NCBI GenBank assembly: GCA_934168005.1
Contig: CAKPMN010000001.1
Span: 2,597-66,596 of the forward strand
Reading direction: 5' to 3'
Source: an uncultured Bacilli bacterium
Lineage (GTDB): Bacteria > Bacillota_I > Bacilli_A > RF39 > UBA660
Length of the DNA: 64,000 bases
Shown: positions 1 to 64,000 of the stretch, piece by piece
Numbering within the stretch: the stretch's first letter is position 1
How the letters are laid out: every line of letters begins with the position of its first letter
Program-made: the position numbers and the translations under genes
Notes under the pieces: model-generated
Database searches by the model: none
Seen by the model: only the letters and a program-made list of their open reading frames with translations
Told to the model about the DNA's origin: nothing

Positions 1-1108
1 TAATATGAGTGATAGTGATGTAGAAATTCAATTAGATAAATTAGATTTTCCATATACTTTAACTGATGGAGTATTTGATATTACTATACCAAGACGTAGA
101 CTTGATGTAGAGGCTAATAAGGCTGATTTAGCTGAAGAAATTGGTAGACTTTATGGATATAACAATCTAGATGATACACTTCCTGTAGTTCCAACTAAAA
201 GAGGTGTTTATGTAGGGGATGTTTTGATTAGAAAACAAACTTCAAGAAGACTTAGAACTTTAGGTTTAAATGAAGTTAGAACTTATACTTTAGTTGATAG
301 TAAACATGCTTCTATGTTTAATTATGATAATAAAGAGATATTGAATTTACCTAATCCTTTAAGCTCTGATAAAGCTTATGTTAGATGTTCTTTAATTGAG
401 TCTTTAATTAGAACTTATGAGTATAATAAAGCTAGAAAAATAAATAATATAAGACTTTATGAAATAGCTAAAACATATGATGCATCATTTGTTGAAGATC
501 AAAAAGTAGCTATGTTAATAGAAGGCAATTATATTGAAAGCAATTGGAATAATGTAATTGTAAAATCTGATTTTTATGTATTAAAAGGAATTGTTTATAA
601 TTTACTTGAATATTTAGGATTTAAAAATAGAATTAGTTTAGAAGTTGAAAGTTTACCATTAATTCATCCTGGTATAAGTGCTAGAATATTAATTGATAGA
701 AAACCTGTTGGTATTATTGGTAAGGTTCATCCTTCAAGAACAAAATCTGATTTATTTGTTTGTGAGATTTCTTTAACTGAACTTTATAATAAAAGTATTA
801 AGCCTATCAAATTTAAGGAAGCTAATCGTTATCCTGTCATTGTAAAGGATGCTGCTTGGATAGTTGATAATAGTGTTACTAATAGTGAGATAGAATCTGT
901 TATTAAACAAGCAGGTGGAAGACTTTTAGATAGTGCTTATATTTTTGATATTTATAGAGATATTCTTGATGGTAAGAAATCTATGGCTTATAAAATGGTT
1001 TTTAAAGATGAAAATAGAACTTTAAGTGATGAAGAAGTAACTGAAGTATTTAAAAAGATAATTGATAGTGTTATTAATAAATGTAATGCTACTTTAAGAG
1101 ATAAATAA
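1..1108 (+). CDS. pheT: Phenylalanine--tRNA ligase beta subunit, C-terminal portion; the 5' end lies outside the window
   Basis: The ORF runs open from the window edge to a stop at 1108. The sequence looks like the B5 and C-terminal FDX-ACB region of PheT (for example AYKMVFKDENRTLSDEEV). Confidence 0.75.
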   Translation, partial: NMSDSDVEIQLDKLDFPYTLTDGVFDITIPRRRLDVEANKADLAEEIGRLYGYNNLDDTLPVVPTKRGVYVGDVLIRKQTSRRLRTLGLNEVRTYTLVDSKHASMFNYDNKEILNLPNPLSSDKAYVRCSLIESLIRTYEYNKARKINNIRLYEIAKTYDASFVEDQKVAMLIEGNYIESNWNNVIVKSDFYVLKGIVYNLLEYLGFKNRISLEVESLPLIHPGISARILIDRKPVGIIGKVHPSRTKSDLFVCEISLTELYNKSIKPIKFKEANRYPVIVKDAAWIVDNSVTNSEIESVIKQAGGRLLDSAYIFDIYRDILDGKKSMAYKMVFKDENRTLSDEEVTEVFKKIIDSVINKCNATLRDK

Positions 1109-1184
1109 AAATAGTTTTAAAAAAACTATTTTTTTTGACATAAATTTTTCATATTATTTATTATACTTTAATAGGTGATGAATT

Positions 1185-2162
1185 ATGAAAAAATTTAAGA
1201 GACGAAAGAATTATTTTAAATATGTTGTTTTAATTTTTATTATCGTTATACTTTATTTTATAATTTCTACATTTGTATTAAAAATTAAATTAACTTCTTC
1301 TAATGAAGAATTTTTACGTGAACTTTTAAAAGATTCTAATCATCATTTAGCTTATGAAAATAATAATAGTTTATCTTCTTACTTTTTAAAATTAATATCT
1401 AGAATTGATATAGAAAATCCAATTAGTATTTTGAATAGTTTTTTTGGGTATGATGATGTTAGTAATTTTACAGTTGTTTCTGCTGATAGTAATGTTGAGC
1501 CAGCTTTTTCAGATTATGTACTTGATCCTACTTCAAAAAAAATAGAAAATCCTATTGTTTATATTTATAATACTCATCAAACTGAAAATTACTCTTATAA
1601 GGCTTATGAAGATTATAATATAACTCCAAATGTTATGATGGCATCATATATATTACGTGAAAGACTAGATGATAAAAATATTGAAGCTATTGTTGAAGAC
1701 GCTAATATAAAAGAAATACTAAATAGTAACTCATGGAGTTATTCATCTAGTTATAAGGCGTCTAGATTTTTAATTAAAGATACTATAAAAAAGTATCCAA
1801 ATATAAAGCTTTTTATTGATCTACATCGTGATTCTGTTTCTCATAAAGTTTCAACAACTAGCTCAAACGGTAAAAAATACGCAAAAGTAATGTTTGTTAT
1901 AGGAAAAGAATATGATAGTTATAAAAAGAATTTAGAAGTCGCAAATAAACTAAATAATATTATTAAAAATAAGGCTTCTATTTCAAGAGGGGTATTACTA
2001 AAAGAGGGAAAAAATGTTAATGGAGTTTATAATCAAGATATAAATCCAAATATTATATTAATAGAATGTGGAGGTAATGAGAATAGCTTAGAAGAGGTAA
2101 TAAATACAATAAATCTTTTAGCTGAAGCTATTTCTATTTATTTAGGTGATAGTAATGGATAA
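1185..2162 (+). CDS. spoIIP: Stage II sporulation protein P (SpoIIP)-like
   Basis: A 325-aa protein with an N-terminal TM anchor and the motifs IVYIYNTHQTENYSY, IDLHRDS and ILIECGGNENSLEEV. An RBS AGGTGATG lies 5 nt upstream of the ATG. The position before yqxA-lepA-hemW matches Bacillus subtilis. Confidence 0.6.
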   Translation: MKKFKRRKNYFKYVVLIFIIVILYFIISTFVLKIKLTSSNEEFLRELLKDSNHHLAYENNNSLSSYFLKLISRIDIENPISILNSFFGYDDVSNFTVVSADSNVEPAFSDYVLDPTSKKIENPIVYIYNTHQTENYSYKAYEDYNITPNVMMASYILRERLDDKNIEAIVEDANIKEILNSNSWSYSSSYKASRFLIKDTIKKYPNIKLFIDLHRDSVSHKVSTTSSNGKKYAKVMFVIGKEYDSYKKNLEVANKLNNIIKNKASISRGVLLKEGKNVNGVYNQDINPNIILIECGGNENSLEEVINTINLLAEAISIYLGDSNG

Positions 2163-2490
2163 GAAAAAAACTTTTTTAAATAAACTTTTTTCTAGAATTT
2201 TCTTAGTTTTACTTATTTTATTTTCTTGTCTTTATTTATCTAATGGTAGTGGATTTTTTGAATATAAAAATCATAAAAATATGGTTTTAACTAATGACAA
2301 AATAAAAGAATTTGAAGAAGATGTTAAAACGGGTAAAAAGATTGATATAAAAAGTTATATTGAAGTTGATGATGTTGATTATTCTACTAGTGCATCTAAA
2401 GTAGGGTATACTTTATCTAATTCTTTTGAAGAGATTATTAAAAGTGGTATGAATACTTTATTTAAATTTCTTAATGATATGTCTTCATGA
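2155..2490 (+). CDS. Small membrane-anchored protein, YqxA-like (DUF3679-type)
   Basis: A roughly 110-aa ORF with an N-terminal hydrophobic segment, sitting between spoIIP and lepA as yqxA does in Bacillus. The start is placed at ATG 2155 after the RBS AGGTGA; the ORF track begins at an upstream GTG. Confidence 0.4.
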   Translation: MDKKKTFLNKLFSRIFLVLLILFSCLYLSNGSGFFEYKNHKNMVLTNDKIKEFEEDVKTGKKIDIKSYIEVDDVDYSTSASKVGYTLSNSFEEIIKSGMNTLFKFLNDMSS

Positions 2491-2536
2491 TTGTAATTTT
2501 GCTTAATTTTTTATATAATAAAAAAAGGTGATTTTA

Positions 2537-4336
2537 ATGGATCAAAAACATATTAGAAATTTTTCAATAATTGCGCATATCGATCACGGTAAAAGTACTT
2601 TGGCTGATCGTATACTTGATATTACTGGAGCTGTAAGTGAAAGAGAAAAACAAGCTCAATTGCTTGATAACATGGATATTGAAAGAGAACGTGGTATTAC
2701 TATTAAGTTAAATGCAGTTCAACTAAAATATAAATATAATAATGAGGAATACATCTTACATTTAATAGATACACCAGGTCATGTTGATTTTTCTTATGAA
2801 GTATCTAGGAGTTTAGCAACTTGTGAGGGAGCTATCCTTATAGTTGATGCTGCTCAAGGTATAGAAGCTCAAACACTAGCTAACTTATATTTAGCACTTG
2901 AAAATAATTTAACAATAATACCTGTTATTAATAAGATTGATTTACCTAATGCAGATATAGAAAAAGTTACTAATGAATTAGTTGATACTTTAGGTTTTAA
3001 AAAAGAAGAGATAATACTTACTAGTGCGAAGACTGGTGTTGGAATTGATGAATTGATGAAGGCTATAATAGAGAGAATAGAACCTCCAAAGGGTGACGTT
3101 AATAAACCTTTTAAAGCTTTGATATTTGATTCTTATTTTGATCCTTATAAAGGTATAGTTGCATTAATTAGAGTTATTGATGGTCAAGTTAAGCTAAAAG
3201 ATAAAGTTAGAATGTTTATGACTGATAAATCTTATGAAGTTGTTGAACTTGGAATTCATAATCCTAGGGAAGTAAAAAAAGAGTGTTTATCAGCAGGTGA
3301 AGTTGGCTTTATAAGTGGCTCTATTAAAAGTATTGAAGATGTTAAAGTTGGTGATACTCTTTATTTAGATGGAGAAGAAATAGAACCACTTTCTGGATAT
3401 AAACCTATGAAACCTATGGTATTTTGTGGAATTTATCCAGTTGAAACTTCTAAATATCCTCAACTTAGAGAAGCTTTAGAAAAAATTAAATTAAATGATG
3501 CTTCTCTTGAATTTACTCCTGAAACTTCACAGGCTTTAGGATTTGGCTTTAGATGTGGCTTTTTAGGATTACTTCATATGGAAATAATTGAGGAGAGAAT
3601 TGAAAGGGAGTTTAATCTAGACTTAATCGCAACTTCTCCTTCTGTTATATATGATGTTACTTTAACTGATTCAACTAAAATTATGGTAGATTCTCCTCAA
3701 AAAATGCCTGATAAAGTAAAAATTAAAAATATTAAGGAGCCTTATATTAGAACTAATATATTTGTTCCAAGTGAATATATTGGTTCTATTATGGAATTAT
3801 GTCAAGATAAAAGGGGTACTTATATTTCTATGGAATATATAGATAAAACTAGGGTTAATATTCATTATGAGATACCTTTATCTGAAATTGTTTATGATTT
3901 TTTTGATAAGCTTAAATCTTCTACTAAAGGTTATGCTTCATTTGATTATGAACTTGTTGGTTATAAATCTAGCGATTTAGTAAAGATGGATATTTTATTA
4001 AATGGTGAAGTTGTTGATGCTTTATCTGTTATTGTACATAAGGATTTTGCTTATGGAAGAGGTAAAAGGGTAGTTGAAAATTTAAAGAAAATGATTCCAA
4101 GACAATTATTTGAAGTACCTATTCAGGCAGCTATTGGATCTAAGGTAATTGCACGTGAAACTATAAGTGCGATGAGAAAAAATGTTTTAGCTAAATGTTA
4201 TGGTGGAGATGTATCACGTAAGAGAAAACTTTTAGAGAAACAAAAGGAAGGTAAGAAACGTATGAAAATGGTTGGAAGCGTTGAAGTTCCTCAAGAAGCC
4301 TTTTTAGCGGTTCTTAAAATGGATGAAGAAAGTTAA
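2537..4336 (+). CDS. lepA: Translation elongation factor 4 (LepA)
   Basis: G1 motif [10 protein letters not shown], then DTPGHVDF and NKID, plus the conserved LepA C-terminus ([25 protein letters not shown]). The start is set at ATG 2537 after the RBS AAGGTGA. Confidence 0.95.
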
Positions 4337-4365
4337 GTTTTCTTAACTTTTTTAGGTGGTGAATT

Positions 4366-5445
4366 ATGAGATCATGTTATATACATATACCTTTTTGTCA
4401 TAGTATTTGTAGTTATTGTGATTTTCCAAAGGTCTGTTACAATAAAAAATGGGTTATACCTTATTTAGATGCTTTAAAAAAAGAAATAGATAAGGTTTAC
4501 TTGAAAGATAAAATATCTACTATATATATAGGTGGGGGTACTCCTACATCTTTATCTATTGATGAACTTACTTATTTATTTGAGATATTGAATGTTTTTG
4601 ATAAGTCTTCTACTTTAGAATTTACAATTGAAGGAAATGTTTGCGACATTACTTTAGATAAAATAAATTTGTTTAAGAAATATGGCGTTAATAGGGTAAG
4701 TTTGGGAGTAGAGTCTTTTGACAGTAATAATTTAAAAATCCTTAATAGAAGTATTACTTATGATGAAGTATTAGAAAAAGTTAATTTGCTTAAGGATAAT
4801 GGTATTAATAATATTAATTTAGATTTAATGTATGCGATTACGCCTTCTATGGAAGCTTTAAAAAGTGACTTAGAGAAATTAGTTTCTTTAAATGTAGCTC
4901 ATATTTCTACTTATTCTTTAATTCTTGAAGATAATACTTTGCTTAAAATTAATAATTTTAAATGTATTGATTCCGATATGGATTTTTCTATGTATAGCTT
5001 TATTTGTAAATATTTAAGTGATTTTGGATATAATCATTATGAAATAAGTAATTTTTCTTATCCTGGTTTTGAATCAAAACACAATATTACTTATTGGAAA
5101 AATATGGAATATTATGGGTTTGGTTTAGGAAGTGCTTCTTATATTAAAGATAGATATACTAATACGCGTAGTTTAACAAAATATATAAATGGTGAATATT
5201 TAACTGATGTTGAATATATTGATTCTAAATTGGAAGAGGAATATGAATTTATTTTAAATTTACGACTTAAAAGTGGCTTAAATATAGCTTCTTATGAGAA
5301 AAAGTTTAATAAATCATTTGATTATTCTAAAGTTGATAAGTTAATTAAAGAAGGACTATTAGTGTTAGAAAATGGTAATTTGTACATTCCTCAAGATAAA
5401 TTTTATTTATCTAATGAAATTTTAATAAATTTTATAGATGATTAA
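4366..5445 (+). CDS. hemW: Radical SAM heme chaperone HemW (oxygen-independent coproporphyrinogen-III oxidase-like)
   Basis: It begins CYIHIPFCHSICSYCDF (a CxxxCxxC radical-SAM site). It is 359 aa and follows lepA as hemN/hemW does in Bacillus. Confidence 0.88.
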   Translation: MRSCYIHIPFCHSICSYCDFPKVCYNKKWVIPYLDALKKEIDKVYLKDKISTIYIGGGTPTSLSIDELTYLFEILNVFDKSSTLEFTIEGNVCDITLDKINLFKKYGVNRVSLGVESFDSNNLKILNRSITYDEVLEKVNLLKDNGINNINLDLMYAITPSMEALKSDLEKLVSLNVAHISTYSLILEDNTLLKINNFKCIDSDMDFSMYSFICKYLSDFGYNHYEISNFSYPGFESKHNITYWKNMEYYGFGLGSASYIKDRYTNTRSLTKYINGEYLTDVEYIDSKLEEEYEFILNLRLKSGLNIASYEKKFNKSFDYSKVDKLIKEGLLVLENGNLYIPQDKFYLSNEILINFIDD

Positions 5446-5460
5446 AATATAATTTAATAT

Positions 5461-5495
5461 TTGACAAGTCTTATAAATTGTGGTAAACTGGAAAA
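5461..5495 (+). promoter_or_regulatory. Candidate sigma-A promoter (extended -10) for the 5522 gene
   Basis: TTGACA at 5461-5466, a 17-bp spacer, then TGgTAAACT. Confidence 0.4.
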
Positions 5496-5521
5496 CGTTG
5501 CTCACAGAAAGGAGATACAAA

Positions 5522-6097
5522 ATGAATAGTAAAGTATTTTTTAGTTGTGTAAGTAAGGGTTTTTATAGGGAGTTTGTTATAGATAATTCTACTGAATTTG
5601 TTGAGGCTTTAGATAAAGAGGAACATTTTTTACGTAAATATGCATCAGCATTTTCTAAAGAAGAACAAAAGTTATCTTTTTCTAAATTAACTGTTGTTCA
5701 AGATGTAAAAAAATTAATAAATAAAAGAGATAATAAAAGTTATTTATCTTTAAACTATTTTATTGGGGAAGATGAAGAAGTTAATAAATATTTCTTATCT
5801 TTATTATCAAATGCTAAATTAAAAGAATCTTTTGCTTTACCAATGGACTCTATCGATAGATATTTTATAGCTTTAAATAGAGCTGTTATTGGTAATCCAA
5901 GTTTAGATAGTGGAGCTCGTGAATGTATGTATTTATATACAGAGGGAGTTAAGAATACTGAATTAGCTATGGAACAAGATTTAATATTTGATTTAGAAGA
6001 TAACCATTTAACTATTGATAAAACATTAGCACCAGCTAATAAAAAACCACAAAGTATAAAAGAAATAGTTAAAATTGATAAAAGAAAAATATCATAA
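5522..6097 (+). CDS. Hypothetical cytoplasmic protein
   Basis: An ORF with the RBS GAAAGGAG 7 nt before ATG 5522; no recognisable motif. Confidence 0.45.
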   Translation: MNSKVFFSCVSKGFYREFVIDNSTEFVEALDKEEHFLRKYASAFSKEEQKLSFSKLTVVQDVKKLINKRDNKSYLSLNYFIGEDEEVNKYFLSLLSNAKLKESFALPMDSIDRYFIALNRAVIGNPSLDSGARECMYLYTEGVKNTELAMEQDLIFDLEDNHLTIDKTLAPANKKPQSIKEIVKIDKRKIS

Positions 6098-6134
6098 TTT
6101 GATATTTTTTTTATATGTTTAAATAGGTGATATT

Positions 6135-6725
6135 TTGTTAATTTCTCATAGAGCTAGTGGAAGTAAATATAAAAAAAATACTAAAGAAGCGGTTCTTTAT
6201 GTATTAGATACTAATGTTGATGGTGTTGAAATAGATGTTAGATTGACTTTAGATCATAAGTTTATTTTAAGTCATAACCAATATATTTATTGTAATGGTA
6301 TTAAGAAAATAGAAGATACAACGTATGATGAAATTAAAAAGTGTAAGGATGTTTCTCTTTTAAGTGATGTCTTAGAATCTATTAAAAGCGATAAGTTTAT
6401 ATTTTTAGATTTAAAGATTGATAAGTTAAATCTAATTTATGAAAAGAAGCTTGTAAAATTACTTAAAAAATATAAATTAAATTATTATTTAATTGGTTTT
6501 TCTAATTCTTTTATGAGAAAGCTTAAAAATAAATATAAGTTTAAGGTTGGATTATTAAAGGGATATATATATAATTTAAATGAGAAAAAAGGTAATTTAG
6601 ATGGTATTTTTAGTCATTATTTAATTTATTCTAATGATGAAGGTATTTGGACTGTTAATGATAAGATATTATTAAATAAATATTTAAATAAAGATATATT
6701 TGTAATAACTGACAATATTAATTAA
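6135..6725 (+). CDS. Glycerophosphodiester phosphodiesterase (GDPD)-family protein
   Basis: N-terminal LISHRASG...DGVEIDVRLTLDHKFILSHN matches the GDPD HR...E.D...HD catalytic signature. A TTG start follows the RBS AGGTGA. Confidence 0.55.
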   Translation: MLISHRASGSKYKKNTKEAVLYVLDTNVDGVEIDVRLTLDHKFILSHNQYIYCNGIKKIEDTTYDEIKKCKDVSLLSDVLESIKSDKFIFLDLKIDKLNLIYEKKLVKLLKKYKLNYYLIGFSNSFMRKLKNKYKFKVGLLKGYIYNLNEKKGNLDGIFSHYLIYSNDEGIWTVNDKILLNKYLNKDIFVITDNIN

Positions 6726-6972
6726 TTAGTTTTTCTTCTATTATTGATCCTATAATAGATCCTATACCACAACCTAGTGAGAATGATAGTATTTTGAATG
6801 GACTATCTTTTATATTAGTGATTGATAAACTAACTGATAATACCCATATTAGTGATATTACAAATTGAAGTATACCACCAAGAAATTTTTTTCTTTTATT
6901 TAATATTATCATTCTTATTGTTGATAGGGAATTTTCTATTAGTTTAAGTGTAAATATTATAATATATATCAT
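6718..6972 (-). CDS. Small hydrophobic membrane protein
   Basis: An 84-aa ORF with two predicted TM helices, immediately downstream of the flippase gene on the same strand. Confidence 0.35.
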   Translation of the reverse strand: MIYIIIFTLKLIENSLSTIRMIILNKRKKFLGGILQFVISLIWVLSVSLSITNIKDSPFKILSFSLGCGIGSIIGSIIEEKLIN

Positions 6973-7010
6973 AGAATCACCTATATTATTATGAAATAAA
7001 AAAATACGTT

Positions 7011-8624
7011 TTAATCACGTATTTTTAATTTGCTTCCAAGTATATCTTTTAAAAGACCTGATTTATATGCGAAGAATAGGTATATTAACGATCCAAATAT
7101 CGTATATAAAGTAGTTTCGATAATGGCATCTATTCTAGATATAGCGTCTATTTTAAATATTAGGCTAAGTATTAATATACTTACAATCATTATAGAAGTT
7201 ATTATGATTGTTTTAGTAACATTTATAATAGTTTTTTTATAGTTTAAATTTAAGTATTTTTTTAAATAATATAATAGATAAATACAAGGGAATATTTGTG
7301 TTAATAAAGTCGCAACTGATGCTCCTTGATAACCGCCAAGTCCTATTTTTTCACATAGATACATCATTGGAATATTTAGTATAGCGTTTGCTATAAAGCT
7401 TATTAGTAAGACAATTACAGCTGTTTTATTTTTGTTTGTTGTTTGTAAAATATTGATTAGTATTGTTATAAGAGAAAATGTAATTGATTGGATTATGAAA
7501 CATCTGAATACTTCTATACAAAGTTCATTATATCCATAAAATATTATCCATACAGGTCTTGCTAGTAAAAATATTCCGGCTGTAGCAGGTATTGTAAAAA
7601 ATAGTAGGGATGATATAGCTTGGTTTATTTTGTAGTTTAGAGGTATTTGTTTTTTTCTAATAAAATCTGCTGCTATATTAGGTATTAGGCTTGTTGATAT
7701 TCCCATTGATACGGATATTATTATCATACTTAGTTTTGATCCCCATGTACCTATTACTGAAAATGCGGTTTCAGCTACTTCTGATGAATATCCCATATCA
7801 GTAAGTGTTCTTACAACAGTTAATGTGTCTACTAGGTTATAAGATGATTTTAAAACATCTACAATTATAAATGGAAGTGCGAGTAAAAGAATTTGCTTTA
7901 TTAAATATTTTGTTGTGAATTTTGCTTCTTCTTTTAATTTACTTGCTTTTGTATTAAAGTCAGCGATATTTTTCTTTCTTTTTAAATATAAGTAAGCTAG
8001 GGCTGATATAGCTCCAACAGTAGCCGCAAATACTGATATAGCTATAGCAATTGATTCTTTTAAATGTAGTATATTTAAACTTATATAACATCCTGTGATT
8101 ATTACTATAACTCTAACTAGTTGTTCTATAACATTTGATATACTAGGTGGTGTTATAAATTTATGACCTTGATAGTATCCTTTCATAACTGATAGTGAAG
8201 GGACTATTAGTAGGGAAAAAGCAACAATTCTTATTACTAATGTAATATCTTCAACACTGTTTCCTCCAGTTGCTTTTCCTAATATGAATGAAGATATAAA
8301 TGGAGCAATTACAAATAATAGTATGAAAAAGAATGTTCCAAGAGCTGTTATGATTATATTTCCAAGTTTATATATTTTTTCTTTTGTGTAATTATATCCT
8401 AAACTGTTATATTCACTTACAAGTTTACTCATAGCAATTGGAATTCCGCTTGTTGAAAGGGATAGGAACACTGCATATATTGAATATGCGTAACTATATA
8501 ATGCAGCTCCTTGATTTGATATCATTGCATAAAATGGAATAACATATAAAAGTCCTATAACTTTGCAAATTATTATTCCAAGTGTTGCGATAAAGCTTCC
8601 TTCTATAAAACTGTTTTTTTTCAT
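7011..8624 (-). CDS. MOP-superfamily flippase (SpoVB / polysaccharide-biosynthesis / MurJ-like)
   Basis: A 537-aa polytopic membrane protein (about 14 TM helices) with the general architecture of Wzx/MurJ/SpoVB flippases. Confidence 0.65.
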   Translation of the reverse strand: MKKNSFIEGSFIATLGIIICKVIGLLYVIPFYAMISNQGAALYSYAYSIYAVFLSLSTSGIPIAMSKLVSEYNSLGYNYTKEKIYKLGNIIITALGTFFFILLFVIAPFISSFILGKATGGNSVEDITLVIRIVAFSLLIVPSLSVMKGYYQGHKFITPPSISNVIEQLVRVIVIITGCYISLNILHLKESIAIAISVFAATVGAISALAYLYLKRKKNIADFNTKASKLKEEAKFTTKYLIKQILLLALPFIIVDVLKSSYNLVDTLTVVRTLTDMGYSSEVAETAFSVIGTWGSKLSMIIISVSMGISTSLIPNIAADFIRKKQIPLNYKINQAISSLLFFTIPATAGIFLLARPVWIIFYGYNELCIEVFRCFIIQSITFSLITILINILQTTNKNKTAVIVLLISFIANAILNIPMMYLCEKIGLGGYQGASVATLLTQIFPCIYLLYYLKKYLNLNYKKTIINVTKTIIITSIMIVSILILSLIFKIDAISRIDAIIETTLYTIFGSLIYLFFAYKSGLLKDILGSKLKIRD

Positions 8625-8661
8625 ATTTCACCTCTAAAGTAAAAGTTGACTTTTGTCAACT

Positions 8662-9902
8662 TTAGTATTTTGATATTCTATCATTCCACCAATTATAATG
8701 TCCACTTGGGAAGTTAACTATACTTCTTGGATTGAATGTGTGGGCCATAAATGATGACCAAGTTTTATAATCTATACCATATAATCCTGTTGCGATAGTA
8801 AAGTGGTTATGTGGACCGGTTGTACATGAGTCCCATGGTGTATAGTTTGATGGGGTAGATGAGTTATGACCACCACCCATGATACCAATAACAGTATCTT
8901 TTGTTACGACGTCTCCTTTTGATACTAATGCTTTAGCTAAATGCATATACATAGTTGTATAAGTTGAACCATTAGTCATTCTGTGATGTACTAAGACATA
9001 TGTTCCGCCACAACTTGATTTATAAATAATTCCTGATACAACACCAGTTCCTGATGCGTATACATTTACATTTGTTCCAGGTTTTGTTGAAATATCTATT
9101 CCTGAATGGAATCCTGAGAATGTTCCTTGACGATTTGTACTATATTCACTTGTTACAAATCCTTTTTCTAATGTACGATAGAATTTAGTATTACTTGGTA
9201 ATACTTCTCTACCACAAGTTTTAATATCTTCAGAATCTTTACATCCTAGATCTGAATATAGTTGAACTAATTCTTTTAAATATTTTATTTGATCTTCAAT
9301 ATCCATTTCGACATCTAAGTATTCTTTTAAGTTACTACCAAGTGATGAATATTGTTCTTCTAGTTCTTCTTGTTGTTTTGTTAATGTTTTTCTTTTTTCT
9401 TCTATTTCTTTTTGTTTTTGTTTATTTTTATTTATTGTATCATTGTATTCTGTTATTAATTTATCATTATATTCAGCAAGTTGTTCTGCAACAGCGGAAC
9501 GGTATATGAATTCTGTAAAATCGGTTGCATTAAATATATATTCTAAGTAAGCATTATCACTGTTAGCTATTTGAGAAAAATTAATAATTTCTTTTATTTG
9601 ATCTTCTTTTTGCTCAATTGAAGCATTTAATGATTCAATTTCAGCGTCTAGATTCTTAATATCTCTATATGTTTGTTTTATATTATTTTGAATAGTATAT
9701 ATTTTACTGCTTACTTGATCCATTTGATCTTTTGTAAGTGATTGCTTATTTTTATTATCTCTTAGTTTTTGTTCTTCTTTATCTAGTTCAGCTTTTAATT
9801 CTCCAAATGTTTTAGCTTCTACTTGGTTTTGATTGTAAGTTGACAGTATCATAAAACATATTAAAGATATAAAAGCTATTCTTTTTATTATCTTTTTCAT
9901 GT
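8662..9902 (-). CDS. Peptidase M23 (LytM-domain) protein with an N-terminal signal peptide and a long coiled coil
   Basis: C-terminal HSGIDIS...GTGVVSGI...VLVHH...MYMHL matches the M23 metallo-endopeptidase motif (HxxxD...HxH). The N-terminal half is a heptad-rich coiled coil. The start is set at the internal ATG 9902, which has the RBS GGAGGT. Confidence 0.8.
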
Positions 9903-9983
9903 TACCTCCATTATTAATAATAATTATAGCAAAATTTGTCTTAAATAACAAGTTGTCCATAATAAAACGAAGATTAATCTTCG

Positions 9984-10595
9984 TTATAAGTTTTTTAGTT
10001 CAATTGTATCTTCTTCCATTATTTTTTTATGAGCTTCTAGTTTTTCTATTTCTGGATTCTTAATCTTATCTATTTTATCTATGTAGTTTAGTGTATAACT
10101 AATTATTACTAGTATTTGTAGGTTTATAGTTGCGTAGCTAAGACCTAGAACTAAAAAGTCTAATTTAGATAAGAATGCGTATATGAATGATATTACTATT
10201 AATACAAAAAGAAATGTCGTTTTAACTTTTCCAATAAATAATGTTTCTGATTTCTTTAGATTTTTATAGTAGTATAAATTCATAATTCCTATAATTATTT
10301 CAAGCGTAAATACAATTAATAAGATAGATGATTTTTTAGTTAATGCTAGAAGGAGAGATGAAGCGAATACTTTATCACTTACAGCATCAAGTTTTGCTCC
10401 TAATTGACCTGTTACTTGCCATTTTCTAGCTAGGTATCCATCTAGTAGATCTGTTATTGATCCTATAATAGTTAGTATTAATACAATTGTTACTTGGTTT
10501 AAAAGTCCAAATATTAGTATTACTGGGGCTATTACTAATCTAAAGCATGTTAGTATATTTGGAATAATTTTTTTATATTTGTATGGTATTTTCAT
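9984..10595 (-). CDS. pgsA: CDP-diacylglycerol--glycerol-3-phosphate 3-phosphatidyltransferase (CDP-alcohol phosphatidyltransferase family)
   Basis: DGYLARKWQVTGQLGAKLDAVSDK matches the CDP-OH phosphatidyltransferase motif D-G-x2-A-R-x8-G-x3-D-x3-D. The start is probably the second ATG (MKIPYK), which follows GAAAGGAG. Confidence 0.8.
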   Translation of the reverse strand: MKIPYKYKKIIPNILTCFRLVIAPVILIFGLLNQVTIVLILTIIGSITDLLDGYLARKWQVTGQLGAKLDAVSDKVFASSLLLALTKKSSILLIVFTLEIIIGIMNLYYYKNLKKSETLFIGKVKTTFLFVLIVISFIYAFLSKLDFLVLGLSYATINLQILVIISYTLNYIDKIDKIKNPEIEKLEAHKKIMEEDTIELKNL

Positions 10596-10667
10596 AAAAC
10601 TCCTTTCATACACTTTAATGTATTAGAAATAATACAGTGGAAAACGGTAGTGCTACTGTTTTCCTTT

Positions 10668-11111
10668 TTAAATGAAATAATAAAGTGTATATATCATATA
10701 TATACTTAAAGATATAGATGCTATTATAGTAAAAAATTTCTTAATATTTGTATTTTTAAATAGTTGTGAGTTGATATAAGATATAACAAATACAGTTAGT
10801 ATTATTGTTTGAATTAAATATAGGTCACCTTTATTTTTTGTTATATTAAAGTATATGAAGCCACATGTTATAAAGAATAAAAGGATTAAGCAAAAGCCAA
10901 AAAAAGTATCATATAAAAAATTTGAAATAGATGTTTCATCTTGTTTTGAAACTTTATTTTCTTTTATTTCTGTTAATCTTTTAAATTCAAAATTTTCTTT
11001 TTTTTCTAGTTGTTTTTCTTTTTTTCTTTGTCTTTTTAATTCTTTTCTTTCTTTTTTTGTTACTTCTTCTTTGAATAAATCAACTAATTCATCGGCATTT
11101 ATCTTACTCAT
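10668..11111 (-). CDS. Hypothetical membrane protein with a Lys/Glu-rich cytoplasmic N-terminus
   Basis: A 147-aa ORF with the charged N-terminus KKERKELKRQRKKEKQLEKK followed by two TM helices. Confidence 0.45.
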   Translation of the reverse strand: MSKINADELVDLFKEEVTKKERKELKRQRKKEKQLEKKENFEFKRLTEIKENKVSKQDETSISNFLYDTFFGFCLILLFFITCGFIYFNITKNKGDLYLIQTIILTVFVISYINSQLFKNTNIKKFFTIIASISLSIYMIYTLYYFI

Positions 11112-11208
11112 AATATCACCATTTTAATTATACTAAAAAAAATGAAAAAATGAAATATGATATTTCATTTATTTTTTTGATGAGATATAATCTAGTTGGA
11201 GGTTTTTT

Positions 11209-11607
11209 ATGAAGAGACTAATGGATAGTAATATATATGAAGCATCTGGTAAGGTACTCATAAGTGGCAGTTGCCTTCCTAATATGGAAAAAGAACAATT
11301 TGATTGTTTTTCTAATAATTATGATAATGTTTTCTTTTTATGTTTAGAAGAAACTCATATTAATATGGCTGTTTCAAAAATTATTGGAATGATATCAAAT
11401 GGTAAGGTAAAACAACTTGATTTTGTTTCTGTAAATAAATCACCACATTGTATCCAGCTACATTATATTAAGCGTGAGATAAATAGAGTATTTAATAATG
11501 TTTCAATGAATAATTATGTTATTGAAAAGGGTAAGGTTTATCATATAAGTGATGATACTTTGTCTTTATCTAAAAATTTGGTTAAATTAAATGAAAAAGA
11601 GGTGTAA
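11209..11607 (+). CDS. Hypothetical protein
   Basis: A 132-aa ORF with the RBS GGAGG 7 nt before the ATG; no recognisable motif. Confidence 0.4.
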   Translation: MKRLMDSNIYEASGKVLISGSCLPNMEKEQFDCFSNNYDNVFFLCLEETHINMAVSKIIGMISNGKVKQLDFVSVNKSPHCIQLHYIKREINRVFNNVSMNNYVIEKGKVYHISDDTLSLSKNLVKLNEKEV

Positions 11608-11615
11608 ACCTCTTT
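11596..11615. terminator. Bidirectional hairpin between the convergent genes 11209-11607 (+) and 11615-12889 (-)
   Basis: AAAGAGGT-gtaa-ACCTCTTT. The stop codons of both convergent genes lie within or next to the stem. Confidence 0.45.
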
Positions 11616-12889
11616 TATGCTGCTTCTTTAACTTCTATATCTTCATATTCTTGAACTACTTTTTTATATGTTTCATAAACTTGTTTATAGTTTTTTAAAT
11701 ATTTGCTTATATCTGGATTTGAAAATGGGATTACTTTAAAACCTCTCCATGAAGATTGATTATAATAATTATATAAAAGTTCTGCTTTAACGTTATCAAT
11801 TTTAATTTCTTTATTATTTCCTTTTGTTGTTTTTGTGATATTTAGACTTGCCATTAATTCAACTGTTTTATTATAATTTTGATCTTGCATTTGAGCTGAA
11901 ATAAAGTTTCCAAGTGAATAGAAAACAACTGTGTTTCCTATATGTTCTATTGGTTGAATGACATGTGGGTGAGTACCTATTACTATATCAACATTTTGTT
12001 CTGCTAAAAAATTTGCCATATCTTTTTCATATGCTGTTGGGGTATGTGTATATTCAACTCCCCAGTGCATAGCTACTATTAATACATCAACTTTGTCTCT
12101 AACTCTTGCAATATCTTCTTTTACTGTTTCTTTATATTTTTGATATTCTGTATCACGTGATGGATCATTTATAACAAGATCGGTAGGCCAAACATTTACT
12201 AGATATTCTTTTCCAGAAGGAACACTTATTCCATTTGTACCATATGTATAATTTAGCATAGTATATGATATATCATTCTTTGTTTTGATTATTACTTCGT
12301 TTCTTTCTTCAGTAGATGAGTAACTTCCAACTGCTAAAACATCTTTAGTATTCCAATATTCTCTTGAACTTAGTATGGCTTTTTCGCCTCTATCCATAGT
12401 ATGATTTGTTGCTAGGCTTACTAGATTAAATCCAGCATCAATCATTGCGTCTCCAGCTTCTTGTGGTGAGTTAAAAGTAGGGTAATCTGATAATCCTAAC
12501 TTTGTTCCACCTAGGACTGTTTCTTGATTATAATAGGCTAAGTCATAATCTTTTACAATATCTTTGACGTATGATATTAATGGTTTAAAATCATATCCTG
12601 TTCCATTTGCTTGACGGGCTGCTTCTTTGTAAACACTACTATGTATTAGATTATCACCAACCATAACCATTGAAAGAGAAGTTACTTTTTCTTGTTCTTC
12701 TTGTTTTACTTCTTCTTTTCTAGGTTCAGGTTTTCTTAGTAATTCTGGTATTAGAATCACTGCTAATACTACTATTAAAATTAATGGTATTAATAAAAAT
12801 AATTTATTAAATTTCTTACTTTTTTGTTTTTTTAATTCTTTTATTTTTCTTCTTGCTTCTTTTTTTATTTCTTTTTTTCTTATATCCAT
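11615..12889 (-). CDS. CapA/PgsA-family metallophosphatase-like protein (poly-gamma-glutamate synthesis protein family)
   Basis: An N-terminal TM anchor, then MVMVGDNLIHSS, ATNHTMDRG, VAMHWGVEY and GTHPHVIQP, which is the characteristic CapA-family motif series. Confidence 0.8.
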   Translation of the reverse strand: MDIRKKEIKKEARRKIKELKKQKSKKFNKLFLLIPLILIVVLAVILIPELLRKPEPRKEEVKQEEQEKVTSLSMVMVGDNLIHSSVYKEAARQANGTGYDFKPLISYVKDIVKDYDLAYYNQETVLGGTKLGLSDYPTFNSPQEAGDAMIDAGFNLVSLATNHTMDRGEKAILSSREYWNTKDVLAVGSYSSTEERNEVIIKTKNDISYTMLNYTYGTNGISVPSGKEYLVNVWPTDLVINDPSRDTEYQKYKETVKEDIARVRDKVDVLIVAMHWGVEYTHTPTAYEKDMANFLAEQNVDIVIGTHPHVIQPIEHIGNTVVFYSLGNFISAQMQDQNYNKTVELMASLNITKTTKGNNKEIKIDNVKAELLYNYYNQSSWRGFKVIPFSNPDISKYLKNYKQVYETYKKVVQEYEDIEVKEAA

Positions 12890-13015
12890 AAATACCTCTT
12901 ACTTTCTGTTTTTAGTATAACATGTTTATGTGTCAATGTAAATTTAGAAAGTAAGTTTGTCTTGAATATAGGTTTATAAAATGTTATGATGTTAATGAAT
13001 TAAGGTGGTTGATTT

Positions 13016-14317
13016 ATGAAAAAGAAAATTTTTAAAAAGCAAAACATTTTTATTGTTTTAAGCATTTTATTTATAACAGGATGTTGTATATTTTATGGTG
13101 GAAGGTTTGTTTATTATTATTTAGACAGTAAGAAACCAGAAACAGATAAGTCTTTTTCGGCTTTACTTAAATCTAATAACATGAATAATAAAAATTTTAA
13201 AGTTATTTCAACTTCTTACTATTTTACGGATAGTGATAATGATAACTATGTTTTATATTCTGGAGTTTTATTTAGAGCTTTTAAGATAGATAGTGAAGAG
13301 AGAATTTATTTAATTTCTGATAGTTCTGTTACTTCTTTAGCGATGGGTGAAAATAAAATATTTACTAATTCTTATATAAAAGAGTGGTTAAATAAATCTA
13401 ATAATGATAATAGTGGAATTTTATCAAAAAATTTAGTCACTTCTTCACTAGTAAATACAAGAGTTTGTGTTGATAAGAAAGATAAAGCCAATAACAATGA
13501 ATGTAATAAATATGTGTCTGACTATTTAATAGGTTTATTAGATATGGAAGATTATATTAATATGGGTGGATCTAAAAGTTTTGTTAATACAGGAGAAGAT
13601 TTTTATCTAGTAAATAACAATGGTAAAAAAGATTGGTATGTTACTAATAGTGGTAATGTAGCTTTGTCTGATGGTACTAATGTTATCGGTGTTAAACCTG
13701 TTGTTTCTCTAAAAAGTGATATTCAAGTAAAATCTGGTAGTGGAAAAAAAGATGATCCTTATGTTATTGATGGTAGCTATTTTGGAAGTTATGTAAAATT
13801 AGGTAATGATACTTGGAGAGTAATTGGTGAAGAAGAAAATAATTTACGTTTACTCTTAACTGATTATTTGAAAGTAAATGGTACTAAATTAGAATACGCT
13901 TACTCAACATCTAATTACAAATATGATAGTACTAAGAAAAATACTTTGGCTTATTACTTAAATCATACTTATTTGAATTCTTTATCTTATGAGAATGTTA
14001 TTATTTCTAGTAATTATTATAATGGATATTATGGGGCAGATAATGACTATGATTACAAAAAGACATTTGCAACAACTGTTAAAGCTCGTGTTGGAATATT
14101 GTCAATAGGTGATATTAATTTAAATAAATTTACTAATACAGCTCTTGCAACTGGAGTTAATAAAAGTGGTAATTTAGTTTATGTAACTTCAACTAATTCT
14201 TCTCTTGCAAAAGATAATGTTACTAGTGATTTAAATGTTGTTCCTGTAATTACAATTTCAAAATCTTCACTTAAAACAGGTGATGGAACAAGTAAAAAAC
14301 CTTATGGATTGGAGTAA
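13016..14317 (+). CDS. Hypothetical membrane-anchored extracytoplasmic protein rich in Asn/Ser/Tyr
   Basis: A 433-aa ORF with the RBS AAGGTGG and the N-terminal TM segment IFIVLSILFITGCCIFYGG; no recognisable catalytic motif. Confidence 0.5.
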   Translation: MKKKIFKKQNIFIVLSILFITGCCIFYGGRFVYYYLDSKKPETDKSFSALLKSNNMNNKNFKVISTSYYFTDSDNDNYVLYSGVLFRAFKIDSEERIYLISDSSVTSLAMGENKIFTNSYIKEWLNKSNNDNSGILSKNLVTSSLVNTRVCVDKKDKANNNECNKYVSDYLIGLLDMEDYINMGGSKSFVNTGEDFYLVNNNGKKDWYVTNSGNVALSDGTNVIGVKPVVSLKSDIQVKSGSGKKDDPYVIDGSYFGSYVKLGNDTWRVIGEEENNLRLLLTDYLKVNGTKLEYAYSTSNYKYDSTKKNTLAYYLNHTYLNSLSYENVIISSNYYNGYYGADNDYDYKKTFATTVKARVGILSIGDINLNKFTNTALATGVNKSGNLVYVTSTNSSLAKDNVTSDLNVVPVITISKSSLKTGDGTSKKPYGLE

Positions 14318-14320
14318 GTT

Positions 14321-15436
14321 ATGAGTGATAAAGAAATAAATGAAGAAATAAAAAGAATAAAACAAGAAGAAAAGGAAGCAATAAAAGAGTTAGATAGTGA
14401 AAATTCTCTTAATAGGGAACATAAAAAATATAAAATAAAAAAATTAACTGTAGTTTGTTTTATTGCCGATGTTCTTGCATTAATGGGATTTTTCATGATG
14501 TATGGTCCAATTGGAACTGTTCGCAACTTATATGTTACAACAGCTAGCAAGACTATGGAACATGCATATTTAGCTAAAATCTTTTATACAGATAAACAAA
14601 TTTCTAATATTTTAAGTAAAAATTATTTTGTAGAGATAGATGATGATAGTAATTTAAATGATATAGTTATTGATACGTCTGAAAAAAGTAGCTATTCTAA
14701 TAAGTATGAAAAAGAACTTTTGACTAGAGATGAAGGAAATGATTTATATAAAGTATTAAATATTAAGGTTGGTGGGGCTGATGCATATTTAGTTGCGATA
14801 TATGATCCATCAAAAGTAAAAGCGATTGGTATGAAAGAATTTGGCGGTAAATCTGGAGAAAGAATTATTACTATGTGTAAGAGATATGGCGGAGTTGTTT
14901 GTATAAATGGAGGAAGATTCGTTGATCATGGATATGGCTCTGGTATTCCACAAGGATATGTTATCGAAAATTCTAAAATTCGTTGGAGTGATGGCGAAAA
15001 TGATTCTGAAAGAGGTAACATTATAGGTATTAGTAAAGAAGGAAAATTAATGCTTTTAAATGATGTTACTGGTAAGGAAGCATTGGCTCAAGGTGTTGAT
15101 AGTGGAATTGAATTTGGACCATTTTTGATTGTTAATGGTAAATCAATGTCTATTGTTGGAGATCCTTGGGGAAAAGCTCCAAGAGTTGCAATAGCTCAAA
15201 GAAAAGATGGAGTTATGATGTTTTTAGTAGTTGATGGTAAAAATTATATTAATGGTGCAACACTTCAAAATATGATTGATACGTTAGAATTGTATGGGGC
15301 TTATAATGCAGCCAACCTAGATGGTGGGCAATCTGCTACATTAATTGTAAATGATAAACTTTATAATAATCCACCAGCAGCAGCTAAGTCTACAAACGGT
15401 AGATATGTTGTAACTGGATTTGGATTAATACCTTAA
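14321..15436 (+). CDS. Phosphodiester glycosidase (NAGPA/DUF2233)-like protein, membrane-anchored
   Basis: A charged N-terminus and TM anchor, then GGVVCINGGRF and NLDGGQSATL, which are typical of the phosphodiester glycosidase family. Confidence 0.5.
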   Translation: MSDKEINEEIKRIKQEEKEAIKELDSENSLNREHKKYKIKKLTVVCFIADVLALMGFFMMYGPIGTVRNLYVTTASKTMEHAYLAKIFYTDKQISNILSKNYFVEIDDDSNLNDIVIDTSEKSSYSNKYEKELLTRDEGNDLYKVLNIKVGGADAYLVAIYDPSKVKAIGMKEFGGKSGERIITMCKRYGGVVCINGGRFVDHGYGSGIPQGYVIENSKIRWSDGENDSERGNIIGISKEGKLMLLNDVTGKEALAQGVDSGIEFGPFLIVNGKSMSIVGDPWGKAPRVAIAQRKDGVMMFLVVDGKNYINGATLQNMIDTLELYGAYNAANLDGGQSATLIVNDKLYNNPPAAAKSTNGRYVVTGFGLIP

Positions 15437-15437
15437 A

Positions 15438-15470
15438 AAAGCAGTCTTGCTTTTTTTTTTTTATTTTTTG
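15438..15470 (+). terminator. Rho-independent terminator after the phosphodiester-glycosidase-like gene
   Basis: AAGCA-gtct-TGCTT followed by a T-run of more than 12. Confidence 0.6.
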
Positions 15471-15503
15471 TTATAATATTTAGCATTTGTAAGGAGGCCT
15501 ATT

Positions 15504-16085
15504 GTGGAAAAATTTAGTACTATTTATCCTTTTACTACTGAAATGATTAGCGGATATATAGAATATATGGATGTTTCTTGTAAGTCAGTCTTGACTGTTG
15601 GTTCTTCATTTGATCAAGCGTTTAATGCGTTATTATATGGTGCAAAAGATGTTACTGTGATTGATATCAATAAAAATGCTTTAGAATTTTATAAAAGGAA
15701 GTTAGAGATTTTATTAACATCAAACAAAGATGAATTTTACAAGAATGTATTACAATTGCCTTTTAATTATAATTTTGATGAACTTTTTTTAAAAAGAGAT
15801 GTTTCTATAATGAATAGTTATATGCAAAGTGAAGATAATTTTTCTAAACTAAAAGAAATCTTAAGTTCAAAAACAATAAAATTTATAAATGATGATATTT
15901 TCAGGTTTGATAAGGTTGAAAATAAATATGACAGAATAATATTTTCTAATGTTTTACAAAGTATAAAAGCATTTCTAACTGTTAATACTAAAGATGAGTT
16001 TATTAAATGTTTTATATTCATAAATTTGATAATAACAAGAAAACAGATGCGATTGTTGTATACGAAAAAAAGTAAAGTAGTGTAA
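15504..16085 (+). CDS. Hypothetical protein with a possible Rossmann-like N-terminus
   Basis: A GTG start follows the RBS AAGGAGG. The segment LTVGSSFDQAFNALLYGAKDVTVIDIN loosely resembles a nucleotide-binding motif. Confidence 0.4.
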   Translation: MEKFSTIYPFTTEMISGYIEYMDVSCKSVLTVGSSFDQAFNALLYGAKDVTVIDINKNALEFYKRKLEILLTSNKDEFYKNVLQLPFNYNFDELFLKRDVSIMNSYMQSEDNFSKLKEILSSKTIKFINDDIFRFDKVENKYDRIIFSNVLQSIKAFLTVNTKDEFIKCFIFINLIITRKQMRLLYTKKSKVV

Positions 16086-16136
16086 ATTCTACTTTTTTTT
16101 CTTTGATAAAAAAGGTATAATTAAAATGGTGATGAT

Positions 16137-16634
16137 ATGGAATTCCGAGATTTATATGATGAATTTAGAAATCCTATTTTTAAAACAATTAAAAAAGGTG
16201 AAAAACCTAAAAAAGGTGAATTTTATGTTACCGTTGTTATTGCAATTGAAGATATGGATGGACGTTTTTTAATTCAGAAAAGATCTCCTATGAAAGGTGG
16301 TCTTTGGGCAACTACTGGGGGTCACCCTAAGACTAAAGAGAGTTCTCTTGAGGGAATTTTGACTGAAGTAAAAGAAGAAATGGGATTAGATTTAGATAAA
16401 AATAAGATTGTTCTTTTTGATACAGTTAAAACAGAAGATGATTTTGTTGATTATTATTATATTAAATGTCCTATTGATGAAGAAAAGATAGTTTTACAAA
16501 AAGAAGAAGTATCAGATTATGCATTTAAAACAAAAAAAGAATTATTTGAAATGTTTGATAAAAAGATGTTTCACCCCAAACATGAATATATGATGAGAAA
16601 ATGTTTCAAGTTTTTAGAAAATGGAGGTATATAA
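16137..16634 (+). CDS. NUDIX hydrolase
   Basis: Nudix box GGHPKTKESSLEGILTEVKEEMGL follows the pattern G-x5-E-x7-[RT]-E-U-x-E-E-x-G-U, with Thr replacing the usual Arg. Confidence 0.75.
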   Translation: MEFRDLYDEFRNPIFKTIKKGEKPKKGEFYVTVVIAIEDMDGRFLIQKRSPMKGGLWATTGGHPKTKESSLEGILTEVKEEMGLDLDKNKIVLFDTVKTEDDFVDYYYIKCPIDEEKIVLQKEEVSDYAFKTKKELFEMFDKKMFHPKHEYMMRKCFKFLENGGI

Positions 16635-16635
16635 A

Positions 16636-17388
16636 ATGAAAAAAGGTATAATAATATTTGTTATGATTTTATGTTTTGCTTTAGGTTGTATTTATTTTTA
16701 CTCAAATAAGAAGCCTGATAATAAAGGTGATAATAATACTCCTGGCAATTCAGAAGAAGCTAAACCAGTTGAAAAGAAATTAGAAATGATTGTTACTGAA
16801 AGTAGTGAATGTGATTCAAAAAAGAAATTTTATTTTGAAAGTGATGGAAAGAGATTTTATTTAGTATGTACAACTGGTGCTTGGTTAGTAAAAGGGGATA
16901 AAATGTCTTTTTCAAGCGCGATTAGTTCTGGTATATATTCTATGGATAAAGTATTTAGTTTGTACACTAAAGAAGAAAAAGAAAACTATAACTTATATAA
17001 AAATGATGAAGCAAGTTTAATCGAATGTAAAAATGGTGATGTTGTTATAGGAACAAAATCTTTAGAATATAAAGATGAATACTGTAAAAGAACTTGTACT
17101 TTTACGAAAACATTTTATATATTAAATGTTGATGACTCAGATAAAGACTATTTTGATATAACTTTAATGTTTGGACAAGAACTTGATACAGTTAAAGTTA
17201 AGAAAAGTTTGAATAAAAAATATTCTATCAATGGGGCTTATGAATTTACTTTTATTAAAGATGAAATAGATAAATTTGAAGATTCTTCACTTAAAACAAT
17301 ATTTACTGTATTTAACCTTGAAAGCGTAAAAAAATCTGATAAAAAAGATGGTAATTTTACTAATGAAAGTGTATGTAATATAAATTAA
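16636..17388 (+). CDS. Putative lipoprotein
   Basis: MKKGIIIFVMILCFALGC is a lipobox-type signal peptide. The start is placed at ATG 16636 after GGAGGT. Confidence 0.5.
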   Translation: MKKGIIIFVMILCFALGCIYFYSNKKPDNKGDNNTPGNSEEAKPVEKKLEMIVTESSECDSKKKFYFESDGKRFYLVCTTGAWLVKGDKMSFSSAISSGIYSMDKVFSLYTKEEKENYNLYKNDEASLIECKNGDVVIGTKSLEYKDEYCKRTCTFTKTFYILNVDDSDKDYFDITLMFGQELDTVKVKKSLNKKYSINGAYEFTFIKDEIDKFEDSSLKTIFTVFNLESVKKSDKKDGNFTNESVCNIN

Positions 17389-17389
17389 T

Positions 17390-18073
17390 ATGGATTTTTT
17401 AGAGCGTTTTTATTTATTAGCAGGGGATAAGGTTTTGAATGTAGGTAAGCTAAATATTTTAATTATTGGTTTAGGCGGAGTTGGATCTTATACACTTGAA
17501 AGCTTGGCTAGAATGGGCGTAGGTAATTTTACTATAGTAGATTATGATACAGTAGATGTATCAAATATTAATAGACAAATATATGCACTTCATTCAACAA
17601 TAGGTGAAAAAAAAGTAGATGTTGCTAAAAGAAGAGTTTTAGATATTTCACCAACTACTAATGTAAATATAATAGATACTAAAATAACTTTAGAAAATAT
17701 TGATAAATTAATGCTTGGAAGTTATGACTATGTAGTTGATGCATGCGATTCAGTTGAAATAAAAAAAGAACTAATAAAGTTATGCAAAGAGAAAAATCAA
17801 AAATTAATTTCTTCAATGGGAACTGCTAACAAACTTGATCCAACTAAGCTTAAAATAACAGATTTATCTAAAACAAATTATGATCCTATTGCTAAAGTTC
17901 TTAGAAAGTATGTAAAAGATAATCATATTAAAGGTAAAATTACAGTTGTTTCATCAGATGAAGTTCCATTTAAATTACAAGGAAAGTTAGGAAGTGTTTC
18001 TTTTGTTCCAAGTGTTGCAGGACTTCTTATAACTTCTCATATTATACGTGAGGTGATATATGACAAAGATTGA
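17390..18073 (+). CDS. tcdA: tRNA threonylcarbamoyladenosine dehydratase (TcdA/CsdL, ThiF/MoeB family)
   Basis: NILIIGLGGVGSYTLESLARMGVGNFTIVDYDTVDVSNINRQ is the ThiF-family Rossmann/ATP motif, and the length is typical of TcdA. Confidence 0.8.
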   Translation: MDFLERFYLLAGDKVLNVGKLNILIIGLGGVGSYTLESLARMGVGNFTIVDYDTVDVSNINRQIYALHSTIGEKKVDVAKRRVLDISPTTNVNIIDTKITLENIDKLMLGSYDYVVDACDSVEIKKELIKLCKEKNQKLISSMGTANKLDPTKLKITDLSKTNYDPIAKVLRKYVKDNHIKGKITVVSSDEVPFKLQGKLGSVSFVPSVAGLLITSHIIREVIYDKD

Positions 18074-18560
18074 AGCTAAGATTCCTTTTTTAAGTGGTAG
18101 TGTATTAGGTTTTGGAATAAAAGAAGAAAAAATATTGAAAGCAATTGAAAAAAACAAAAAAATAATTGCGTGCGATTTAATTGATTCAATTTCATTATCT
18201 AAAGATAAGAAAAATGGTTCTTCAATGAGACTTAGCTACCATAAACTTAGAAAAAGATATTGTAATAAAAAAGTTGATTTTATTATTGTTAATGAAAATG
18301 AGATGAATTTATTAGAAAAAAAATTACTTCCTTTTTATATAGATGCTTGTTCTAATAGTATTTATATATATGGTGATTATCAATTAGAAAAGATAAGAAA
18401 AAGATTTAAAAGATATAATGTTTCTATAAAAGAAGATGATTCGGTTTTAGTTATAGATACAAGTCTTTCTAAACATAATAAGTTAAAAGATCCTTTCTAT
18501 TATGTTTTTGACTTGTTAAACGACTTAATTGATCTTATAACTGACTTTTTAGTTAGTTAG
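18060..18560 (+). CDS. Hypothetical protein
   Basis: A 166-aa ORF that overlaps the tcdA 3' end by 14 nt; no recognisable motif. Confidence 0.4.
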   Translation: MTKIEAKIPFLSGSVLGFGIKEEKILKAIEKNKKIIACDLIDSISLSKDKKNGSSMRLSYHKLRKRYCNKKVDFIIVNENEMNLLEKKLLPFYIDACSNSIYIYGDYQLEKIRKRFKRYNVSIKEDDSVLVIDTSLSKHNKLKDPFYYVFDLLNDLIDLITDFLVS

Positions 18561-18619
18561 ACTTGTGATTATATCTAAAATTTGGTACAATTTAGTTATT
18601 CATGATAGTAGGTGATAAT

Positions 18620-18862
18620 ATGGATTACACAAAGATTTATGACAGTAATGAATTGAAAGATGCCTATACAAAGGCTATCTTAAAAGAAGTTTTCTTGATA
18701 CTTAAAGAAAGGGGATATAATCCTATTAATCAAATAGTTGGATATTTGATGAGTGGAGATTTAGGCTATATAACATCTTATAAGGATGCTCGTGAAAAAA
18801 TATGCAGTATTGATAGAAGTAAAATTCTTGAAATATTGGTTAATGAGGTTGAGAATTTTTGA
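18620..18862 (+). CDS. ireB: IreB-family regulatory phosphoprotein (UPF0297, YrzL-like)
   Basis: An approximately 80-aa protein carrying YNPINQIVGYLMSGDLGYITSYKDAREKI. It sits immediately upstream of ruvX as yrzL does in Bacillus. Confidence 0.7.
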   Translation: MDYTKIYDSNELKDAYTKAILKEVFLILKERGYNPINQIVGYLMSGDLGYITSYKDAREKICSIDRSKILEILVNEVENF

Positions 18863-19275
18863 GAATATTAGGACTTGATTTAGGAACTCGAACTTTAGGA
18901 CTTGCACTTTCTGATTTAACGGAGACTATTGCGTCATTTTATGGAACGCTTCGATTTGATGAAGGAGATTTTAATAGCGCTATAGAAAAGTTAAATGATA
19001 TAGTATCAAAAGAAAATGTTTCTTTATTTGTTTTAGGATTACCGAAGAATATGAATAATAGTTTGGGAGACGCTGCTGATCGTTCTTTAAAATTTAGAGA
19101 AATGCTTGAGAAAAGATTTAATATTGAAGTTATTATGCAAGATGAAAGACTTACTACTGTTGAAGCAACTTCTTATTTACTAGAATCTGATATGTCTAGA
19201 AAAAAGAGAAAATCAAAAGTAGACGGGTTGTCAGCTGTATTAATACTTCAAACATATTTAGATAGAAAGAGATGA
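18859..19275 (+). CDS. ruvX: Putative pre-16S rRNA nuclease / Holliday-junction resolvase-like YqgF (RuvX)
   Basis: The N-terminus ILGLDLGTRTLGLALSD is the RuvX signature. A TTG start overlaps the ireB stop. Confidence 0.85.
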   Translation: MRILGLDLGTRTLGLALSDLTETIASFYGTLRFDEGDFNSAIEKLNDIVSKENVSLFVLGLPKNMNNSLGDAADRSLKFREMLEKRFNIEVIMQDERLTTVEATSYLLESDMSRKKRKSKVDGLSAVLILQTYLDRKR

Positions 19276-19279
19276 GATT

Positions 19280-19576
19280 ATGGAAGAAAAAATGACATTT
19301 AAAGTATTTGATGAGAATGGAAAAGAAATAGAATGCGAAGTTTTATTTACTTTTGAGTCAGATGAGACTCATAAAAATTATATTGTTTATACAGACAATA
19401 CAACAGATGAAGATGGTAATACAAAAGTATATGCTTCAATTTATACACCTGATGTAGAAGAAACTAAACTAGAAGCTATTACAACAGATCATGAATGGGC
19501 AATTATTGAAAAAATATTAGGAGAACTTCAAGAAGAGGCAAGAAAGGCAGTAGAAGAAGAACAAGCAGAATCATAA
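19280..19576 (+). CDS. DUF1292-family small acidic protein (YrzB-like)
   Basis: A 98-aa acidic protein positioned between ruvX and mltG, as yrzB is in Bacillus. Confidence 0.55.
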   Translation: MEEKMTFKVFDENGKEIECEVLFTFESDETHKNYIVYTDNTTDEDGNTKVYASIYTPDVEETKLEAITTDHEWAIIEKILGELQEEARKAVEEEQAES

Positions 19577-20694
19577 TGCAGAAGAGAAGAAAGCTTAGTA
19601 TAAAAAAGATTTCTATTGCTTTTGTTATTTTTGTGGTTCTTGTAATTTTGGGGAGTTTTTTAACATATAAATTGAATTTAAGAAGTGTAAGTAGCAAATC
19701 AAATGAAATTAGCTTTGTAGTTTCAAATGGCTCTACTTATCAATCTATAGCTTCTTCTTTAAAGAAGAATAAATTAATTCGTTCAGAATTATTCTATAAA
19801 ATATATATAAAATTAAATTCTCCATCTAATTTACAAGTAGGAGAGTATAAGTTAAATCAAAATATGTCTGTTAGTCAAATAATAGATGTTTTAGAAAGTG
19901 GCTCTAATTATAATCCTGATACGGTTAAAATAACTTTTAAAGAGGGGATAACATTTAGAGATGTAGCTAAATTAATTAGTTCATCATTTAATATATCTGA
20001 AGGTGATATTTATAATAAGATAAAAGATGAAACTTATTTAAATTCATTGATAAAAAATTATTGGTTTTTAACTGATTCTATAAAAAACAAAAAAATATAT
20101 TATTCTTTGGAAGGCTATTTATTTCCAGACACATATGAATTTAATTCTAAAGATAGTTTAGAATCTATTTTTAAGAAAATGTTAGATAATACTAATACAA
20201 AATTAGCTAATTATAAGTCAGCTATTGAAAGTAGTAAATATAATGTTCATGAGATTATTACTATGGCTTCTATTATTGAAAAAGAATCTAGTGGTTCTAC
20301 ATCTGACATATTAGATAATACTAATTACAATGTTTATCAAGCAGTATCTGGAGTTTTTTATAATCGTTTAAATTCTGGATGGAGTTTAGGTAGTGATGTT
20401 ACTACATATTATGGGTTAAAACTTGATTTACATGAGCGTGATTTAACTAGTAATGAGTTAGCTCAAGTAAATGCATATAATACACGTTCATCTTCAATGG
20501 CTGGGAAACTTCCTGTTGGACCTATTTGTATGCCATCAATAGAAGCAATCAATGCCTCTATTAATCCAATGAAACATAAATATTATTATTTTGTTGCGGA
20601 TAAGAATGGTAAAACTTATTTTAATCAAAATGCGACTGGACATTCTAATACAATAAGCAAATTAAAGCGTGAGGGAAAATGGTACGAATATTAG
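19576..20694 (+). CDS. mltG: Endolytic murein transglycosylase MltG (YceG family)
   Basis: An N-terminal TM anchor followed by a YceG-like domain (YYSLEGYLFPDTYEF). It has the conserved Bacillus yrrL position. Confidence 0.85.
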   Translation: MQKRRKLSIKKISIAFVIFVVLVILGSFLTYKLNLRSVSSKSNEISFVVSNGSTYQSIASSLKKNKLIRSELFYKIYIKLNSPSNLQVGEYKLNQNMSVSQIIDVLESGSNYNPDTVKITFKEGITFRDVAKLISSSFNISEGDIYNKIKDETYLNSLIKNYWFLTDSIKNKKIYYSLEGYLFPDTYEFNSKDSLESIFKKMLDNTNTKLANYKSAIESSKYNVHEIITMASIIEKESSGSTSDILDNTNYNVYQAVSGVFYNRLNSGWSLGSDVTTYYGLKLDLHERDLTSNELAQVNAYNTRSSSMAGKLPVGPICMPSIEAINASINPMKHKYYYFVADKNGKTYFNQNATGHSNTISKLKREGKWYEY

Positions 20695-21260
20695 ATGAAA
20701 TAAAAGATTATGCTCATAAAAATAATGTTCCAATTATGTTAGATGATGGAATAGAATTTTTAACTAATTATATAAGAGAGAATAATATAAAAAACATTTT
20801 AGAAATAGGAAGTGCGATAGGTTATTCTGCTATTTCAATGGCTCTTGTTAGTGATGATGTTCATGTTACTACAATTGAAAGAGATGTTAATCGTTATAAC
20901 GAGGCAATAAAAAATATTTCTAAAATGCATCTTGAAGATAGAATTAATGTTATATTATCTGATGCTTTTGATGTAGAACTTAATGATTGTTTTGATTTAA
21001 TATTTATTGATGCTGCTAAAGCTCAATATATTAAATTTTTTAATAAGTTTGATTCTAATCTTAAATCAGGTGGTGTTGTATTTTCTGATAATTTAAATTT
21101 TCATGGACTTACACATACAAATGAATATATCGAAAGCAGAAATGTTAGAGGTTTAGTTAGAAAGCTTAATCAATATATAGATTTTTTAAATGAAAATAAA
21201 GATTATAATACATCATTTTATGATATTGGTGATGGAATTAGCGTAAGTATAAAAAAATAG
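20679..21260 (+). CDS. SAM-dependent O-methyltransferase (YrrM-like)
   Basis: ILEIGSAIGYSAISMA is methyltransferase motif I, followed by DLIFIDAAK. It follows mltG as yrrM does in Bacillus. Confidence 0.75.
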   Translation: MVRILDEIKDYAHKNNVPIMLDDGIEFLTNYIRENNIKNILEIGSAIGYSAISMALVSDDVHVTTIERDVNRYNEAIKNISKMHLEDRINVILSDAFDVELNDCFDLIFIDAAKAQYIKFFNKFDSNLKSGGVVFSDNLNFHGLTHTNEYIESRNVRGLVRKLNQYIDFLNENKDYNTSFYDIGDGISVSIKK

Positions 21261-21261
21261 A

Positions 21262-21292
21262 GAAGACAAATAATTAAATTTGTCTTTTTAAT
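21262..21292 (+). terminator. Rho-independent terminator after the yrrM-like gene
   Basis: AGACAAAT-aatta-ATTTGTCT followed by a T-run. Confidence 0.6.
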
Positions 21293-21559
21293 TACAAAAA
21301 ATTAAGTTTAAGATAATAAGTATAGTAATTAATGAAACATATTATGTTGAGTCATGGTTAAAAAATTATGATTATAAGAAACTAAATAATGTATTTAAAA
21401 ATGAAGAGTTTAACATCTTTATTTTTTTATTGAATGCGCTTACATTTTTAAAACATAATGTTTTAAAATTATATATCTATTTTTTAAAATTATTATAATT
21501 AATTCATACTATAATAACAGGACAATTAATATAGTACGTTTAAGAGAGAAGGATATGAT

Positions 21560-21648
21560 ATGAGAGGTATTAATAGTAACTCTAATTTTTATCGTGTTAA
21601 CAGTACAAATATCAGTACTGGTTTTTATGTTTCCTTCTTTTCTAATTA
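21560..21648 (+). CDS. Candidate 29-codon leader ORF (MRGINSNSNFYRVNSTNISTGFYVSFFSN)
   Basis: ATG 21560 lies 7 nt after the RBS-like GAGAGAAGGA. The TAA stop at 21646-21648 falls in the loop of the hairpin that sequesters the RBS of the downstream giant gene. Confidence 0.25.
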
Positions 21649-21660
21649 AAAAGAAGGAGG
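21630..21660 (+). promoter_or_regulatory. RBS-sequestering hairpin upstream of the glycine-rich giant gene
   Basis: CCTTCTTTT (21633-21641) pairs with AAAAGAAGG (21649-21657) across a 7-nt loop, and flanking T:A and U:G pairs can extend the stem. The 3' arm contains the Shine-Dalgarno AAGGAGG (21654-21660) for ATG 21667. Confidence 0.45.
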
Positions 21661-21666
21661 ATATAA

Positions 21667-24600
21667 ATGAAAAAGGGTAAAAAAGGATTTGTAGTAAGTG
21701 CGGTATTGTACCCACTACTAGTATTATTTCTAGCAATAATCATGGGACTTTTATCAATGACAGATACAAGAAAAAGAATATTAGATAAAATGAAACTAGA
21801 AATAACAGATAATATATTTGATGATGCAGCATGCTCTTGCGATACAATATTAGCAAAACTAAACTACATTATCGCAAATGGAACAGGAGGCAGTGGCGGA
21901 GATACTGGATCATATGCATATAACAAATTAACACTAAATGTAAAAACATATGAAGCATATAGTGACTTTCCAGTGGTAGGAAACATAATAGGAGATATCG
22001 CAGTATTATCAGATACACCAATAAAAAACTATTATGTATCAACAAGTGTACCAAAAAGTCCACAAGAAGGAACAGTATGGATAGTACAAGATAATACAAG
22101 TAATTATTATGTAACAAGTGACTGGAATAGAATCGGTATAAGTTATGTAATGCAATATGAAAATAGTAAATGGGTATTAAAGAAATCATATGTATACAAT
22201 GGTGAGTCTTGGACAATGCTTTATTATGTAAAACTTAGTAATAGTTATGTAGATTTAACTGCAACAGATATAAATGCAGATATCGAGACAAACTTTGATT
22301 ATACTGGAGAATTTCAAATGTATACTGCAAGGTTTTCTGGATACTATAAGATAGAATTATGGGGAGCTCAGGGCGGAGTTATCTGGAGCGGAGGTAAAGG
22401 AGCATATACATCAGGAGAGATATATTTAGATGCAGGACAAGTCCTTTATATATATGTAGGCGGAAAAGGTTCTGGACAAACAGGGGGCTGGAACGGAGGC
22501 GGAAATGGTGGTACTAATAGTGGTGATGATCGAAGATATGGTCGTGGAGGCGGTGGAGCTACTGATGTTAGACTAGTGTCTACTAGTGACAAAGCCCTTT
22601 GGAATGAAACTTCTTCCTTACTTAGTAGAATTATGGTCGCAGCTGGAGGTGGAGGCGATGCTCACAGATACTATACCCCAGATAGTGGTAACTATTATTC
22701 TAATGGTTATGGCGGAGCCGGAGGGGGACTTAAAGGTTATGATGGTTCTGTAGCTGCTTCTAAAAATTGGGGAACTAGTGGACAACAAGGAATGGGTGCT
22801 AACCAAGCAACACCAGGTTATACTTTGAGTTTATTATCTTCTACTGGTGATTTTGGCTATGGAGGAACAACTCCTGAAACTGGAGCCGGTGGAGGCGGCG
22901 GTTGGTATGGAGGCGGTGCTTCTAATATAGGTGGAGTTGGAGCTGCTGGTGGATCTAGCTATATATCAGGTCATGCAGGATCAGATTCAGTTTCTATAGC
23001 TGAAACAAATAAACAAAATGGAAATATAGTTCATAGAGGTAGTAGTCATTATGATGAAAATTACTGGTTTAGAAACACTGATATGATAGATGGTAATGGA
23101 TATAGGTGGGGAGAAGAAAGATATTCTTCAGTAGTAGGTATGCCTACAATTGATGGAAGTACAACTATGACAGGAAATACTGGTAATGGGCATGCCAAAA
23201 TAACATTAATGACAGTACAAGTAATCGAGGAAAATGAATTAAATAAATTAAGACAAGATAGTGAAAAAGTTTGGAGTTATTCATATTCCGGTAATAGTCA
23301 GACCTTAGGAAAGTATCAATTGTTTGAAGCACCAGTATCTGGAACTTATTCTATAGAAGCATGGGGAGCTCAAGGTGGAGTTATTTGGAACGGTGGAAAA
23401 GGAGCATATACTTATGGCGACATAGACCTAAAGAAAGGTGAAAAACTATATGTATATGTTGGCGGAACAGGAAATGGCTCAATTGGCGGTTGGAACGGCG
23501 GTGGCAGTAACACTAATTCTGCAACAGCTGATGATCGAAGATATGGTCGAGGCGGAGGTGGAGCTACTGATATTAGATATCAATCAACATCCAGCATAGA
23601 TAGCTGGTATGGAATAGATTCAATTAAATCACGAATCATGGTTGCGGCAGGAGGCGGTGGAGATGCCCAAAGATATTATAATCCAGATAGCGGCAACTAT
23701 TATTCTAACGGCTATGGCGGAGCAGGAGGCGGAATTACCGGATACGATGGTTCTGTAGCTGCTTCTAAGAATGGTTGGAGTACTTATGATAATAGAGGTA
23801 CAGGTGCTGGGCAAGGAATTGCTGGATATATATATAATAATATTAAAAATACAGGAGCTTTTGCTCAAGGAGCAACTTCTCCCGACACAGGTGCTGGAGG
23901 CGGCGGAGGCTGGTATGGCGGTGGTGCATCACAAATAGGTGGTGTAGGAGCAGGAGGTGGCTCTTCATATATAAGTGGTCATAATGGCTCAAATTCAATA
24001 TCTGAGGAATCAACAACTGCAGATATTTTACATACTGGAAGTAGATATCATTATAGTAATTTTTATTTTAGTAATACAAAAATGATAGATGGGAACGGTT
24101 ATGAATGGTCTACTGTTAGAGGTGCTTTAGTTAGTATGCCAACAAAAGGAAAGACTAGTACTATGACTGGAAATACAGGAAATGGTTATGCGAGAATAGC
24201 CTTAAAAGAAATTAATGAAACTTCAAGAGATAAACAAGAAGAAAGCGAATGGCATTATGAATACGCTGGTAAAACAGCTAATACAGGATCTTATCAAGAA
24301 TTTACAGCTTCTGTATCAGGTGTTTATAGATTTGAACTATGGGGAGCTCAAGGTGGAGTTATCTGGAGTGGTGGAAAAGGATCATATACATCTGGTGAAA
24401 TGTATATGAATGCTGGAGAAAAACTTTACATATATGTAGGCTCTAAAGGAATTAATACATATGGTGGCTGGAATGGCGGAGGTGATGGTGCTATTTCAAC
24501 TGGAGATGATAGAAGGAATGGTCGAGGTGGCGGAGGAGCAACTGATATAAGAATATCAAAAACTTCAAATCTAAGTATAACGAATGAATATGATAGTTTA

Positions 24601-26160
24601 ACTTCACGAATCATGGTTGCTGCAGGAGGCGGCGGAGATGCTCAGCGATATTATAATCCAGATAGTGGTACTTATTATTCTAACGGCTACGGTGGAGCCG
24701 GAGGTGGACTTAAAGGTTATGATGGATATACAAATGGTAATAAGAACTGGAATTCAAATAATTCTCAAGGAATTGGAGGTACTCAGACTTTACCAGGATA
24801 TGAGTATTCTAGTTTAACTAAAACGGCATCATTTGGAGTTGGACAAACTACTACTGGAAATGGAGGAGGCGGCGGAGGCGGCTGGTATGGCGGAGGTGCT
24901 TCTGAGATATCTGGTATTGGAGGAGCTGGCGGATCAAGCTATATACTTGGCCATAGTGGTTGTAGTTCTATAAGTAGTGACAGTAGCTATGCTAACTTAA
25001 TACACACAGGAAGTTCTTATAATGATAATAAAGAGAATTATTATTTTACAAATACACAGATGATAGATGGCAATGGTTACTCATGGGGCGATTATAAGAA
25101 AAACGCAACATCTCAACCTACGATTGATGGATCTTCTACTCAAACTGGTAAATCTGGAGATGGCTATGCTAAAATTACGTTAAAAGAAAAGAAAAATTCC
25201 TCAAGAGAGAAAAAGAATGAAACAAGTTGGCTTTATACTTATGCTGGTACAACTTCACTTTCAGGACAATATCAAGAATTTAATGTTGAAATGAGTGGAA
25301 CATATAAGATTCAATTATGGGGAGCTCAAGGTGGATCAATATGGAGTGGCGGGAAAGGTGGTTATACAGAAGGTAACATTTATTTAACAAAAGGTACTCA
25401 ATTATATATTTATGTAGGTGGAACGACTAATAATACTACTGGTGGATATAATGGTGGTGGAAATGGTGCTGTTTCAACTGGTGATGATAGAAGAACTGGT
25501 CGAGGCGGAGGTGGCTCTACTGATATCAGATTAGTATCTGGTTCGTGGGTTGATGCAAAAGGTATAAACTCACGAATTATGGTTGCAGCTGGAGGTGGCG
25601 GTGATGCTCACAGATACTATAGTCCGGATAGTGGCAACTACTATTCTAATGGCTATGGCGGCTCAGCAGGTGGACTTAAAGGTTATGATGGATATACAAA
25701 TGGTAATAAAAATTGGCATTCTAATGGACAACAAGGAATTGGAGGAACTCAATCAAAACCTGGGTATACTCTTTCTGTTACTTCAAACATTGCTTCTCTT
25801 GGTATAGGTGGAACTACTACTGGAAATGGAGCAGGAGGAGGCGGTGGATATTATGGAGGTGGAGCTTCTAATATGGGTGGTATTGGAGGAGCTGGCGGTT
25901 CAAGTTATATATCAGGACATGAAGGATGTATTGCAATTGATGCATCTGGTTCTCCTCTTGTTGATAGTTATACTACTTTGGCTGATTCAGTTCATTTATC
26001 TGGATATAAATTTACAAATACATATATGGTAGATGGAAATGGATATTTCTGGGATACTGAAAAACGTACTTTGGTTAATCAATATGATAATACAGGCACA
26101 ACTACTCAAGCAGGTCAAAGTGGTAATGGATATGCCAAGATAACATATTTAGGAGCTTAG
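21667..26160 (+). CDS. Giant membrane-anchored protein with four tandem ALK/LTK-type glycine-rich (Pfam Gly_rich PF12810-like, polyglycine-II) domains
   Basis: A 1,497-aa ORF with a strong RBS (AAGGAGG) and a signal-anchor N-terminus. Four roughly 326-334 aa units each contain WGAQGG..GGKG.YT.G...L..G..LY.YVGG, then DDRR.GRGGGG.TD.R, SRIMVAAGGGGDA.RYY.PDSG.YYSNGYGG.GGGL.GYDG, GAGGGGGWYGGGAS, GGSSYISGH, MIDGNGY.W and G..GNGYAKITL. Confidence 0.85.
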   Translation: MKKGKKGFVVSAVLYPLLVLFLAIIMGLLSMTDTRKRILDKMKLEITDNIFDDAACSCDTILAKLNYIIANGTGGSGGDTGSYAYNKLTLNVKTYEAYSDFPVVGNIIGDIAVLSDTPIKNYYVSTSVPKSPQEGTVWIVQDNTSNYYVTSDWNRIGISYVMQYENSKWVLKKSYVYNGESWTMLYYVKLSNSYVDLTATDINADIETNFDYTGEFQMYTARFSGYYKIELWGAQGGVIWSGGKGAYTSGEIYLDAGQVLYIYVGGKGSGQTGGWNGGGNGGTNSGDDRRYGRGGGGATDVRLVSTSDKALWNETSSLLSRIMVAAGGGGDAHRYYTPDSGNYYSNGYGGAGGGLKGYDGSVAASKNWGTSGQQGMGANQATPGYTLSLLSSTGDFGYGGTTPETGAGGGGGWYGGGASNIGGVGAAGGSSYISGHAGSDSVSIAETNKQNGNIVHRGSSHYDENYWFRNTDMIDGNGYRWGEERYSSVVGMPTIDGSTTMTGNTGNGHAKITLMTVQVIEENELNKLRQDSEKVWSYSYSGNSQTLGKYQLFEAPVSGTYSIEAWGAQGGVIWNGGKGAYTYGDIDLKKGEKLYVYVGGTGNGSIGGWNGGGSNTNSATADDRRYGRGGGGATDIRYQSTSSIDSWYGIDSIKSRIMVAAGGGGDAQRYYNPDSGNYYSNGYGGAGGGITGYDGSVAASKNGWSTYDNRGTGAGQGIAGYIYNNIKNTGAFAQGATSPDTGAGGGGGWYGGGASQIGGVGAGGGSSYISGHNGSNSISEESTTADILHTGSRYHYSNFYFSNTKMIDGNGYEWSTVRGALVSMPTKGKTSTMTGNTGNGYARIALKEINETSRDKQEESEWHYEYAGKTANTGSYQEFTASVSGVYRFELWGAQGGVIWSGGKGSYTSGEMYMNAGEKLYIYVGSKGINTYGGWNGGGDGAISTGDDRRNGRGGGGATDIRISKTSNLSITNEYDSLTSRIMVAAGGGGDAQRYYNPDSGTYYSNGYGGAGGGLKGYDGYTNGNKNWNSNNSQGIGGTQTLPGYEYSSLTKTASFGVGQTTTGNGGGGGGGWYGGGASEISGIGGAGGSSYILGHSGCSSISSDSSYANLIHTGSSYNDNKENYYFTNTQMIDGNGYSWGDYKKNATSQPTIDGSSTQTGKSGDGYAKITLKEKKNSSREKKNETSWLYTYAGTTSLSGQYQEFNVEMSGTYKIQLWGAQGGSIWSGGKGGYTEGNIYLTKGTQLYIYVGGTTNNTTGGYNGGGNGAVSTGDDRRTGRGGGGSTDIRLVSGSWVDAKGINSRIMVAAGGGGDAHRYYSPDSGNYYSNGYGGSAGGLKGYDGYTNGNKNWHSNGQQGIGGTQSKPGYTLSVTSNIASLGIGGTTTGNGAGGGGGYYGGGASNMGGIGGAGGSSYISGHEGCIAIDASGSPLVDSYTTLADSVHLSGYKFTNTYMVDGNGYFWDTEKRTLVNQYDNTGTTTQAGQSGNGYAKITYLGA
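22279..26157 (+). repeat. Four in-frame tandem repeat units of about 0.98-1.0 kb inside the glycine-rich gene
   Basis: The unit anchor tggggagctca[ag]gg[ct]gga (WGAQGG) recurs at about 22353, 23355, 24333 and 25312. Other segments are conserved at nucleotide level (gatgatcgaagatatggtcg[at]ggcggaggtggagctactgat), although the units have diverged in codon choice. Confidence 0.85.
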
Positions 26161-26163
26161 CCT

Positions 26164-26757
26164 ATGAAATTTAATAATAAAAAAATAATAACAGTATTAC
26201 TAGTACTTTTAATAGTATTAGTAATGCTTGCTATTATATTTAATTTTATAAAAAAAGATAATAATAAAAAAATAGATTTAGCTATTTCTACTTACAATAA
26301 AATACATACTTTATATTTGTCAGGAAATGGCATTGAATATGTTTATGATGATGCCTATAATAGAAGGTATATAGAAGAAGATAATAATAAATATTATGAA
26401 ATAAAAAATAAAGATTTATTTACAAATTTAATATCAGAGAAATCTCTTGATAAGTTACTAGATTCTTTGAATATAAAAGAAAAAGATGATAAATATTATA
26501 TAAGTGATTTTGGAAGAGGTATTTCTAATTACTATGGTACTAAATTTAAAATAAAACATAGGAGAAAAAATAAAATAGAATATATAGCTATTTCTACTTT
26601 TTGCAAAAAAGATTTTATTGTATATTACGGAGATAGATGTATGATAGATGGCTATTATGAAATAGAAAAACCATTTACTTTGGTAAAAGAAGATGGGGTT
26701 TGGAAAGTTCTAGAATATACATCAATCTTTCAATTTAGTGATCGAGAACTTAAATAA
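26164..26757 (+). CDS. Membrane-anchored protein translationally coupled to the glycine-rich gene
   Basis: Its ATG lies 3 nt after the upstream TAG stop. It has an N-terminal TM helix (KIITVLLVLLIVLVMLAIIF) followed by a Lys/Tyr/Asp-rich ectodomain. Confidence 0.5.
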   Translation: MKFNNKKIITVLLVLLIVLVMLAIIFNFIKKDNNKKIDLAISTYNKIHTLYLSGNGIEYVYDDAYNRRYIEEDNNKYYEIKNKDLFTNLISEKSLDKLLDSLNIKEKDDKYYISDFGRGISNYYGTKFKIKHRRKNKIEYIAISTFCKKDFIVYYGDRCMIDGYYEIEKPFTLVKEDGVWKVLEYTSIFQFSDRELK

Positions 26758-26786
26758 CGCAATGCGTTATTTTTGTTTTGACTATA
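26756..26786 (+). terminator. Rho-independent terminator closing the glycine-rich operon
   Basis: AACGC-aat-GCGTT followed by TTTTTGTTTT. Confidence 0.5.
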
Positions 26787-26831
26787 TTTTTTTAAAATAA
26801 TTTAGTATAATGTTTCTAAGAGGTGATATTT

Positions 26832-28106
26832 ATGTTTATTGATCAAGTTACTATGGAGTTATATGCTGGAGATGGGGGAAATGGCTGTATGGCTTTTCGA
26901 CGTGAAAAGTATATATCTATGGGAGGACCTTTTGGAGGAAATGGTGGAAAAGGATCTGATATTGTATTTGAAGTTGATGAAGGACTAAATACACTAATTG
27001 ATTTAAAATATCACCGTATTGTAAAAGGAAATAAGGGTGCAAATGGATTAGGAAAAGGCATGCATGGTGCTGGTGCTGACGATATTATAATAAAAGTTCC
27101 AGCTGGTACTATTATTACCGACCTAGATACAGGCTTAGTTATGGCTGATTTAACTAATAAAAATGATAGAGTTATAGCGGCTTATGGTGGTCGTGGTGGT
27201 AGAGGTAACATTGCTTTTGCGACTCGTAGTAATCCGGCTCCAGCATTCTGTGAAAATGGGGAACCTGGTGAAGTTAGACATGTTAAGGTTGAATTAAAAC
27301 TTCTTGCTGATGTTGGATTAGTTGGACTTCCATCTGTTGGAAAAAGTACAATTATTTCTGATATATCTGCATCTAAACCTAAAATAGCAGCATATCATTT
27401 TACAACTTTAGTTCCTAATTTAGGTGTTGCAAGAAGCAGAAGCGGAAAATCTTTTGTAGTTGCGGATATGCCTGGTTTGATTGAAGGAGCTTCTTTAGGT
27501 GAAGGATTAGGAGATCAGTTTTTAAAACATATTGAAAGAACTCGCGTAATTGCTCATGTTGTTGATATGAGTGGATATGAGGGAAGAAATCCATATGATG
27601 ATTATGTTTTAATAAATAAAGAATTAGAAGCTTTTAATCCTAAACTTCTTTTAAGACCACAGATTATTATCGCTAATAAGATGGATATTGAAGGAGCTTT
27701 GGAAAACTTAAATGAATTTTCTAAAAAAGTTGGAGATGTAAAAATATTTAAAGTGTCAGCTGCTTTAAATCAAGGATTAGAAGATGTAGTTGATTATTTA
27801 GGGGATCTACTTGATACTATTCCAAAGGAAGCTTTGATAAATGAGGAAGAGTTTGAAAGTCATGTTTTATATAAATTTAAAAGAGAAGAACCTTTCCAAA
27901 TTTATAAAGAAGGAAATACTTTTGTTGTAAGAGGAGACGAAGTTGAAAAACTTCTTCGAATGACTAAGTTCCAAACAGAAGAATCTGCAAGAAGATTTGC
28001 AAATAAGCTTCGTAAAATGGGGATAGATGATAAACTTCGTGAAATGGGTGCGGTTGATGGTGATACTATACGTATCTTAGATTTAGAATTTGAATTTAAG
28101 GAGTAA
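26832..28106 (+). CDS. obg: GTPase Obg (CgtA)
   Basis: An Obg-fold N-terminus (MELYAGDGGNGCMAFRREKY with glycine-rich repeats), a G domain (GLVGLPSVGKST, DMPGLIEGA, NKMD) and a C-terminal OCT domain. The start is ATG 26832 after AGAGGTG. Confidence 0.95.
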   Translation: MFIDQVTMELYAGDGGNGCMAFRREKYISMGGPFGGNGGKGSDIVFEVDEGLNTLIDLKYHRIVKGNKGANGLGKGMHGAGADDIIIKVPAGTIITDLDTGLVMADLTNKNDRVIAAYGGRGGRGNIAFATRSNPAPAFCENGEPGEVRHVKVELKLLADVGLVGLPSVGKSTIISDISASKPKIAAYHFTTLVPNLGVARSRSGKSFVVADMPGLIEGASLGEGLGDQFLKHIERTRVIAHVVDMSGYEGRNPYDDYVLINKELEAFNPKLLLRPQIIIANKMDIEGALENLNEFSKKVGDVKIFKVSAALNQGLEDVVDYLGDLLDTIPKEALINEEEFESHVLYKFKREEPFQIYKEGNTFVVRGDEVEKLLRMTKFQTEESARRFANKLRKMGIDDKLREMGAVDGDTIRILDLEFEFKE

Positions 28107-28108
28107 TT

Positions 28109-28612
28109 ATGGATATAAAAATAGGTCAAATATTAAGATTGGATCAACATAACAGAGTCATTATAATTCATAGTGATGGTACATATGATGTAGTTTCATC
28201 ATCATTAGACGATGAAGCTTACTATTACATTATGTATTTTAAGGAATATTTAAAGTATAATTATTTGGATGATAATGATATTCAAAGATTTAAGGAAACT
28301 GCTAGTCAACCAGCTACTTTAATATATTTAATGCTTAAAAATCATAATGACTTAATATTTACTGATACTAGTAGATATGAAGAAGATGCTAAATATGGTA
28401 TTTTCTATTTACCTGATTATATTACAGAAGAACAAAAAGATGTTTATGATCGGATGAAGAAAGTATATTTTTCTCATTTTAATGAATTACTTGTTAATTG
28501 TGATTACTACATTAATGAATATCAATTAGTTGATTGCAAAGTATATGAACATGTTGTTCCACCTGATTTTGCTAAATTAGAAGAACATCTTCATGTTAAG
28601 AGGCAAAAATGA
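28109..28612 (+). CDS. Hypothetical protein
   Basis: A 167-aa ORF between obg and truB that overlaps the truB start by 4 nt. Confidence 0.45.
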   Translation: MDIKIGQILRLDQHNRVIIIHSDGTYDVVSSSLDDEAYYYIMYFKEYLKYNYLDDNDIQRFKETASQPATLIYLMLKNHNDLIFTDTSRYEEDAKYGIFYLPDYITEEQKDVYDRMKKVYFSHFNELLVNCDYYINEYQLVDCKVYEHVVPPDFAKLEEHLHVKRQK

Positions 28613-29463
28613 ATGGAATAATTGTTGTTGATAAGCCAAGTGGTTATACTTCTCGCGATGTTGTTAATGTATTGAGTAAGAAGTTTCATACTAAAAAGAT
28701 AGGTCATGCTGGTACACTTGATCCTATGGCTACAGGTGTTTTAGTCATTGCTTTTGGCAAATATACTAAATTACTTGAAATATTAACAGGTCTAGAAAAA
28801 GAGTATGAGTTTGAATGTGTATTTGGCATTAGTACTGATACATATGATATAGAAGGCAAAGTATTGGAAGATAAGAAAGTTACTCTTAGTAAAGATGATA
28901 TAAAAAAAGCAATTGATAATTTTCCAGTAACTTATATGCAGGAAGTTCCAAAATATTCTGCCATTAAAATAAATGGTAAAAAGTTATATGAGTATGCTCG
29001 TTTAGGTGAAGATGTACCTCTTCCAAAAAGAGAGGTTCATATAGAGAGTTTTAATTATATAAATTCTTATGATAAAGATAATCATACATATTTAAAGGCA
29101 GATGTCGAAGTTAGTAAGGGAACTTATATAAGAAGCTTGATTGTTGATTTAGCTAATATGTTAGATACGTCTTCTTGTATGACTTCTTTAAGAAGAATAA
29201 GTCAGGGAAAATTTTCTATTGATACTTCTTATACTCTTGATGATATACTTAATGATAAATATGAATTGGTTCCTTTATCAACTGCTTTAGCTGATATACC
29301 AAAAAGAGAAGTAACTAGTGATGAAGAATTAATTATAAGAAATGGTGGCCTTATAAAAGATAGCTTTGATATAGTTTTATATACTTATTGTGATAAAGAA
29401 TTAGCTATTTATAAAAGATATGAAAAAGATTTAAAATATCTAAAACCTTGGAAGATGCTTTAG
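28609..29463 (+). CDS. truB: tRNA pseudouridine(55) synthase TruB
   Basis: MNGIIVVDKPSGYTSRDVV...GHAGTLDPMATGVLV is the TruB catalytic-Asp motif. Confidence 0.9.
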   Translation: MNGIIVVDKPSGYTSRDVVNVLSKKFHTKKIGHAGTLDPMATGVLVIAFGKYTKLLEILTGLEKEYEFECVFGISTDTYDIEGKVLEDKKVTLSKDDIKKAIDNFPVTYMQEVPKYSAIKINGKKLYEYARLGEDVPLPKREVHIESFNYINSYDKDNHTYLKADVEVSKGTYIRSLIVDLANMLDTSSCMTSLRRISQGKFSIDTSYTLDDILNDKYELVPLSTALADIPKREVTSDEELIIRNGGLIKDSFDIVLYTYCDKELAIYKRYEKDLKYLKPWKML

Positions 29464-29476
29464 CGTCTTTTTTTCT
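29449..29476 (+). terminator. Terminator hairpin overlapping the truB stop
   Basis: AGATGC-ttta-GCGTCT with one G-U pair, followed by TTTTTTT. Confidence 0.4.
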
Positions 29477-29602
29477 TGACATTTATATGGTTTATATTTA
29501 TTATATTTTATCTAGAATGAGTTTAACAGTTTAATTATAAATAATGATTAGTATTTATTAAATGGTCGTGTAAAAGATTTATAAAATTATAAGGGTGGTT
29601 GT

Positions 29603-31324
29603 ATGATAAAAGTTCTTTTTAGTAAAAAAAATGATAAAAATAGTTATTTAAAAATAAACAATAAGTTTTATTCTAAAAAAAGCTTCTATTCATTTCTTAG
29701 AAAAAAGTATGAAAATGATCAGATAGCTTCTTATAATATTACTTCTAGAAATGATATTAAAGTTATTAAAATAAGATTAAAAGATCATAAGGAAACTTAT
29801 GCTTTATATATGCTTAAAACTGACTACTACTATAAAAAAATATTAAAGCTATTACGTGCTAAATTATATAAGACAATATTTTTGCTGCTTAATATGGTTG
29901 TAACTATATCTTTAGCTAAATCTCTTGCGGATGATATTAAAAATCATCGAGATACTGTTATAGAAGAGAATGTTGACACAGAACTTGTAGATGACTTGTT
30001 TCCTTTATATGATGATGCTTCATGTAATTTTATGGATGATGACTTTTCTTATTTACAGAATGTTGCTGAGTTTGATATTGATAAAACTTTAGATAGTGTT
30101 TTAAACGATGTAATTAAAGATGATAGATGCTCTTATGATGGAGATTTATTCCTAGAAGAAATCGATAATATTGATAAAGAAAAACTAATAAAGAAAATTA
30201 GGTCATCACAGAGTATTAAATATGATAAATTTAGTGAAGACGATATTAGCAAATTAGTTGATTATGTATATGATTATATAGAAAAAATGAAAGAAATAGA
30301 TCCTAATTTTTCTGTTAAAAGATTTGCTTGTTCTTTAGAAAATTTACAGTTTTATAAAAATTTTTATTCAACTGAAGAAAATGAAAATATATATGCATTT
30401 TATACTCAACATTATATAGTATATAATGTAAAGGATGAAGATGTTTCTTTAGCTGAATGGGAACATGTTACTAATCATGAACTTACTCATTTAGAAAATG
30501 ATTATTGTTCTTGTAGTAGTAACTATCATACTTTTACAACAGGTGTTGGAATACATTCGTTTTTTGATAAAGATGTTTTATTTCAACCATATGATTATAA
30601 TTTCTTAAAGGAAGCATTTGCTGAAAGGGTAGCTTCTTTAATGGATGGAGAAAACGTTGCGACTTATTTGCCTGAAAATCAAGTAACAAATAATTTAGAG
30701 TTTGCTTTAGCTATTAATCCAAATTATAAAATGAATGCTATTTTAAGAAATTCAATAGAACGAGATCCAATAGGTTTTTACCAAAATTTTCCATATTTAT
30801 ATGATTCAAGGGAAGAAGTAACTGATTATATTCGTATGCTTAAATGTTATGAGTATAGCCTAGGATATGGACTAGAAAATTATGCTGAGTTAAAAGATGA
30901 GGATTTGAGTATTTGTTTTGACTTTAAAAATTATGCATTTTTAAAACATGTTGAATTATTTTATAAAAATTTATATATTTTAAATGAAGAAAGTAACAGT
31001 GATATTAGTTTATATACGGAAGATTTGATAAATCTTTTTACTTGTTTAATGGTTAAAGAAAATCAGGATTCTTATTCTTCAGTTGATAGTGCTTTAGTTA
31101 ATGGTATTTTAATGGAAAAGTATACTGATTTTAAAAATAATTATTTAGTATATAAATATCCAAATCATATTTTTATGGATATGTATGATCCAGAATTAAT
31201 GGAAGTTGGACCTATTAACTATCCTAGTGATATAGAAAGTGATAAAAGAGAGTTTTTTGATCTTTTAATAGACAATTATTCTGTAACTTTTGGAATTAGT
31301 AATTCTAGTTTGTTAAAAAAATAG
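29603..31324 (+). CDS. Membrane-anchored hypothetical protein with an HExxH motif (putative zincin-like metallopeptidase)
   Basis: A 573-aa protein with a TM segment near residue 90 (IFLLLNMVVTISLA), an HELTH motif (WEHVTNHELTHLEND) and an acidic central region. Confidence 0.45.
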   Translation: MIKVLFSKKNDKNSYLKINNKFYSKKSFYSFLRKKYENDQIASYNITSRNDIKVIKIRLKDHKETYALYMLKTDYYYKKILKLLRAKLYKTIFLLLNMVVTISLAKSLADDIKNHRDTVIEENVDTELVDDLFPLYDDASCNFMDDDFSYLQNVAEFDIDKTLDSVLNDVIKDDRCSYDGDLFLEEIDNIDKEKLIKKIRSSQSIKYDKFSEDDISKLVDYVYDYIEKMKEIDPNFSVKRFACSLENLQFYKNFYSTEENENIYAFYTQHYIVYNVKDEDVSLAEWEHVTNHELTHLENDYCSCSSNYHTFTTGVGIHSFFDKDVLFQPYDYNFLKEAFAERVASLMDGENVATYLPENQVTNNLEFALAINPNYKMNAILRNSIERDPIGFYQNFPYLYDSREEVTDYIRMLKCYEYSLGYGLENYAELKDEDLSICFDFKNYAFLKHVELFYKNLYILNEESNSDISLYTEDLINLFTCLMVKENQDSYSSVDSALVNGILMEKYTDFKNNYLVYKYPNHIFMDMYDPELMEVGPINYPSDIESDKREFFDLLIDNYSVTFGISNSSLLKK

Positions 31325-31356
31325 AAAAAGTCTGTTATAATAAAAAAGGTGATAAT

Positions 31357-32481
31357 ATGATTTATTTAGATTATAGTGCAACTACTAAAACAAGCGATGA
31401 GGTATTAGATACTTTTGTTAAAGTGTCACATGATTTTCCATATAATTCTAATTCTCTTCATTTACTTGGTGTTAAAGCACATGAATTAGAGAATAGTTCT
31501 ACAAGACAGATTGCAAGTTATTTAAATATTAAAGAATCTGAAATTATTTATACATCTGGTTCTAGTGAATCTAATAATACAGCAATAAAGGGAATATGCA
31601 ATTTCTATAAAACACGTGGAAAACATATATTAACTACTAATTTAGAACATTCTAGTATATACGGTCCTCTTGGATATCTTCAAAAAAATGGATTTGAGGT
31701 TGAAATGATTGATACTGATTCAAATGGTGTTGTCATAATAGATGATTTGATAAAAAAACTTAGAAAAGATACTATTTTAGTATCAATTTGTTCTGTTAAT
31801 AGTGAAACTGGTGTACTTCAACCAATTAATTTAATAGGTAAGACTATACATGAAAATTCTAACAGTTTTTTTCATGTTGATATGACTCAAAGTATTGGTA
31901 AAGTTAAAATACCTTTTGATAATGTTGATTTAGCTAGTATTTCTGCTCATAAAATTTATGGTATTAAGGGAATTGGAATGCTTTATAAGAGAGAAAACAT
32001 TAACATTGAACCTTTAATTCATGGAGGAAAGAGTACAACTAAGTATAGAAGTGGAACTCCTGCTATCCCATTAATCGCATCATTTGCTAAAGCTATAAGA
32101 CTTTGTTTTGATGATATAGATTCTAGATACGATTATATTTTAAAATTAAATAAAAAAATAAAAGAATCATTGAAAGATTTACCTAATGTAGTTATTAATA
32201 GCAATGATAAGTGCATTCCTCATATTTTAAATATAAGCATCTTAAATGTTAAACCTGAGACTATGCTTCATGCTTTAGAAAGTGAAGATATTTATATTTC
32301 TACTCAAAGTGCATGTTCTTCAAATGATATAAGTAAAGCTGTATTTGAAGTGACTAAAAGTGAGTTAAAAGCAAGACATAGTATACGTATTAGTTTATCT
32401 TATTTAACAACCGAAGATGAAGTTGATACTTTTATAGAAAAATTTAAAGTTATTGTGGAAAGATTGGGTAACATTAGATGA
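31357..32481 (+). CDS. Cysteine desulfurase (class V aminotransferase, NifS/IscS-like)
   Basis: The PLP-lysine region SISAHKIYGIKGIGMLY, the N-terminal MIYLDYSATT and the C-terminal catalytic-loop Cys region. Confidence 0.8.
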   Translation: MIYLDYSATTKTSDEVLDTFVKVSHDFPYNSNSLHLLGVKAHELENSSTRQIASYLNIKESEIIYTSGSSESNNTAIKGICNFYKTRGKHILTTNLEHSSIYGPLGYLQKNGFEVEMIDTDSNGVVIIDDLIKKLRKDTILVSICSVNSETGVLQPINLIGKTIHENSNSFFHVDMTQSIGKVKIPFDNVDLASISAHKIYGIKGIGMLYKRENINIEPLIHGGKSTTKYRSGTPAIPLIASFAKAIRLCFDDIDSRYDYILKLNKKIKESLKDLPNVVINSNDKCIPHILNISILNVKPETMLHALESEDIYISTQSACSSNDISKAVFEVTKSELKARHSIRISLSYLTTEDEVDTFIEKFKVIVERLGNIR

Positions 32482-32720
32482 AGATTGTTAGAATAAGTGC
32501 TGTATGGTGTTCTAGTTGTATTGTAACTTATAAAGATTTTAATTATTTAAAAGAAAAATATCCTCTAAATACTTATATAGAATTAGATTATGACATGGAT
32601 GATATTTCAAAATATAATGTTGGTAAAATATTACCTGTTGTTATCTTATATAAAGGTGATGTAGAAGTATCTAGGTTTGCTGGTGAAGTTGATATTAAGA
32701 AGATAGAGGAAAAATTATGA
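32478..32720 (+). CDS. Small thioredoxin-like protein (CxxC)
   Basis: An 80-aa protein with WCSSC at the position of the thioredoxin active site, overlapping both neighbouring genes. Confidence 0.45.
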   Translation: MKIVRISAVWCSSCIVTYKDFNYLKEKYPLNTYIELDYDMDDISKYNVGKILPVVILYKGDVEVSRFAGEVDIKKIEEKL

Positions 32721-33868
32721 AAAAGTTAATATTTGCAGTTTTCTTATTTTTTACTAGTATTAATGTTTTAGCATATCATACTGATTTATATTTCTTTTAT
32801 GATAAAGATTGTCCTCATTGTAAGAGTGAAATGGAATTTTTAGATTCTATTAAAGATAACTATGATATAACTTATCATTTTTATGAAGTTACAAATGATA
32901 AAGATAATAGCAAGTTATTAAAACAAGTTAAAACTTCTTTTAAATTATCTAGCAATTATGTTCCTTTTACTGTTATAGGGGACAATACTGTTACTGGATT
33001 TAGTGAAACAGCAAAGGATAGGATACTAAAATATTTGGATATGTGTAGTAATTATGAATGTACTGATAATGTTTTTAAGATTCAAAATGGTCAAGAAATA
33101 GAAAATAAGAAAGATAATGATCCAAAGTTTAATTTACCTTTTTTAGGTGAAGTTGATGTTAGAAAAACATCTATTCCTTTGATAGCTGTTATATTAGGTC
33201 TTATAGATGGCTTTAATCCATGTGCTATGTGGGTGTTATTATTTTTAATAAGTGTTTTATTAAATCTTAAAGATAGTAAAAGAAGATGGATTTTAGGACT
33301 TACATTTTTAGTTACATCAGGTCTTATTTACTTATTTTTTATGGTAGCGTGGTTAAATATTATGATTAGTATGTCTACTGTAAGAATTATTAGAATATTG
33401 ATTGGATTATTTGCTTTAGTATTTGGAATATATTCAATATATAAGTTCTTTACTTTTAAAGTGGGTTGTAGTGTTACTGATAAGAATGAAAAGAAAAAGA
33501 TAATGGATAGAACCATTAAATATACAAAAGAAAAGAGCTTTGTCTTAGCTATTCTTGGAATGATTTTTTTAGCTATATCTGTTAATTTGGTCGAGCTTGC
33601 ATGTTCTGTTGGACTTCCTGTTATTTTTACTAACATATTAGCTATAAATGATTTATCTGTACTTTCATATGCTTTTAATTTATTTATATATATTTTATTT
33701 TATATGATGGACGATATTATAATATTTTTGATAGCTATGATAACTTTAAAAGTTACAGGTATATCTAATAAGTATACAAAGTTGTCTAAGATAATAGGTG
33801 GGGTTGTCATGATTTTAATTGGAATATTGATGTTATTTTTTCCATCTATCTTAATGTTTAATTTTTAA
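32717..33868 (+). CDS. Fusion of an extracytoplasmic thioredoxin-like domain (CPHC) and a CcdA/DsbD-like transmembrane thiol-disulfide transporter domain
   Basis: A signal peptide, FFYDKDCPHCKSE (a thioredoxin CxxC), then polytopic TM helices carrying GFNPCAMWV and ELACSVGLP, which resemble the two conserved Cys motifs of CcdA. Confidence 0.5.
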   Translation: MKKLIFAVFLFFTSINVLAYHTDLYFFYDKDCPHCKSEMEFLDSIKDNYDITYHFYEVTNDKDNSKLLKQVKTSFKLSSNYVPFTVIGDNTVTGFSETAKDRILKYLDMCSNYECTDNVFKIQNGQEIENKKDNDPKFNLPFLGEVDVRKTSIPLIAVILGLIDGFNPCAMWVLLFLISVLLNLKDSKRRWILGLTFLVTSGLIYLFFMVAWLNIMISMSTVRIIRILIGLFALVFGIYSIYKFFTFKVGCSVTDKNEKKKIMDRTIKYTKEKSFVLAILGMIFLAISVNLVELACSVGLPVIFTNILAINDLSVLSYAFNLFIYILFYMMDDIIIFLIAMITLKVTGISNKYTKLSKIIGGVVMILIGILMLFFPSILMFNF

Positions 33869-33970
33869 CAAAAACTACAAAATTCGTCATAATTTTTAAA
33901 AACTATTGCATTATATTATTTTAAATGATATATTTAACTTAACAACGAGACTAGTATTCATCCTTTGACA

Positions 33971-34020
33971 TTAAAGGAGTGTACTATGTCTTTTTTTAGT
34001 ATAATACACTCCCTTTAAGG
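33971..34020 (+). promoter_or_regulatory. Long imperfect hairpin upstream of the 34091 gene
   Basis: TTAAAGGAGTGTA (33971-33983) pairs with TACACTCCCTTTAA (34005-34018) with a 1-nt bulge and a 21-nt loop. Confidence 0.35.
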
Positions 34021-34090
34021 AAGTGAGGTGTTTTTTGTAAATTAATAAATATTTTATAAGATACTTTATTTTTAGTAGGGAGGAATAGTT

Positions 34091-34507
34091 ATGAAAAAAA
34101 GTAAAAAGTATTTAAAAATAAGTTTTTTAGCATTTTGTTTTTCGTTAGTTAGTTTAGTAAGTGTTTCAGCAGCCGGATATAATTTTAATAATTTTACAAT
34201 CCCTAAGTATCAAAATTGGGGTGTGTTGGGCTTATTTAAAACGAGTTCTACTACAGACTATGGCACAGTTAGATTATCAAATATGAATCTAGAAGCTGTG
34301 ACATTTAGAGCTCGTTCAATGGATACAAATCAAAACTATGGTCCATTTGGTTCATCAAAAGTTGTTGATCAAGTTGGTGAAACTGTAAAAGTAAAATATA
34401 ATCAAACTTATACTGCAAGAACTTATATACAATTGCAGGCAAGAAACCATAATTGGAATTCAGCAACAAGGTCTATTTCAGGGGTATTTTACGTAGATGG
34501 AAAATAA
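34091..34507 (+). CDS. Small secreted protein (Sec signal peptide)
   Basis: The RBS GGGAGGAA and the signal peptide MKKSKKYLKISFLAFCFSLVSLVSVSAAG, with a mature part of about 110 aa that contains no Cys. Confidence 0.5.
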   Translation: MKKSKKYLKISFLAFCFSLVSLVSVSAAGYNFNNFTIPKYQNWGVLGLFKTSSTTDYGTVRLSNMNLEAVTFRARSMDTNQNYGPFGSSKVVDQVGETVKVKYNQTYTARTYIQLQARNHNWNSATRSISGVFYVDGK

Positions 34508-34574
34508 TTTTTAAGATTTATTTTAGAAGAAGATAAAAAATCTTCTTCTAAAATAACTAATTAAAGGAGGACTT

Positions 34575-35390
34575 ATGAAAGAACTTAAATATAATATTAA
34601 CTATTTATTAAGAAAAAAAGAGTTATATATTATGATTATATTCTTACTTGTTATTGTTATTGCAAATGTATATATGGTTTCCTCTGAAGCTTTATTTAGA
34701 ATGGATGATTATAAGGAAACTATTGAGACTGCTGAATATCTCCAAATATTTTCTGGGTATTCTAATTGGATATTATGTCCTATGTTTATTTTAGGAGTTC
34801 CTATTCTTAGTTCATTAGTATTTTGTGATATATCATGGACTGAAAGAAAAGGAAAAATAGATAATCTTTTATCTAATCGCTTAGATTATAAAACTAATAC
34901 TATAGTAAGATTTTTTCTTGCTATATTTGGTACTTTTTTGCTTGTTTTTTTAACATTAATGTTGGATTATTTATGTTTAGTTTATTTATTTGGAAGTGGA
35001 GCTAAGATTGATTATAGTGGAGGAGCTGCTTTTAATATTTTTACTACTATAAAATTTTTAAAAGAATTATTCTATGTTAGTCCATTTTTTCATTCTGTTG
35101 TATCTATTTTACATATATCTTTAATATTTGGATTGTTAACTGGATTAAGCTATGCACTTTCATTTTATTTAAAGCAAAAAGTATTGATTTATTTTACATC
35201 ACCAATTATATTTTTAGTTTTAGAAGTTTTACTTGGCAGTTCAATTGTTTTAAGAAATTTTTCTATATTATTACAAGTTGAGTTAAGAATTGGAAATATC
35301 TGGGCTTCATTAGGAATATATGCTATGTTATTTATTTCTTCAATTTTATTAATTGGACTTCATATAAATAAAAAGGATGTTTTATTATGA
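34575..35390 (+). CDS. ABC-2-type permease-like polytopic membrane protein
   Basis: The RBS AAAGGAGG. A 271-aa protein with about 6 TM helices. Confidence 0.45.
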   Translation: MKELKYNINYLLRKKELYIMIIFLLVIVIANVYMVSSEALFRMDDYKETIETAEYLQIFSGYSNWILCPMFILGVPILSSLVFCDISWTERKGKIDNLLSNRLDYKTNTIVRFFLAIFGTFLLVFLTLMLDYLCLVYLFGSGAKIDYSGGAAFNIFTTIKFLKELFYVSPFFHSVVSILHISLIFGLLTGLSYALSFYLKQKVLIYFTSPIIFLVLEVLLGSSIVLRNFSILLQVELRIGNIWASLGIYAMLFISSILLIGLHINKKDVLL

Positions 35391-36055
35391 AATATGTATT
35401 AAAAAAACCGGCAACATTATTATTTATGGTGATCGTTATTATTCTTGGTATATCAATTGGATATGATGTTGGAAGTATGGGACTATTATCTACTAGATTA
35501 AGTGTTATTACTGTTAGAATTCTAATACTTATATCTTTTATCTATATGGATTTTTTAGTCTTTAGAGATTTAAATAGTTCTATGGTTTTATTTAGAAATA
35601 AATCGTTATTAAAATTTTTTAAATCTGTTATAAAAATAGAAATGTTACTAGTATTTATTTTTTCATTATTATTATTTATACCAATTATTTTACTTAACTT
35701 TTCTATGTTTTTAAAAGAATTTAATTATTTTGTGCTAATGATTATTAATTTTAATGTAGTTATGACATTTTGTATATCTATAGTTAGACTTATAGATGTT
35801 GGAATTAATAAGAGATCGTTATCTTCTATAATTTTTATACTATCTTTTATAGCAATTGATTTAATAATGGATGAATTTTACTTTGATATAATCGGTTTAT
35901 CATCAATATTTATTCTTCCATTAGAATTTAATTTATTAACATACTTTTTAGTTTTATTTGTACTTATAACATCTATAATAATGATTACGTTTTTAACACT
36001 TTATGAAATATCAAGAAAGGATTATTTAATAAAAAATGAAGAAGTTAATATCTAA
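35387..36055 (+). CDS. Polytopic membrane protein (ABC-2 permease-like)
   Basis: A 222-aa protein with about 6 TM helices and a start overlapping the preceding stop. Confidence 0.45.
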   Translation: MKYVLKKPATLLFMVIVIILGISIGYDVGSMGLLSTRLSVITVRILILISFIYMDFLVFRDLNSSMVLFRNKSLLKFFKSVIKIEMLLVFIFSLLLFIPIILLNFSMFLKEFNYFVLMIINFNVVMTFCISIVRLIDVGINKRSLSSIIFILSFIAIDLIMDEFYFDIIGLSSIFILPLEFNLLTYFLVLFVLITSIIMITFLTLYEISRKDYLIKNEEVNI

Positions 36056-36710
36056 TAGAGAAATATTATTTTTTATATTTATGTTGTTTATAATAACAGC
36101 TCTTAAAAGTTCAAACTTAACTTATGGCAACTTTTTAGAAAGTTTTAAAAATGTATTATTTTTTTACAATGAAAAGACTCTATTGATAAACACCGTATCG
36201 TTGCTTCAATATTTTATTTTAATTTTAATTGTTGTAAAAAGGGCGTGTTATAGATTAACACATTTTATATCAAGATATAGAAATAGAAGAAGATATTTAT
36301 TTAAAGTTATAACTGATACATTCTTAACAAATATAATATTAACCGTTATTATGATTTTCTTACAAGGTTTTTTATTCCTATATATTAAAGGAGTTAGTTT
36401 TAATTTTGACTTTTCTTTAATTCAGATTAGTGTTAAGTTGATTTTTGAATTATTTATATCAGAACTTATTTTGATTATTTTAATTTTAATAACTAAGCAA
36501 TTAACTTATTCATATTTGATTTATTTTATTTTTACTAATATTTGCCTACATTACGCACGCGAAAAATATATTCCACTTATTTCGGTTTATTTGGACGCTA
36601 AATTTAATATTTATTTGTTTGGATTAATGTTTATATTAATAGGTATTTTATATTTTTTATATCAAAATTTAGATATAGGAGGGGAATTAGATGAAGTTGA
36701 AAGTAATTAA
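36036..36710 (+). CDS. Polytopic membrane protein (ABC-2 permease-like)
   Basis: A 224-aa protein with about 6 TM helices that overlaps both neighbours. Confidence 0.45.
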   Translation: MKKLISNREILFFIFMLFIITALKSSNLTYGNFLESFKNVLFFYNEKTLLINTVSLLQYFILILIVVKRACYRLTHFISRYRNRRRYLFKVITDTFLTNIILTVIMIFLQGFLFLYIKGVSFNFDFSLIQISVKLIFELFISELILIILILITKQLTYSYLIYFIFTNICLHYAREKYIPLISVYLDAKFNIYLFGLMFILIGILYFLYQNLDIGGELDEVESN

Positions 36711-37344
36711 TTATACTAAAATTATAAAGAATAAAGTAATTTTAGATAATGTTAACTTAGAGTTAGAAAGTGGAAATATTTATGGCTTTTTTGGAAGAAA
36801 TGGTAGTGGGAAAACTATGCTTTTTAGAGCCATAACTTCACTTATACATCCAACAGAAGGGGATGTTTTGATAGATGGAAAATCAGTTAATCATGATGAT
36901 TTTGATTTAAGTCAAGTGGGTATTCTTATAGAAGACCCTGGATTTTATCCACATTTAACTGGATTTGAAAACTTGGAGATGCTTTATACTATTAATAATA
37001 AAAAAGATTCTGATTATATAAAAAGTGTTTTAGATAGGGTTGGACTTTTAGATGCTGCCTTTAAAAAGTATAAAGAATATTCACTTGGAATGAGACAACG
37101 CCTTAGAATAGCGCAAGCATTTATGGAAAATCAAAAAATTATTATATTAGATGAACCTACAAATGGACTTGATGAAAAAGGAATAGAGATTATTTATAAT
37201 CTTATTCAAGAAGAAAAAAACAAAGGAAAGCTTATCTTGCTTGCTAGTCATAATAAGGAAGACTTAAAAATGCTTTGTGATAAGATATATTCTGTAAGAG
37301 AAGGCAAGATAGAAGAGGCATTAAAAGAGGAAGTTTCTTTATGA
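36691..37344 (+). CDS. ABC transporter ATP-binding protein
   Basis: Walker A GRNGSGKT, signature YSLGMRQRL and Walker B IIILDEPTNGLD. At 217 aa it is the size of the ATPases of ABC-2 and lantibiotic-immunity transporters. Confidence 0.85.
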   Translation: MKLKVINYTKIIKNKVILDNVNLELESGNIYGFFGRNGSGKTMLFRAITSLIHPTEGDVLIDGKSVNHDDFDLSQVGILIEDPGFYPHLTGFENLEMLYTINNKKDSDYIKSVLDRVGLLDAAFKKYKEYSLGMRQRLRIAQAFMENQKIIILDEPTNGLDEKGIEIIYNLIQEEKNKGKLILLASHNKEDLKMLCDKIYSVREGKIEEALKEEVSL

Positions 37345-38063
37345 TAAAGTATTTGAAATATATATGTCTTATTTTATGCTTTGTTTTAGTTGGAGTTTTA
37401 TTATATGAAAAATCAAGAATTAAGAAACTAGATTATGAAGAATTTTATAATAAGACAATGTATGATATAGAAAAAACACCAGCAGCTCTTTTATCATCAT
37501 ACGTTCGTGGTATAAAAGATCAATTCTATGAAGATGTTAAATCTCTTGATGATCTACTTGAACATTCAGAATATGCGGCTTTAGTTAGAATAGATGAAAA
37601 AGAAGTATATGGTGATGGAATTATAAATCATGCAACTGTTCTAAAAAATATAAAAGGATTAGAAGGAAAAGATAAAATTCAGTTTTATGATTTAGCAATT
37701 GAGACACGTCCTAACATAGCCGTTCAGTATATTGGTGGCACAACCCCTCTTAAGAAAGATAATGAATATTTTGTATTTTTAAATTCACTTAAACATCAAA
37801 ATAGAAGAGGGGCAATGATATTTTCTAGTATAGGATATGGATATTTTAAAAATGCCTCTGATACTCCTATACTTCGTGATTATAATCCAAGAGATGGTGT
37901 TCCTTATTCTTTAGATACAATCAAGAATTATGATTTTGTAACATTGATTGAAGATGATAATTGTCATTTTGAAGATGCTGTTATATTAGTTTGTTTACCA
38001 CCAAGAGATTTTACAGATTATATAAATATCAAAAAAGAGATACTTGAAAAATATAATTCTTAA
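37341..38063 (+). CDS. Membrane-anchored hypothetical protein, last gene of the ABC unit
   Basis: The N-terminal TM segment YICLILCFVLVGVLLY; the start overlaps the ATPase stop. Confidence 0.45.
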   Translation: MIKYLKYICLILCFVLVGVLLYEKSRIKKLDYEEFYNKTMYDIEKTPAALLSSYVRGIKDQFYEDVKSLDDLLEHSEYAALVRIDEKEVYGDGIINHATVLKNIKGLEGKDKIQFYDLAIETRPNIAVQYIGGTTPLKKDNEYFVFLNSLKHQNRRGAMIFSSIGYGYFKNASDTPILRDYNPRDGVPYSLDTIKNYDFVTLIEDDNCHFEDAVILVCLPPRDFTDYINIKKEILEKYNS

Positions 38064-38083
38064 ACACATTTTGATTGACAATA
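38055..38083 (+). promoter_or_regulatory. Candidate sigma-A promoter for secE-nusG
   Basis: TTGACA at 38055-38060, a 17-bp spacer, then TATTAT at 38078-38083. Confidence 0.45.
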
Positions 38084-38169
38084 GATATTAACTATGTTAT
38101 TATTTATTTAGACACAGAAATGTGTTTTTTAATTGCAAAAATGCATACAATGAAAGAGGTGTAAGTATT

Positions 38170-38349
38170 TTGAAAAAATTACTTAGATTCTTAGTTGGAG
38201 TATCAAAAGAAAAAGATAAAATTAAATGGCCAACTAAAAAGCAATTAATAGTTTACTCATCTGCAACACTTATATTTATGATAATTGTAGGACTTTTCTT
38301 CACAGGACTTGATTTAGGATTTTCTTATCTTAAAACTTTGGTAGGTTAA
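38170..38349 (+). CDS. secE: Preprotein translocase subunit SecE
   Basis: A roughly 60-aa single-TM protein (KIKWPTKKQLIVYSSATLIFMIIVGLFF) directly upstream of nusG. The likely start is TTG 38170, 8 nt after GAAAGAGGTG. Confidence 0.7.
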   Translation: MKKLLRFLVGVSKEKDKIKWPTKKQLIVYSSATLIFMIIVGLFFTGLDLGFSYLKTLVG

Positions 38350-38352
38350 TTT

Positions 38353-38889
38353 ATGGAAGATAAACAATGGTATGTTGTTAATACCTATTCAGGTCATGAA
38401 AATAAAGTAAAAGAAAAGTTAGAGATGCGTGCTAGTACAATGGGAATGGAAGATTTTATATTCCGCGTTATTGTACCAGAACAAAAAGAAATAGAAGTAA
38501 AAGATGGTAAAGAAAAAGAAAAAGTTAAAAAGATGTTTCCAGGATATATCTTAGTTGAAATGAAAATGACTGATGAAGCTTGGTTTATTGTTCGTAATAC
38601 TCCAGGTGTAACAGGATTTATCGGATCTTCTGGTAAGGGAGCAAAACCATTTCCACTTACTCCAGCAGAAGTTGATAAAATACTAGGAAGTATGGGATTA
38701 TCTCGTCTAGAAATTGGTAATTCATTAAATATTGGTGACAAAGTTAAAGTTATTGCAGGACCATTTGCAAATATGTATGGTGTTGTTAAATCAATTGATA
38801 TGGAAAGCCAAAAAATTGAAGTCACACTTGATCTATTTGGTCAAGAAACAGTTGTCGAACTTGGACTTACAGAAATTGAAGCTGCATAG
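38353..38889 (+). CDS. nusG: Transcription termination/antitermination factor NusG
   Basis: WYVVNTYSGHENKVKEKLE is the NGN domain, and a C-terminal KOW domain follows (GDKVKVIAGPFANMYGVV). Confidence 0.95.
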   Translation: MEDKQWYVVNTYSGHENKVKEKLEMRASTMGMEDFIFRVIVPEQKEIEVKDGKEKEKVKKMFPGYILVEMKMTDEAWFIVRNTPGVTGFIGSSGKGAKPFPLTPAEVDKILGSMGLSRLEIGNSLNIGDKVKVIAGPFANMYGVVKSIDMESQKIEVTLDLFGQETVVELGLTEIEAA

Positions 38890-39017
38890 TAGACAATATG
38901 TAAAAAATGTGATATTATTATTTAGCTATATATTTTTTATATAGAAGAAGTGGGAGATGTTTTATGCGGATATCATTTGAACCACTCGCGAAAAAAATTT
39001 TATAGGAGGTGTTTTTC

Positions 39018-39443
39018 GTGGCAAAGGAAGTTACAAGAGAAATTAAATTACAAATTCCAGCAGGAAAAGCTACACCAGCTCCACCAGTAGGAACTGTTTT
39101 AGGACCAGCAGGAATCAATCTTCAAGAATTCTGTACAAAGTACAATGACGCTACTAAAGATAGAATTGGAGATATTCTACCTGTTGTAATTAGTATTTAT
39201 GAAGATAGAAGTTTTGATTTTGTTATCAAGACTCCACCAACTGCATTCTTAATTAAAAAGTATGCAAAAATACAAAAAGGTGCTGTTAAAGGGGCTAATG
39301 AAACAGTTGCAACTTTAACTCAAGACCAATTAAAAGAAATTGCTGAAATTAAATTGCCTGACTTAAATGCTTACGGACTAGAAGAAGCTATGAAAATAGT
39401 TGAAGGAACTGCTCGTAACATGGGTGTTAAAATTTCAGAATAA
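39018..39443 (+). CDS. rplK: 50S ribosomal protein L11
   Basis: KLQIPAGKATPAPPVGTVLGPAGINLQEFC, with a GTG start 7 nt after AGGAGGTG. Confidence 0.95.
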   Translation: MAKEVTREIKLQIPAGKATPAPPVGTVLGPAGINLQEFCTKYNDATKDRIGDILPVVISIYEDRSFDFVIKTPPTAFLIKKYAKIQKGAVKGANETVATLTQDQLKEIAEIKLPDLNAYGLEEAMKIVEGTARNMGVKISE

Positions 39444-39511
39444 TTAATTAGACATAGGATTAACCTATGTGGGAGGAAAAATCCGCAAATACCACATAAG
39501 GAGGAAATTGA

Positions 39512-40207
39512 ATGAAAAAAGGTAAAAAGTATGTAGAAGCTTCAAAAAAAATAGAAAAAAATAAAGCTTATACAAAAGAAGAAGCTATTAGCTTAGTAAA
39601 AGAAACTTCAACTGCAAACTTTGATGCTTCAATTGAAGTTGCTATTAATTTAAACCTTGATACTAAAAAAGCTGATCAACAACTTAGAGGAGCTATAGTA
39701 TTACCAAACGGTACAGGAAAATCTAACAAAGTATTAGTTATAGCAAAAGGAGCTCAAGCTCAAGCTGCTCGTGAAGCTGGTGCTGATTATGTTGGAGATA
39801 TGGATATGCTAGAAAAAATCGAAAAAGAAAATTGGTTCGATTTCGATACTATGGTAGCTACTCCAGATATGATGCCTCAATTAGGTAAATTAGGTAAGAT
39901 ATTAGGACCTAAAGGACTAATGCCAAACCCTAAAACTGGTACTGTAACAATGGATACTAAAAAAGCTGTTGAAGAAGTTAAAAAAGGTCGTGTTGAATAC
40001 CGTACAGATAGTTATGGTAATATTCACGCTTTAATAGGAAAAGTTTCATTCGATGATAATAAATTAGTAGAAAATTTAGATGCATTTGTGAATGTAATAT
40101 TAAAATCTAAACCATCTACAGTTAAAGGAAAATATGTATTAAATATTTCTTTATCATCAACAATGGGACCTGGTGTTAAAATTAGTTCAGAAAGTTTTGA
40201 CATCTAA
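39512..40207 (+). CDS. rplA: 50S ribosomal protein L1
   Basis: Typical L1 sequence [17 protein letters not shown]...[20 protein letters not shown]. Confidence 0.95.
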
Positions 40208-40373
40208 TAAAAAATGTGATACAATTAATTTGTTTCAAGAAAAATTTGATATTTTACCGTAGACAGTAGGGGAGAAATCTTAATTATCCTACCGAGGACT
40301 TTTTAATAAAAGACTTTGGCCTTACTGTTTTAGTAAGGCTTTTATTTTACGGTTATGGTTCGGAGGTGAAATT
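40208..40373 (+). ncRNA. Probable L10(L12) ribosomal-protein leader (autoregulatory 5' UTR of rplJ-rplL)
   Basis: A 166-nt structured spacer between rplA and rplJ that includes the stem-loop CCTTACTGTTTTAGTAAGG followed by a U-run. Firmicutes carry the L10 leader at this position. Confidence 0.45.
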
Positions 40374-40868
40374 ATGGCCAATCAAAAGATTATTGAAGGA
40401 AAAGCTTCTGTAGTTGAAGAAATTAAAGCAAAAGTTGAAAATTCATCATCTGTTGTATTCTTTGAATATAGAGGATTAACTGTTTCTGAAACTGATAAAT
40501 TAAGAAAAATCTTAAGAGAATCTGGATCAGAATTTAAGGTTTATAAAAACACATTAGCTGCTCGTGCTTTAGATATGTTAAATATCGATATTAAAGACGA
40601 ACTTAATGGACCTAAAGCTATTGCTTTTGGTACTGATCAAATAGCACCAATTAAGGCTTTAGCAGATTTCGCAAAAGATCACAAACTTTTAGAAATGAAA
40701 GTTGGTATCGTAGATGGAAAAGTAGCAGGAATCGATGAATTAAATGAACTTGCTAAAATACCATCAAGAGAAGGTTTACTTTCTATGTTTGCTTCAGGTT
40801 TAATGCAACATGTAAGAGACTTCTCAATATGCTTAGATTTACATAGTAAAAATTTAGAAGAAAAATAA
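40374..40868 (+). CDS. rplJ: 50S ribosomal protein L10
   Basis: A 164-aa L10-like sequence in the conserved position, with the RBS GGAGGTG. Confidence 0.95.
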
Positions 40869-40887
40869 AAGAAGGAGGAAAATTATT

Positions 40888-41253
40888 ATGGCAAAATTAA
40901 GTGCAAAAGAAATTATTGATTCTTTAAAAGAAATGACATTATTAGAAATTAAAGAAGTTGTAGATTTAATGAAGGAGGAATTTGGTGTTGATCCATCTGC
41001 TGTTGCTGTTGCTGCTGCTCCAGCTGCTGCTGTTGAAGAAGGACCAAGCTCATTTAACGTTGTTTTAGCATCAGCTGGTGCTAACAAAATAGCAGTTATC
41101 AAATTAGTACGTGATATTACTGGTTTAGGATTAAAAGAAGCAAAAGATATAGCTGATAACGGTGGAGTTGTTAAAGAAAAAGCTAATAAAGAAGAAGCTG
41201 AAGCTTTAAAAGCTCAATTCGAAGAAGCTGGCGCTACTGTAGAATTACAATAA
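40888..41253 (+). CDS. rplL: 50S ribosomal protein L7/L12
   Basis: The N-terminal dimerisation region, an Ala/Pro-rich hinge ([16 protein letters not shown]) and the C-terminal [16 protein letters not shown]. Confidence 0.95.
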
Positions 41254-41272
41254 TTAATAAACTAACTTTTGT

Positions 41273-41292
41273 GCTCGTGTAATTACACGAGC
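41273..41292 (+). promoter_or_regulatory. Palindromic hairpin in the rplL-rpoB spacer (possible attenuator)
   Basis: GCTCGTGTAATTACACGAGC is a perfect 20-nt palindrome followed by CTTTAGTCGTTTAT, which is a weak U-tract. Confidence 0.35.
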
Positions 41293-41320
41293 CTTTAGTC
41301 GTTTATATAGAAGGAGTTTT

Positions 41321-41896
41321 ATGTCACACTATTTTACAAATGATAAAGTTAGAAGTGATGTTAGAAAACATTTGGTAAATATAAATGATATTCCTTTTAG
41401 TTTTTATACAGATAATGGCATGTTTTCTAAAAAAGGTTTAGATTTTGGAACAAGAACACTTTTATCTAGTCTAAAAGATATAAAAGGTGATGTATTAGAT
41501 TTTGGATGCGGATATGGTCCAATTGGAATATATGTAAGAAAAGTATTTGATGCAAATGTTGATATGGTTGATATTAATGATAATGCCTTAAAATTAGCTA
41601 GCGAGAATGCATTACTTAATGATACTCATGTCAATACATTTAAGAGTGATATTTACTCAAATGTTACTAAAAAATATGACTATATTATTTCTAATCCACC
41701 TATAAGAGTTGGTAAAGAAGTATTATATAAAATATTATTTGATGCTTATGATCATTTAAAAGATAACGGGAAACTTTTTATAGTAATAAATAAAAATCAA
41801 GGTGCTCAATCTACAATGAAAGATTTAAGCAAAAAATATGATGTCGAACTTGTATGTAAAAATAAAGGATTTTTTGTAATAGTTGCTAAAAAATAA
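41321..41896 (+). CDS. Class I SAM-dependent methyltransferase (YbxB/RsmC-like small-domain methyltransferase)
   Basis: VLDFGCGYGPIGI is motif I and YIISNPPI is the NPPY-type motif IV. It sits between rplL and rpoB as ybxB does in Bacillus. Confidence 0.8.
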   Translation: MSHYFTNDKVRSDVRKHLVNINDIPFSFYTDNGMFSKKGLDFGTRTLLSSLKDIKGDVLDFGCGYGPIGIYVRKVFDANVDMVDINDNALKLASENALLNDTHVNTFKSDIYSNVTKKYDYIISNPPIRVGKEVLYKILFDAYDHLKDNGKLFIVINKNQGAQSTMKDLSKKYDVELVCKNKGFFVIVAKK

Positions 41897-41995
41897 TTGA
41901 CTTATTTACAGAAATACTTTAAAATTATATATTGGTGGCATGTACTTATTAAGTTAAGTAATTGATCTAAAAATATAGTATATAGGGGTGAAACA

Positions 41996-44900
41996 GTGGC
42001 TTATACAGTAAAAAAATTTGGAGATCATCGTGAGAGAAGAAGTTATGCAAAAACTAAAAATGCAATTGAATTGAAAGATTTACTTGAAATTCAAAAAAAA
42101 TCATATGATTGGTTTATCAATGAAGGAATTAAAGAAGTATTTGAAGATATTTTTCCAGTAGAGAGTTTTACTGGAAATTTGGCGCTTGAATTCGGAGATT
42201 ATTCATTTGAAAGCCCAAGATATTCAATTAAAGGATGCAAAGAGCGTTATGCTACATATGCTGCACCTTTGAAAGTTGAAGCTCGTCTATTTAATCATGA
42301 AACAGGCGAAGTAAAAGAACAAGAAATTTACCTTGGAGATATGCCATTAATGACAGAATCTGGAACATTTATTATAAATGGTGCAGAACGTGTTATTGTA
42401 TCTCAACTTGTTCGTTCTCCTTCTGTTTATTTTGCAAATGAAATGGACAAGAATGGACGTATTAGTGTTACGTCACAAATTATACCAACTCGTGGTACTT
42501 GGTTAGAGTATGAAGCTGATGCTAGAAATGTACTTTATGTTCGTATTGATCGTACAAGGAAAGTACCTTTAACAACATTACTTCGTGCAGTTGGTTTATC
42601 AAATGATGAGGATATTTATGGCTTATTTGGAGAAAATGAATATCTAGAAAATACTATCAGTAAAGATACAAATAAAAATACTGATGAATCATTACTTGAT
42701 ATTCATGCTAAATTAAGACCAGGTGAACCATCTACTATCGATAGTGCTAAGAACCAATTAATCGCAAGATTCTTTGATTCATTCCGCTATGATTTGGCAC
42801 GTGTTGGTCGTTACAAATTCAATAAAAAATTATTTGTAGCAGACCGTTTGCTTGGACTTAAAATAGCTGAAGATATTAAATGTGATGACTTTGAATTACA
42901 TAAAGGTGATGTAATTACTAAAGAAATCTTAGAAAAATTAAAACCTATTTTAATGAACGGATATGGTATTAAGGAAGTAACTATTAATGAAGATTTAGAT
43001 ACTTATAACAAAGTTCAAATCATTAATGTTTATTCTCCTAAAAATTCAGAAAAAGTAGTTAAGATTATTGGTAATGATCCTAGCATAGATATTAAACGTT
43101 TAACTATATCTGATATTTATGCAGCTACATCTTACTACTTAAACTTACTTGAAGGAATTGGTTCATTTGATGAAATTGATCACTTATCAAATAGACGTGT
43201 TAAACAAGTAGGTGAATTATTACAAAACCAATTTAGAATTGGTATTAGTCGTATTGAACGTGTTATACGTGATCGTATGTCTACTCAAGAGATAGCTGAA
43301 GTTACACCAAAGACTTTAATTAATATTAGACCTTTAACAGCTTCTATTAAAGAATTCTTTGGATCAAGTCAATTATCTCAATTCATGGATCAAACAAACC
43401 CTGTTGCAGAACTTACAAATAAACGTAGACTTTCTGCTTTAGGACCTGGTGGACTTTCTCGTGATCGTGCTGGTATGGACGTACGTGATGTTAATCCATC
43501 ACACTATGGAAGACTTTGTCCAGTTGAATCACCAGAAGGACCAAATATCGGTTTGATTACTTCTTTAGCAAGTTACGCTAAAATAAATGAATATGGATTT
43601 ATTATGACTCCATATCGTAAAGTAGAAAATGCTCATTTAACAGATGAAGTAGTTTATATGACAGCTGATGAAGAAATGGATTATTATATTTCAGAAGCAA
43701 CTGTTGAATTAGATGAAAATGATAATATTATTCAAGAACGTGTACCTGTTCGTTATAAAACTGATAATATCATCGTAAAACCATCACAAGTAGATTATAT
43801 AGATGTTTCACCACAACAAGTTGTATCTATTACTACTCAAGGTATTCCATTCCTTGAACATGATGATGGTAAACGTACACTTATGGGTGCAAACATGCAA
43901 CGTCAAGCAATCCCACTTTTAAAAACAGAAGCTCCTATTGTTGGAACAGGTGTAGAAGCAATAGCTGCAAGAGATTCTGGTGTTGTTGTTATAGCAAAAG
44001 CTGATGGTGTTGTTGACTATGTTGACGCTAATAAGATTATTGTTAAGACAAAAGGTGGTAATGATACTTACTACTTAAATGGATTTGAAAGAAGTAATAA
44101 TGGTACTTGCTATCATCAAGTTCCTATTGTTAGAAAAGGCGATAAAATAACTAAAGATGAAGTTATAGCAGATGGACCTTCTACTGATAAAGGTGAATTA
44201 GCATTAGGTCGTAACGTTAAAGTAGCATTCATGAACTTTAATGGTTATAACTATGAAGATGCGGTTATCTTAAACGAAAAATTAGTTAAAGATGATGTTT
44301 ATACATCAATTCATATTGAAGTATATGAAATTGAATGTCGCGATACTAAGTTAGGACCAGAAGAATTTACTCGTGATATTCCAAATATTAGTGAAGAAGC
44401 TAGACGTAATTTGGATGAAAATGGTATTATTCGTATTGGTACAGAAGTAAAAGATGATGACATTTTAGTAGGTAAAGTTACTCCAAAAGGAATGGCTGAA
44501 CTTACTTCAGAAGAAAAATTATTACATGCAATCTTTGGTGAAAAGACAAGGGAAGTTCGTGATACATCACTTCGTGTTCCACATGGTGGAGAAGGTATTG
44601 TACATGATGTTAAGATATTCACTAAAGAAGATTCTGATGAACTTGGAGCTGGTGTTTCTAAGATCATCCGTGTATATATAGCACAAAAACGTAAAATCCA
44701 AGTTGGTGACAAAATGGCTGGACGTCATGGTAACAAGGGTGTTATTTCACTTATCTTACCAGAAGAGGATATGCCATATTTACCAAATGGTGAACCAGTT
44801 GATATTTTACTTAACCCACTAGGCGTTCCATCTCGTATGAACTTAGGACAAATCCTAGAAATGCATTTAGGATATGCAGCTAATGAACTTGGGATTCATG

Positions 44901-45595
44901 TTGCTACTCCAGTATTTGATGGTGCAACTCGTGAAGAGATAGTAGATGCTTTAAAAGAAGCTGGTTTAGATGAAGACGGAAAAACTGAATTATATGATGG
45001 TAGAACTGGTGAAAAGTTCGATAACAGAATTTCTGTTGGTGTAATGTACATGATTAAACTTCACCACATGGTTGATGATAAACTTCATGCACGTTCTACA
45101 GGACCTTATTCACTTGTTACACAACAACCTCTTGGTGGTAAGGCTCAATTTGGTGGTCAAAGATTTGGAGAAATGGAAGTTTGGGCACTTTATGCTTATG
45201 GTGCTGCTCATGTTCTACAAGAAATGATGACTGTCAAATCAGATGATGTTGTTGGCCGTGTTAAAGTTTATGAAGCACTTGTAAAAGGAGATCCAATTCC
45301 TAAGTCTAGTGTTCCAGAAAGCTTTAGAGTATTAATTAAGGAATTCCAAGCTTTAGGTCTAGATATTACTGTATTAAATGAAAATGGTGAATATGTAGAT
45401 GTTAAAGAATTAGAAAAAGATGAAGAAGATAGTTTCTTATCAACAGATGAATTCGAGGATGCAACTGACTTACCAGAACCTGATACAACTGATATTGAAG
45501 ATGTTGATGATGAAGAAGATGAAGAAGTTGACTTCGATGATTTAGAACCAGATGAAAAAGATTTAGAAAATGTTTTCGGGGAAGGGGATGAATAG
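41996..45595 (+). CDS. rpoB: DNA-directed RNA polymerase subunit beta
   Basis: A 1,199-aa protein with unmistakable RpoB blocks ([33 protein letters not shown]), a GTG start after GGGGTG, and an acidic C-terminal tail. Confidence 0.98.
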
Positions 45596-45597
45596 GA

Positions 45598-48500
45598 ATG
45601 GACGTAAATAGTTTTGAAGGCTTAAGAATTGCTATAGCTTCTCCTGAGAAAATTCGTGAATGGTCTCATGGTGAAGTTAAAAAGGCAGAAACTATTAACT
45701 ATCGTACCTTAAAGCCTGAAAGAGATGGTTTGTTCTGTGAAAAAATCTTTGGACCTACAAAGGACTTTGAATGTTCTTGTGGTAAGTACAAAAGATTAAG
45801 ATATAAAAATATTGTATGTGATAGATGTGGTGTTGAAGTTACTCGTTCTAAAGTACGTCGTGAACGTATGGGACACATTGAGCTTGCAACACCAGTGTCT
45901 CACATTTGGTTCTTTAAAGGTGTTCCATCACGTATGGGATTAGTACTTGATATGTCTCCAAGAGATTTGGAAGAAGTATTATACTTTGTATCTTATGTAG
46001 TATTAGATCCAGGTGCTGCTCCTTTAGAGAAAAAACAAACTATTTCAGATAAAGAATATCGTGCATACTATGAAAAGTATGGAAATACTTTCCGTGTAGG
46101 TATGGGTGCTGAAGCTATTAAAGAGCTTCTTGAACAAGTTGATATTGAAAAAGAATTAGAAGAAATAAAAAAAGAGATTGATTCAATTAAAGATTCTTCT
46201 AGTCAAAGAAGAGTTCGTTTAATTAAACGTTTAGAAGTATTAGATGCTTTCCATGAATCTGGGAATAAACCAGAATGGATGATTATGACAGTATTACCTG
46301 TTATACCTCCAGAACTTCGTCCTATGATTCAACTTGATGGTGGAAGATTTGCTACTTCTGACTTAAATGATTTATATAGACGTGTTATTAACCGTAATAA
46401 TCGTTTAAAAAAATTAATGGATTTAGGTGCTCCTTCAATCATTATTCAAAATGAAAAACGTATGCTACAAGAAGCCGTTGACGCTTTATTTGATAATGGT
46501 AGAAGAGGTCGTAATATAACTGGTGCTGGTAATAGGCCACTTAAGAGTTTATCTAGTATGTTAAAAGGTAAACAAGGACGTTTCCGTCAAAACTTACTTG
46601 GAAAACGTGTTGACTATTCTGGACGTAGTGTTATTGTTGTTGGACCATCACTTAAAATGTATGAATGTGGTATTCCAAAAGAAATGGCACTTGAATTATT
46701 TAAACCACATGTTATAAATGGTTTAGTTTCCAAAGATATTGCTTCAAATATTAAAGCAGCTAAACGTATGATTGAAAATCAAGATGAACGTGTTTGGGAT
46801 ATAGTAGAAGAAAAAATAAAAGAACATCCAGTTATGTTAAACCGTGCTCCTACACTTCATAGACTTGGTATTCAAGCTTTTGAACCTAAGTTAATAGATG
46901 GACGTGCTATTAGACTACATCCACTTGTATGTGCGGCATTTAATGCAGACTTCGATGGAGACCAAATGGCAGTACACGTTCCAATTAGTGAAGAAGCTAA
47001 AACAGAAGCAAGATTATTAATGTTAGGTGCTAATAACATCTTAAAACCTTCTGATGGTAAACCAATCGTTACTCCAGGACAAGATATGGTTTTAGGTAAC
47101 TATTATATTACTATTGAAAAAGCTAATCTTCCTGGTGAAGGTAGGGTATTTAAAGACCCAGATGAATGTTTAATGGCTTATGAGAGAAGAGAAATAACAT
47201 TACATACTAGAATTGCTCTTCCAGTTCGTTCATTTAAACATAAATTATTCCCTGATAACTATATGAATAAATATTTAGTTACAACTCCAGGTAAATTACT
47301 TTTCAATGAAATTTTCCCTGACACATTCCAATATATCAATGATTCATCAAAGGAAAATGCTGAAGGTATGACACCAAGTATTTATTTCTTGGAACCTGGT
47401 ACTAATATAAAAGAAGCTATTAAAGATATGCCTTTAGTTGCACCTTTTGCTAAAAAGACATTAACTAATTTAATTGCTCAAATTTATAAACGTTATCAAA
47501 CTACTGAAACTTCTATAATGCTTGATAAGTTAAAAGACTTAGGATTTAAATATTCTACATTATCTGGTATTTCATTTGGTATTGGAGATATTATTCCATC
47601 TAAGACAAAACCTCAAGTATTAAAAGAAGCTCAAGATATGGTAGATCAAATAAATAAACAATTCCGTCGTGGTTTAATTACTGATCGTGAACGTTATGAA
47701 AAAGTAGTTGCTACATGGAATAAAGCAAAAGATACAATAGCTAGCGAACTTTCTGATATTATTAAAAATAATAAAGATAACTCATTATCTATTATGATTG
47801 ATTCAGGAGCTCGTGGTAACGTATCAAACTACAACCAAATGGCTGGTATGCGTGGACTTATGATGAAACCAACTGGTGAAGCTGTTGAAATTCCAATTGT
47901 ATCTTCATTTAGTGAAGGTGCATCAGTTTCTGAATTCTTCTTAGCTACACATGGTGCTCGTAAAGGTAACGTTGATACAGCGCTTAAAACTGCCGATGCT
48001 GGATACTTAACAAGAAGACTTGTTGATGTTGCTCAAGATATAGTAGTATCTGAAGATGATTGTCATACAGATGCTGGTGTAGTTGTTGAAGCATTCTTAA
48101 ATCCAGATGGTACTGAAATTGAATCATTACGTGCAAGAATTGTTGGTAGATTTACAAGTAAAAAGGTAATTAACCCTGAAACTAAAGAAGTGATTGCTGA
48201 TCGTGATACTTACATTACTGAACAATTAGCTGATAAGATTATAGCTGCTGGTATTACAAAAGTAGCAATTCGTACAGTTCTAACTTGTAAGAGTAAACAT
48301 GGTGTTTGTGTTAAATGTTATGGCCGTAACTTAGCTACTGGTTCTTTAGTTGAAACTGGTGAAGCTGTTGGTATTATGGCTGCGCAATCAATTGGTGAAC
48401 CTGGTACTCAGTTAACCATGAGAACAATCAACTCTGGTGGTGTTGCTGGAGACGATATTACTCAAGGTTTACCTCGTGTTCAAGAGTTATTTGAAGCTCG

Positions 48501-49230
48501 TAATCCAAAAGGAAAAGCAACTATTTCTGAAATCAATGGTGAAGTTGTTAACATTGAAGAAGAAAATGGTAAACTAATAATTAGTGTTAAGAATGATGTT
48601 GAAGTTAAACAACATACTTCTAATTATGGTTCTAAACCAGCTGTTAAAGTTGGTGATATGGTTAAAGCAGGTGATCGTTTAACTCACGGTGCTATTAATC
48701 CAAAAGAATTGTTGACTGTAACAGATCCTATAACTGTTCAACAATATATATTAGTTGAAATACAAAAAGTTTACTCATCTCAAGGTGTTGATATTAGTGA
48801 TAAACACGTTGAAGTTATGGCTAAACGTATGATTTCTAAAATTAAAATTGTTAATTCAGGTGATACTTATTTCTTACCTGGAACAATGGTAAATATTAAT
48901 GACTTTACTGAAATTAACAAGAACTTAATTCTTGAAGGAAAAGTTCCAGCTACTGGTAGACCAGTATTACTTGGTATTACTAAGGCAAGTCTTGAAACTG
49001 ATTCATTCTTATCAGCTGCATCATTCCAAGAAACTACAAGAATTTTAACTGATGCTGCTATACATGGTAAGGTTGATCATTTAAATGGTCTAAAGGAAAA
49101 TGTTATCATTGGTAAGTTAATACCAGCTGGTACTGGTGCTAAAAAGTATTACAAATCTAGTTATACATTAGAAAATGATACTTCATTAGATGAACCTTTA
49201 GATGTATTAGAAAAAGAATTAATGGATTAG
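45598..49230 (+). CDS. rpoC: DNA-directed RNA polymerase subunit beta'
   Basis: A 1,210-aa protein with the zinc site CSCGKYK...CDRCGV, the [14 protein letters not shown] catalytic loop and other RpoC blocks. Confidence 0.98.
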
Positions 49231-49260
49231 GAAGTTTTTAACTTCCTTTTTTGTTTGCTT
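49229..49260 (+). terminator. Rho-independent terminator after rpoC
   Basis: GGAAGTT-ttt-AACTTCC followed by TTTTTTGTTTGCTTTTTTTT. Confidence 0.65.
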
Positions 49261-49297
49261 TTTTTTAATTACTTGATATAATTAAGATGGTGATAAT

Positions 49298-50053
49298 ATG
49301 GAAGATGAAAACTTTTTTGATGAAAACATAGATAAAAAAGATTTAAATGGTAATAATAAAATTGTTAAAATAATTATTTTTATTATTATACTTGGTGTTT
49401 TACTATTTGGATTTTATTTAACTTATTTAAAATTAAATGAAGAGAAAAAAGAAGAAGTAAAGGAAGAAGAAAAAGACGTTATTGTAGAAGGCATTTACAC
49501 TGAATGCTCTGATGAATGTGTTTATCATTTAAATTTAAGTGATGGGGTAAAAAATTTAAAATATGTTATAGAAAATGAGGTTTCTCATAAATTATATTTA
49601 GAAGATAAACTTTTAATTGAATTAAATATGAGTTGTGGTGGTTTTGATTTACTTACTGTATTAGATGATATATTTATAATTAGTTATAATACTGAATGTA
49701 AATCTACAACAAATAATATTATTATATTTAATTCAAAAGGCGATATTTTAAAAAATTACAATTATGTTGATAATACATATAATATGTGGATAGAAAATAC
49801 TGAATATAAGGTTATTAATAATAGTATTGTATTTAACGCAACAAGACTTTATAAAGAACATACATTGCGTTTATCTAAGAATAAAGAAGTTAATCTATGT
49901 GAAAATGATGAATTTAGTTTATATGGTATTAATAATACCACTCCATTAAGTGGGGTTTATACCATTGATTATTTAGGTAATAATAACTTTTCTGAACTAA
50001 AATTTAATTCAAATAAATTAGTTAGTGATGATGTTTTAACTTGTAAAGAATAA
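49298..50053 (+). CDS. Membrane-anchored hypothetical protein with a Cys-containing ectodomain
   Basis: The RBS GGTGATAATATG and the TM segment IIIFIIILGVLLFGFYLTYL. It lies upstream of the two ABC genes. Confidence 0.45.
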   Translation: MEDENFFDENIDKKDLNGNNKIVKIIIFIIILGVLLFGFYLTYLKLNEEKKEEVKEEEKDVIVEGIYTECSDECVYHLNLSDGVKNLKYVIENEVSHKLYLEDKLLIELNMSCGGFDLLTVLDDIFIISYNTECKSTTNNIIIFNSKGDILKNYNYVDNTYNMWIENTEYKVINNSIVFNATRLYKEHTLRLSKNKEVNLCENDEFSLYGINNTTPLSGVYTIDYLGNNNFSELKFNSNKLVSDDVLTCKE

Positions 50054-50107
50054 TTTTATTATTCTTTTTTTTGTGCTATAATTTCTTTATAGCAGTATGA
50101 TAAAGGG

Positions 50108-50829
50108 GTATTTATGTTAGAGATAGAAAATGTTAATAAAAGTTATTTAAAACAAGAAAATGTTTTAAAAAATATAAGTTTGAGTTTTGATAAAGGATTA
50201 GTTTGTATACTTGGACAATCTGGATCAGGTAAAACTACTTTACTTAATGTACTTGGTATGCTTGATAAGGCGGAAGGTAGTATTTATGTAGATGGACTTG
50301 ATATAAATAAATTAAAAGATAAAGAGTTAGATTACTATAGAAATACTTATGTAGGATTTATATTTCAAGATTTTAATTTAATAGAAGATTTTACAGTATA
50401 TGAAAATATAGTTTTACCATTAAAATTACAAGGTAAAAAAATAGATAATGAATTAATAGATAATTATTTAAAAAGATTAGGAATATATGAATTAAGATAT
50501 AGAAAGCCTAATGAATTATCAGGAGGGGAAAGGCAGAGAGTAGCGATACTTAGAGCAGTAGTAAAAGATCCAAAAATAATATTAGCTGATGAGGTAACAG
50601 CTAATCTAGATAGTAAAACAGGATTAGAAGTAATGAACTTATTAAAAGAAATAAGTAAGGATAGATTAGTAATATTAGTAACACATAACAATGAATATGC
50701 CTCTAAATATGCGGATAGAATAATAAAAATAGAAGATGGATATGTAGATAATGATTTATTAAAGCATGAAGATAATACATATAAAACAGTTAAAAGTAAA
50801 TTGCCTTTCTTATATGCTTTTAAATTAGG
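50108..50829 (+). repeat. Direct repeat copy A (about 716 bp, ABC ATPase-domain coding region)
   Basis: Identical to 52505-53226 except for three substitutions seen by eye: gtt to att near 50131, gat to aat near 50747, and gtt to gtc near 50790. Confidence 0.85.
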
Positions 50830-52507
50830 CGCTAAATCTGTTTTAAAGCATAAATTTAGATTTATATTATCAAGTATAATTCTATCTTTATCAGTTGCTT
50901 TATTCTTATCTTTTTATAAGGTAGTTACATATGATATAGATAAAACGCATTTATCTAAATTAGATGGAGATATATTTGAGATTAAAAAAGTTAGTTATTT
51001 AAACAATGGATCTTTTATAACCAATTTTATTGATGATTATTCAGATATTGATAATGTTGTAGGTATCAGGTATGATTATTTAGATAAAAATCAAAATAGT
51101 GATTTCTATAAAATATTTAAATTGAATACATATGTTAATGATGATTTTTTTGAAGGAGAAAAAGATGAAGAAAGAAGTCCATATTATGATATTAGATTTC
51201 CAATAAAATTAGTTGTTAGTGATAATTATGATAATTTAATTGGAAGTAGAGTATTAAGTGATAATGAAATGGTTATAACAAGTTATATTGCAGACTTATT
51301 TATAAAATATGGAGTTTATAATTCAAATGGAAAACTTATTACTTTAAAAAATTACAATGAAATATTAAATCAAAAGTTTATTTTAAATGGCAAAGTATTA
51401 ACTATTAAAGGTATCATTAAATATGACACTAGCAAGTATGATTCGTTAAAGCAAATCGGTAATTATGATTCTGATTTATATAGTGATTTTTCAAAAGATA
51501 TGGAACGTTTCTATAATAATATTTATGTTTCTAAAAATTTTGTTAAAGAAAGTTATATAGATGTTGTTGATAATACAAATTATACTTACAAGTTAGATAA
51601 TAATAATATATCCATAGATAAATATGATTTATCAGTGTTTTATGATGGGGTTAATTATAAAAATGGTAAACTAAATGATAATGAAATTATTATAAACTTA
51701 TTTTCTGTTATAGATTCTGATTCTTTTAGTCAAGAATATTCTGATTTTATTGATAAAGATCCAAGTGATGATGATATTAAAAGCTTTATAATTAATTCTA
51801 TAAAAAAGTATAATGTTAGTTATAATATAGGAGATAATGTTAATATTAAAGTTTATCATGAAAGGAATTTTCCTGATGTTTTACATGATAAGATATTTAA
51901 CCAACTTAATCTAAAAGTAGCAGGATTTACTATACTTAATAATAATTATGTATCTTTAAATGTTTCAAACGCTTATAAAACTAGGCTTTTTCCTATATCT
52001 TCTATATTGGTTAAAGAAGATAAGAATTCTTTGATAAAAAAATACCCATATGGGTCTGATTATATAGTTTATTCTTATGAATTATCTAGTATTGTTAATT
52101 GTTATACGTTAATTAATAGTAGTAAAAACATATTGATTGCGATTTCTTCAGTATTTTTATTATTTTCTATATTATTATCTTATCGTTTTGTCAGTTTAAC
52201 TATTAAGGATAATAAGAAAAAAATAGGAATATTAAGATCTCTTGGTAGTGGAAATTTTGATATATTAAAAATTTTTATGGTAGAGACATTATTTTTGGTA
52301 TTATTTACATCACTATTTACTTTTATAAATATGAATATTGTGTTTAAATTTTTAATTTATCAAAATGGTGATATAGGTATTTTTAATATATATTTTTATG
52401 ATTATTTATTAATTATTTTACTTAGTAGTATAGTTTATTTTCTTTCTACTTATTTAAGCTTTTTAAAAATGCTTAAATCAAAAATTATAGAATTAATTTA
52501 TAGGTGA
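50114..52507 (+). CDS. Fused ABC transporter: N-terminal ATPase plus C-terminal FtsX/MacB-like permease with a large extracytoplasmic domain
   Basis: Walker A GQSGSGKTT, signature LSGGERQRVA and Walker B ILADEVTANLD. A TM helix, a roughly 400-aa extracytoplasmic region and C-terminal TM helices follow. Confidence 0.85.
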   Translation: MLEIENVNKSYLKQENVLKNISLSFDKGLVCILGQSGSGKTTLLNVLGMLDKAEGSIYVDGLDINKLKDKELDYYRNTYVGFIFQDFNLIEDFTVYENIVLPLKLQGKKIDNELIDNYLKRLGIYELRYRKPNELSGGERQRVAILRAVVKDPKIILADEVTANLDSKTGLEVMNLLKEISKDRLVILVTHNNEYASKYADRIIKIEDGYVDNDLLKHEDNTYKTVKSKLPFLYAFKLGAKSVLKHKFRFILSSIILSLSVALFLSFYKVVTYDIDKTHLSKLDGDIFEIKKVSYLNNGSFITNFIDDYSDIDNVVGIRYDYLDKNQNSDFYKIFKLNTYVNDDFFEGEKDEERSPYYDIRFPIKLVVSDNYDNLIGSRVLSDNEMVITSYIADLFIKYGVYNSNGKLITLKNYNEILNQKFILNGKVLTIKGIIKYDTSKYDSLKQIGNYDSDLYSDFSKDMERFYNNIYVSKNFVKESYIDVVDNTNYTYKLDNNNISIDKYDLSVFYDGVNYKNGKLNDNEIIINLFSVIDSDSFSQEYSDFIDKDPSDDDIKSFIINSIKKYNVSYNIGDNVNIKVYHERNFPDVLHDKIFNQLNLKVAGFTILNNNYVSLNVSNAYKTRLFPISSILVKEDKNSLIKKYPYGSDYIVYSYELSSIVNCYTLINSSKNILIAISSVFLLFSILLSYRFVSLTIKDNKKKIGILRSLGSGNFDILKIFMVETLFLVLFTSLFTFINMNIVFKFLIYQNGDIGIFNIYFYDYLLIILLSSIVYFLSTYLSFLKMLKSKIIELIYR

Positions 52508-53226
52508 TTTATGTTAGAGATAGAAAATATTAATAAAAGTTATTTAAAACAAGAAAATGTTTTAAAAAATATAAGTTTGAGTTTTGATAAAGGATTAGTT
52601 TGTATACTTGGACAATCTGGATCAGGTAAAACTACTTTACTTAATGTACTTGGTATGCTTGATAAGGCGGAAGGTAGTATTTATGTAGATGGACTTGATA
52701 TAAATAAATTAAAAGATAAAGAGTTAGATTACTATAGAAATACTTATGTAGGATTTATATTTCAAGATTTTAATTTAATAGAAGATTTTACAGTATATGA
52801 AAATATAGTTTTACCATTAAAATTACAAGGTAAAAAAATAGATAATGAATTAATAGATAATTATTTAAAAAGATTAGGAATATATGAATTAAGATATAGA
52901 AAGCCTAATGAATTATCAGGAGGGGAAAGGCAGAGAGTAGCGATACTTAGAGCAGTAGTAAAAGATCCAAAAATAATATTAGCTGATGAGGTAACAGCTA
53001 ATCTAGATAGTAAAACAGGATTAGAAGTAATGAACTTATTAAAAGAAATAAGTAAGGATAGATTAGTAATATTAGTAACACATAACAATGAATATGCCTC
53101 TAAATATGCGGATAGAATAATAAAAATAGAAGATGGATATGTAAATAATGATTTATTAAAGCATGAAGATAATACATATAAAACAGTCAAAAGTAAATTG
53201 CCTTTCTTATATGCTTTTAAATTAGG
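52505..53226 (+). repeat. Direct repeat copy B (about 716 bp)
   Basis: See copy A. Identity ends after the codons for ...LYAFKLG. Confidence 0.85.
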
Positions 53227-54472
53227 AATTAAAATGTTTTTATCAAAATTTAAATTATATTTTTCCTTTACTTTTTTGTTTGTATTTTGTCTTTTACTTA
53301 TGAATGCCACTTTAGCAGTTATTAATTTTAATAAATATGATCAGATGTTTTATTCTTCTAAAAGTCCTTATTTAATGAAGAGAGTAGATAAATACAATAA
53401 TTACCTTCCAATCAGTTATTCTAATAAATATAACGTTTTATATACGAATGGTGTCGATAATATAGTTGTTATGAATGGATTTAAATATGATTATATTGGG
53501 ACTTATCCAGAAAATATAAATGAAGTAATGGTATCTAAAAGTTTAGTTGGTAAAAATGTTCTTCCTTTAGAAAATATAAAAGTAACTGGTGTTGTGCTAG
53601 ATAATTTGGATAATATTTATGTATTAGATGGACTTGTTCCAAGTTTAAAAAGTTATAAAGTAGATGGTTTAATAGAGTCAAATAAATACATTTTTAAACT
53701 AAATAAAAAGATAATAAGTGATATTGATATAGGAAGCTACTATATTAAAGATGGAGTAAAAGTTAAACTTAATAATAATGAAGCTATAATTAGTAATAGT
53801 ATAGAAAATGCAGAAGAAATGATTGGAAAAACAATATCTCTTTATGTGTATAAAGAATTAGATGTCTATTATTCTGGTATAGATAGAACACCAGACAAAG
53901 TGTTTAATGATATTAAAATAGTTGGAGTAGGAGATAATAATATATTTAGCAGTGATTTACTTAAGGATTACTATAAATATACTTACACTATAGATGGCAT
54001 TTATTTAAATAATAAAACTGATGTGTATGATTTTTATGATAAAGGTTATATTTCTTTAGAAAATTATGATAAGAATTTAGAATTATTTAAAAATATTGAA
54101 GATATTAAATTAGCTACTATAGCGATTTTTATAGTATTAACTTTGGTTTTGTTTGGACTTATTGTTTATTTTGTTCCATATATTATTAGAACCAATAAAA
54201 AGAATATAGCTATTTTAAAGAGTTTAGGTACAAGTAACGCTGATATTAATAAAATTTTGTTTGCGGAATTATTTGTGTTTTGTTTGAATATAGCTTTATT
54301 TAGTTATTTATTATTTAAATTAAGTTTATATTTATTCAAGTTAAAAAATAATTTTATATATTTATCTAATAGTTATTATATTATTTTTATTACTTTAATT
54401 TTAATATTAATTTTAGTTAGAATATTACTATTAAAATATGAAAAGATGAGTATAAGAAGTTTATTAGATTAG
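52511..54472 (+). CDS. Second fused ABC ATPase/FtsX-like permease, paralog of the preceding gene
   Basis: Its first roughly 238 codons are virtually identical to the upstream gene; the remaining permease part has diverged. Confidence 0.85.
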   Translation: MLEIENINKSYLKQENVLKNISLSFDKGLVCILGQSGSGKTTLLNVLGMLDKAEGSIYVDGLDINKLKDKELDYYRNTYVGFIFQDFNLIEDFTVYENIVLPLKLQGKKIDNELIDNYLKRLGIYELRYRKPNELSGGERQRVAILRAVVKDPKIILADEVTANLDSKTGLEVMNLLKEISKDRLVILVTHNNEYASKYADRIIKIEDGYVNNDLLKHEDNTYKTVKSKLPFLYAFKLGIKMFLSKFKLYFSFTFLFVFCLLLMNATLAVINFNKYDQMFYSSKSPYLMKRVDKYNNYLPISYSNKYNVLYTNGVDNIVVMNGFKYDYIGTYPENINEVMVSKSLVGKNVLPLENIKVTGVVLDNLDNIYVLDGLVPSLKSYKVDGLIESNKYIFKLNKKIISDIDIGSYYIKDGVKVKLNNNEAIISNSIENAEEMIGKTISLYVYKELDVYYSGIDRTPDKVFNDIKIVGVGDNNIFSSDLLKDYYKYTYTIDGIYLNNKTDVYDFYDKGYISLENYDKNLELFKNIEDIKLATIAIFIVLTLVLFGLIVYFVPYIIRTNKKNIAILKSLGTSNADINKILFAELFVFCLNIALFSYLLFKLSLYLFKLKNNFIYLSNSYYIIFITLILILILVRILLLKYEKMSIRSLLD

Positions 54473-54557
54473 TAAGTAGTAAAGTAATCTTTACTATTTT
54501 TCTATTATTTGATATAATTATTTAGTCATAAAAATTTATATGGAAAGGAGGAAATGT

Positions 54558-56201
54558 ATGAAAATTAAGATATTTGCGTTAGGTGGATTAAATGAACGTG
54601 GAAAAAACATGTATGTAGTTGAAGTAGAAGATGAAATATATGTATTAGATGCCGGATTAAAATATCCTGATGATAAGATGCTTGGAATTGATTATATTAT
54701 TCCTAACTTTGACTATTTAAAGGAAAACATTAAAAGAGTTAAAGGTATTTTTGTTACTCATGGACATGATGAACAAATGGGAGCTTTATCTGATATAGTA
54801 TCAGAGATTCCAAATATTCCAATCTATGCAACTGAATTTACTATGGCTTTAATTCAAAATGAATTAGATGAAGATAAATGTAAAGCTTCTAATCTACATG
54901 TTATTGAACCATATAAAGCTATTAAATTTAAACATGCAAATGTATTTCCAGTATCACTTACTCATTCAATTCCAGGTAATGTAGGATTTGTAATCAACAC
55001 TCGTGATGGAGCTATTGTTTATACAGGAAACTTTGTATTTGACCAAAAAATGCTTGGACCTTATAAAACAGATATAGGGAAACTTGCTTATGTTGGTAAA
55101 AAAGGTGTTTTATGCTTAATGAGTGAATCTTTATATGCAGAAAAGCAAGGATATACTTCACCTAACAATCGTATTTATAGTATTGTACGTGACGCGATAA
55201 GTGGAAATGATGGAAGAATATTGTTTAATATCTTTGATTCACAGTTCTATCGTTTACAAGAAGTTTTAACTGAAATTAACAAAACTGATAGAAATATAGT
55301 TATATTAGGTAAGAGACTTGAAAATGCTATAAATAAAGCTATTCATGAAAAATACTTAGATTTTGATATTAAGAAAATAAAAGGTCTTAAGAATGTAAAC
55401 GATGAAGGTATAATTATATTAATATCTGATGAACGTGAAAAGCCTTTTTCTAATATTAATAGAATTATTAAAGGTTATGATAAATTTATTCAAATCCACG
55501 ATACTGATACTGTAGTTTTTGCTTCTCCTGTATATGAGGGAATGGAATTAAGAGCAACTAAAGTATATGACGAGGTTGCTAAAATAGGATCCAATTTAAT
55601 AATAGTTCCAACAAAGAAGTATTTATCAAATCATGCTTCTAGTGAAGATTTGATGATGATGATAAACTTAATGGAACCTAAATATTATTTCCCTGTAATA
55701 GGAGAATATCGTCATCAAGTTGAAAATAAAAAAGCTGCTTTAAAAGTTGGAATGAAGGAAGACAATATTTTACTTAGACTTAATGGACAAGTTACAGTAT
55801 TTAATAATGGTAAATTAGAAGAAACTAATGAAATTGTTAAGACTGATGAAATATTAGTTGATGGTAAAAATGCTCATGATGTTTCTGAGGTTGTTGTAAA
55901 AGATAGGGAAATGCTTAGTGATAATGGTATTGTTATTGTATCAGCTACAGTAGATCACACTACTAAAAAACTAGTATGTGGACCTGAAATTAATAATAAG
56001 GGTTTCCTTTATATGAAAGAAAATATTGATGTTTTAAATGAAGCAACTAAAATAGCTCGTGATGTAATATTAGAAAATACAAAGCAAAATTTTGTTGATT
56101 TTAACAAAGTTAAAATGGGTATTCGTGATAAATTAGGTAAATATTTTTATAAAGAAACTGAATGTAAGCCTATGATTTTAGTTGTTATAAGTGAAATATA
56201 G
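54558..56201 (+). CDS. rnj: Ribonuclease J (metallo-beta-lactamase / beta-CASP)
   Basis: The N-terminus MKIKIFALGGLNERGKNMYVVE, the metal site THGHDEQMGAL, and a beta-CASP region plus C-terminal domain. The start is ATG 54558 after AGGAGG. Confidence 0.9.
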   Translation: MKIKIFALGGLNERGKNMYVVEVEDEIYVLDAGLKYPDDKMLGIDYIIPNFDYLKENIKRVKGIFVTHGHDEQMGALSDIVSEIPNIPIYATEFTMALIQNELDEDKCKASNLHVIEPYKAIKFKHANVFPVSLTHSIPGNVGFVINTRDGAIVYTGNFVFDQKMLGPYKTDIGKLAYVGKKGVLCLMSESLYAEKQGYTSPNNRIYSIVRDAISGNDGRILFNIFDSQFYRLQEVLTEINKTDRNIVILGKRLENAINKAIHEKYLDFDIKKIKGLKNVNDEGIIILISDEREKPFSNINRIIKGYDKFIQIHDTDTVVFASPVYEGMELRATKVYDEVAKIGSNLIIVPTKKYLSNHASSEDLMMMINLMEPKYYFPVIGEYRHQVENKKAALKVGMKEDNILLRLNGQVTVFNNGKLEETNEIVKTDEILVDGKNAHDVSEVVVKDREMLSDNGIVIVSATVDHTTKKLVCGPEINNKGFLYMKENIDVLNEATKIARDVILENTKQNFVDFNKVKMGIRDKLGKYFYKETECKPMILVVISEI

Positions 56202-56232
56202 TAGAATTTGTATTCTACTTTTTTTCATATAA
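56202..56232 (+). terminator. Rho-independent terminator after rnj
   Basis: GTAGAAT-ttgt-ATTCTAC followed by TTTTTTT. Confidence 0.6.
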
Positions 56233-56409
56233 ATTACATATTATTTTCACAAATGAAGTTTATACTGAATATAGAAATGAAGGTGATAGATGATAAAAAA
56301 AGTTGAAACAGACTAATTAAAATGGAATATAAAGAATTTAAATACACTCCTTACTATACTTTAAATAAATACCTAAAACTAAAAGTACGTGATTACGTAC
56401 TTTTTAATT

Positions 56410-56439
56410 ACTTTAAAAATTGTAAAAATATATATTAGT
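56410..56439 (+). promoter_or_regulatory. Candidate extended -10 sigma-A promoter for the LCP gene
   Basis: TTGTAA at 56410-56415, an 18-bp spacer, then TGtTATAAT ending at 56439. The ORF-track start at 56438 lies inside this promoter, so the real start is ATG 56465. Confidence 0.45.
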
Positions 56440-56464
56440 GTGTTATAATAGTTTTGGTGATGAT

Positions 56465-57922
56465 ATGAAAAAGAGAACACATTCTAAAAAAATGAAGAAA
56501 GTTATGGGAGTTATTGGACCTATTATTGCTATCTTATTAACTTTCTGTTTTTTATTTTTATTAGTAAGAATTATGGGAATGAATATTATTCCTGATAAAT
56601 ATTTAATTTTAATAGGAGTGGTAGCACTAATAATCTTTTTATTTGATGTATTTTTACTTATACCTAAAGTAAAATGGCAAATTAAAATATTTTTTAGTGT
56701 ACTTTCTATACCAATAATAGCGTTATCTATATTTGGTATACTTAAAGTAAATGATACTATAGACTTCTTTAAAAAAATAGGTGCGATTGATTATGAGGTT
56801 GAACAATATTATGTATTAGTCTTAAAAAATAGCGCTTATAAAGATATTAGTGATATAGCGAGTAAAAAGATTGGCGTATATCCAAATTCATCTGACACTT
56901 ATAAACTAGCTAATAGTAAACTAGATGAAAAGGTTAAAACTTCTAAGGTTGAATATACTGACATGCTTAAATTAGCTAATGATCTATTAAATAAAAAGAT
57001 TGATGCTTTATTGATAAGTGATGCTTATAAATCTGCAATAGAAGAAGAAAATGATGCATTCTTATCAAAGGTAAAAACTTTATATACAATAGAAGTTAAA
57101 ACCGAATTGGATAATATTGGAAAAGATGCAAAAGTAACAAAAGAACCTTTCAATATATATATTAGTGGTATTGATACATATGGAGTTATATCAACTCGTT
57201 CTCGTAGTGATGTTAATATGATAATGACTATTAATCCTACAACTAATGAAATATTACTTACTAATATTCCAAGAGACTATTATGTACAATTACATGGAAC
57301 AACAGGTCTTAAAGATAAATTAACTCATGCTGGTGTATATGGAATCAATAAATCTATTCAGACTATTGAAGATTTAATGGATATAGATATTAATTATTAT
57401 GTTCGTGTTAACTTTAATACTTTAATTAAAGTTGTTGATACAATAGGTGGAATTGAAATAGATTCTGATAAAGCATTTACACCTTATACAGATCCTTCTT
57501 GTCCTATTAAAAAAGGAATTAATAAGTTAGATGGTAAATGTGCACTTGCATTTTCTCGTGAAAGACATGCATATTTAGAAGGTGATAGACATCGTGGTCA
57601 AAATCAACAACAAGTTATTACTAAAATAATTGAAAAAATGACAGAAAGTTCTACTTTAATTAGTAAATATAGTAGTATATTGAATACTTTAGAAGGTAGT
57701 TTCCAAACAAGTTTATCTACTGATGAAATATATGCTTTAATTAAGATGCAACTTAATGATATGCCTCATTGGAATATCACTTCACAAGCAGTTGATGGAA
57801 CTGGTTCTATGTCATATACTCATAGTTATCCAAATCAAAAACTTTATGTTATGATTCCAAAAGAATCTACTCTTACTGAAGCAAAAAACAACATTCAAAA
57901 TATTATTAATAAATCAAATTAG
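56465..57922 (+). CDS. LytR-CpsA-Psr (LCP) family cell-envelope phosphotransferase
   Basis: A cytoplasmic Lys-rich N-terminus and TM helices, then an LCP domain (NIYISGIDTYGVISTRSRSDVNMIMTINP...IPRDYYV...THAGVYG). Confidence 0.85.
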   Translation: MKKRTHSKKMKKVMGVIGPIIAILLTFCFLFLLVRIMGMNIIPDKYLILIGVVALIIFLFDVFLLIPKVKWQIKIFFSVLSIPIIALSIFGILKVNDTIDFFKKIGAIDYEVEQYYVLVLKNSAYKDISDIASKKIGVYPNSSDTYKLANSKLDEKVKTSKVEYTDMLKLANDLLNKKIDALLISDAYKSAIEEENDAFLSKVKTLYTIEVKTELDNIGKDAKVTKEPFNIYISGIDTYGVISTRSRSDVNMIMTINPTTNEILLTNIPRDYYVQLHGTTGLKDKLTHAGVYGINKSIQTIEDLMDIDINYYVRVNFNTLIKVVDTIGGIEIDSDKAFTPYTDPSCPIKKGINKLDGKCALAFSRERHAYLEGDRHRGQNQQQVITKIIEKMTESSTLISKYSSILNTLEGSFQTSLSTDEIYALIKMQLNDMPHWNITSQAVDGTGSMSYTHSYPNQKLYVMIPKESTLTEAKNNIQNIINKSN

Positions 57923-57965
57923 CATAATTTAACAAACATATTTATATAGTTTTATAGGAGGATTT

Positions 57966-59180
57966 ATGAAAAAGTTTTTAAATAATTATAAAAGTAGTTT
58001 AATATTACTTTTAAGTGTAATAGTAGGAGGAATAATAGGGGTTATATTTAAGGAAGATGCAAAAGTATTACAACCATTAGGTGATATATTCTTAAATTTA
58101 CTTTTTGTGGCGATTGTACCACTTATATTTGTAACAATAACATCTTCTCTTACTAAAAAGAGTGAAAAAGGCCATTTTAGAAAAGTAGTTTCAAGAATAT
58201 TTTTATCTTTTGTTATTACTTCATTAGTTGCGGTTATAATAGGTTGCGTAGCTACTAAGTTATTCCCATTTGTGGATTCATCAAGTGTTGAGATACTTGA
58301 GGGTGCTAAAGTTGATACTGATTTAAATATATTACAAAGAACTGCTTCTTTATTAACTACGAGTGATTTTTACTTATTATTAAGCCGTGATAATATTGTT
58401 GCTTTACTTATTTTCTCTATATTATTTGGACTTTCAATTCGTAAAATGGGAGATGATGGTAAAGTATTAGTAGATATACTAAATGCTTTATCTAAGGCTA
58501 TTAATAATTTCATTACTATAATTATGTATTATGCTCCTATAGGTATTGCTTGTTATTTTGCAAGTTTAGTTGGAACTTTTGGGGATTCAATAACTAAAGG
58601 ATATTTAACTACATTTTTACTTTATTTAGCTGTTAGTGTATTTATGTATTTTATTGTTTACACTATTTATGCTTATTTATCTGGCGGAAAAGCTGGTGTA
58701 AAAGCATATTATAAAAATATAATGCCTACAACAGTAACTGCTTTATCTACTTGTTCATCAGCAGCTTCTATTCCAGTTAATACTCAAGTAGCTAAAAAAA
58801 TAGGTGTTAGTGAAGAGGTTGCTGATATGGCTATTCCTCTTGGAACAACATTTCATAAAGACGGTTCTATAATTGGTAGTGTATTTAAAATTATGTTTTT
58901 AACTTATTTATTTGGACTTGATGTATCAATAGGCAAATTGATATTTGTATCACTTGTTGCGACTTTACTTGTTACAGCGGTTCCAATTGGTGGAGGAACT
59001 ATATCTGAGGCGTTTATTTTATCATTAATTGGTGCTCCTCTAACAGCTCTTCCAATGCTTACTATAGTTGCGACTATTATAGATGCTCCTGCGACTGTTC
59101 TTAATGTAGTAGGCGATACAACTGTTTGTATGATGTCATCTCGTATGATTTATGGTAAAAAGTGGATAAAAAAGGCTTAA
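57966..59180 (+). CDS. Dicarboxylate/amino acid:cation symporter (DAACS family, GltP/SstT-like)
   Basis: A 404-aa polytopic protein whose C-terminal ATIIDAPATVLNVVGDTTV resembles the conserved D..RT..NV.GD segment of the DAACS family. Confidence 0.7.
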   Translation: MKKFLNNYKSSLILLLSVIVGGIIGVIFKEDAKVLQPLGDIFLNLLFVAIVPLIFVTITSSLTKKSEKGHFRKVVSRIFLSFVITSLVAVIIGCVATKLFPFVDSSSVEILEGAKVDTDLNILQRTASLLTTSDFYLLLSRDNIVALLIFSILFGLSIRKMGDDGKVLVDILNALSKAINNFITIIMYYAPIGIACYFASLVGTFGDSITKGYLTTFLLYLAVSVFMYFIVYTIYAYLSGGKAGVKAYYKNIMPTTVTALSTCSSAASIPVNTQVAKKIGVSEEVADMAIPLGTTFHKDGSIIGSVFKIMFLTYLFGLDVSIGKLIFVSLVATLLVTAVPIGGGTISEAFILSLIGAPLTALPMLTIVATIIDAPATVLNVVGDTTVCMMSSRMIYGKKWIKKA

Positions 59181-59194
59181 AAAGCCTTTTTTTG
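59172..59194 (+). terminator. Rho-independent terminator overlapping the symporter stop
   Basis: AAGGCTT-aaa-AAGCCTT followed by TTTTTTT. Confidence 0.7.
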
Positions 59195-59219
59195 TGGTAC
59201 AATAGGACCTGGTGATTTT

Positions 59220-60095
59220 ATGGAAGAACAGATTTTAGATATGCTTTATGATGTTTTATCTGAACATTCAGAATATTTAAGACAAACAAGATCGTTGTTA
59301 AGTGAGCAAGAAAGAATAAAAAAGGTATATGAATACATAAATAATTATCCATTCTTAAAGAAAAAAAGAGTTGTTAAAAAATTTATGTCTGAATTTGATA
59401 AAGGTACTGCTTCTTATAAAATGTTAGATGAAGTAGAAGATTTAATTAAAAAGATTAATTTTTCTTTATATGATAAGGAACCATCTATTCAAGATTTTAA
59501 GATAGACTCTATAGATGAATCAGTAATGGATGTTTTAAAAGAAGGAAGAGAATATTTAAAACTAATTGTTGATACTTGTAACAAGTTATTGGAAAATAAA
59601 GAAGATTTATTAAATTTTGAAAAATATAGCCGATGTTACTTAGTATTTTTTACAAACGATGATATAGTAAATAAATATAAAGATTTGTTTTCCTCTTTAG
59701 TTTTACATTTTGCTTCTACTCAAGAAAAAGAATTTAAAATATTAAATGATAGAAAACAAGAATTAACCGCACCTATTTCTATTATATCTATTCCTAGTGT
59801 AAAACCTTTTAAACGTGATGGTAAAAATACAAGTTATAATTGTACTTTTATAGATGTATCAGAAAAAGCTAAATACTTTAGAAAATTAATTTTGGTAGAT
59901 GAAGAGTTAGCTATGTCATTAATGTTAAGTGAAAAAGAGATAATATTATCTAGAATTGTGTATGACATATCTTTAGATTTAGAAGTTGCTTTTGAACTTG
60001 AAAGTAGTGAAGATATAGCTTTATTAACTAAGGAAAGAGAAAATATTTTATCTATTTTAAATGGGGGTGAGAAGATATGGCAGAAGTTAAAATAA
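59220..60095 (+). CDS. Hypothetical acidic cytoplasmic protein (291 aa)
   Basis: An ORF after the terminator, with GGACCTGGTGA upstream; no recognisable motif. Confidence 0.45.
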   Translation: MEEQILDMLYDVLSEHSEYLRQTRSLLSEQERIKKVYEYINNYPFLKKKRVVKKFMSEFDKGTASYKMLDEVEDLIKKINFSLYDKEPSIQDFKIDSIDESVMDVLKEGREYLKLIVDTCNKLLENKEDLLNFEKYSRCYLVFFTNDDIVNKYKDLFSSLVLHFASTQEKEFKILNDRKQELTAPISIISIPSVKPFKRDGKNTSYNCTFIDVSEKAKYFRKLILVDEELAMSLMLSEKEIILSRIVYDISLDLEVAFELESSEDIALLTKERENILSILNGGEKIWQKLK

Positions 60096-61426
60096 AAGAA
60101 ATAGATTCATATTTGGAACTTTTAGAACTGAAAGGAAAAATAGAGAATGATATAAATACATGCGAACTATTTTTAAAGAAAATAGATCCAAATATTATTC
60201 AAACATTAAAACATATTAATGTATCTAAAATGATAAATTTATTTTCAATATTAAATGATCAAACTGATGTATTTGAGAATAATGCTTATTTTGGGCTTTG
60301 TGCACAAGTTATATTAGAGTCATATGAAAAAGATGTATTTTCATCTTTAAGTACAACTAATTTTACAGTTGATCAATTACTTTTTGATGGTGAAGATATG
60401 TTGCCTCAAGTAAAATTTTTCTTAAAAGTTATAAAAGATAATCTTCCACTTCTATTAGAAAAATTAAGAAAAAATTATAATTTATGTACTACTTCATTAA
60501 AATATGCAGAGGATATTAACAAAATAAAAGACAAAAATATTGCTCCAATAGAGTTATTTAATAGAGGAATTGAACTTTCTTTTGATGACGTCATAGGAGA
60601 TAAATCATTTTTTTCTAACTTGTATAGTTTACTTAAAAGTAATGAATGTGTAATTAATGATATTAAACAAGAAGTAAGTGAAATCCCAGTTTTAAGTTTA
60701 GAAGATAAGAAAATAAATGAATATAAAAAGAAATATGACTTAGATATTAGTGATGTATCTAGTTTTGAAGATATTATCTCTTTAGCTAAAGGACTTGGTA
60801 TTGATTTTTTTAAAAAATATTTATCAACTATTTTAGAAAATAAAAAATTATTTTTGGAAAATTATTCTATTTTAAAAAGAAAAAACATAGCTGATAGTTT
60901 AATATTAAGTGATTTAGAAGCTTTATTCTTACCTGATTTAGAAAAAAGATTGAATTTAATTGAACAATATTTTATACCTTATGAAGATTTATTCAAATTA
61001 TTTGATAAGCCTATTACTGATTTAAGTTACTTTAGAATTTTAGATTTATTAATAGAAAACGATTGTTTGGATATTAAAAATATTGCTAGTTTCTCAAGTT
61101 TAAAAATGAATACTTTAATATTTTATAGACTACAAGGAATAAAAAAAATGAACTTAAATGTAATACCATTTACAGAAGAAGAAATAAATGCTTATTTAGC
61201 AAGTAAATCAACAATGTTATCTAATTTAGAAGAATATAATAATAGTTCTTTATATGATGACTTTATGATTAATGGTTATACTCTAGAGTTTGATGGTATA
61301 AAAATATCTAGACCTAAAGTACTTAGAAATTTATCTCTTGGTATTGATGCTTTATTTGTTAATGAATTTTATAGAATGGATGAAATAGAAAGTATTAAGT
61401 CTTTTCTATGTAAGGAAAAACATTAG
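60077..61426 (+). CDS. Hypothetical cytoplasmic protein (449 aa)
   Basis: It overlaps the previous ORF by 19 nt and has the RBS GGGGGTGAGAAG; no recognisable motif. Confidence 0.45.
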   Translation: MAEVKIKEIDSYLELLELKGKIENDINTCELFLKKIDPNIIQTLKHINVSKMINLFSILNDQTDVFENNAYFGLCAQVILESYEKDVFSSLSTTNFTVDQLLFDGEDMLPQVKFFLKVIKDNLPLLLEKLRKNYNLCTTSLKYAEDINKIKDKNIAPIELFNRGIELSFDDVIGDKSFFSNLYSLLKSNECVINDIKQEVSEIPVLSLEDKKINEYKKKYDLDISDVSSFEDIISLAKGLGIDFFKKYLSTILENKKLFLENYSILKRKNIADSLILSDLEALFLPDLEKRLNLIEQYFIPYEDLFKLFDKPITDLSYFRILDLLIENDCLDIKNIASFSSLKMNTLIFYRLQGIKKMNLNVIPFTEEEINAYLASKSTMLSNLEEYNNSSLYDDFMINGYTLEFDGIKISRPKVLRNLSLGIDALFVNEFYRMDEIESIKSFLCKEKH

Positions 61427-61494
61427 TTTTTCTTTTTTTATTCTAACATTTTTTATAATTCATATAATTATGGTATAATAAAGTAGGTGATGGT

Positions 61495-62565
61495 ATGAGA
61501 GTAGTAGTAACAGCAGGTGGTACTGGTGGACATATATATCCAGCTTTAGCAATTATTCATAAAATAGAAAAGTTATATCCTGGAAGTGAATTTTTATATA
61601 TTGGTACTCATAACAGAATGGAAAAAGATATTATTCCATCTTTTGGTATTGAATATAAATCAATAGAAATATATGGCCTTAATAGAAAGAATATTTTTAA
61701 AAACTTTAAGGTTGTTAATTGTTTCTTTAAAAGTTTAAAAAGTATAAAGAAATACTTAAAGGAATTTAATCCAGATGTTGTAATAGGAGCTGGTGGGTAT
61801 GTAACAGGGCCTGTTATATATATGGCTTCATCGTTAGGATATAAGACATTTATTCATGAACAAAATTCTATTCCTGGGAAAGCTAATAAGTTTTTAAGTA
61901 AATATGTTACTAAAATAGGCGTTTCTTTTGAATCATCAATTAAGTATTTTCCAAAAGAAAAAACAGTGTTTACAGGAAATCCTTGTAGTGAGGAAGCTTT
62001 AGAAAAACAAGAGATAAAAAAATCTAAATATGGTATTTTAGATACAAGAAAATTAGTTTTATTTGTTATGGGCTCTCTTGGATCTGTTAAAATGAATAAT
62101 TTTTTAGTTGATTTTATGTCTAAAGTAAAAAATAAAAACTATGATGTTTTATTTGTAACAGGCAAGAATTATTATGAAGAGATGAGTAAGAAAAGTTTTC
62201 CTAAAAATGTTCATGTTACTCCTTACATAGAAAACATGCCAGGTTTACTTAAGAATGTAGATGTTATTGTATCTAGAGCAGGTGCTTCTACTTTAAGTGA
62301 AATAATTTCTCTTAAGGTTCCAAGCATATTGATACCATCTCCTTATGTAACTGATAATCATCAATATAAAAATGCACTTGATTTGGTCAATAAAAATGCT
62401 GCTTACATGATAGAAGAAAAAGATTTAAATAAAGAAACATTGCTTTCTTTTATAGATAAAGCAATAGAAAATAGTGATGCTTTAAAAAATAATTTAACAT
62501 CACTTCAAGTATTAGACTCTGCTAGTAGAATTGTTTCTATTATTTCTTCAATGGTTGGTGAATAA
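61495..62565 (+). CDS. murG: UDP-N-acetylglucosamine--N-acetylmuramyl-(pentapeptide) pyrophosphoryl-undecaprenol N-acetylglucosamine transferase
   Basis: The N-terminus VVVTAGGTGGHIYPALAI (the MurG glycine-rich loop) and the C-terminal GT28 domain. Confidence 0.9.
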   Translation: MRVVVTAGGTGGHIYPALAIIHKIEKLYPGSEFLYIGTHNRMEKDIIPSFGIEYKSIEIYGLNRKNIFKNFKVVNCFFKSLKSIKKYLKEFNPDVVIGAGGYVTGPVIYMASSLGYKTFIHEQNSIPGKANKFLSKYVTKIGVSFESSIKYFPKEKTVFTGNPCSEEALEKQEIKKSKYGILDTRKLVLFVMGSLGSVKMNNFLVDFMSKVKNKNYDVLFVTGKNYYEEMSKKSFPKNVHVTPYIENMPGLLKNVDVIVSRAGASTLSEIISLKVPSILIPSPYVTDNHQYKNALDLVNKNAAYMIEEKDLNKETLLSFIDKAIENSDALKNNLTSLQVLDSASRIVSIISSMVGE

Positions 62566-62566
62566 T

Positions 62567-63454
62567 ATGTTTAATGAATTAAAAAAATTACGAGTTGGTA
62601 ATGTATATCTTGACGTTTTATATAAAGATATTTCAACATATAAGCTTGATGGTAAGGTAAAATATCTAGTCGATGTTGATAGTACAGAATGTTTGATAAA
62701 ATTAATAAAATTTTTAAGAGAAAAGAATGTTAAATATAAGGTAATTGGAGGAGCTTCTAATTTAATTTTTAAAGATTTAGTTTATGATGGTGTTTTTATA
62801 AGGCTTAAAGGCTTAGACAAAATAGAGATAACTGATAATCAAATAAAAGTTGGAAGTGGAGTTTCTTTAATGAAGGTAGCTTTAAAAACTTGCAATCTAG
62901 GTTTTACAGGTCTTGAGTTTGCAACTGGTATACCTGGTAGTGTAGGAGGAGCTATTTATAATAATGCTGGTGCATATAAAAGTGATATGGGATATGTTGT
63001 ATATTCTGTTGTTGTTTTAACTCCAGATCTCGAAGTTAAAGTTATGAAGAATAAAGAATTAAATTATCATTATCGTGATTCATTCTTTAAACATAATGAC
63101 TCTTATGTTATATTGGAAGCTAAAATGTTACTTAAAAGAGGAAATAAAGAAAAAATTTTAGAGGTAATACGAGATAGAAAAGATAGAAGAATTCTATCAC
63201 AACCTTTAGAATATCCATCTGCTGGCTCAGTATTTAGAAATCCTGACAATATACCAGCTGGAAAGATAATTGAAGATATTGGTTTTAAAGGTAAGAATGT
63301 TGGAGATGCTTATGTATCAGAAAAACATGCCAATTTTATTATTAACAAAGGTAAAGCAAAAGGAATTGATGTTATTGCTTTAACGGATATGATAAAAAAA
63401 GAAGTAAAAGAAAAATATGATATAGATTTAATTATGGAACAGGAAATAGTATAA
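62567..63454 (+). CDS. murB: UDP-N-acetylenolpyruvoylglucosamine reductase
   Basis: The FAD-binding domain (IGGASNLIF), GTGLEFATGIPGSVGGAIYNNAGAY and the C-terminal SAGSVFRNP...HANFIIN. The start is ATG 62567. Confidence 0.9.
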   Translation: MFNELKKLRVGNVYLDVLYKDISTYKLDGKVKYLVDVDSTECLIKLIKFLREKNVKYKVIGGASNLIFKDLVYDGVFIRLKGLDKIEITDNQIKVGSGVSLMKVALKTCNLGFTGLEFATGIPGSVGGAIYNNAGAYKSDMGYVVYSVVVLTPDLEVKVMKNKELNYHYRDSFFKHNDSYVILEAKMLLKRGNKEKILEVIRDRKDRRILSQPLEYPSAGSVFRNPDNIPAGKIIEDIGFKGKNVGDAYVSEKHANFIINKGKAKGIDVIALTDMIKKEVKEKYDIDLIMEQEIV

Positions 63455-63455
63455 T

Positions 63456-64000
63456 ATGAAAAAAAAGAAGCAACAGAAAAAGAATATAAAAAGTAATACA
63501 AGATATGGTAGAAATTATAAGACTAAAAAGGTAAAAGTTAAAAGAATCAGATTTAAAAGAGTAATAGTAGCTATATTTATTTTACTAATTATTATATTTA
63601 CAATAAAATGTATTATGTCTATTCCTATAACTAATATTTATGTTTCTGGCAATAAAATACTTTCAGATCAAGAAATAATAGAACTTTCTTCTTTAGAAAA
63701 ATATCCTTCTTTTACTTCATTTACAACACGAGGTTTAAAGAAAAAATTAGAGAAAAACACTTACATAAAATCGGCTAGTGTAAGAAGAAAGTTACTTGAA
63801 GTATATATATCTATAGAAGAAAATAGACCGTTAATATATTTGGATGAGGAAGAAAAAACTGTTTTACTCGATAAAACTAAAGTTGATTATAAATATGATG
63901 TTCCTGTTGTCTTAAATTATATTCCTGATACTTTATATGATAAGTTTTTAGTTAAACTATCTTCATTGGATGATGATATATTTAATAGAATATCTGAGGT
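63456..64000 (+). CDS. divIB: Cell-division protein DivIB/FtsQ-like; the 3' end lies beyond the window
   Basis: The ATG lies 1 nt after the murB stop, and the frame stays open to the window end. It has a Lys-rich N-terminus, the TM segment VIVAIFILLIIIFTI, then a POTRA-like region (ITNIYVSGNKILSDQEIIELSSL). It follows murG-murB as divIB does in Bacillus. Confidence 0.7.
   Translation, partial: MKKKKQQKKNIKSNTRYGRNYKTKKVKVKRIRFKRVIVAIFILLIIIFTIKCIMSIPITNIYVSGNKILSDQEIIELSSLEKYPSFTSFTTRGLKKKLEKNTYIKSASVRRKLLEVYISIEENRPLIYLDEEEKTVLLDKTKVDYKYDVPVVLNYIPDTLYDKFLVKLSSLDDDIFNRISE

Follow-up and report, generated by a model that had tools for sequence, protein, structure and literature searches.

The ribosome-arrest leaders of ermC, cat, cmlA, SecM-SecA and MifM-YidC2 depend on a stall, brought about by a conserved arrest peptide or by a drug, and on an alternative pairing. 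Attenuators of the pyrBI, trp/his and bmrB-bmrCD type carry a terminator-like hairpin and a U-run in or after the leader open reading frame (ORF). In RNA thermometers, U-rich sequences opposite the Shine-Dalgarno (SD) sequence, or anti-SDs, are typical. In the plasmid systems Tap-RepA (R1), RepR-RepA (IncI2) and RepY-RepZ (IncI1/IncB), translation of the downstream gene is coupled to a leader peptide (PMC8053102 and its references 41 and 49-51). Translation of the main gene depends there on the leader ORF, the peptide itself is functionless, and control is exerted by antisense RNA, with an additional pseudoknot in IncI1/IncB. The coupling logic considered below has been experimentally demonstrated for mgtQ-mgtB of Salmonella; mgtQ has 8 codons, lies between operon genes and needs ribosome-destabilising Asp/Glu codons (PMC8092293). 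The STAB-SD of cry3A acts via 30S binding and is located near the 5' end of the predominant transcript, whose first base is 129 bp upstream of the start codon (PMC4113751).

The leader described here precedes the gene of a giant surface protein in the window, that is, the whole stretch of 64,000 nucleotides that was analysed. Like Tap, RepR and RepY, it contains a short ORF with its own SD that ends beside or over the main start. Unlike the plasmid leaders, to which it has no sequence homology, it is chromosomal, stands ahead of a surface-protein gene and appears to derive from that gene's own 5' end, and no pseudoknot is evident. In comparison with mgtQ, the leader ORFs of this family are longer (27-29 codons), have no conserved codon and lie in a 5' leader. 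As in ribosome-arrest leaders, the ORF is situated upstream of an SD-sequestering hairpin, and a leader ribosome would expose the SD; however, the peptides are wholly different between groups of related loci, and the ORF reads through the anti-SD. The hairpin and U-run inside the leader ORF resemble the attenuators of the pyrBI, trp/his and bmrB-bmrCD type, in that the position of the ribosome could decide termination, but there are no regulatory-codon runs, no antiterminator was identified, and the hairpin comes from coding sequence. With the cry3A STAB-SD the locus shares a conserved SD-like site at a large distance upstream of the actual start codon, in a genome of the low-GC, Gram-positive type, whereas at this locus the site is followed by a start codon and an open frame. 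The leader is new and undescribed in databases, and the mechanism itself is textbook. Its value is that of an example, a small conserved leader with an SD, an ORF, a terminator-like hairpin and an anti-SD paired with a second SD, and not that of a new concept.

The locus and the predicted folding of its leader

The window has a G+C content of 27.4%. The intergenic region between the yrrM-like gene and the giant gene (Table 1) comprises 409 nt, and within it the leader ORF is the only one on the two strands that starts with ATG and has 15 codons or more. As noted in a preliminary description made from the sequence alone, the yrrM-like gene is closed by a terminator, which ranks among the stronger post-ORF terminator hairpins of the window and is followed by about 270 nt up to the leader ATG. 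A minus-strand ORF (21509-21736), of low complexity and without a Pfam match, was judged spurious. The giant protein starts with a hydrophobic, pilin-like N-terminal module, conserved in homologs, and continues with four ALK/LTK-type glycine-rich domains identified with Pfam. On the 3' side of the giant gene are a gene of 197 aa and then obg and truB-like genes. Most related loci have a divergent Xre-type regulator with clear operator palindromes, which are absent from the window; searches of the window for an Xre regulator homolog, a paralog of the N-terminal module and a second leader copy found none. When the whole window was scanned at the Rfam gathering thresholds, an L10 leader at 40239-40354 was the sole match, with none for the giant-gene leader. 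A permissive Rfam 15 scan of 20500-22500 returned only sub-threshold matches, such as wcaG (E 0.36), whose 21.5 bits fall short of the gathering score of 42.

Table 1. Features of the giant-gene locus, with positions in the window and free energies (dG) in kcal/mol
Feature	Position	Strand	Details
mltG/YceG-like gene	19576-20694		
yrrM-like O-methyltransferase gene	20679-21260		Pfam Methyltransf_3
Intrinsic terminator of yrrM-like gene	hairpin 21265-21284, T-run 21285-21289	+	dG -4.7
5'-UTR motif AGGACAAT	21519-21526	+	conserved in related loci
Putative fossil 5' UTR, initiation region and first ~24 codons	21519 to ~21630	+	alignment with L023 5' end
SD1 GAGAGAAGGA	21544-21553	+	predicted ribosome-binding site of leader ORF
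Leader ORF, 29 codons and TAA	ATG 21560, end 21649	+	product MRGINSNSNFYRVNSTNISTGFYVSFFSN
H2, CAGTAC/GTACTG hairpin	21601-21620, U-run 21622-21626	+	dG -5.9
H3, SD2-sequestering hairpin	5' arm with anti-SD 21625-21641, loop 21642-21648, 3' arm 21649-21666	+	RNAfold
SD2 AAGGAGG of giant gene	21654-21660	+	
Giant gene, 1497 aa	21667-26160	+	PF12810, E 1.7e-155, four stretches

Direct reading confirms the 29-codon ORF that the preliminary description had placed at ATG 21560, behind the RBS-like GAGAGAAGGA. Its TAA, reported at 21646-21648, actually occupies 21647-21649, one base to the right. It had been placed within the loop of a hairpin, and it does fill the 3' end of that loop but also overlaps the first base of the 3' arm. 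Opening SD1 is predicted to cost 2.8 kcal/mol in the window and 1.2-4.7 kcal/mol across the leader-bearing loci introduced below. By itself the open frame is weak evidence: among dinucleotide shuffles, the probability of no in-frame stop is 0.09 for the ORF of the window and 0.04-0.11 for individual leader-bearing loci. The leader consists of 45% T, with stops sparse in every frame, which accounts for how weak this evidence is. A TAA falls in the hairpin loop in two of the three frames, and an open frame ending there is only weakly improbable, which counts against coupling.

The arms CCTTCTTTT (21633-21641) and AAAAGAAGG (21649-21657), previously pointed out as a hairpin, are exact complements, and RNAfold lengthens the stem to 17 bp with one bulge (H3). 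The pyrimidine anti-SD spans 21632-21641. In the predicted structure H3 pairs all of SD2, which is found in the 3' arm before ATG 21667 as had been stated, together with the spacer, so that the stem ends immediately ahead of the AUG. A comparison with shuffled controls, suggested in the same description, comes out in favour of the hairpin, whose dG of -14.2 kcal/mol contrasts with a mean of -6.5 ± 2.1 for dinucleotide shuffles (z -3.7), 1 in 200 of which is as good. The fold of the whole 141-nt leader has a z-score of -3.66. When each of 40 gene starts in the window was folded from -100 to +18, SD2 proved to be the most occluded, requiring 13.7 kcal/mol to open against a median of 4.4. In the full-length leader fold of the window SD2 likewise stays closed, with an opening cost of 8.1 kcal/mol. 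Two further genes of the window have SD-sequestering hairpins and no obvious leader ORF.

Related loci and the origin of the leader

The giant gene belongs to a rare family, and protein searches together with a metagenome scan found a few short metagenomic contigs. No record of the exact giant protein was found, a genome collection scanned with the N-terminal protein and then with its alignment gave no match, and a scan of viral contigs with a protein alignment found nothing. The 36 viral-contig matches to a 17-mer of H2 were dismissed as chance, none of them having the leader context or the N-terminal module. Distant homologs of 79-96 aa lie inside operons without a leader and are therefore uninformative on it. 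A homologous leader is present at six metagenomic loci (L002, L003, L006, L009, L010 and L024), and three relatives (L004, L008 and L023) are leaderless, with a short plain 5' UTR. The SD-sequestering hairpin, which the preliminary description proposed to look for in such loci along with the leader ORF, is clear in five of the six and partly eroded in the frameshifted L010; it is predicted at -8.5 to -10 kcal/mol, against -14.2 in the window. Several contigs are short, and some genes look damaged: that of L009, which is truncated and has a weakened SD1 (GGAAGAA), that of L010, where the anti-SD is eroded, and that of L023. The sample amounts to seven leaders in three or four groups going back to one ancestral event, and because of this single event the features they share are not independent observations.

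The plan common to the seven leaders is AGGACAAT, SD1, ATG, an ORF of 27-29 codons, H2, the pyrimidine anti-SD, the stop and SD2. At all seven loci the ORF terminates within the loop or directly beside SD2, leaving 9-17 nt to the main ATG. SD1 and the ATG form the best-conserved block: the SD1 core GAAGGATAT is identical in six of the seven leaders, and the arrangement GAAGGA, 6-9 nt, ATG is kept in all except L009. The interior of the leader ORF is 43-53% identical between groups, and the leader overall is no better conserved than the third codon positions of the gene (0.51-0.63 vs 0.65-0.82). The encoded peptides are unrelated between groups (MRGINSNSNFYRV..., MTRVYGYFIFCYV..., MEVISNNICFLML...), and no arrest motif, regulatory-codon run or shared codon bias was found in the seven of them. 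Relative to the conserved RNA elements, the groups also use different frames, and the ORF has stayed open across an indel of 1 nt in L002/L003, one of 2 nt in L024 and, in L010, a deletion of 3 nt that is in frame. Whatever selection acts on in the leader, these comparisons indicate that it is not the peptide. A functional small peptide or type I toxin was rejected on account of the unconserved peptide, the frame that differs between groups and the lack of a Pfam match. Fusion of the leader ORF to the main ORF by frameshift or read-through was likewise rejected, given ATG-to-ATG distances of 107, 102, 101, 99 or 98 nt and hence a variable relative frame.

Covariation in the seven-leader alignment concerns the helix between the anti-SD and SD2. 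In this helix 90.7% of cells are paired, three of eight pairs have changed on both sides, and sliding the partner by 1-3 columns as a control leaves 46-59% paired. The helix and H2 together reach 90.3% pairing, a value attained by 0 of 500 shuffles, and a covariation score attained by 1 of 500. In the L006 group the anti-SD has changed from UCCUUCUU to UCCCUUUU and SD2 from AAGGAGGA to AAAGGUGA or AAGGGAGA, with SD1 unchanged. This constancy of SD1 amid changes of the anti-SD and SD2 favours its being kept as a ribosome site rather than as a pairing partner. A helix between SD1 and the anti-SD has zero double changes, with shuffles as good in 165 of 500 cases, and for lack of covariation support a role of SD1 as an anti-anti-SD was rejected. 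In local folds, opening SD2 costs 6.6-11.9 kcal/mol at leader-bearing loci vs 1.8-2.4 kcal/mol at the three leaderless ones, which are without an anti-SD. In the full-length minimum-energy fold of L002 and L003, the anti-SD pairs with SD1 and SD2 opens for 0.5-0.7 kcal/mol; as SD2 is left free in this fold, dependence on leader translation may not be absolute.

The second conserved hairpin, H2, was overlooked in the preliminary description, as were this competing pairing of SD1 and the fossil origin of the leader. A scan of 21100-21800 flagged 21601-21620 followed by GTTTTT as the sole terminator-like site. Its predicted dG is -5.9 kcal/mol in the window, -6.2 in L002, -4.6 in L006 and -3.5 in L024, and the corresponding values are -6.3 to -4.0 kcal/mol for the best post-ORF terminator hairpins of the window and a median of 0 for 632 other T-runs. 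By the standard of this genome, these modelled energies make H2 terminator-grade in the window and in L002, and less strong in L006 and L024. The hairpin and a run of 5-7 U are kept in all seven leaders, with a loop shortened relative to the ancestral coding sequence and one G-C/A-U double change in the stem. H2 is a remnant of codons for AVLYPLLVLF, which in L023 give CAGTACTA...TAGTACTG and then TTTTT, with a dG of -10 kcal/mol. Being inherited from coding sequence, it is possibly a passenger. An alignment fold of the leaders revealed no conserved antiterminator.

The origin of the leader becomes apparent from the leaderless L023. The motif AGGACAAT occurs in the window, at all six leader-bearing relatives and also in L023, where it is followed by 12 nt, GGAGGATATGAAATG and the gene start MKGVRNNNGFVVSAVLYPLLVLF. 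Since homology with the 5' UTR of related genes sets in at this motif, transcription probably starts just upstream of it. The alignment of the window with the 5' end of L023 is colinear, with a local score of 59-69 against a shuffle mean of 20 (z 10.8), and the other leaders align with z-scores of 3-5. Leader codons 1-10 remain in the ancestral frame (MRGINSNSNF vs MKGVRN-NNGF), and the frame is shifted thereafter. A larger tandem duplication was rejected, as the 3' 50 nt with the anti-SD, loop and SD2 gave z below 2 throughout against codons 21-41. By these alignments the leader is a decayed fossil copy of the gene's own 5' end and not a purpose-built element, and SD1 descends from an authentic translation start. 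The old 5' end was probably left upstream when an entire copy of the gene, bringing along some 40 nt from ahead of its start, came to lie behind it, by partial duplication or by cassette-type recombination.

Translational coupling and competing explanations

The preferred reading is constitutive translational coupling, in which ribosomes translating the leader ORF open the hairpin and pass initiation on to the main ATG; we consider the chances of its being correct to be about even. The anatomy of the sequence, the folding statistics, conservation, covariation and the descent from the gene's 5' end are observed directly; translation of the leader ORF, a limiting effect of the hairpin on initiation in vivo and the coupling itself are inferred from sequence. 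Initiation at 21560 is suggested by the conservation of SD1 and ATG amid otherwise saturated sequence, by descent from a real start and by accessibility. Provided that SD1 is present on the mRNA, the old initiation site is intact and most likely still loads ribosomes. These would read a 29-codon frame of no conserved meaning, pass through the anti-SD and stop 17 nt before the main start. When no leader ribosomes are present, the anti-SD would pair with SD2 and the spacer, and direct initiation at ATG 21667 would be blocked. A stop 9-17 nt before the main ATG means that a terminating ribosome must have the hairpin melted and sit over SD2, reaching, in the window, almost to ATG 21667. With the hairpin open, the same ribosome could then re-initiate, or a new 30S subunit could enter before the structure closes again. 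In this way the giant surface protein would be translated under the control of the upstream initiation site, with no sensing of a ligand or amino acid. Points that speak against coupling are the weakened SD1 of L009, the eroded anti-SD of L010, the pairing of the anti-SD with SD1 in L002 and L003, the descent of all leaders from a single event and a leader that is no better conserved overall than third codon positions. The preliminary description had offered coupling or attenuation; coupling is plausible and has comparative backing, whereas attenuation of the sensing type is unsupported, there being no arrest motif and no conservation of the peptide. If coupling is real, a glycine-rich surface protein of 1497 residues in an uncultured low-GC bacterium is controlled entirely from a relic initiation site, and nature would here provide a clear case of a regulatory leader ORF that arose by partial duplication or cassette exchange rather than from scratch.

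An alternative regarded as unlikely is that the leader is an inert recombination scar and the hairpin a simple throttle, which lowers translation of a costly protein while SD2 initiates by breathing or standby binding. The clear fossil origin, the unconserved peptide, a leader evolving at silent-site pace, the weakly improbable open frame and the two other genes of the window with SD-sequestering hairpins and no obvious leader ORF are all in keeping with this. Such a scar does not account for the strict conservation of SD1 and ATG amid saturated sequence, or for a stop that always lies 9-17 nt from the main ATG despite frame-changing indels; in addition, a hairpin of -14 kcal/mol would nearly silence the gene unless unfolded. 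It is improbable, though conceivable as an addition to coupling, that H2 and its U-run (21601-21626) mediate ribosome-dependent transcription attenuation. A ribosome close behind the polymerase would block H2, transcripts would otherwise end at about 21626, and a double lock with the SD2 hairpin could result. That H2 is the only terminator-like site flagged in the scanned region, equals or approaches the best post-ORF terminators of the window in dG, and is retained with its U-run in every leader, with a shortened loop and a double change, agrees with attenuation. Against it stand the inheritance of H2 from the AVLYPLLVLF codons, the stronger hairpin (-10 kcal/mol) with a T-run inside functional genes, and the leader alignment, in which no conserved antiterminator was found.

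Two further explanations dispense with a translated leader ORF or separate it from the hairpin. Quite improbably, a ribosome held at SD1, whether or not the leader ORF is translated, could act as a 5' stabiliser that shields the mRNA of more than 4.5 kb from 5'-to-3' exonuclease, the hairpin being a separate feature. SD1 is strongly conserved, does not covary with the anti-SD, and is located some 25-40 nt from the probable mRNA 5' end, with the main start about 120 nt further downstream, as would suit such a function. Yet the leader has retained a correctly spaced ATG, although a STAB-SD needs no start codon, and a frame that stays open as far as SD2, and the covarying anti-SD is left unexplained. 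An RNA switch that works without leader translation, in which temperature, a protein or a small RNA moves the anti-SD between SD1 (on) and SD2 (off), is considered very improbable. The two pairings are mutually exclusive, L002 and L003 use SD1:anti-SD and the window anti-SD:SD2, and the anti-SD is U-rich, as is usual in RNA thermometers. However, the SD1:anti-SD pairing has no double changes and does not rise above shuffles, it is weak in the L006 group, no Rfam family matches the leader, and -14.2 kcal/mol is very stable for a thermometer.

Translational coupling could also be one part of a two-tier gate, in which the fossil has been exapted so that read-through of H2 and initiation at SD2 both need ribosomes from the ancestral start; this extension is decidedly unlikely. 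If true, the scar would serve as a universal adapter for new C-terminal cassettes behind the conserved N-terminal module, which would rely for their expression on the promoter, operator and initiation site already resident there. From sequence comparison, the giant-gene family looks recombination-prone. The first 72 residues are nearly invariant in the family, and the C-termini differ. The coding sequence of L009 is window-like (91% nucleotide identity), with a leader that is L006-like (52%), and the leader of L024 is a hybrid.

N-terminal module and its possible recombination

The first ~72 residues of the giant gene product form a nearly invariant module, encoded at 21667-21885 in the window and found in the related metagenomic loci L001-L010, L023 and L024. 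The module follows the pattern KGFVVSAVLYPLLVLFLA.IMGLL.MTDTRKRILDKMKLEI...CSCDTIL and is joined to differing C-termini across this set. In addition, L009 combines an L006-like leader with a window-like coding sequence. This mixed pairing, together with the nearly invariant module and varied C-termini, points to 5'-end recombination of a cassette type. Distant homologs of the module (L011-L022) consist of 79-96 aa with a coiled-coil tail. They are located within conserved operons whose four genes encode ~636, 96, 115 and ~800 aa, and they are without a leader.

An apparent frameshift occurs in the genes of L023 (~612-731) and L010 (2113-2200). In L023, 13 nt are deleted ahead of the ILDKM codons, while the L010 deletion falls within the codons of the TM segment. 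L010 additionally shows erosion of the anti-SD, the pyrimidine stretch pairing with the Shine-Dalgarno sequence (SD). The two apparent frameshifts reflect either pseudogenes or assembly errors.

Elements adjoining the leader and the giant gene

Most related loci carry an Xre-type HTH gene (70-80 aa) in divergent orientation, and two palindromes, such as ATCACAAnTTGTGAT in L002/L003, are located around or after the promoter in L002, L003, L004, L006 and L023. No Xre-type HTH gene adjoins the giant gene in the window, and the only palindrome beside it is AAAACATAATGTTTT (21449-21463).

A three-codon mini-ORF (ATG ATA TGA) overlaps the start of the leader ORF. Because it is absent in L002, L003 and the L006 group, it is probably incidental. 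Inside functional genes, the AVLYPLLVLF codons form an inverted repeat of 7-8 bp with TTTTT after it, and the L023 hairpin has a dG of -10. This repeat constitutes a cryptic, intragenic terminator-like element, which translation would mask.

Coordinates of features in the window and at related loci
Feature	Location	Strand	Basis
Divergent Xre-type HTH gene	L003 2-211	-	
Divergent Xre-type HTH gene	L004 5708-5920	-	
Divergent Xre-type HTH gene	L006 ~500-660	-	
Divergent Xre-type HTH gene	L008 ~1080-1320	-	
Divergent Xre-type HTH gene	L009 115-348	-	
Divergent Xre-type HTH gene	L010 1723-1947	-	
Divergent Xre-type HTH gene	L023 238-480	-	
Divergent Xre-type HTH gene	L024 2-157	-	
Mini-ORF	21555-21563	+	
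AVLYPLLVLF-codon repeat + TTTTT	CDS of L023 ~645-680, L008 ~1470-1505; also L002, L005, L006		
Third occluded SD, upstream of ORF starting 12889	12880-12990	-	predicted fold
Second strongly occluded SD, upstream of ORF 34091-34507	33990-34100	+	predicted fold
Ribosomal protein L10 leader (RF00557)	40239-40354	+	Rfam, 80 bits

Other RNA elements in the window

In the Rfam scan of the 64-kb window, no family except the L10 leader scored above threshold. A sub-threshold match to the wcaG RNA motif at 21592-21672 (+), which scored 21.5 bits (E 0.36) where the gathering score is 42, was judged to be due to chance.

The second strongly occluded SD, AGGGAGG, is predicted to pair with CUCCCU, near which a TATAAT-like box is found. 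The leader has a folding z of -3.66, and opening the SD costs 12.8 kcal/mol; the 138-aa product of the ORF is without a Pfam match. The third belongs to a PGA_cap (CapA-like) gene and is covered by a 10-bp stem (ACUUACUUUCU / AGAAAGUAAG). Since a promoter-like TTGACA lies inside this hairpin, its 5' arm may go untranscribed. The predicted hairpin has a z of -4.62, with an SD opening cost of 13.6 kcal/mol.

Follow-up and report, generated by a model that had tools for sequence, protein, structure and literature searches.

Described relatives of the protein

The closest described relatives of the protein examined here lie in the TG region of the receptor tyrosine kinases ALK and LTK (human ALK 7LRZ/7LS0/7N00, LTK 7NX1 and C. 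elegans SCD-2 7LIR), which shares its TNF-like and glycine-rich fold and its membership of PF12810. A second group comprises the receptor-binding tips of phage fibres that contain TNF-like domains, polyglycine-rich domains or both, represented by cyanophage Pam3 gp24 (7YPX/7YFW), the mycobacteriophage Bxb1 gp33 'tail wing brush' (9D93) and Salmonella phage S16 gp38 (6F45). For Pam3 gp24, receptor recognition was assigned by its authors to the hypervariable distal tip (PMC9608196). A third point of comparison is offered by modular type IV pilins such as S. sanguinis PilB, with a vWA module, and PilC, with a lectin module, which in passages of a survey likewise join a short, conserved N-terminal carrier to a bulky binding module (PMC8179133).

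The stretch of DNA analyzed (hereafter the window) is 64 kb long and comes from an uncultured, cell-walled human-gut Bacilli lineage with approximately 25% G+C. Genes for MurG, MurB and LytR-CpsA-Psr are found within the window, and those for PBP and FemAB on related contigs.

The main gene and its array of units

The features of the main gene are as follows.

21667..26160, + strand: main gene, ATG start, 1,497 aa, encoding a head, a beta module and four TNF-like/glycine-rich (ALK/LTK-type) units
21667..21825, + strand: head signature, aa 1-53, with basic MKKGKKG, G7-F8, a hydrophobic helix at about aa 8-30 and a juxtamembrane helix RKRILDKMKLEI
21919..22266, + strand: conserved beta-rich module, aa 85-200, YYVS..P..G.VWIVQ....Y......IG.SYVMQY....W.LK..YVYN..W, with strands in the model
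22264..23265, + strand: glycine-rich domain (GRD) unit 1, aa 200-533, 334 aa, from PF12810 match and self-alignment; the unit used for the model
23266..24243, + strand: GRD unit 2, aa 534-859, 326 aa, from PF12810 match and self-alignment
24244..25221, + strand: GRD unit 3, aa 860-1185, 326 aa, from PF12810 match and self-alignment
25222..26157, + strand: GRD unit 4, aa 1186-1497, 312 aa, a position-specific terminal unit ending ...GYAKITYLGA

The reading frame proposed in the preliminary description was recovered exactly, as was its repeated motif series: among the motifs that were scanned, WGAQGG, DDRR, SRIMVAAGGGGDA, GGSSYI, DGNGY and GNG[HY]A/GDGYA each occur four times at a spacing of about 322-335 aa. 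The unit length of 326-334 aa given there holds for units 1-3, but by self-alignment unit 4 is shorter. The C-terminal part of unit 4 shares 51-54% identity with the terminal units of paralogues versus 40-47% with the internal units of its own protein, and the ...ITYLG[A/S/V] ending recurs among family members. Glycine makes up 22.8% of aa 211-1497 versus 6.7% of aa 1-210.

Short-read metagenome assemblies are error-prone at repeat arrays, and the database family members P0005 and P0010 begin at Met31, so 5' disruptions or miscalls do occur. However, that the four-unit array is an assembly artefact, or the gene a pseudogene, is extremely improbable. By self-alignment the four units are 53-61% identical in protein and just 62-65% in DNA, a divergence at which an assembler would neither collapse nor expand them. 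The frame is uninterrupted, the identical 1,497-aa protein (P0129) and near-identical ones (97-99.9%) are found in several independent assemblies, and an 85.8% identical allele (P0002) at this locus shows the same arrangement of four units. Contig L001 matches the window at 99.9% identity over 24.5 kb. The observation of a four-unit array is confirmed.

Fold and distribution of the glycine-rich domain

Membership of PF12810 was borne out by Pfam ALK_LTK_GRD, which matched with an E-value of 1.7e-155 and 516.5 bits (cut-off 24.5), well outside what chance could give, in four stretches covering all four units; the Pfam scan of the main protein returned no other family. The likeness to ALK and LTK was likewise upheld, since a profile built from 19 units picked up 7LIR, the structure of the C. 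elegans ALK homologue SCD-2, from sequence only at E 3.5e-4. An AlphaFold2 model including unit 1 reached pLDDT 81.9 and pTM 0.79. Its TM-scores to ALK/LTK are low, at 0.28-0.40, meaning that only a core of about 180 residues superposes and that loops and insertions differ substantially. Each of the four units pairs a TNF-like beta-sandwich with a glycine-rich domain and is homologous to the region of ALK/LTK that binds ligand; judging from the ALK match the units would probably adopt polyglycine-II geometry.

The bacterial protein differs from the receptors in having four tandem copies of the domain rather than one, in being anchored N-terminally instead of C-terminally, and in lacking kinase, MAM, LDLa and EGF-like domains. 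The ALKAL cytokine ligands would not be expected in bacteria.

Phage fibre proteins rank next after ALK/LTK among the structural matches, and the same fold is present in solved phage fibre proteins. The domain was found in five PHROG families and at 91 IMG/VR loci. A homologue also occupies the receptor-binding gene slot in the C. difficile phages phiCDHM11/13/14, where it has the tail fibre/baseplate genes on one side and the lysis genes on the other. The description of the bacterial family as functionally uncharacterised is apt for cellular members but not for viral members of the fold, where a receptor-binding role is documented (Pam3 gp24, PMC9608196).

Transcription unit and partner gene

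The main gene had been described as a terminator-bounded transcription unit of its own between a yrrM-like gene and obg. Its location stands, but the gene is not alone, being preceded by a small ORF and followed by a partner gene, after which the hairpin is found.

21265..21284, + strand: weak hairpin and T-run (GACAAAT-loop-ATTTGTC then TTTTT), just 3' of the O-methyltransferase (yrrM-like) gene
21544..21553, + strand: Shine-Dalgarno-like GAGAGAAGGA serving the upstream small ORF
21560..21649, + strand: upstream ORF of 29 codons (MRGINSNSNFYRVNSTNISTGFYVSFFSN and stop), ending 2 nt before the main Shine-Dalgarno
21601..21620, + strand: 6-bp hairpin and T-run inside the upstream ORF, terminator-like or attenuator-like
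21630..21661, + strand: anti-SD TTTCCTTCTTTTCT (21630-21643) and main SD AGAAGGAGGA (21652-21661), predicted to pair
26164..26757, + strand: partner gene, 197 aa, with an N-terminal membrane helix and an NTF2/cystatin-like ectodomain
26752..26772, + strand: terminator-like hairpin (9 bp) and T-run, ending the unit after the partner gene

The first hairpin was read from the sequence, as it has too few G-C pairs for the hairpin scan; it is possibly the terminator of the upstream operon. Beyond the last hairpin obg has a promoter-like site of its own, TTGACT..TATAAT. In the minimum-free-energy fold of the leader (130 nt) the anti-SD is paired with the main SD, and the upstream ORF, possibly encoding a leader peptide, overlaps the anti-SD stretch. 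A paralogous locus (L004) has, in the equivalent position and likewise preceded by GAGAGAAGGATAT, an ORF of 28 codons whose sequence is unrelated; there the fold has a hairpin at the matching place, and TCCTTC ... AAGGAGGA are in a like anti-SD/SD layout. Another strain has the gene at the same position between yceG/O-methyltransferase (yrrM-like) and obg, and a related species has a 6-unit version after yceG-yrrM.

The AGGAG Shine-Dalgarno of the partner sits within the last codons of the main gene, and a partner homologue is directly 3' of every family member examined. The partner appears to covary with the position-specific last unit of the main protein. Its best structural match is B. subtilis IseA (YoeB, 8WT4), an inhibitor of DL-endopeptidases, and it can be likened to bitopic NTF2-like proteins including, besides IseA/YoeB, the VirB8-type assembly factors TraM, DotI and TrwG. 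It is distinct from these in having no sequence family match in Pfam, NCBIfam or PHROGs and in being confined to 44 proteins from close relatives.

The order of the two genes, a small one after a fibre-like one, resembles that of Pam3 gp24-gp25; relatives of both the fold and the beta module occur in phages, and the beta module gave a weak DUF2793 match (E 0.18). Together these could point away from a cellular surface protein and towards phage-derived hardware, such as the tail fibre of a prophage or tailocin along with the chaperone that assembles it. Genomic context already largely refutes this, and we consider it very unlikely: the neighbours here and at the paralogous loci are all housekeeping genes (ruvX, yceG, methyltransferase, obg, truB, rpoBC), the main protein has an N-terminal membrane helix that is absent from fibres, and the partner is membrane-anchored and NTF2-like, not Tfa-like. 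The raised G+C of the main gene, 38-40% versus the background of about 25%, is most likely explained by a glycine content of 20.6%.

The N-terminal head and the beta module

A signal-anchor N-terminus had been predicted, and the layout agrees, with a basic stretch followed by a hydrophobic one at about aa 7-30 whose 19-residue mean hydropathy reaches 2.6. It is not a generic signal anchor, however, but a strongly conserved head of prepilin-like layout, modeled as a helix over aa 11-44. In an ungapped alignment of divergent proteins K6, G7, F8, Y15, F21, K36, D40 and K43 are invariant, giving the fixed signature KGF-x6-Y-x5-F-x14-K-x3-D-x2-K, and a head profile search found 382 proteins. There is no LPXTG motif in the main protein; the one N-terminal hydrophobic helix, with its basic cytoplasmic side, is the only anchoring signal.

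The beta module matches no Pfam family, and its strands are modeled with block-mean pLDDT of about 74-92. At E<=1e-3 it has 100 representatives among 1.84 billion proteins, including prepilin-type GRD proteins, proteins with non-GRD cargo and proteins of roughly 250 aa.

Between paralogues the first ~190 codons show 19-34 synonymous versus 2-3 non-synonymous differences, demonstrating strong purifying selection. In a plain membrane anchor one would expect neither near-invariance over 190 residues nor occurrence as a stand-alone protein of ~58 aa or joined to unrelated cargo, yet the head shows all of these, the last in P0312 and P0315. These properties suggest conserved interacting machinery, which the explanation of the protein as an adhesin leaves unnamed.

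Filament display is the main rival to a tethered adhesin, and we hold it to be a serious, if doubtful, possibility. The protein would be a modular type 4 filament subunit whose head is an E5-less, GspK/ComGG-style class III signal and alpha-1 helix, cut after G7 by prepilin peptidase and mounted on the tip of either a type 4 pilus or a Com-like pseudopilus; the four GRD units would act as a grafted adhesin module, with the paralogues as interchangeable tips. The basic leader, G7|F8, about 22 hydrophobic residues and the onward helix fit a prepilin, and the almost complete invariance of the head among paralogues would be in keeping with an assembly interface. Reuse of the head with different cargo follows the carrier-plus-module logic described for modular pilins in passages of the survey (PMC8179133), in whose quoted frequent architectures PF12810 is absent. 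More distant relatives that share the beta module and GRD architecture are true modular pilins with PF07963 and PF12810; their GFTL[IV]E motif is bona fide (a pattern count gave 24 among the 120 best matches). A genome with an orthologue also codes for a canonical modular prepilin of 379 aa (MKKGFTLVELL...). Downstream of the stand-alone head gene of one very prevalent species, at a distance of 15 nt, lies a canonical pilin gene (130 aa), itself followed by a Flp-like (KGQTLVEY) gene.

Against this, E5 is absent, position +5 being Ala here and small or polar residues in the class consensus. The Pfam N_methyl and NCBIfam IV_pilin_GFxxxE, ComGC-GG and GspG-K models miss this N-terminus and its class while matching the canonical relative, and profile-profile comparison with canonical N-termini gave just 23% probability. 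No pilin globular domain follows the helix, and no pilus ATPase, platform or peptidase gene is present in the window or within 10 kb of any examined family member. At four loci, representing three distinct stand-alone head proteins, the head gene is syntenic with a PASTA + polysaccharide-deacetylase gene, and just one of these loci has an adjoining pilin gene.

A multi-copy, variable family

Mycoplasma Vlp/Vsp/Vsa lipoproteins are multi-copy variable surface proteins whose genes share a conserved 5' end while their repeat bodies vary. The present family likewise has several loci per genome, a near-invariant N-terminus and a divergent, repeat-built exposed body of varying length. It differs in lacking a lipobox and in being built from folded domains of ~330 aa rather than short repeats. 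At least three cassettes occur in one genome, with 3-6 units per array; three were found in one metagenome at matching coverage (NODE_621, NODE_185), and one 137-kb contig holds two. Arrays are 42-54% identical between paralogues, and units within one protein 57-69%. Differences in the allele P0002 cluster at unit positions ~83-95, 134-177 and 186-207. Allelic variation is concentrated in the segments between glycine runs. No sign of an on/off switch was found, there being neither a long homopolymer tract nor convincing promoter inversion repeats.

Exposed coat proteins, too, are typically encoded in many copies per genome and hypervariable at strain level. The protein could alternatively have a structural or protective role in the envelope, as an S-layer-like coat or wall spacer, with the glycine lattices as rigid building blocks and a variability that reflects escape from phages or antibodies instead of choice of ligand. 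This reading would suit both the match of the partner to a cell-wall hydrolase inhibitor and the wall-related neighbour of the stand-alone head genes. We nevertheless judge it unlikely, as the Pfam scan found no SLH, CWB2, LysM or other wall-binding domain, the characterised relatives of the fold (ALK/LTK, Pam3 gp24) all bind ligands or receptors, and variation falls in loops rather than over lattice contacts.

Proposed role

The surface or ligand-binding role put forward in the preliminary description remains the best reading. Our tentative proposal, held at somewhat less than even confidence, is that the main protein is an outward-facing, N-terminally tethered, multivalent receptor-binding adhesin, one member of a family that exists in several copies and diversifies rapidly. 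The occluded ribosome-binding site may be opened when the upstream ORF is translated, and the Sec pathway would insert the head N-in/C-out. The partner could dock to the main protein or aid its assembly at the membrane, through either its own long N-terminal helix pairing with the head helix or the last unit. By estimated length, the beta module and a chain of 3-6 rigid units would form a stalk that crosses the Gram-positive wall and exposes the units. In the manner proposed for the tip of the Pam3 fibre (PMC9608196), the variable loops at the glycine-lattice tips may bind an external ligand, a glycan or protein on the host, on food or on other microbes.

Integrity of the tandem array

The main gene (21667-26160, + strand) is an uninterrupted reading frame of 1,497 aa. 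The four tandem units in the preliminary description were recovered: each of the motifs checked is present four times, spaced ~322-335 residues apart, and self-alignment places the unit borders at aa 200-533, 534-859, 860-1185 and 1186-1497. The proposed assignment of these glycine-rich domain (GRD) units to PF12810 was confirmed by a match to ALK_LTK_GRD (E 1.7e-155, 516.5 bits against a cut-off of 24.5) over four stretches, the best spanning model positions 7-243 of 243. Pfam and NCBIfam searches of the 1,497-aa protein returned no family besides PF12810.

The units are mutually 53-61% identical as protein and 62-65% as DNA, and the array is therefore old and not a short-read assembly artefact. 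Consistent with this, several independent assemblies contain the identical protein (P0129) or versions 97-99.9% identical to it, and a public contig (L001) matches the window at 99.9% identity over 24.5 kb. An artefactual four-unit array, against which the preliminary description had cautioned, is thus a much less likely explanation. The main gene holds 38-40% G+C, against ~25% in the window, which is probably explained by the glycine content of the protein (20.6%; GGN codons). A horizontal-transfer island, considered because of the G+C value, was rejected, as the excess is probably compositional and the locus is syntenic in relatives.

Relationship to the ALK/LTK ectodomain

ALK and LTK bind their ligands through a glycine-rich domain whose structure was solved only in 2021 and which is deemed an unusual fold. 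A single unit searched against PDB sequences with phmmer gave no match up to E 1. The structure of SCD-2, the C. elegans ALK homologue (7LIR), was reached, at E 3.5e-4, only when 19 units of this protein and its relatives were combined into a profile. An AlphaFold2 model of aa 1-533, built with 45 family sequences, had a mean pLDDT of 81.9 and a pTM of 0.79, with the unit mostly above pLDDT 90. The proposed fold was upheld by Foldseek, where the 21 best PDB matches were all ALK or LTK ectodomains (E 4.8e-8 to 4.3e-5), with TM-scores of only 0.28-0.40 between the model and the ALK/LTK structures. A polyglycine-II (PPII) lattice is characterized by phi/psi angles near -75/145 and hexagonal packing. 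The modelled glycine runs are of high confidence, carry neither alpha nor beta assignment and align to the ALK GRD, and this model match suggests that the units may adopt polyglycine-II geometry.

Although the domain is shared, the protein is not a member of the ALK/LTK receptor family, as Pfam finds only PF12810. ALK/LTK receptors possess an intracellular kinase and MAM, LDLa or EGF-like ectodomain modules, whereas none of these domains was found in the 1,497 aa. The receptors also bind ALKAL/Augmentor cytokines, and an ALKAL-like gene is not expected in bacteria.

A multigene family with a conserved head and divergent arrays

Within the window there is no second paralogue. The closest database relatives match the first ~200 residues near-exactly and carry arrays of 3, 4, 5 or 6 units, yet they are only 44-55% identical in alignments that reach into the arrays. 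In a Hadza gut metagenome, NODE_621 (coverage 14.8) holds an orthologue together with a 3-unit paralogue and NODE_185 (coverage 15.5) holds a third, 4-unit paralogue; in another sample two cassettes lie on one 137-kb contig. Similarity between the main locus and a paralogous locus (L004) begins abruptly at the ribosome-binding site, with DNA identity of about 92% over the first 190 codons and roughly 65% thereafter. Over these 190 codons the paralogues differ from the main gene by 19-34 synonymous and only 2-3 non-synonymous changes, indicating strong purifying selection on the head and not mere recent conversion. Units are 57-69% identical within a protein and 42-54% between paralogues, while the C-terminal part of the last unit is closer to other last units than to its own neighbours.

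The position of the gene is conserved. An 85.8%-identical allele (P0002) lies at the same locus (yceG-methyltransferase ... obg) in another MAG, and in a related species yceG-methyltransferase is followed by a 6-unit version. Differences in the 85.8%-identical allele cluster at unit positions ~83-95, 134-177 and 186-207, between glycine runs, and four are found in the head.

Transcription unit and leader

The features surrounding the main gene are as follows.

21265-21284, weak hairpin behind the upstream O-methyltransferase gene
21560-21649, upstream ORF of 29 codons with its own Shine-Dalgarno (SD) sequence, ending 2 nt before the main SD (whole arrangement 21544-21661)
21601-21620, small hairpin inside the upstream ORF
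21630-21643, anti-SD stretch within the upstream ORF, predicted to pair with the main SD (21652-21661)
26164-26757 (+), partner ORF of 197 aa, starting four bases past the main stop
26752-26772, the only convincing terminator-like hairpin, 3' of the partner gene

The main gene had been thought to stand alone in a terminator-bounded unit. This does not hold, since the partner ORF follows 4 bases after the stop, with its AGGAG located within the last codons of the main gene, and the terminator-like hairpin lies beyond the partner. The L004 leader has the same layout with a 28-codon ORF of unrelated peptide sequence, and this shared layout suggests translational unmasking of the main start. Translation of the upstream ORF may unmask the main start, or it may act through attenuation; in either case it would control the main gene.

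A divergent gene for a small HTH_3/XRE-type regulator (67-73 aa) is located 5' of three paralogous cassettes, at 9521-9742 (-) in L004, 9681-9884 (-) in L006 and 9645-9851 (-) in L007. No such gene lies in the window, and tblastn was negative for the 406-nt gap upstream of the main gene.

Phase variation of the main gene was also considered and rejected. Neither long homopolymer tracts nor convincing inverted repeats were found around the promoter, and only A5 and A6 runs (AAAAAGGGTAAAAAAGGA) are present, in codons 2-6 (window 21670-21687). For some family members (among P0005, P0010 and P0013) the database places the start at Met31, and another opens with the altered sequence MTKGKKGC. Slippage, sequencing errors or loss of the 5' end where a contig stops could account for such cases.

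The partner protein

A membrane helix at the N-terminus of the partner is joined to a conserved ectodomain in which two cysteines are invariant. Only 44 proteins, 42-99% identical, make up the partner family, and searches of Pfam, NCBIfam and PHROGs gave no match. The model (pLDDT 84.6) consists of a long helix at aa 5-53 followed by an NTF2/cystatin-type alpha+beta domain. A partner homologue was found 3' of every family member examined, and the protein may assist docking or assembly of the main protein. A role as a phage-fibre (Tfa-type) chaperone was rejected given the NTF2-like fold and the lack of a PHROG match.

The head, the beta module and the pilin question

The N-terminus, a signal anchor in the preliminary description, has a single helix. 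The segment is not a generic anchor and bears a conserved head signature. The first 53 residues align without gaps across otherwise different proteins, with K6, G7, F8, Y15, F21, K36, D40 and K43 invariant. No LPXTG sorting signal is present (the C-terminus reads ...GYAKITYLGA), nor is there a lipobox cysteine at the N-terminus, the first Cys being aa 56. The sequence MKKGKKG|FVVSAVLYPLLVLFLAIIMGLLSM, a basic leader ending in Gly followed by ~20 hydrophobic residues, has the layout of a class III signal, and K6 G7 F8 are invariant throughout the head class.

A profile of the first 53 residues recovered 382 proteins, and the best matches were mostly stand-alone products of 53-95 aa. One 58-aa stand-alone head protein is indexed in >4,700 blocks of the collection. 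Stand-alone proteins of 55-58 aa that comprise nothing but the head signature (KGFA.TS..Y...LF...KK..DK) were noted, directly 3' of a PASTA + polysaccharide-deacetylase gene, at 10001-10869 in L008/L009/L010, 10001-10174 in L011/L012 and 8001-8168 in L172. At four mini-gene loci, encoding three distinct mini-proteins, the constant upstream neighbour is a PASTA + polysaccharide-deacetylase gene; a pilin gene adjoins the mini-gene in only one of the four. In the very prevalent species with the widely indexed 58-aa protein, a canonical pilin gene (MNKKGFTLIELL) and then a Flp-like gene lie downstream of the mini-gene.

Of 1.84 billion proteins searched with the beta module (aa 85-200), 100 representatives were matched at E<=1e-3. 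Its carriers include prepilin-type GRD proteins, proteins in which the head is joined to cargo of an unrelated kind (P0312, P0315) and others of ~250 aa that lack a membrane helix. In P0322, P0326 and P0332 (~250-275 aa), where the module stands at the head of the protein, a membrane helix is likewise lacking and neither Pfam nor PHROGs gave a match. A giant protein with nine copies of the module matches DUF2793, which is presumably associated with phage tail fibres, hinting that the stalk module is also of phage-fibre type. PHROGs and Pfam searches of the other carriers gave nothing informative beyond PF12810, PF07963 and DUF2793.

The main rival explanation takes the protein for a modular pilin as outlined in PMC8179133, with a head that serves as a tip subunit of type 4 filaments and lacks E5; we regard this as a serious though minority possibility, at about one third. 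In its favour, more distant GRD relatives combine a genuine GFTL[IV]E prepilin motif and a pilin-like domain with the same beta module and 2-3 units, and the genome with the orthologue encodes a canonical modular prepilin. Against this, position +5 of the main head is Ala where the pilin definition requires Glu, and the N_methyl (PF07963) and TIGR02532 models gave no match up to E 10 for the main N-terminus and five class relatives, while the canonical relative P0023 matches N_methyl (3.3e-7), IV_pilin_GFxxxE (3.9e-7) and ComGC (8.8e-9). Comparison of the head class to canonical prepilin N-termini with hhalign reached only 23% probability. Neither a prepilin peptidase nor an assembly ATPase or platform was found in the 64-kb window or within 10 kb of the examined relatives. 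Because GspK and ComGG are known E5-less tip subunits, the missing E5 weakens the claim that the protein is a pilin more than the claim that it works like one.

Other searches with the head were negative. Pfam and NCBIfam gave no pilin, ComGG or other family for it or five class relatives, the only near-matches being DUF7360/DUF2793 at E 0.1-0.2 and, for one relative, the archaeal UpsA pilin at E 0.022. The N-terminal 208 aa returned only noise from PDB sequences, and a GTDB genome scan with head peptides found nothing.

In related genomes, large canonical prepilin-type proteins (379-407 aa) were seen scattered among housekeeping genes, in L002 (16626-17849) and L007 (17931-19070), one having a cysteine-rich C-terminal part with a weak TSP1_spondin match. 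These lineages seem rich in orphan modular pilins.

Genomic context

The window is core chromosome, with ruvX, yceG, obg, truB, an L10 leader and rpoB/rpoC, and also contains cell-wall genes (MurG, MurB, LytR-CpsA-Psr). In a GTDB scan the best RpoB identity was 83%, to uncultured gut MAGs labelled Bacilli, Tenericutes or Mycoplasmatota. A repeat finder grouped the stretch YAGDGGNG of obg (26860-26886 in 26823-28106) with the YVGG.GNG motif of the main gene. Obg, too, has a glycine-rich fold of type-II helices, in its N-terminal domain, and two unrelated polyglycine-type folds may thus sit about 700 bp apart, probably by coincidence. Consecutive + strand ORFs of 138, 271, 222, 224, 217 and 240 aa at 34091-38063 lack Pfam matches except for an ABC-transporter ATPase (36691-37344), and the run looks like an uncharacterised transporter-like operon. 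Adjacent paralogous genes at 50114-54472 (797 and 653 aa) encode an ABC ATPase fused to a C-terminal FtsX-like permease (MacB-like).

Phage relatives

At the sequence level the unit has matches in five PHROG families with no assigned function (E 2e-36 to 2e-5) and at 91 IMG/VR loci. It also matches gp21 of the C. difficile myophages phiCDHM11/13/14, which is located directly 3' of tail fibre and baseplate genes and 5' of lysis genes. A recent survey grouped ALK, S16 gp38, the cyanophage Pam3 receptor-binding fibre protein and Bxb1 gp33 as glycine-rich PPII bundles (PMC13243192). In literature on PF12810 or bacterial ALK-like glycine-rich domains we found no study of a cellular bacterial member, and the functionally described fold relatives outside animals that our searches returned were a few phage fibre proteins only. 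The earlier statement that the family is uncharacterised therefore stands for cellular bacterial members and not for viruses, where a receptor-binding role is documented. Despite the viral matches, a phage-derived element is much less likely here, as the neighbours are housekeeping genes, the locus is not in a phage tail module and the partner is no Tfa-type chaperone.

The domain family, its fold and the link between phage fibres and ALK were already known. The new elements are a conserved, reusable head that bears tandem units, an arrangement in multiple hypervariable copies, an NTF2-like partner dedicated to the protein and a leader ORF.

Interpretation and significance

The best-supported reading is that of a variable, outward-facing, N-terminally tethered receptor-binding protein; a structural coat is much less likely. 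As a receptor-binding protein it would be inserted via Sec in an N-in/C-out orientation, the rigid chain of units would form a stalk across the wall and the variable loops would bind ligand.

A broader proposal, which we put forward tentatively and consider less likely than not, is that the ~200-aa head (KGF-x6-Y-x5-F-x14-K-x3-D-x2-K helix, CxC segment, beta module) belongs to an undescribed carrier or display system of uncultured gut Bacilli with interchangeable tips of phage receptor-binding type, and that the ALK/LTK ectodomain has a bacterial or phage source. On this view the head, which exists both in a free ~58-aa form and fused to interchangeable cargo, would act in type 4 filaments as a divergent tip subunit without E5, or serve as the handle for a display machinery of unknown kind. 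Three or more GRD cassettes of 3-6 units would give each genome a set of alternative tips, and every cassette would come with an NTF2-like, VirB8-style partner for its assembly. Structure-based identity to human ALK reaches 30% in the tandem TG (TNF-like + glycine-rich) modules of bacteria and phages, and on this proposal such modules would be candidates for the origin of the ligand-binding domain in metazoan ALK/LTK.

In human-gut bacteria the ALK/LTK module is built into cellular proteins as tandem arrays on a conserved N-terminal handle, in hypervariable copies, several per genome, with a membrane partner beside every member examined. This offers a manageable bacterial setting in which to ask which ligands polyglycine-II lattices recognise and how loop tips encode specificity. 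Such strain-variable surface proteins may control how a prevalent uncultured gut lineage adheres or interacts with phages and the immune system. The links between bacteria, phages and animals in sequence and structure could allow the origin of the ALK/LTK ectodomain to be put to a phylogenetic test. If the head is a new type 4 filament tip subunit, the modular pilin concept would extend to a class that current pilin models miss.
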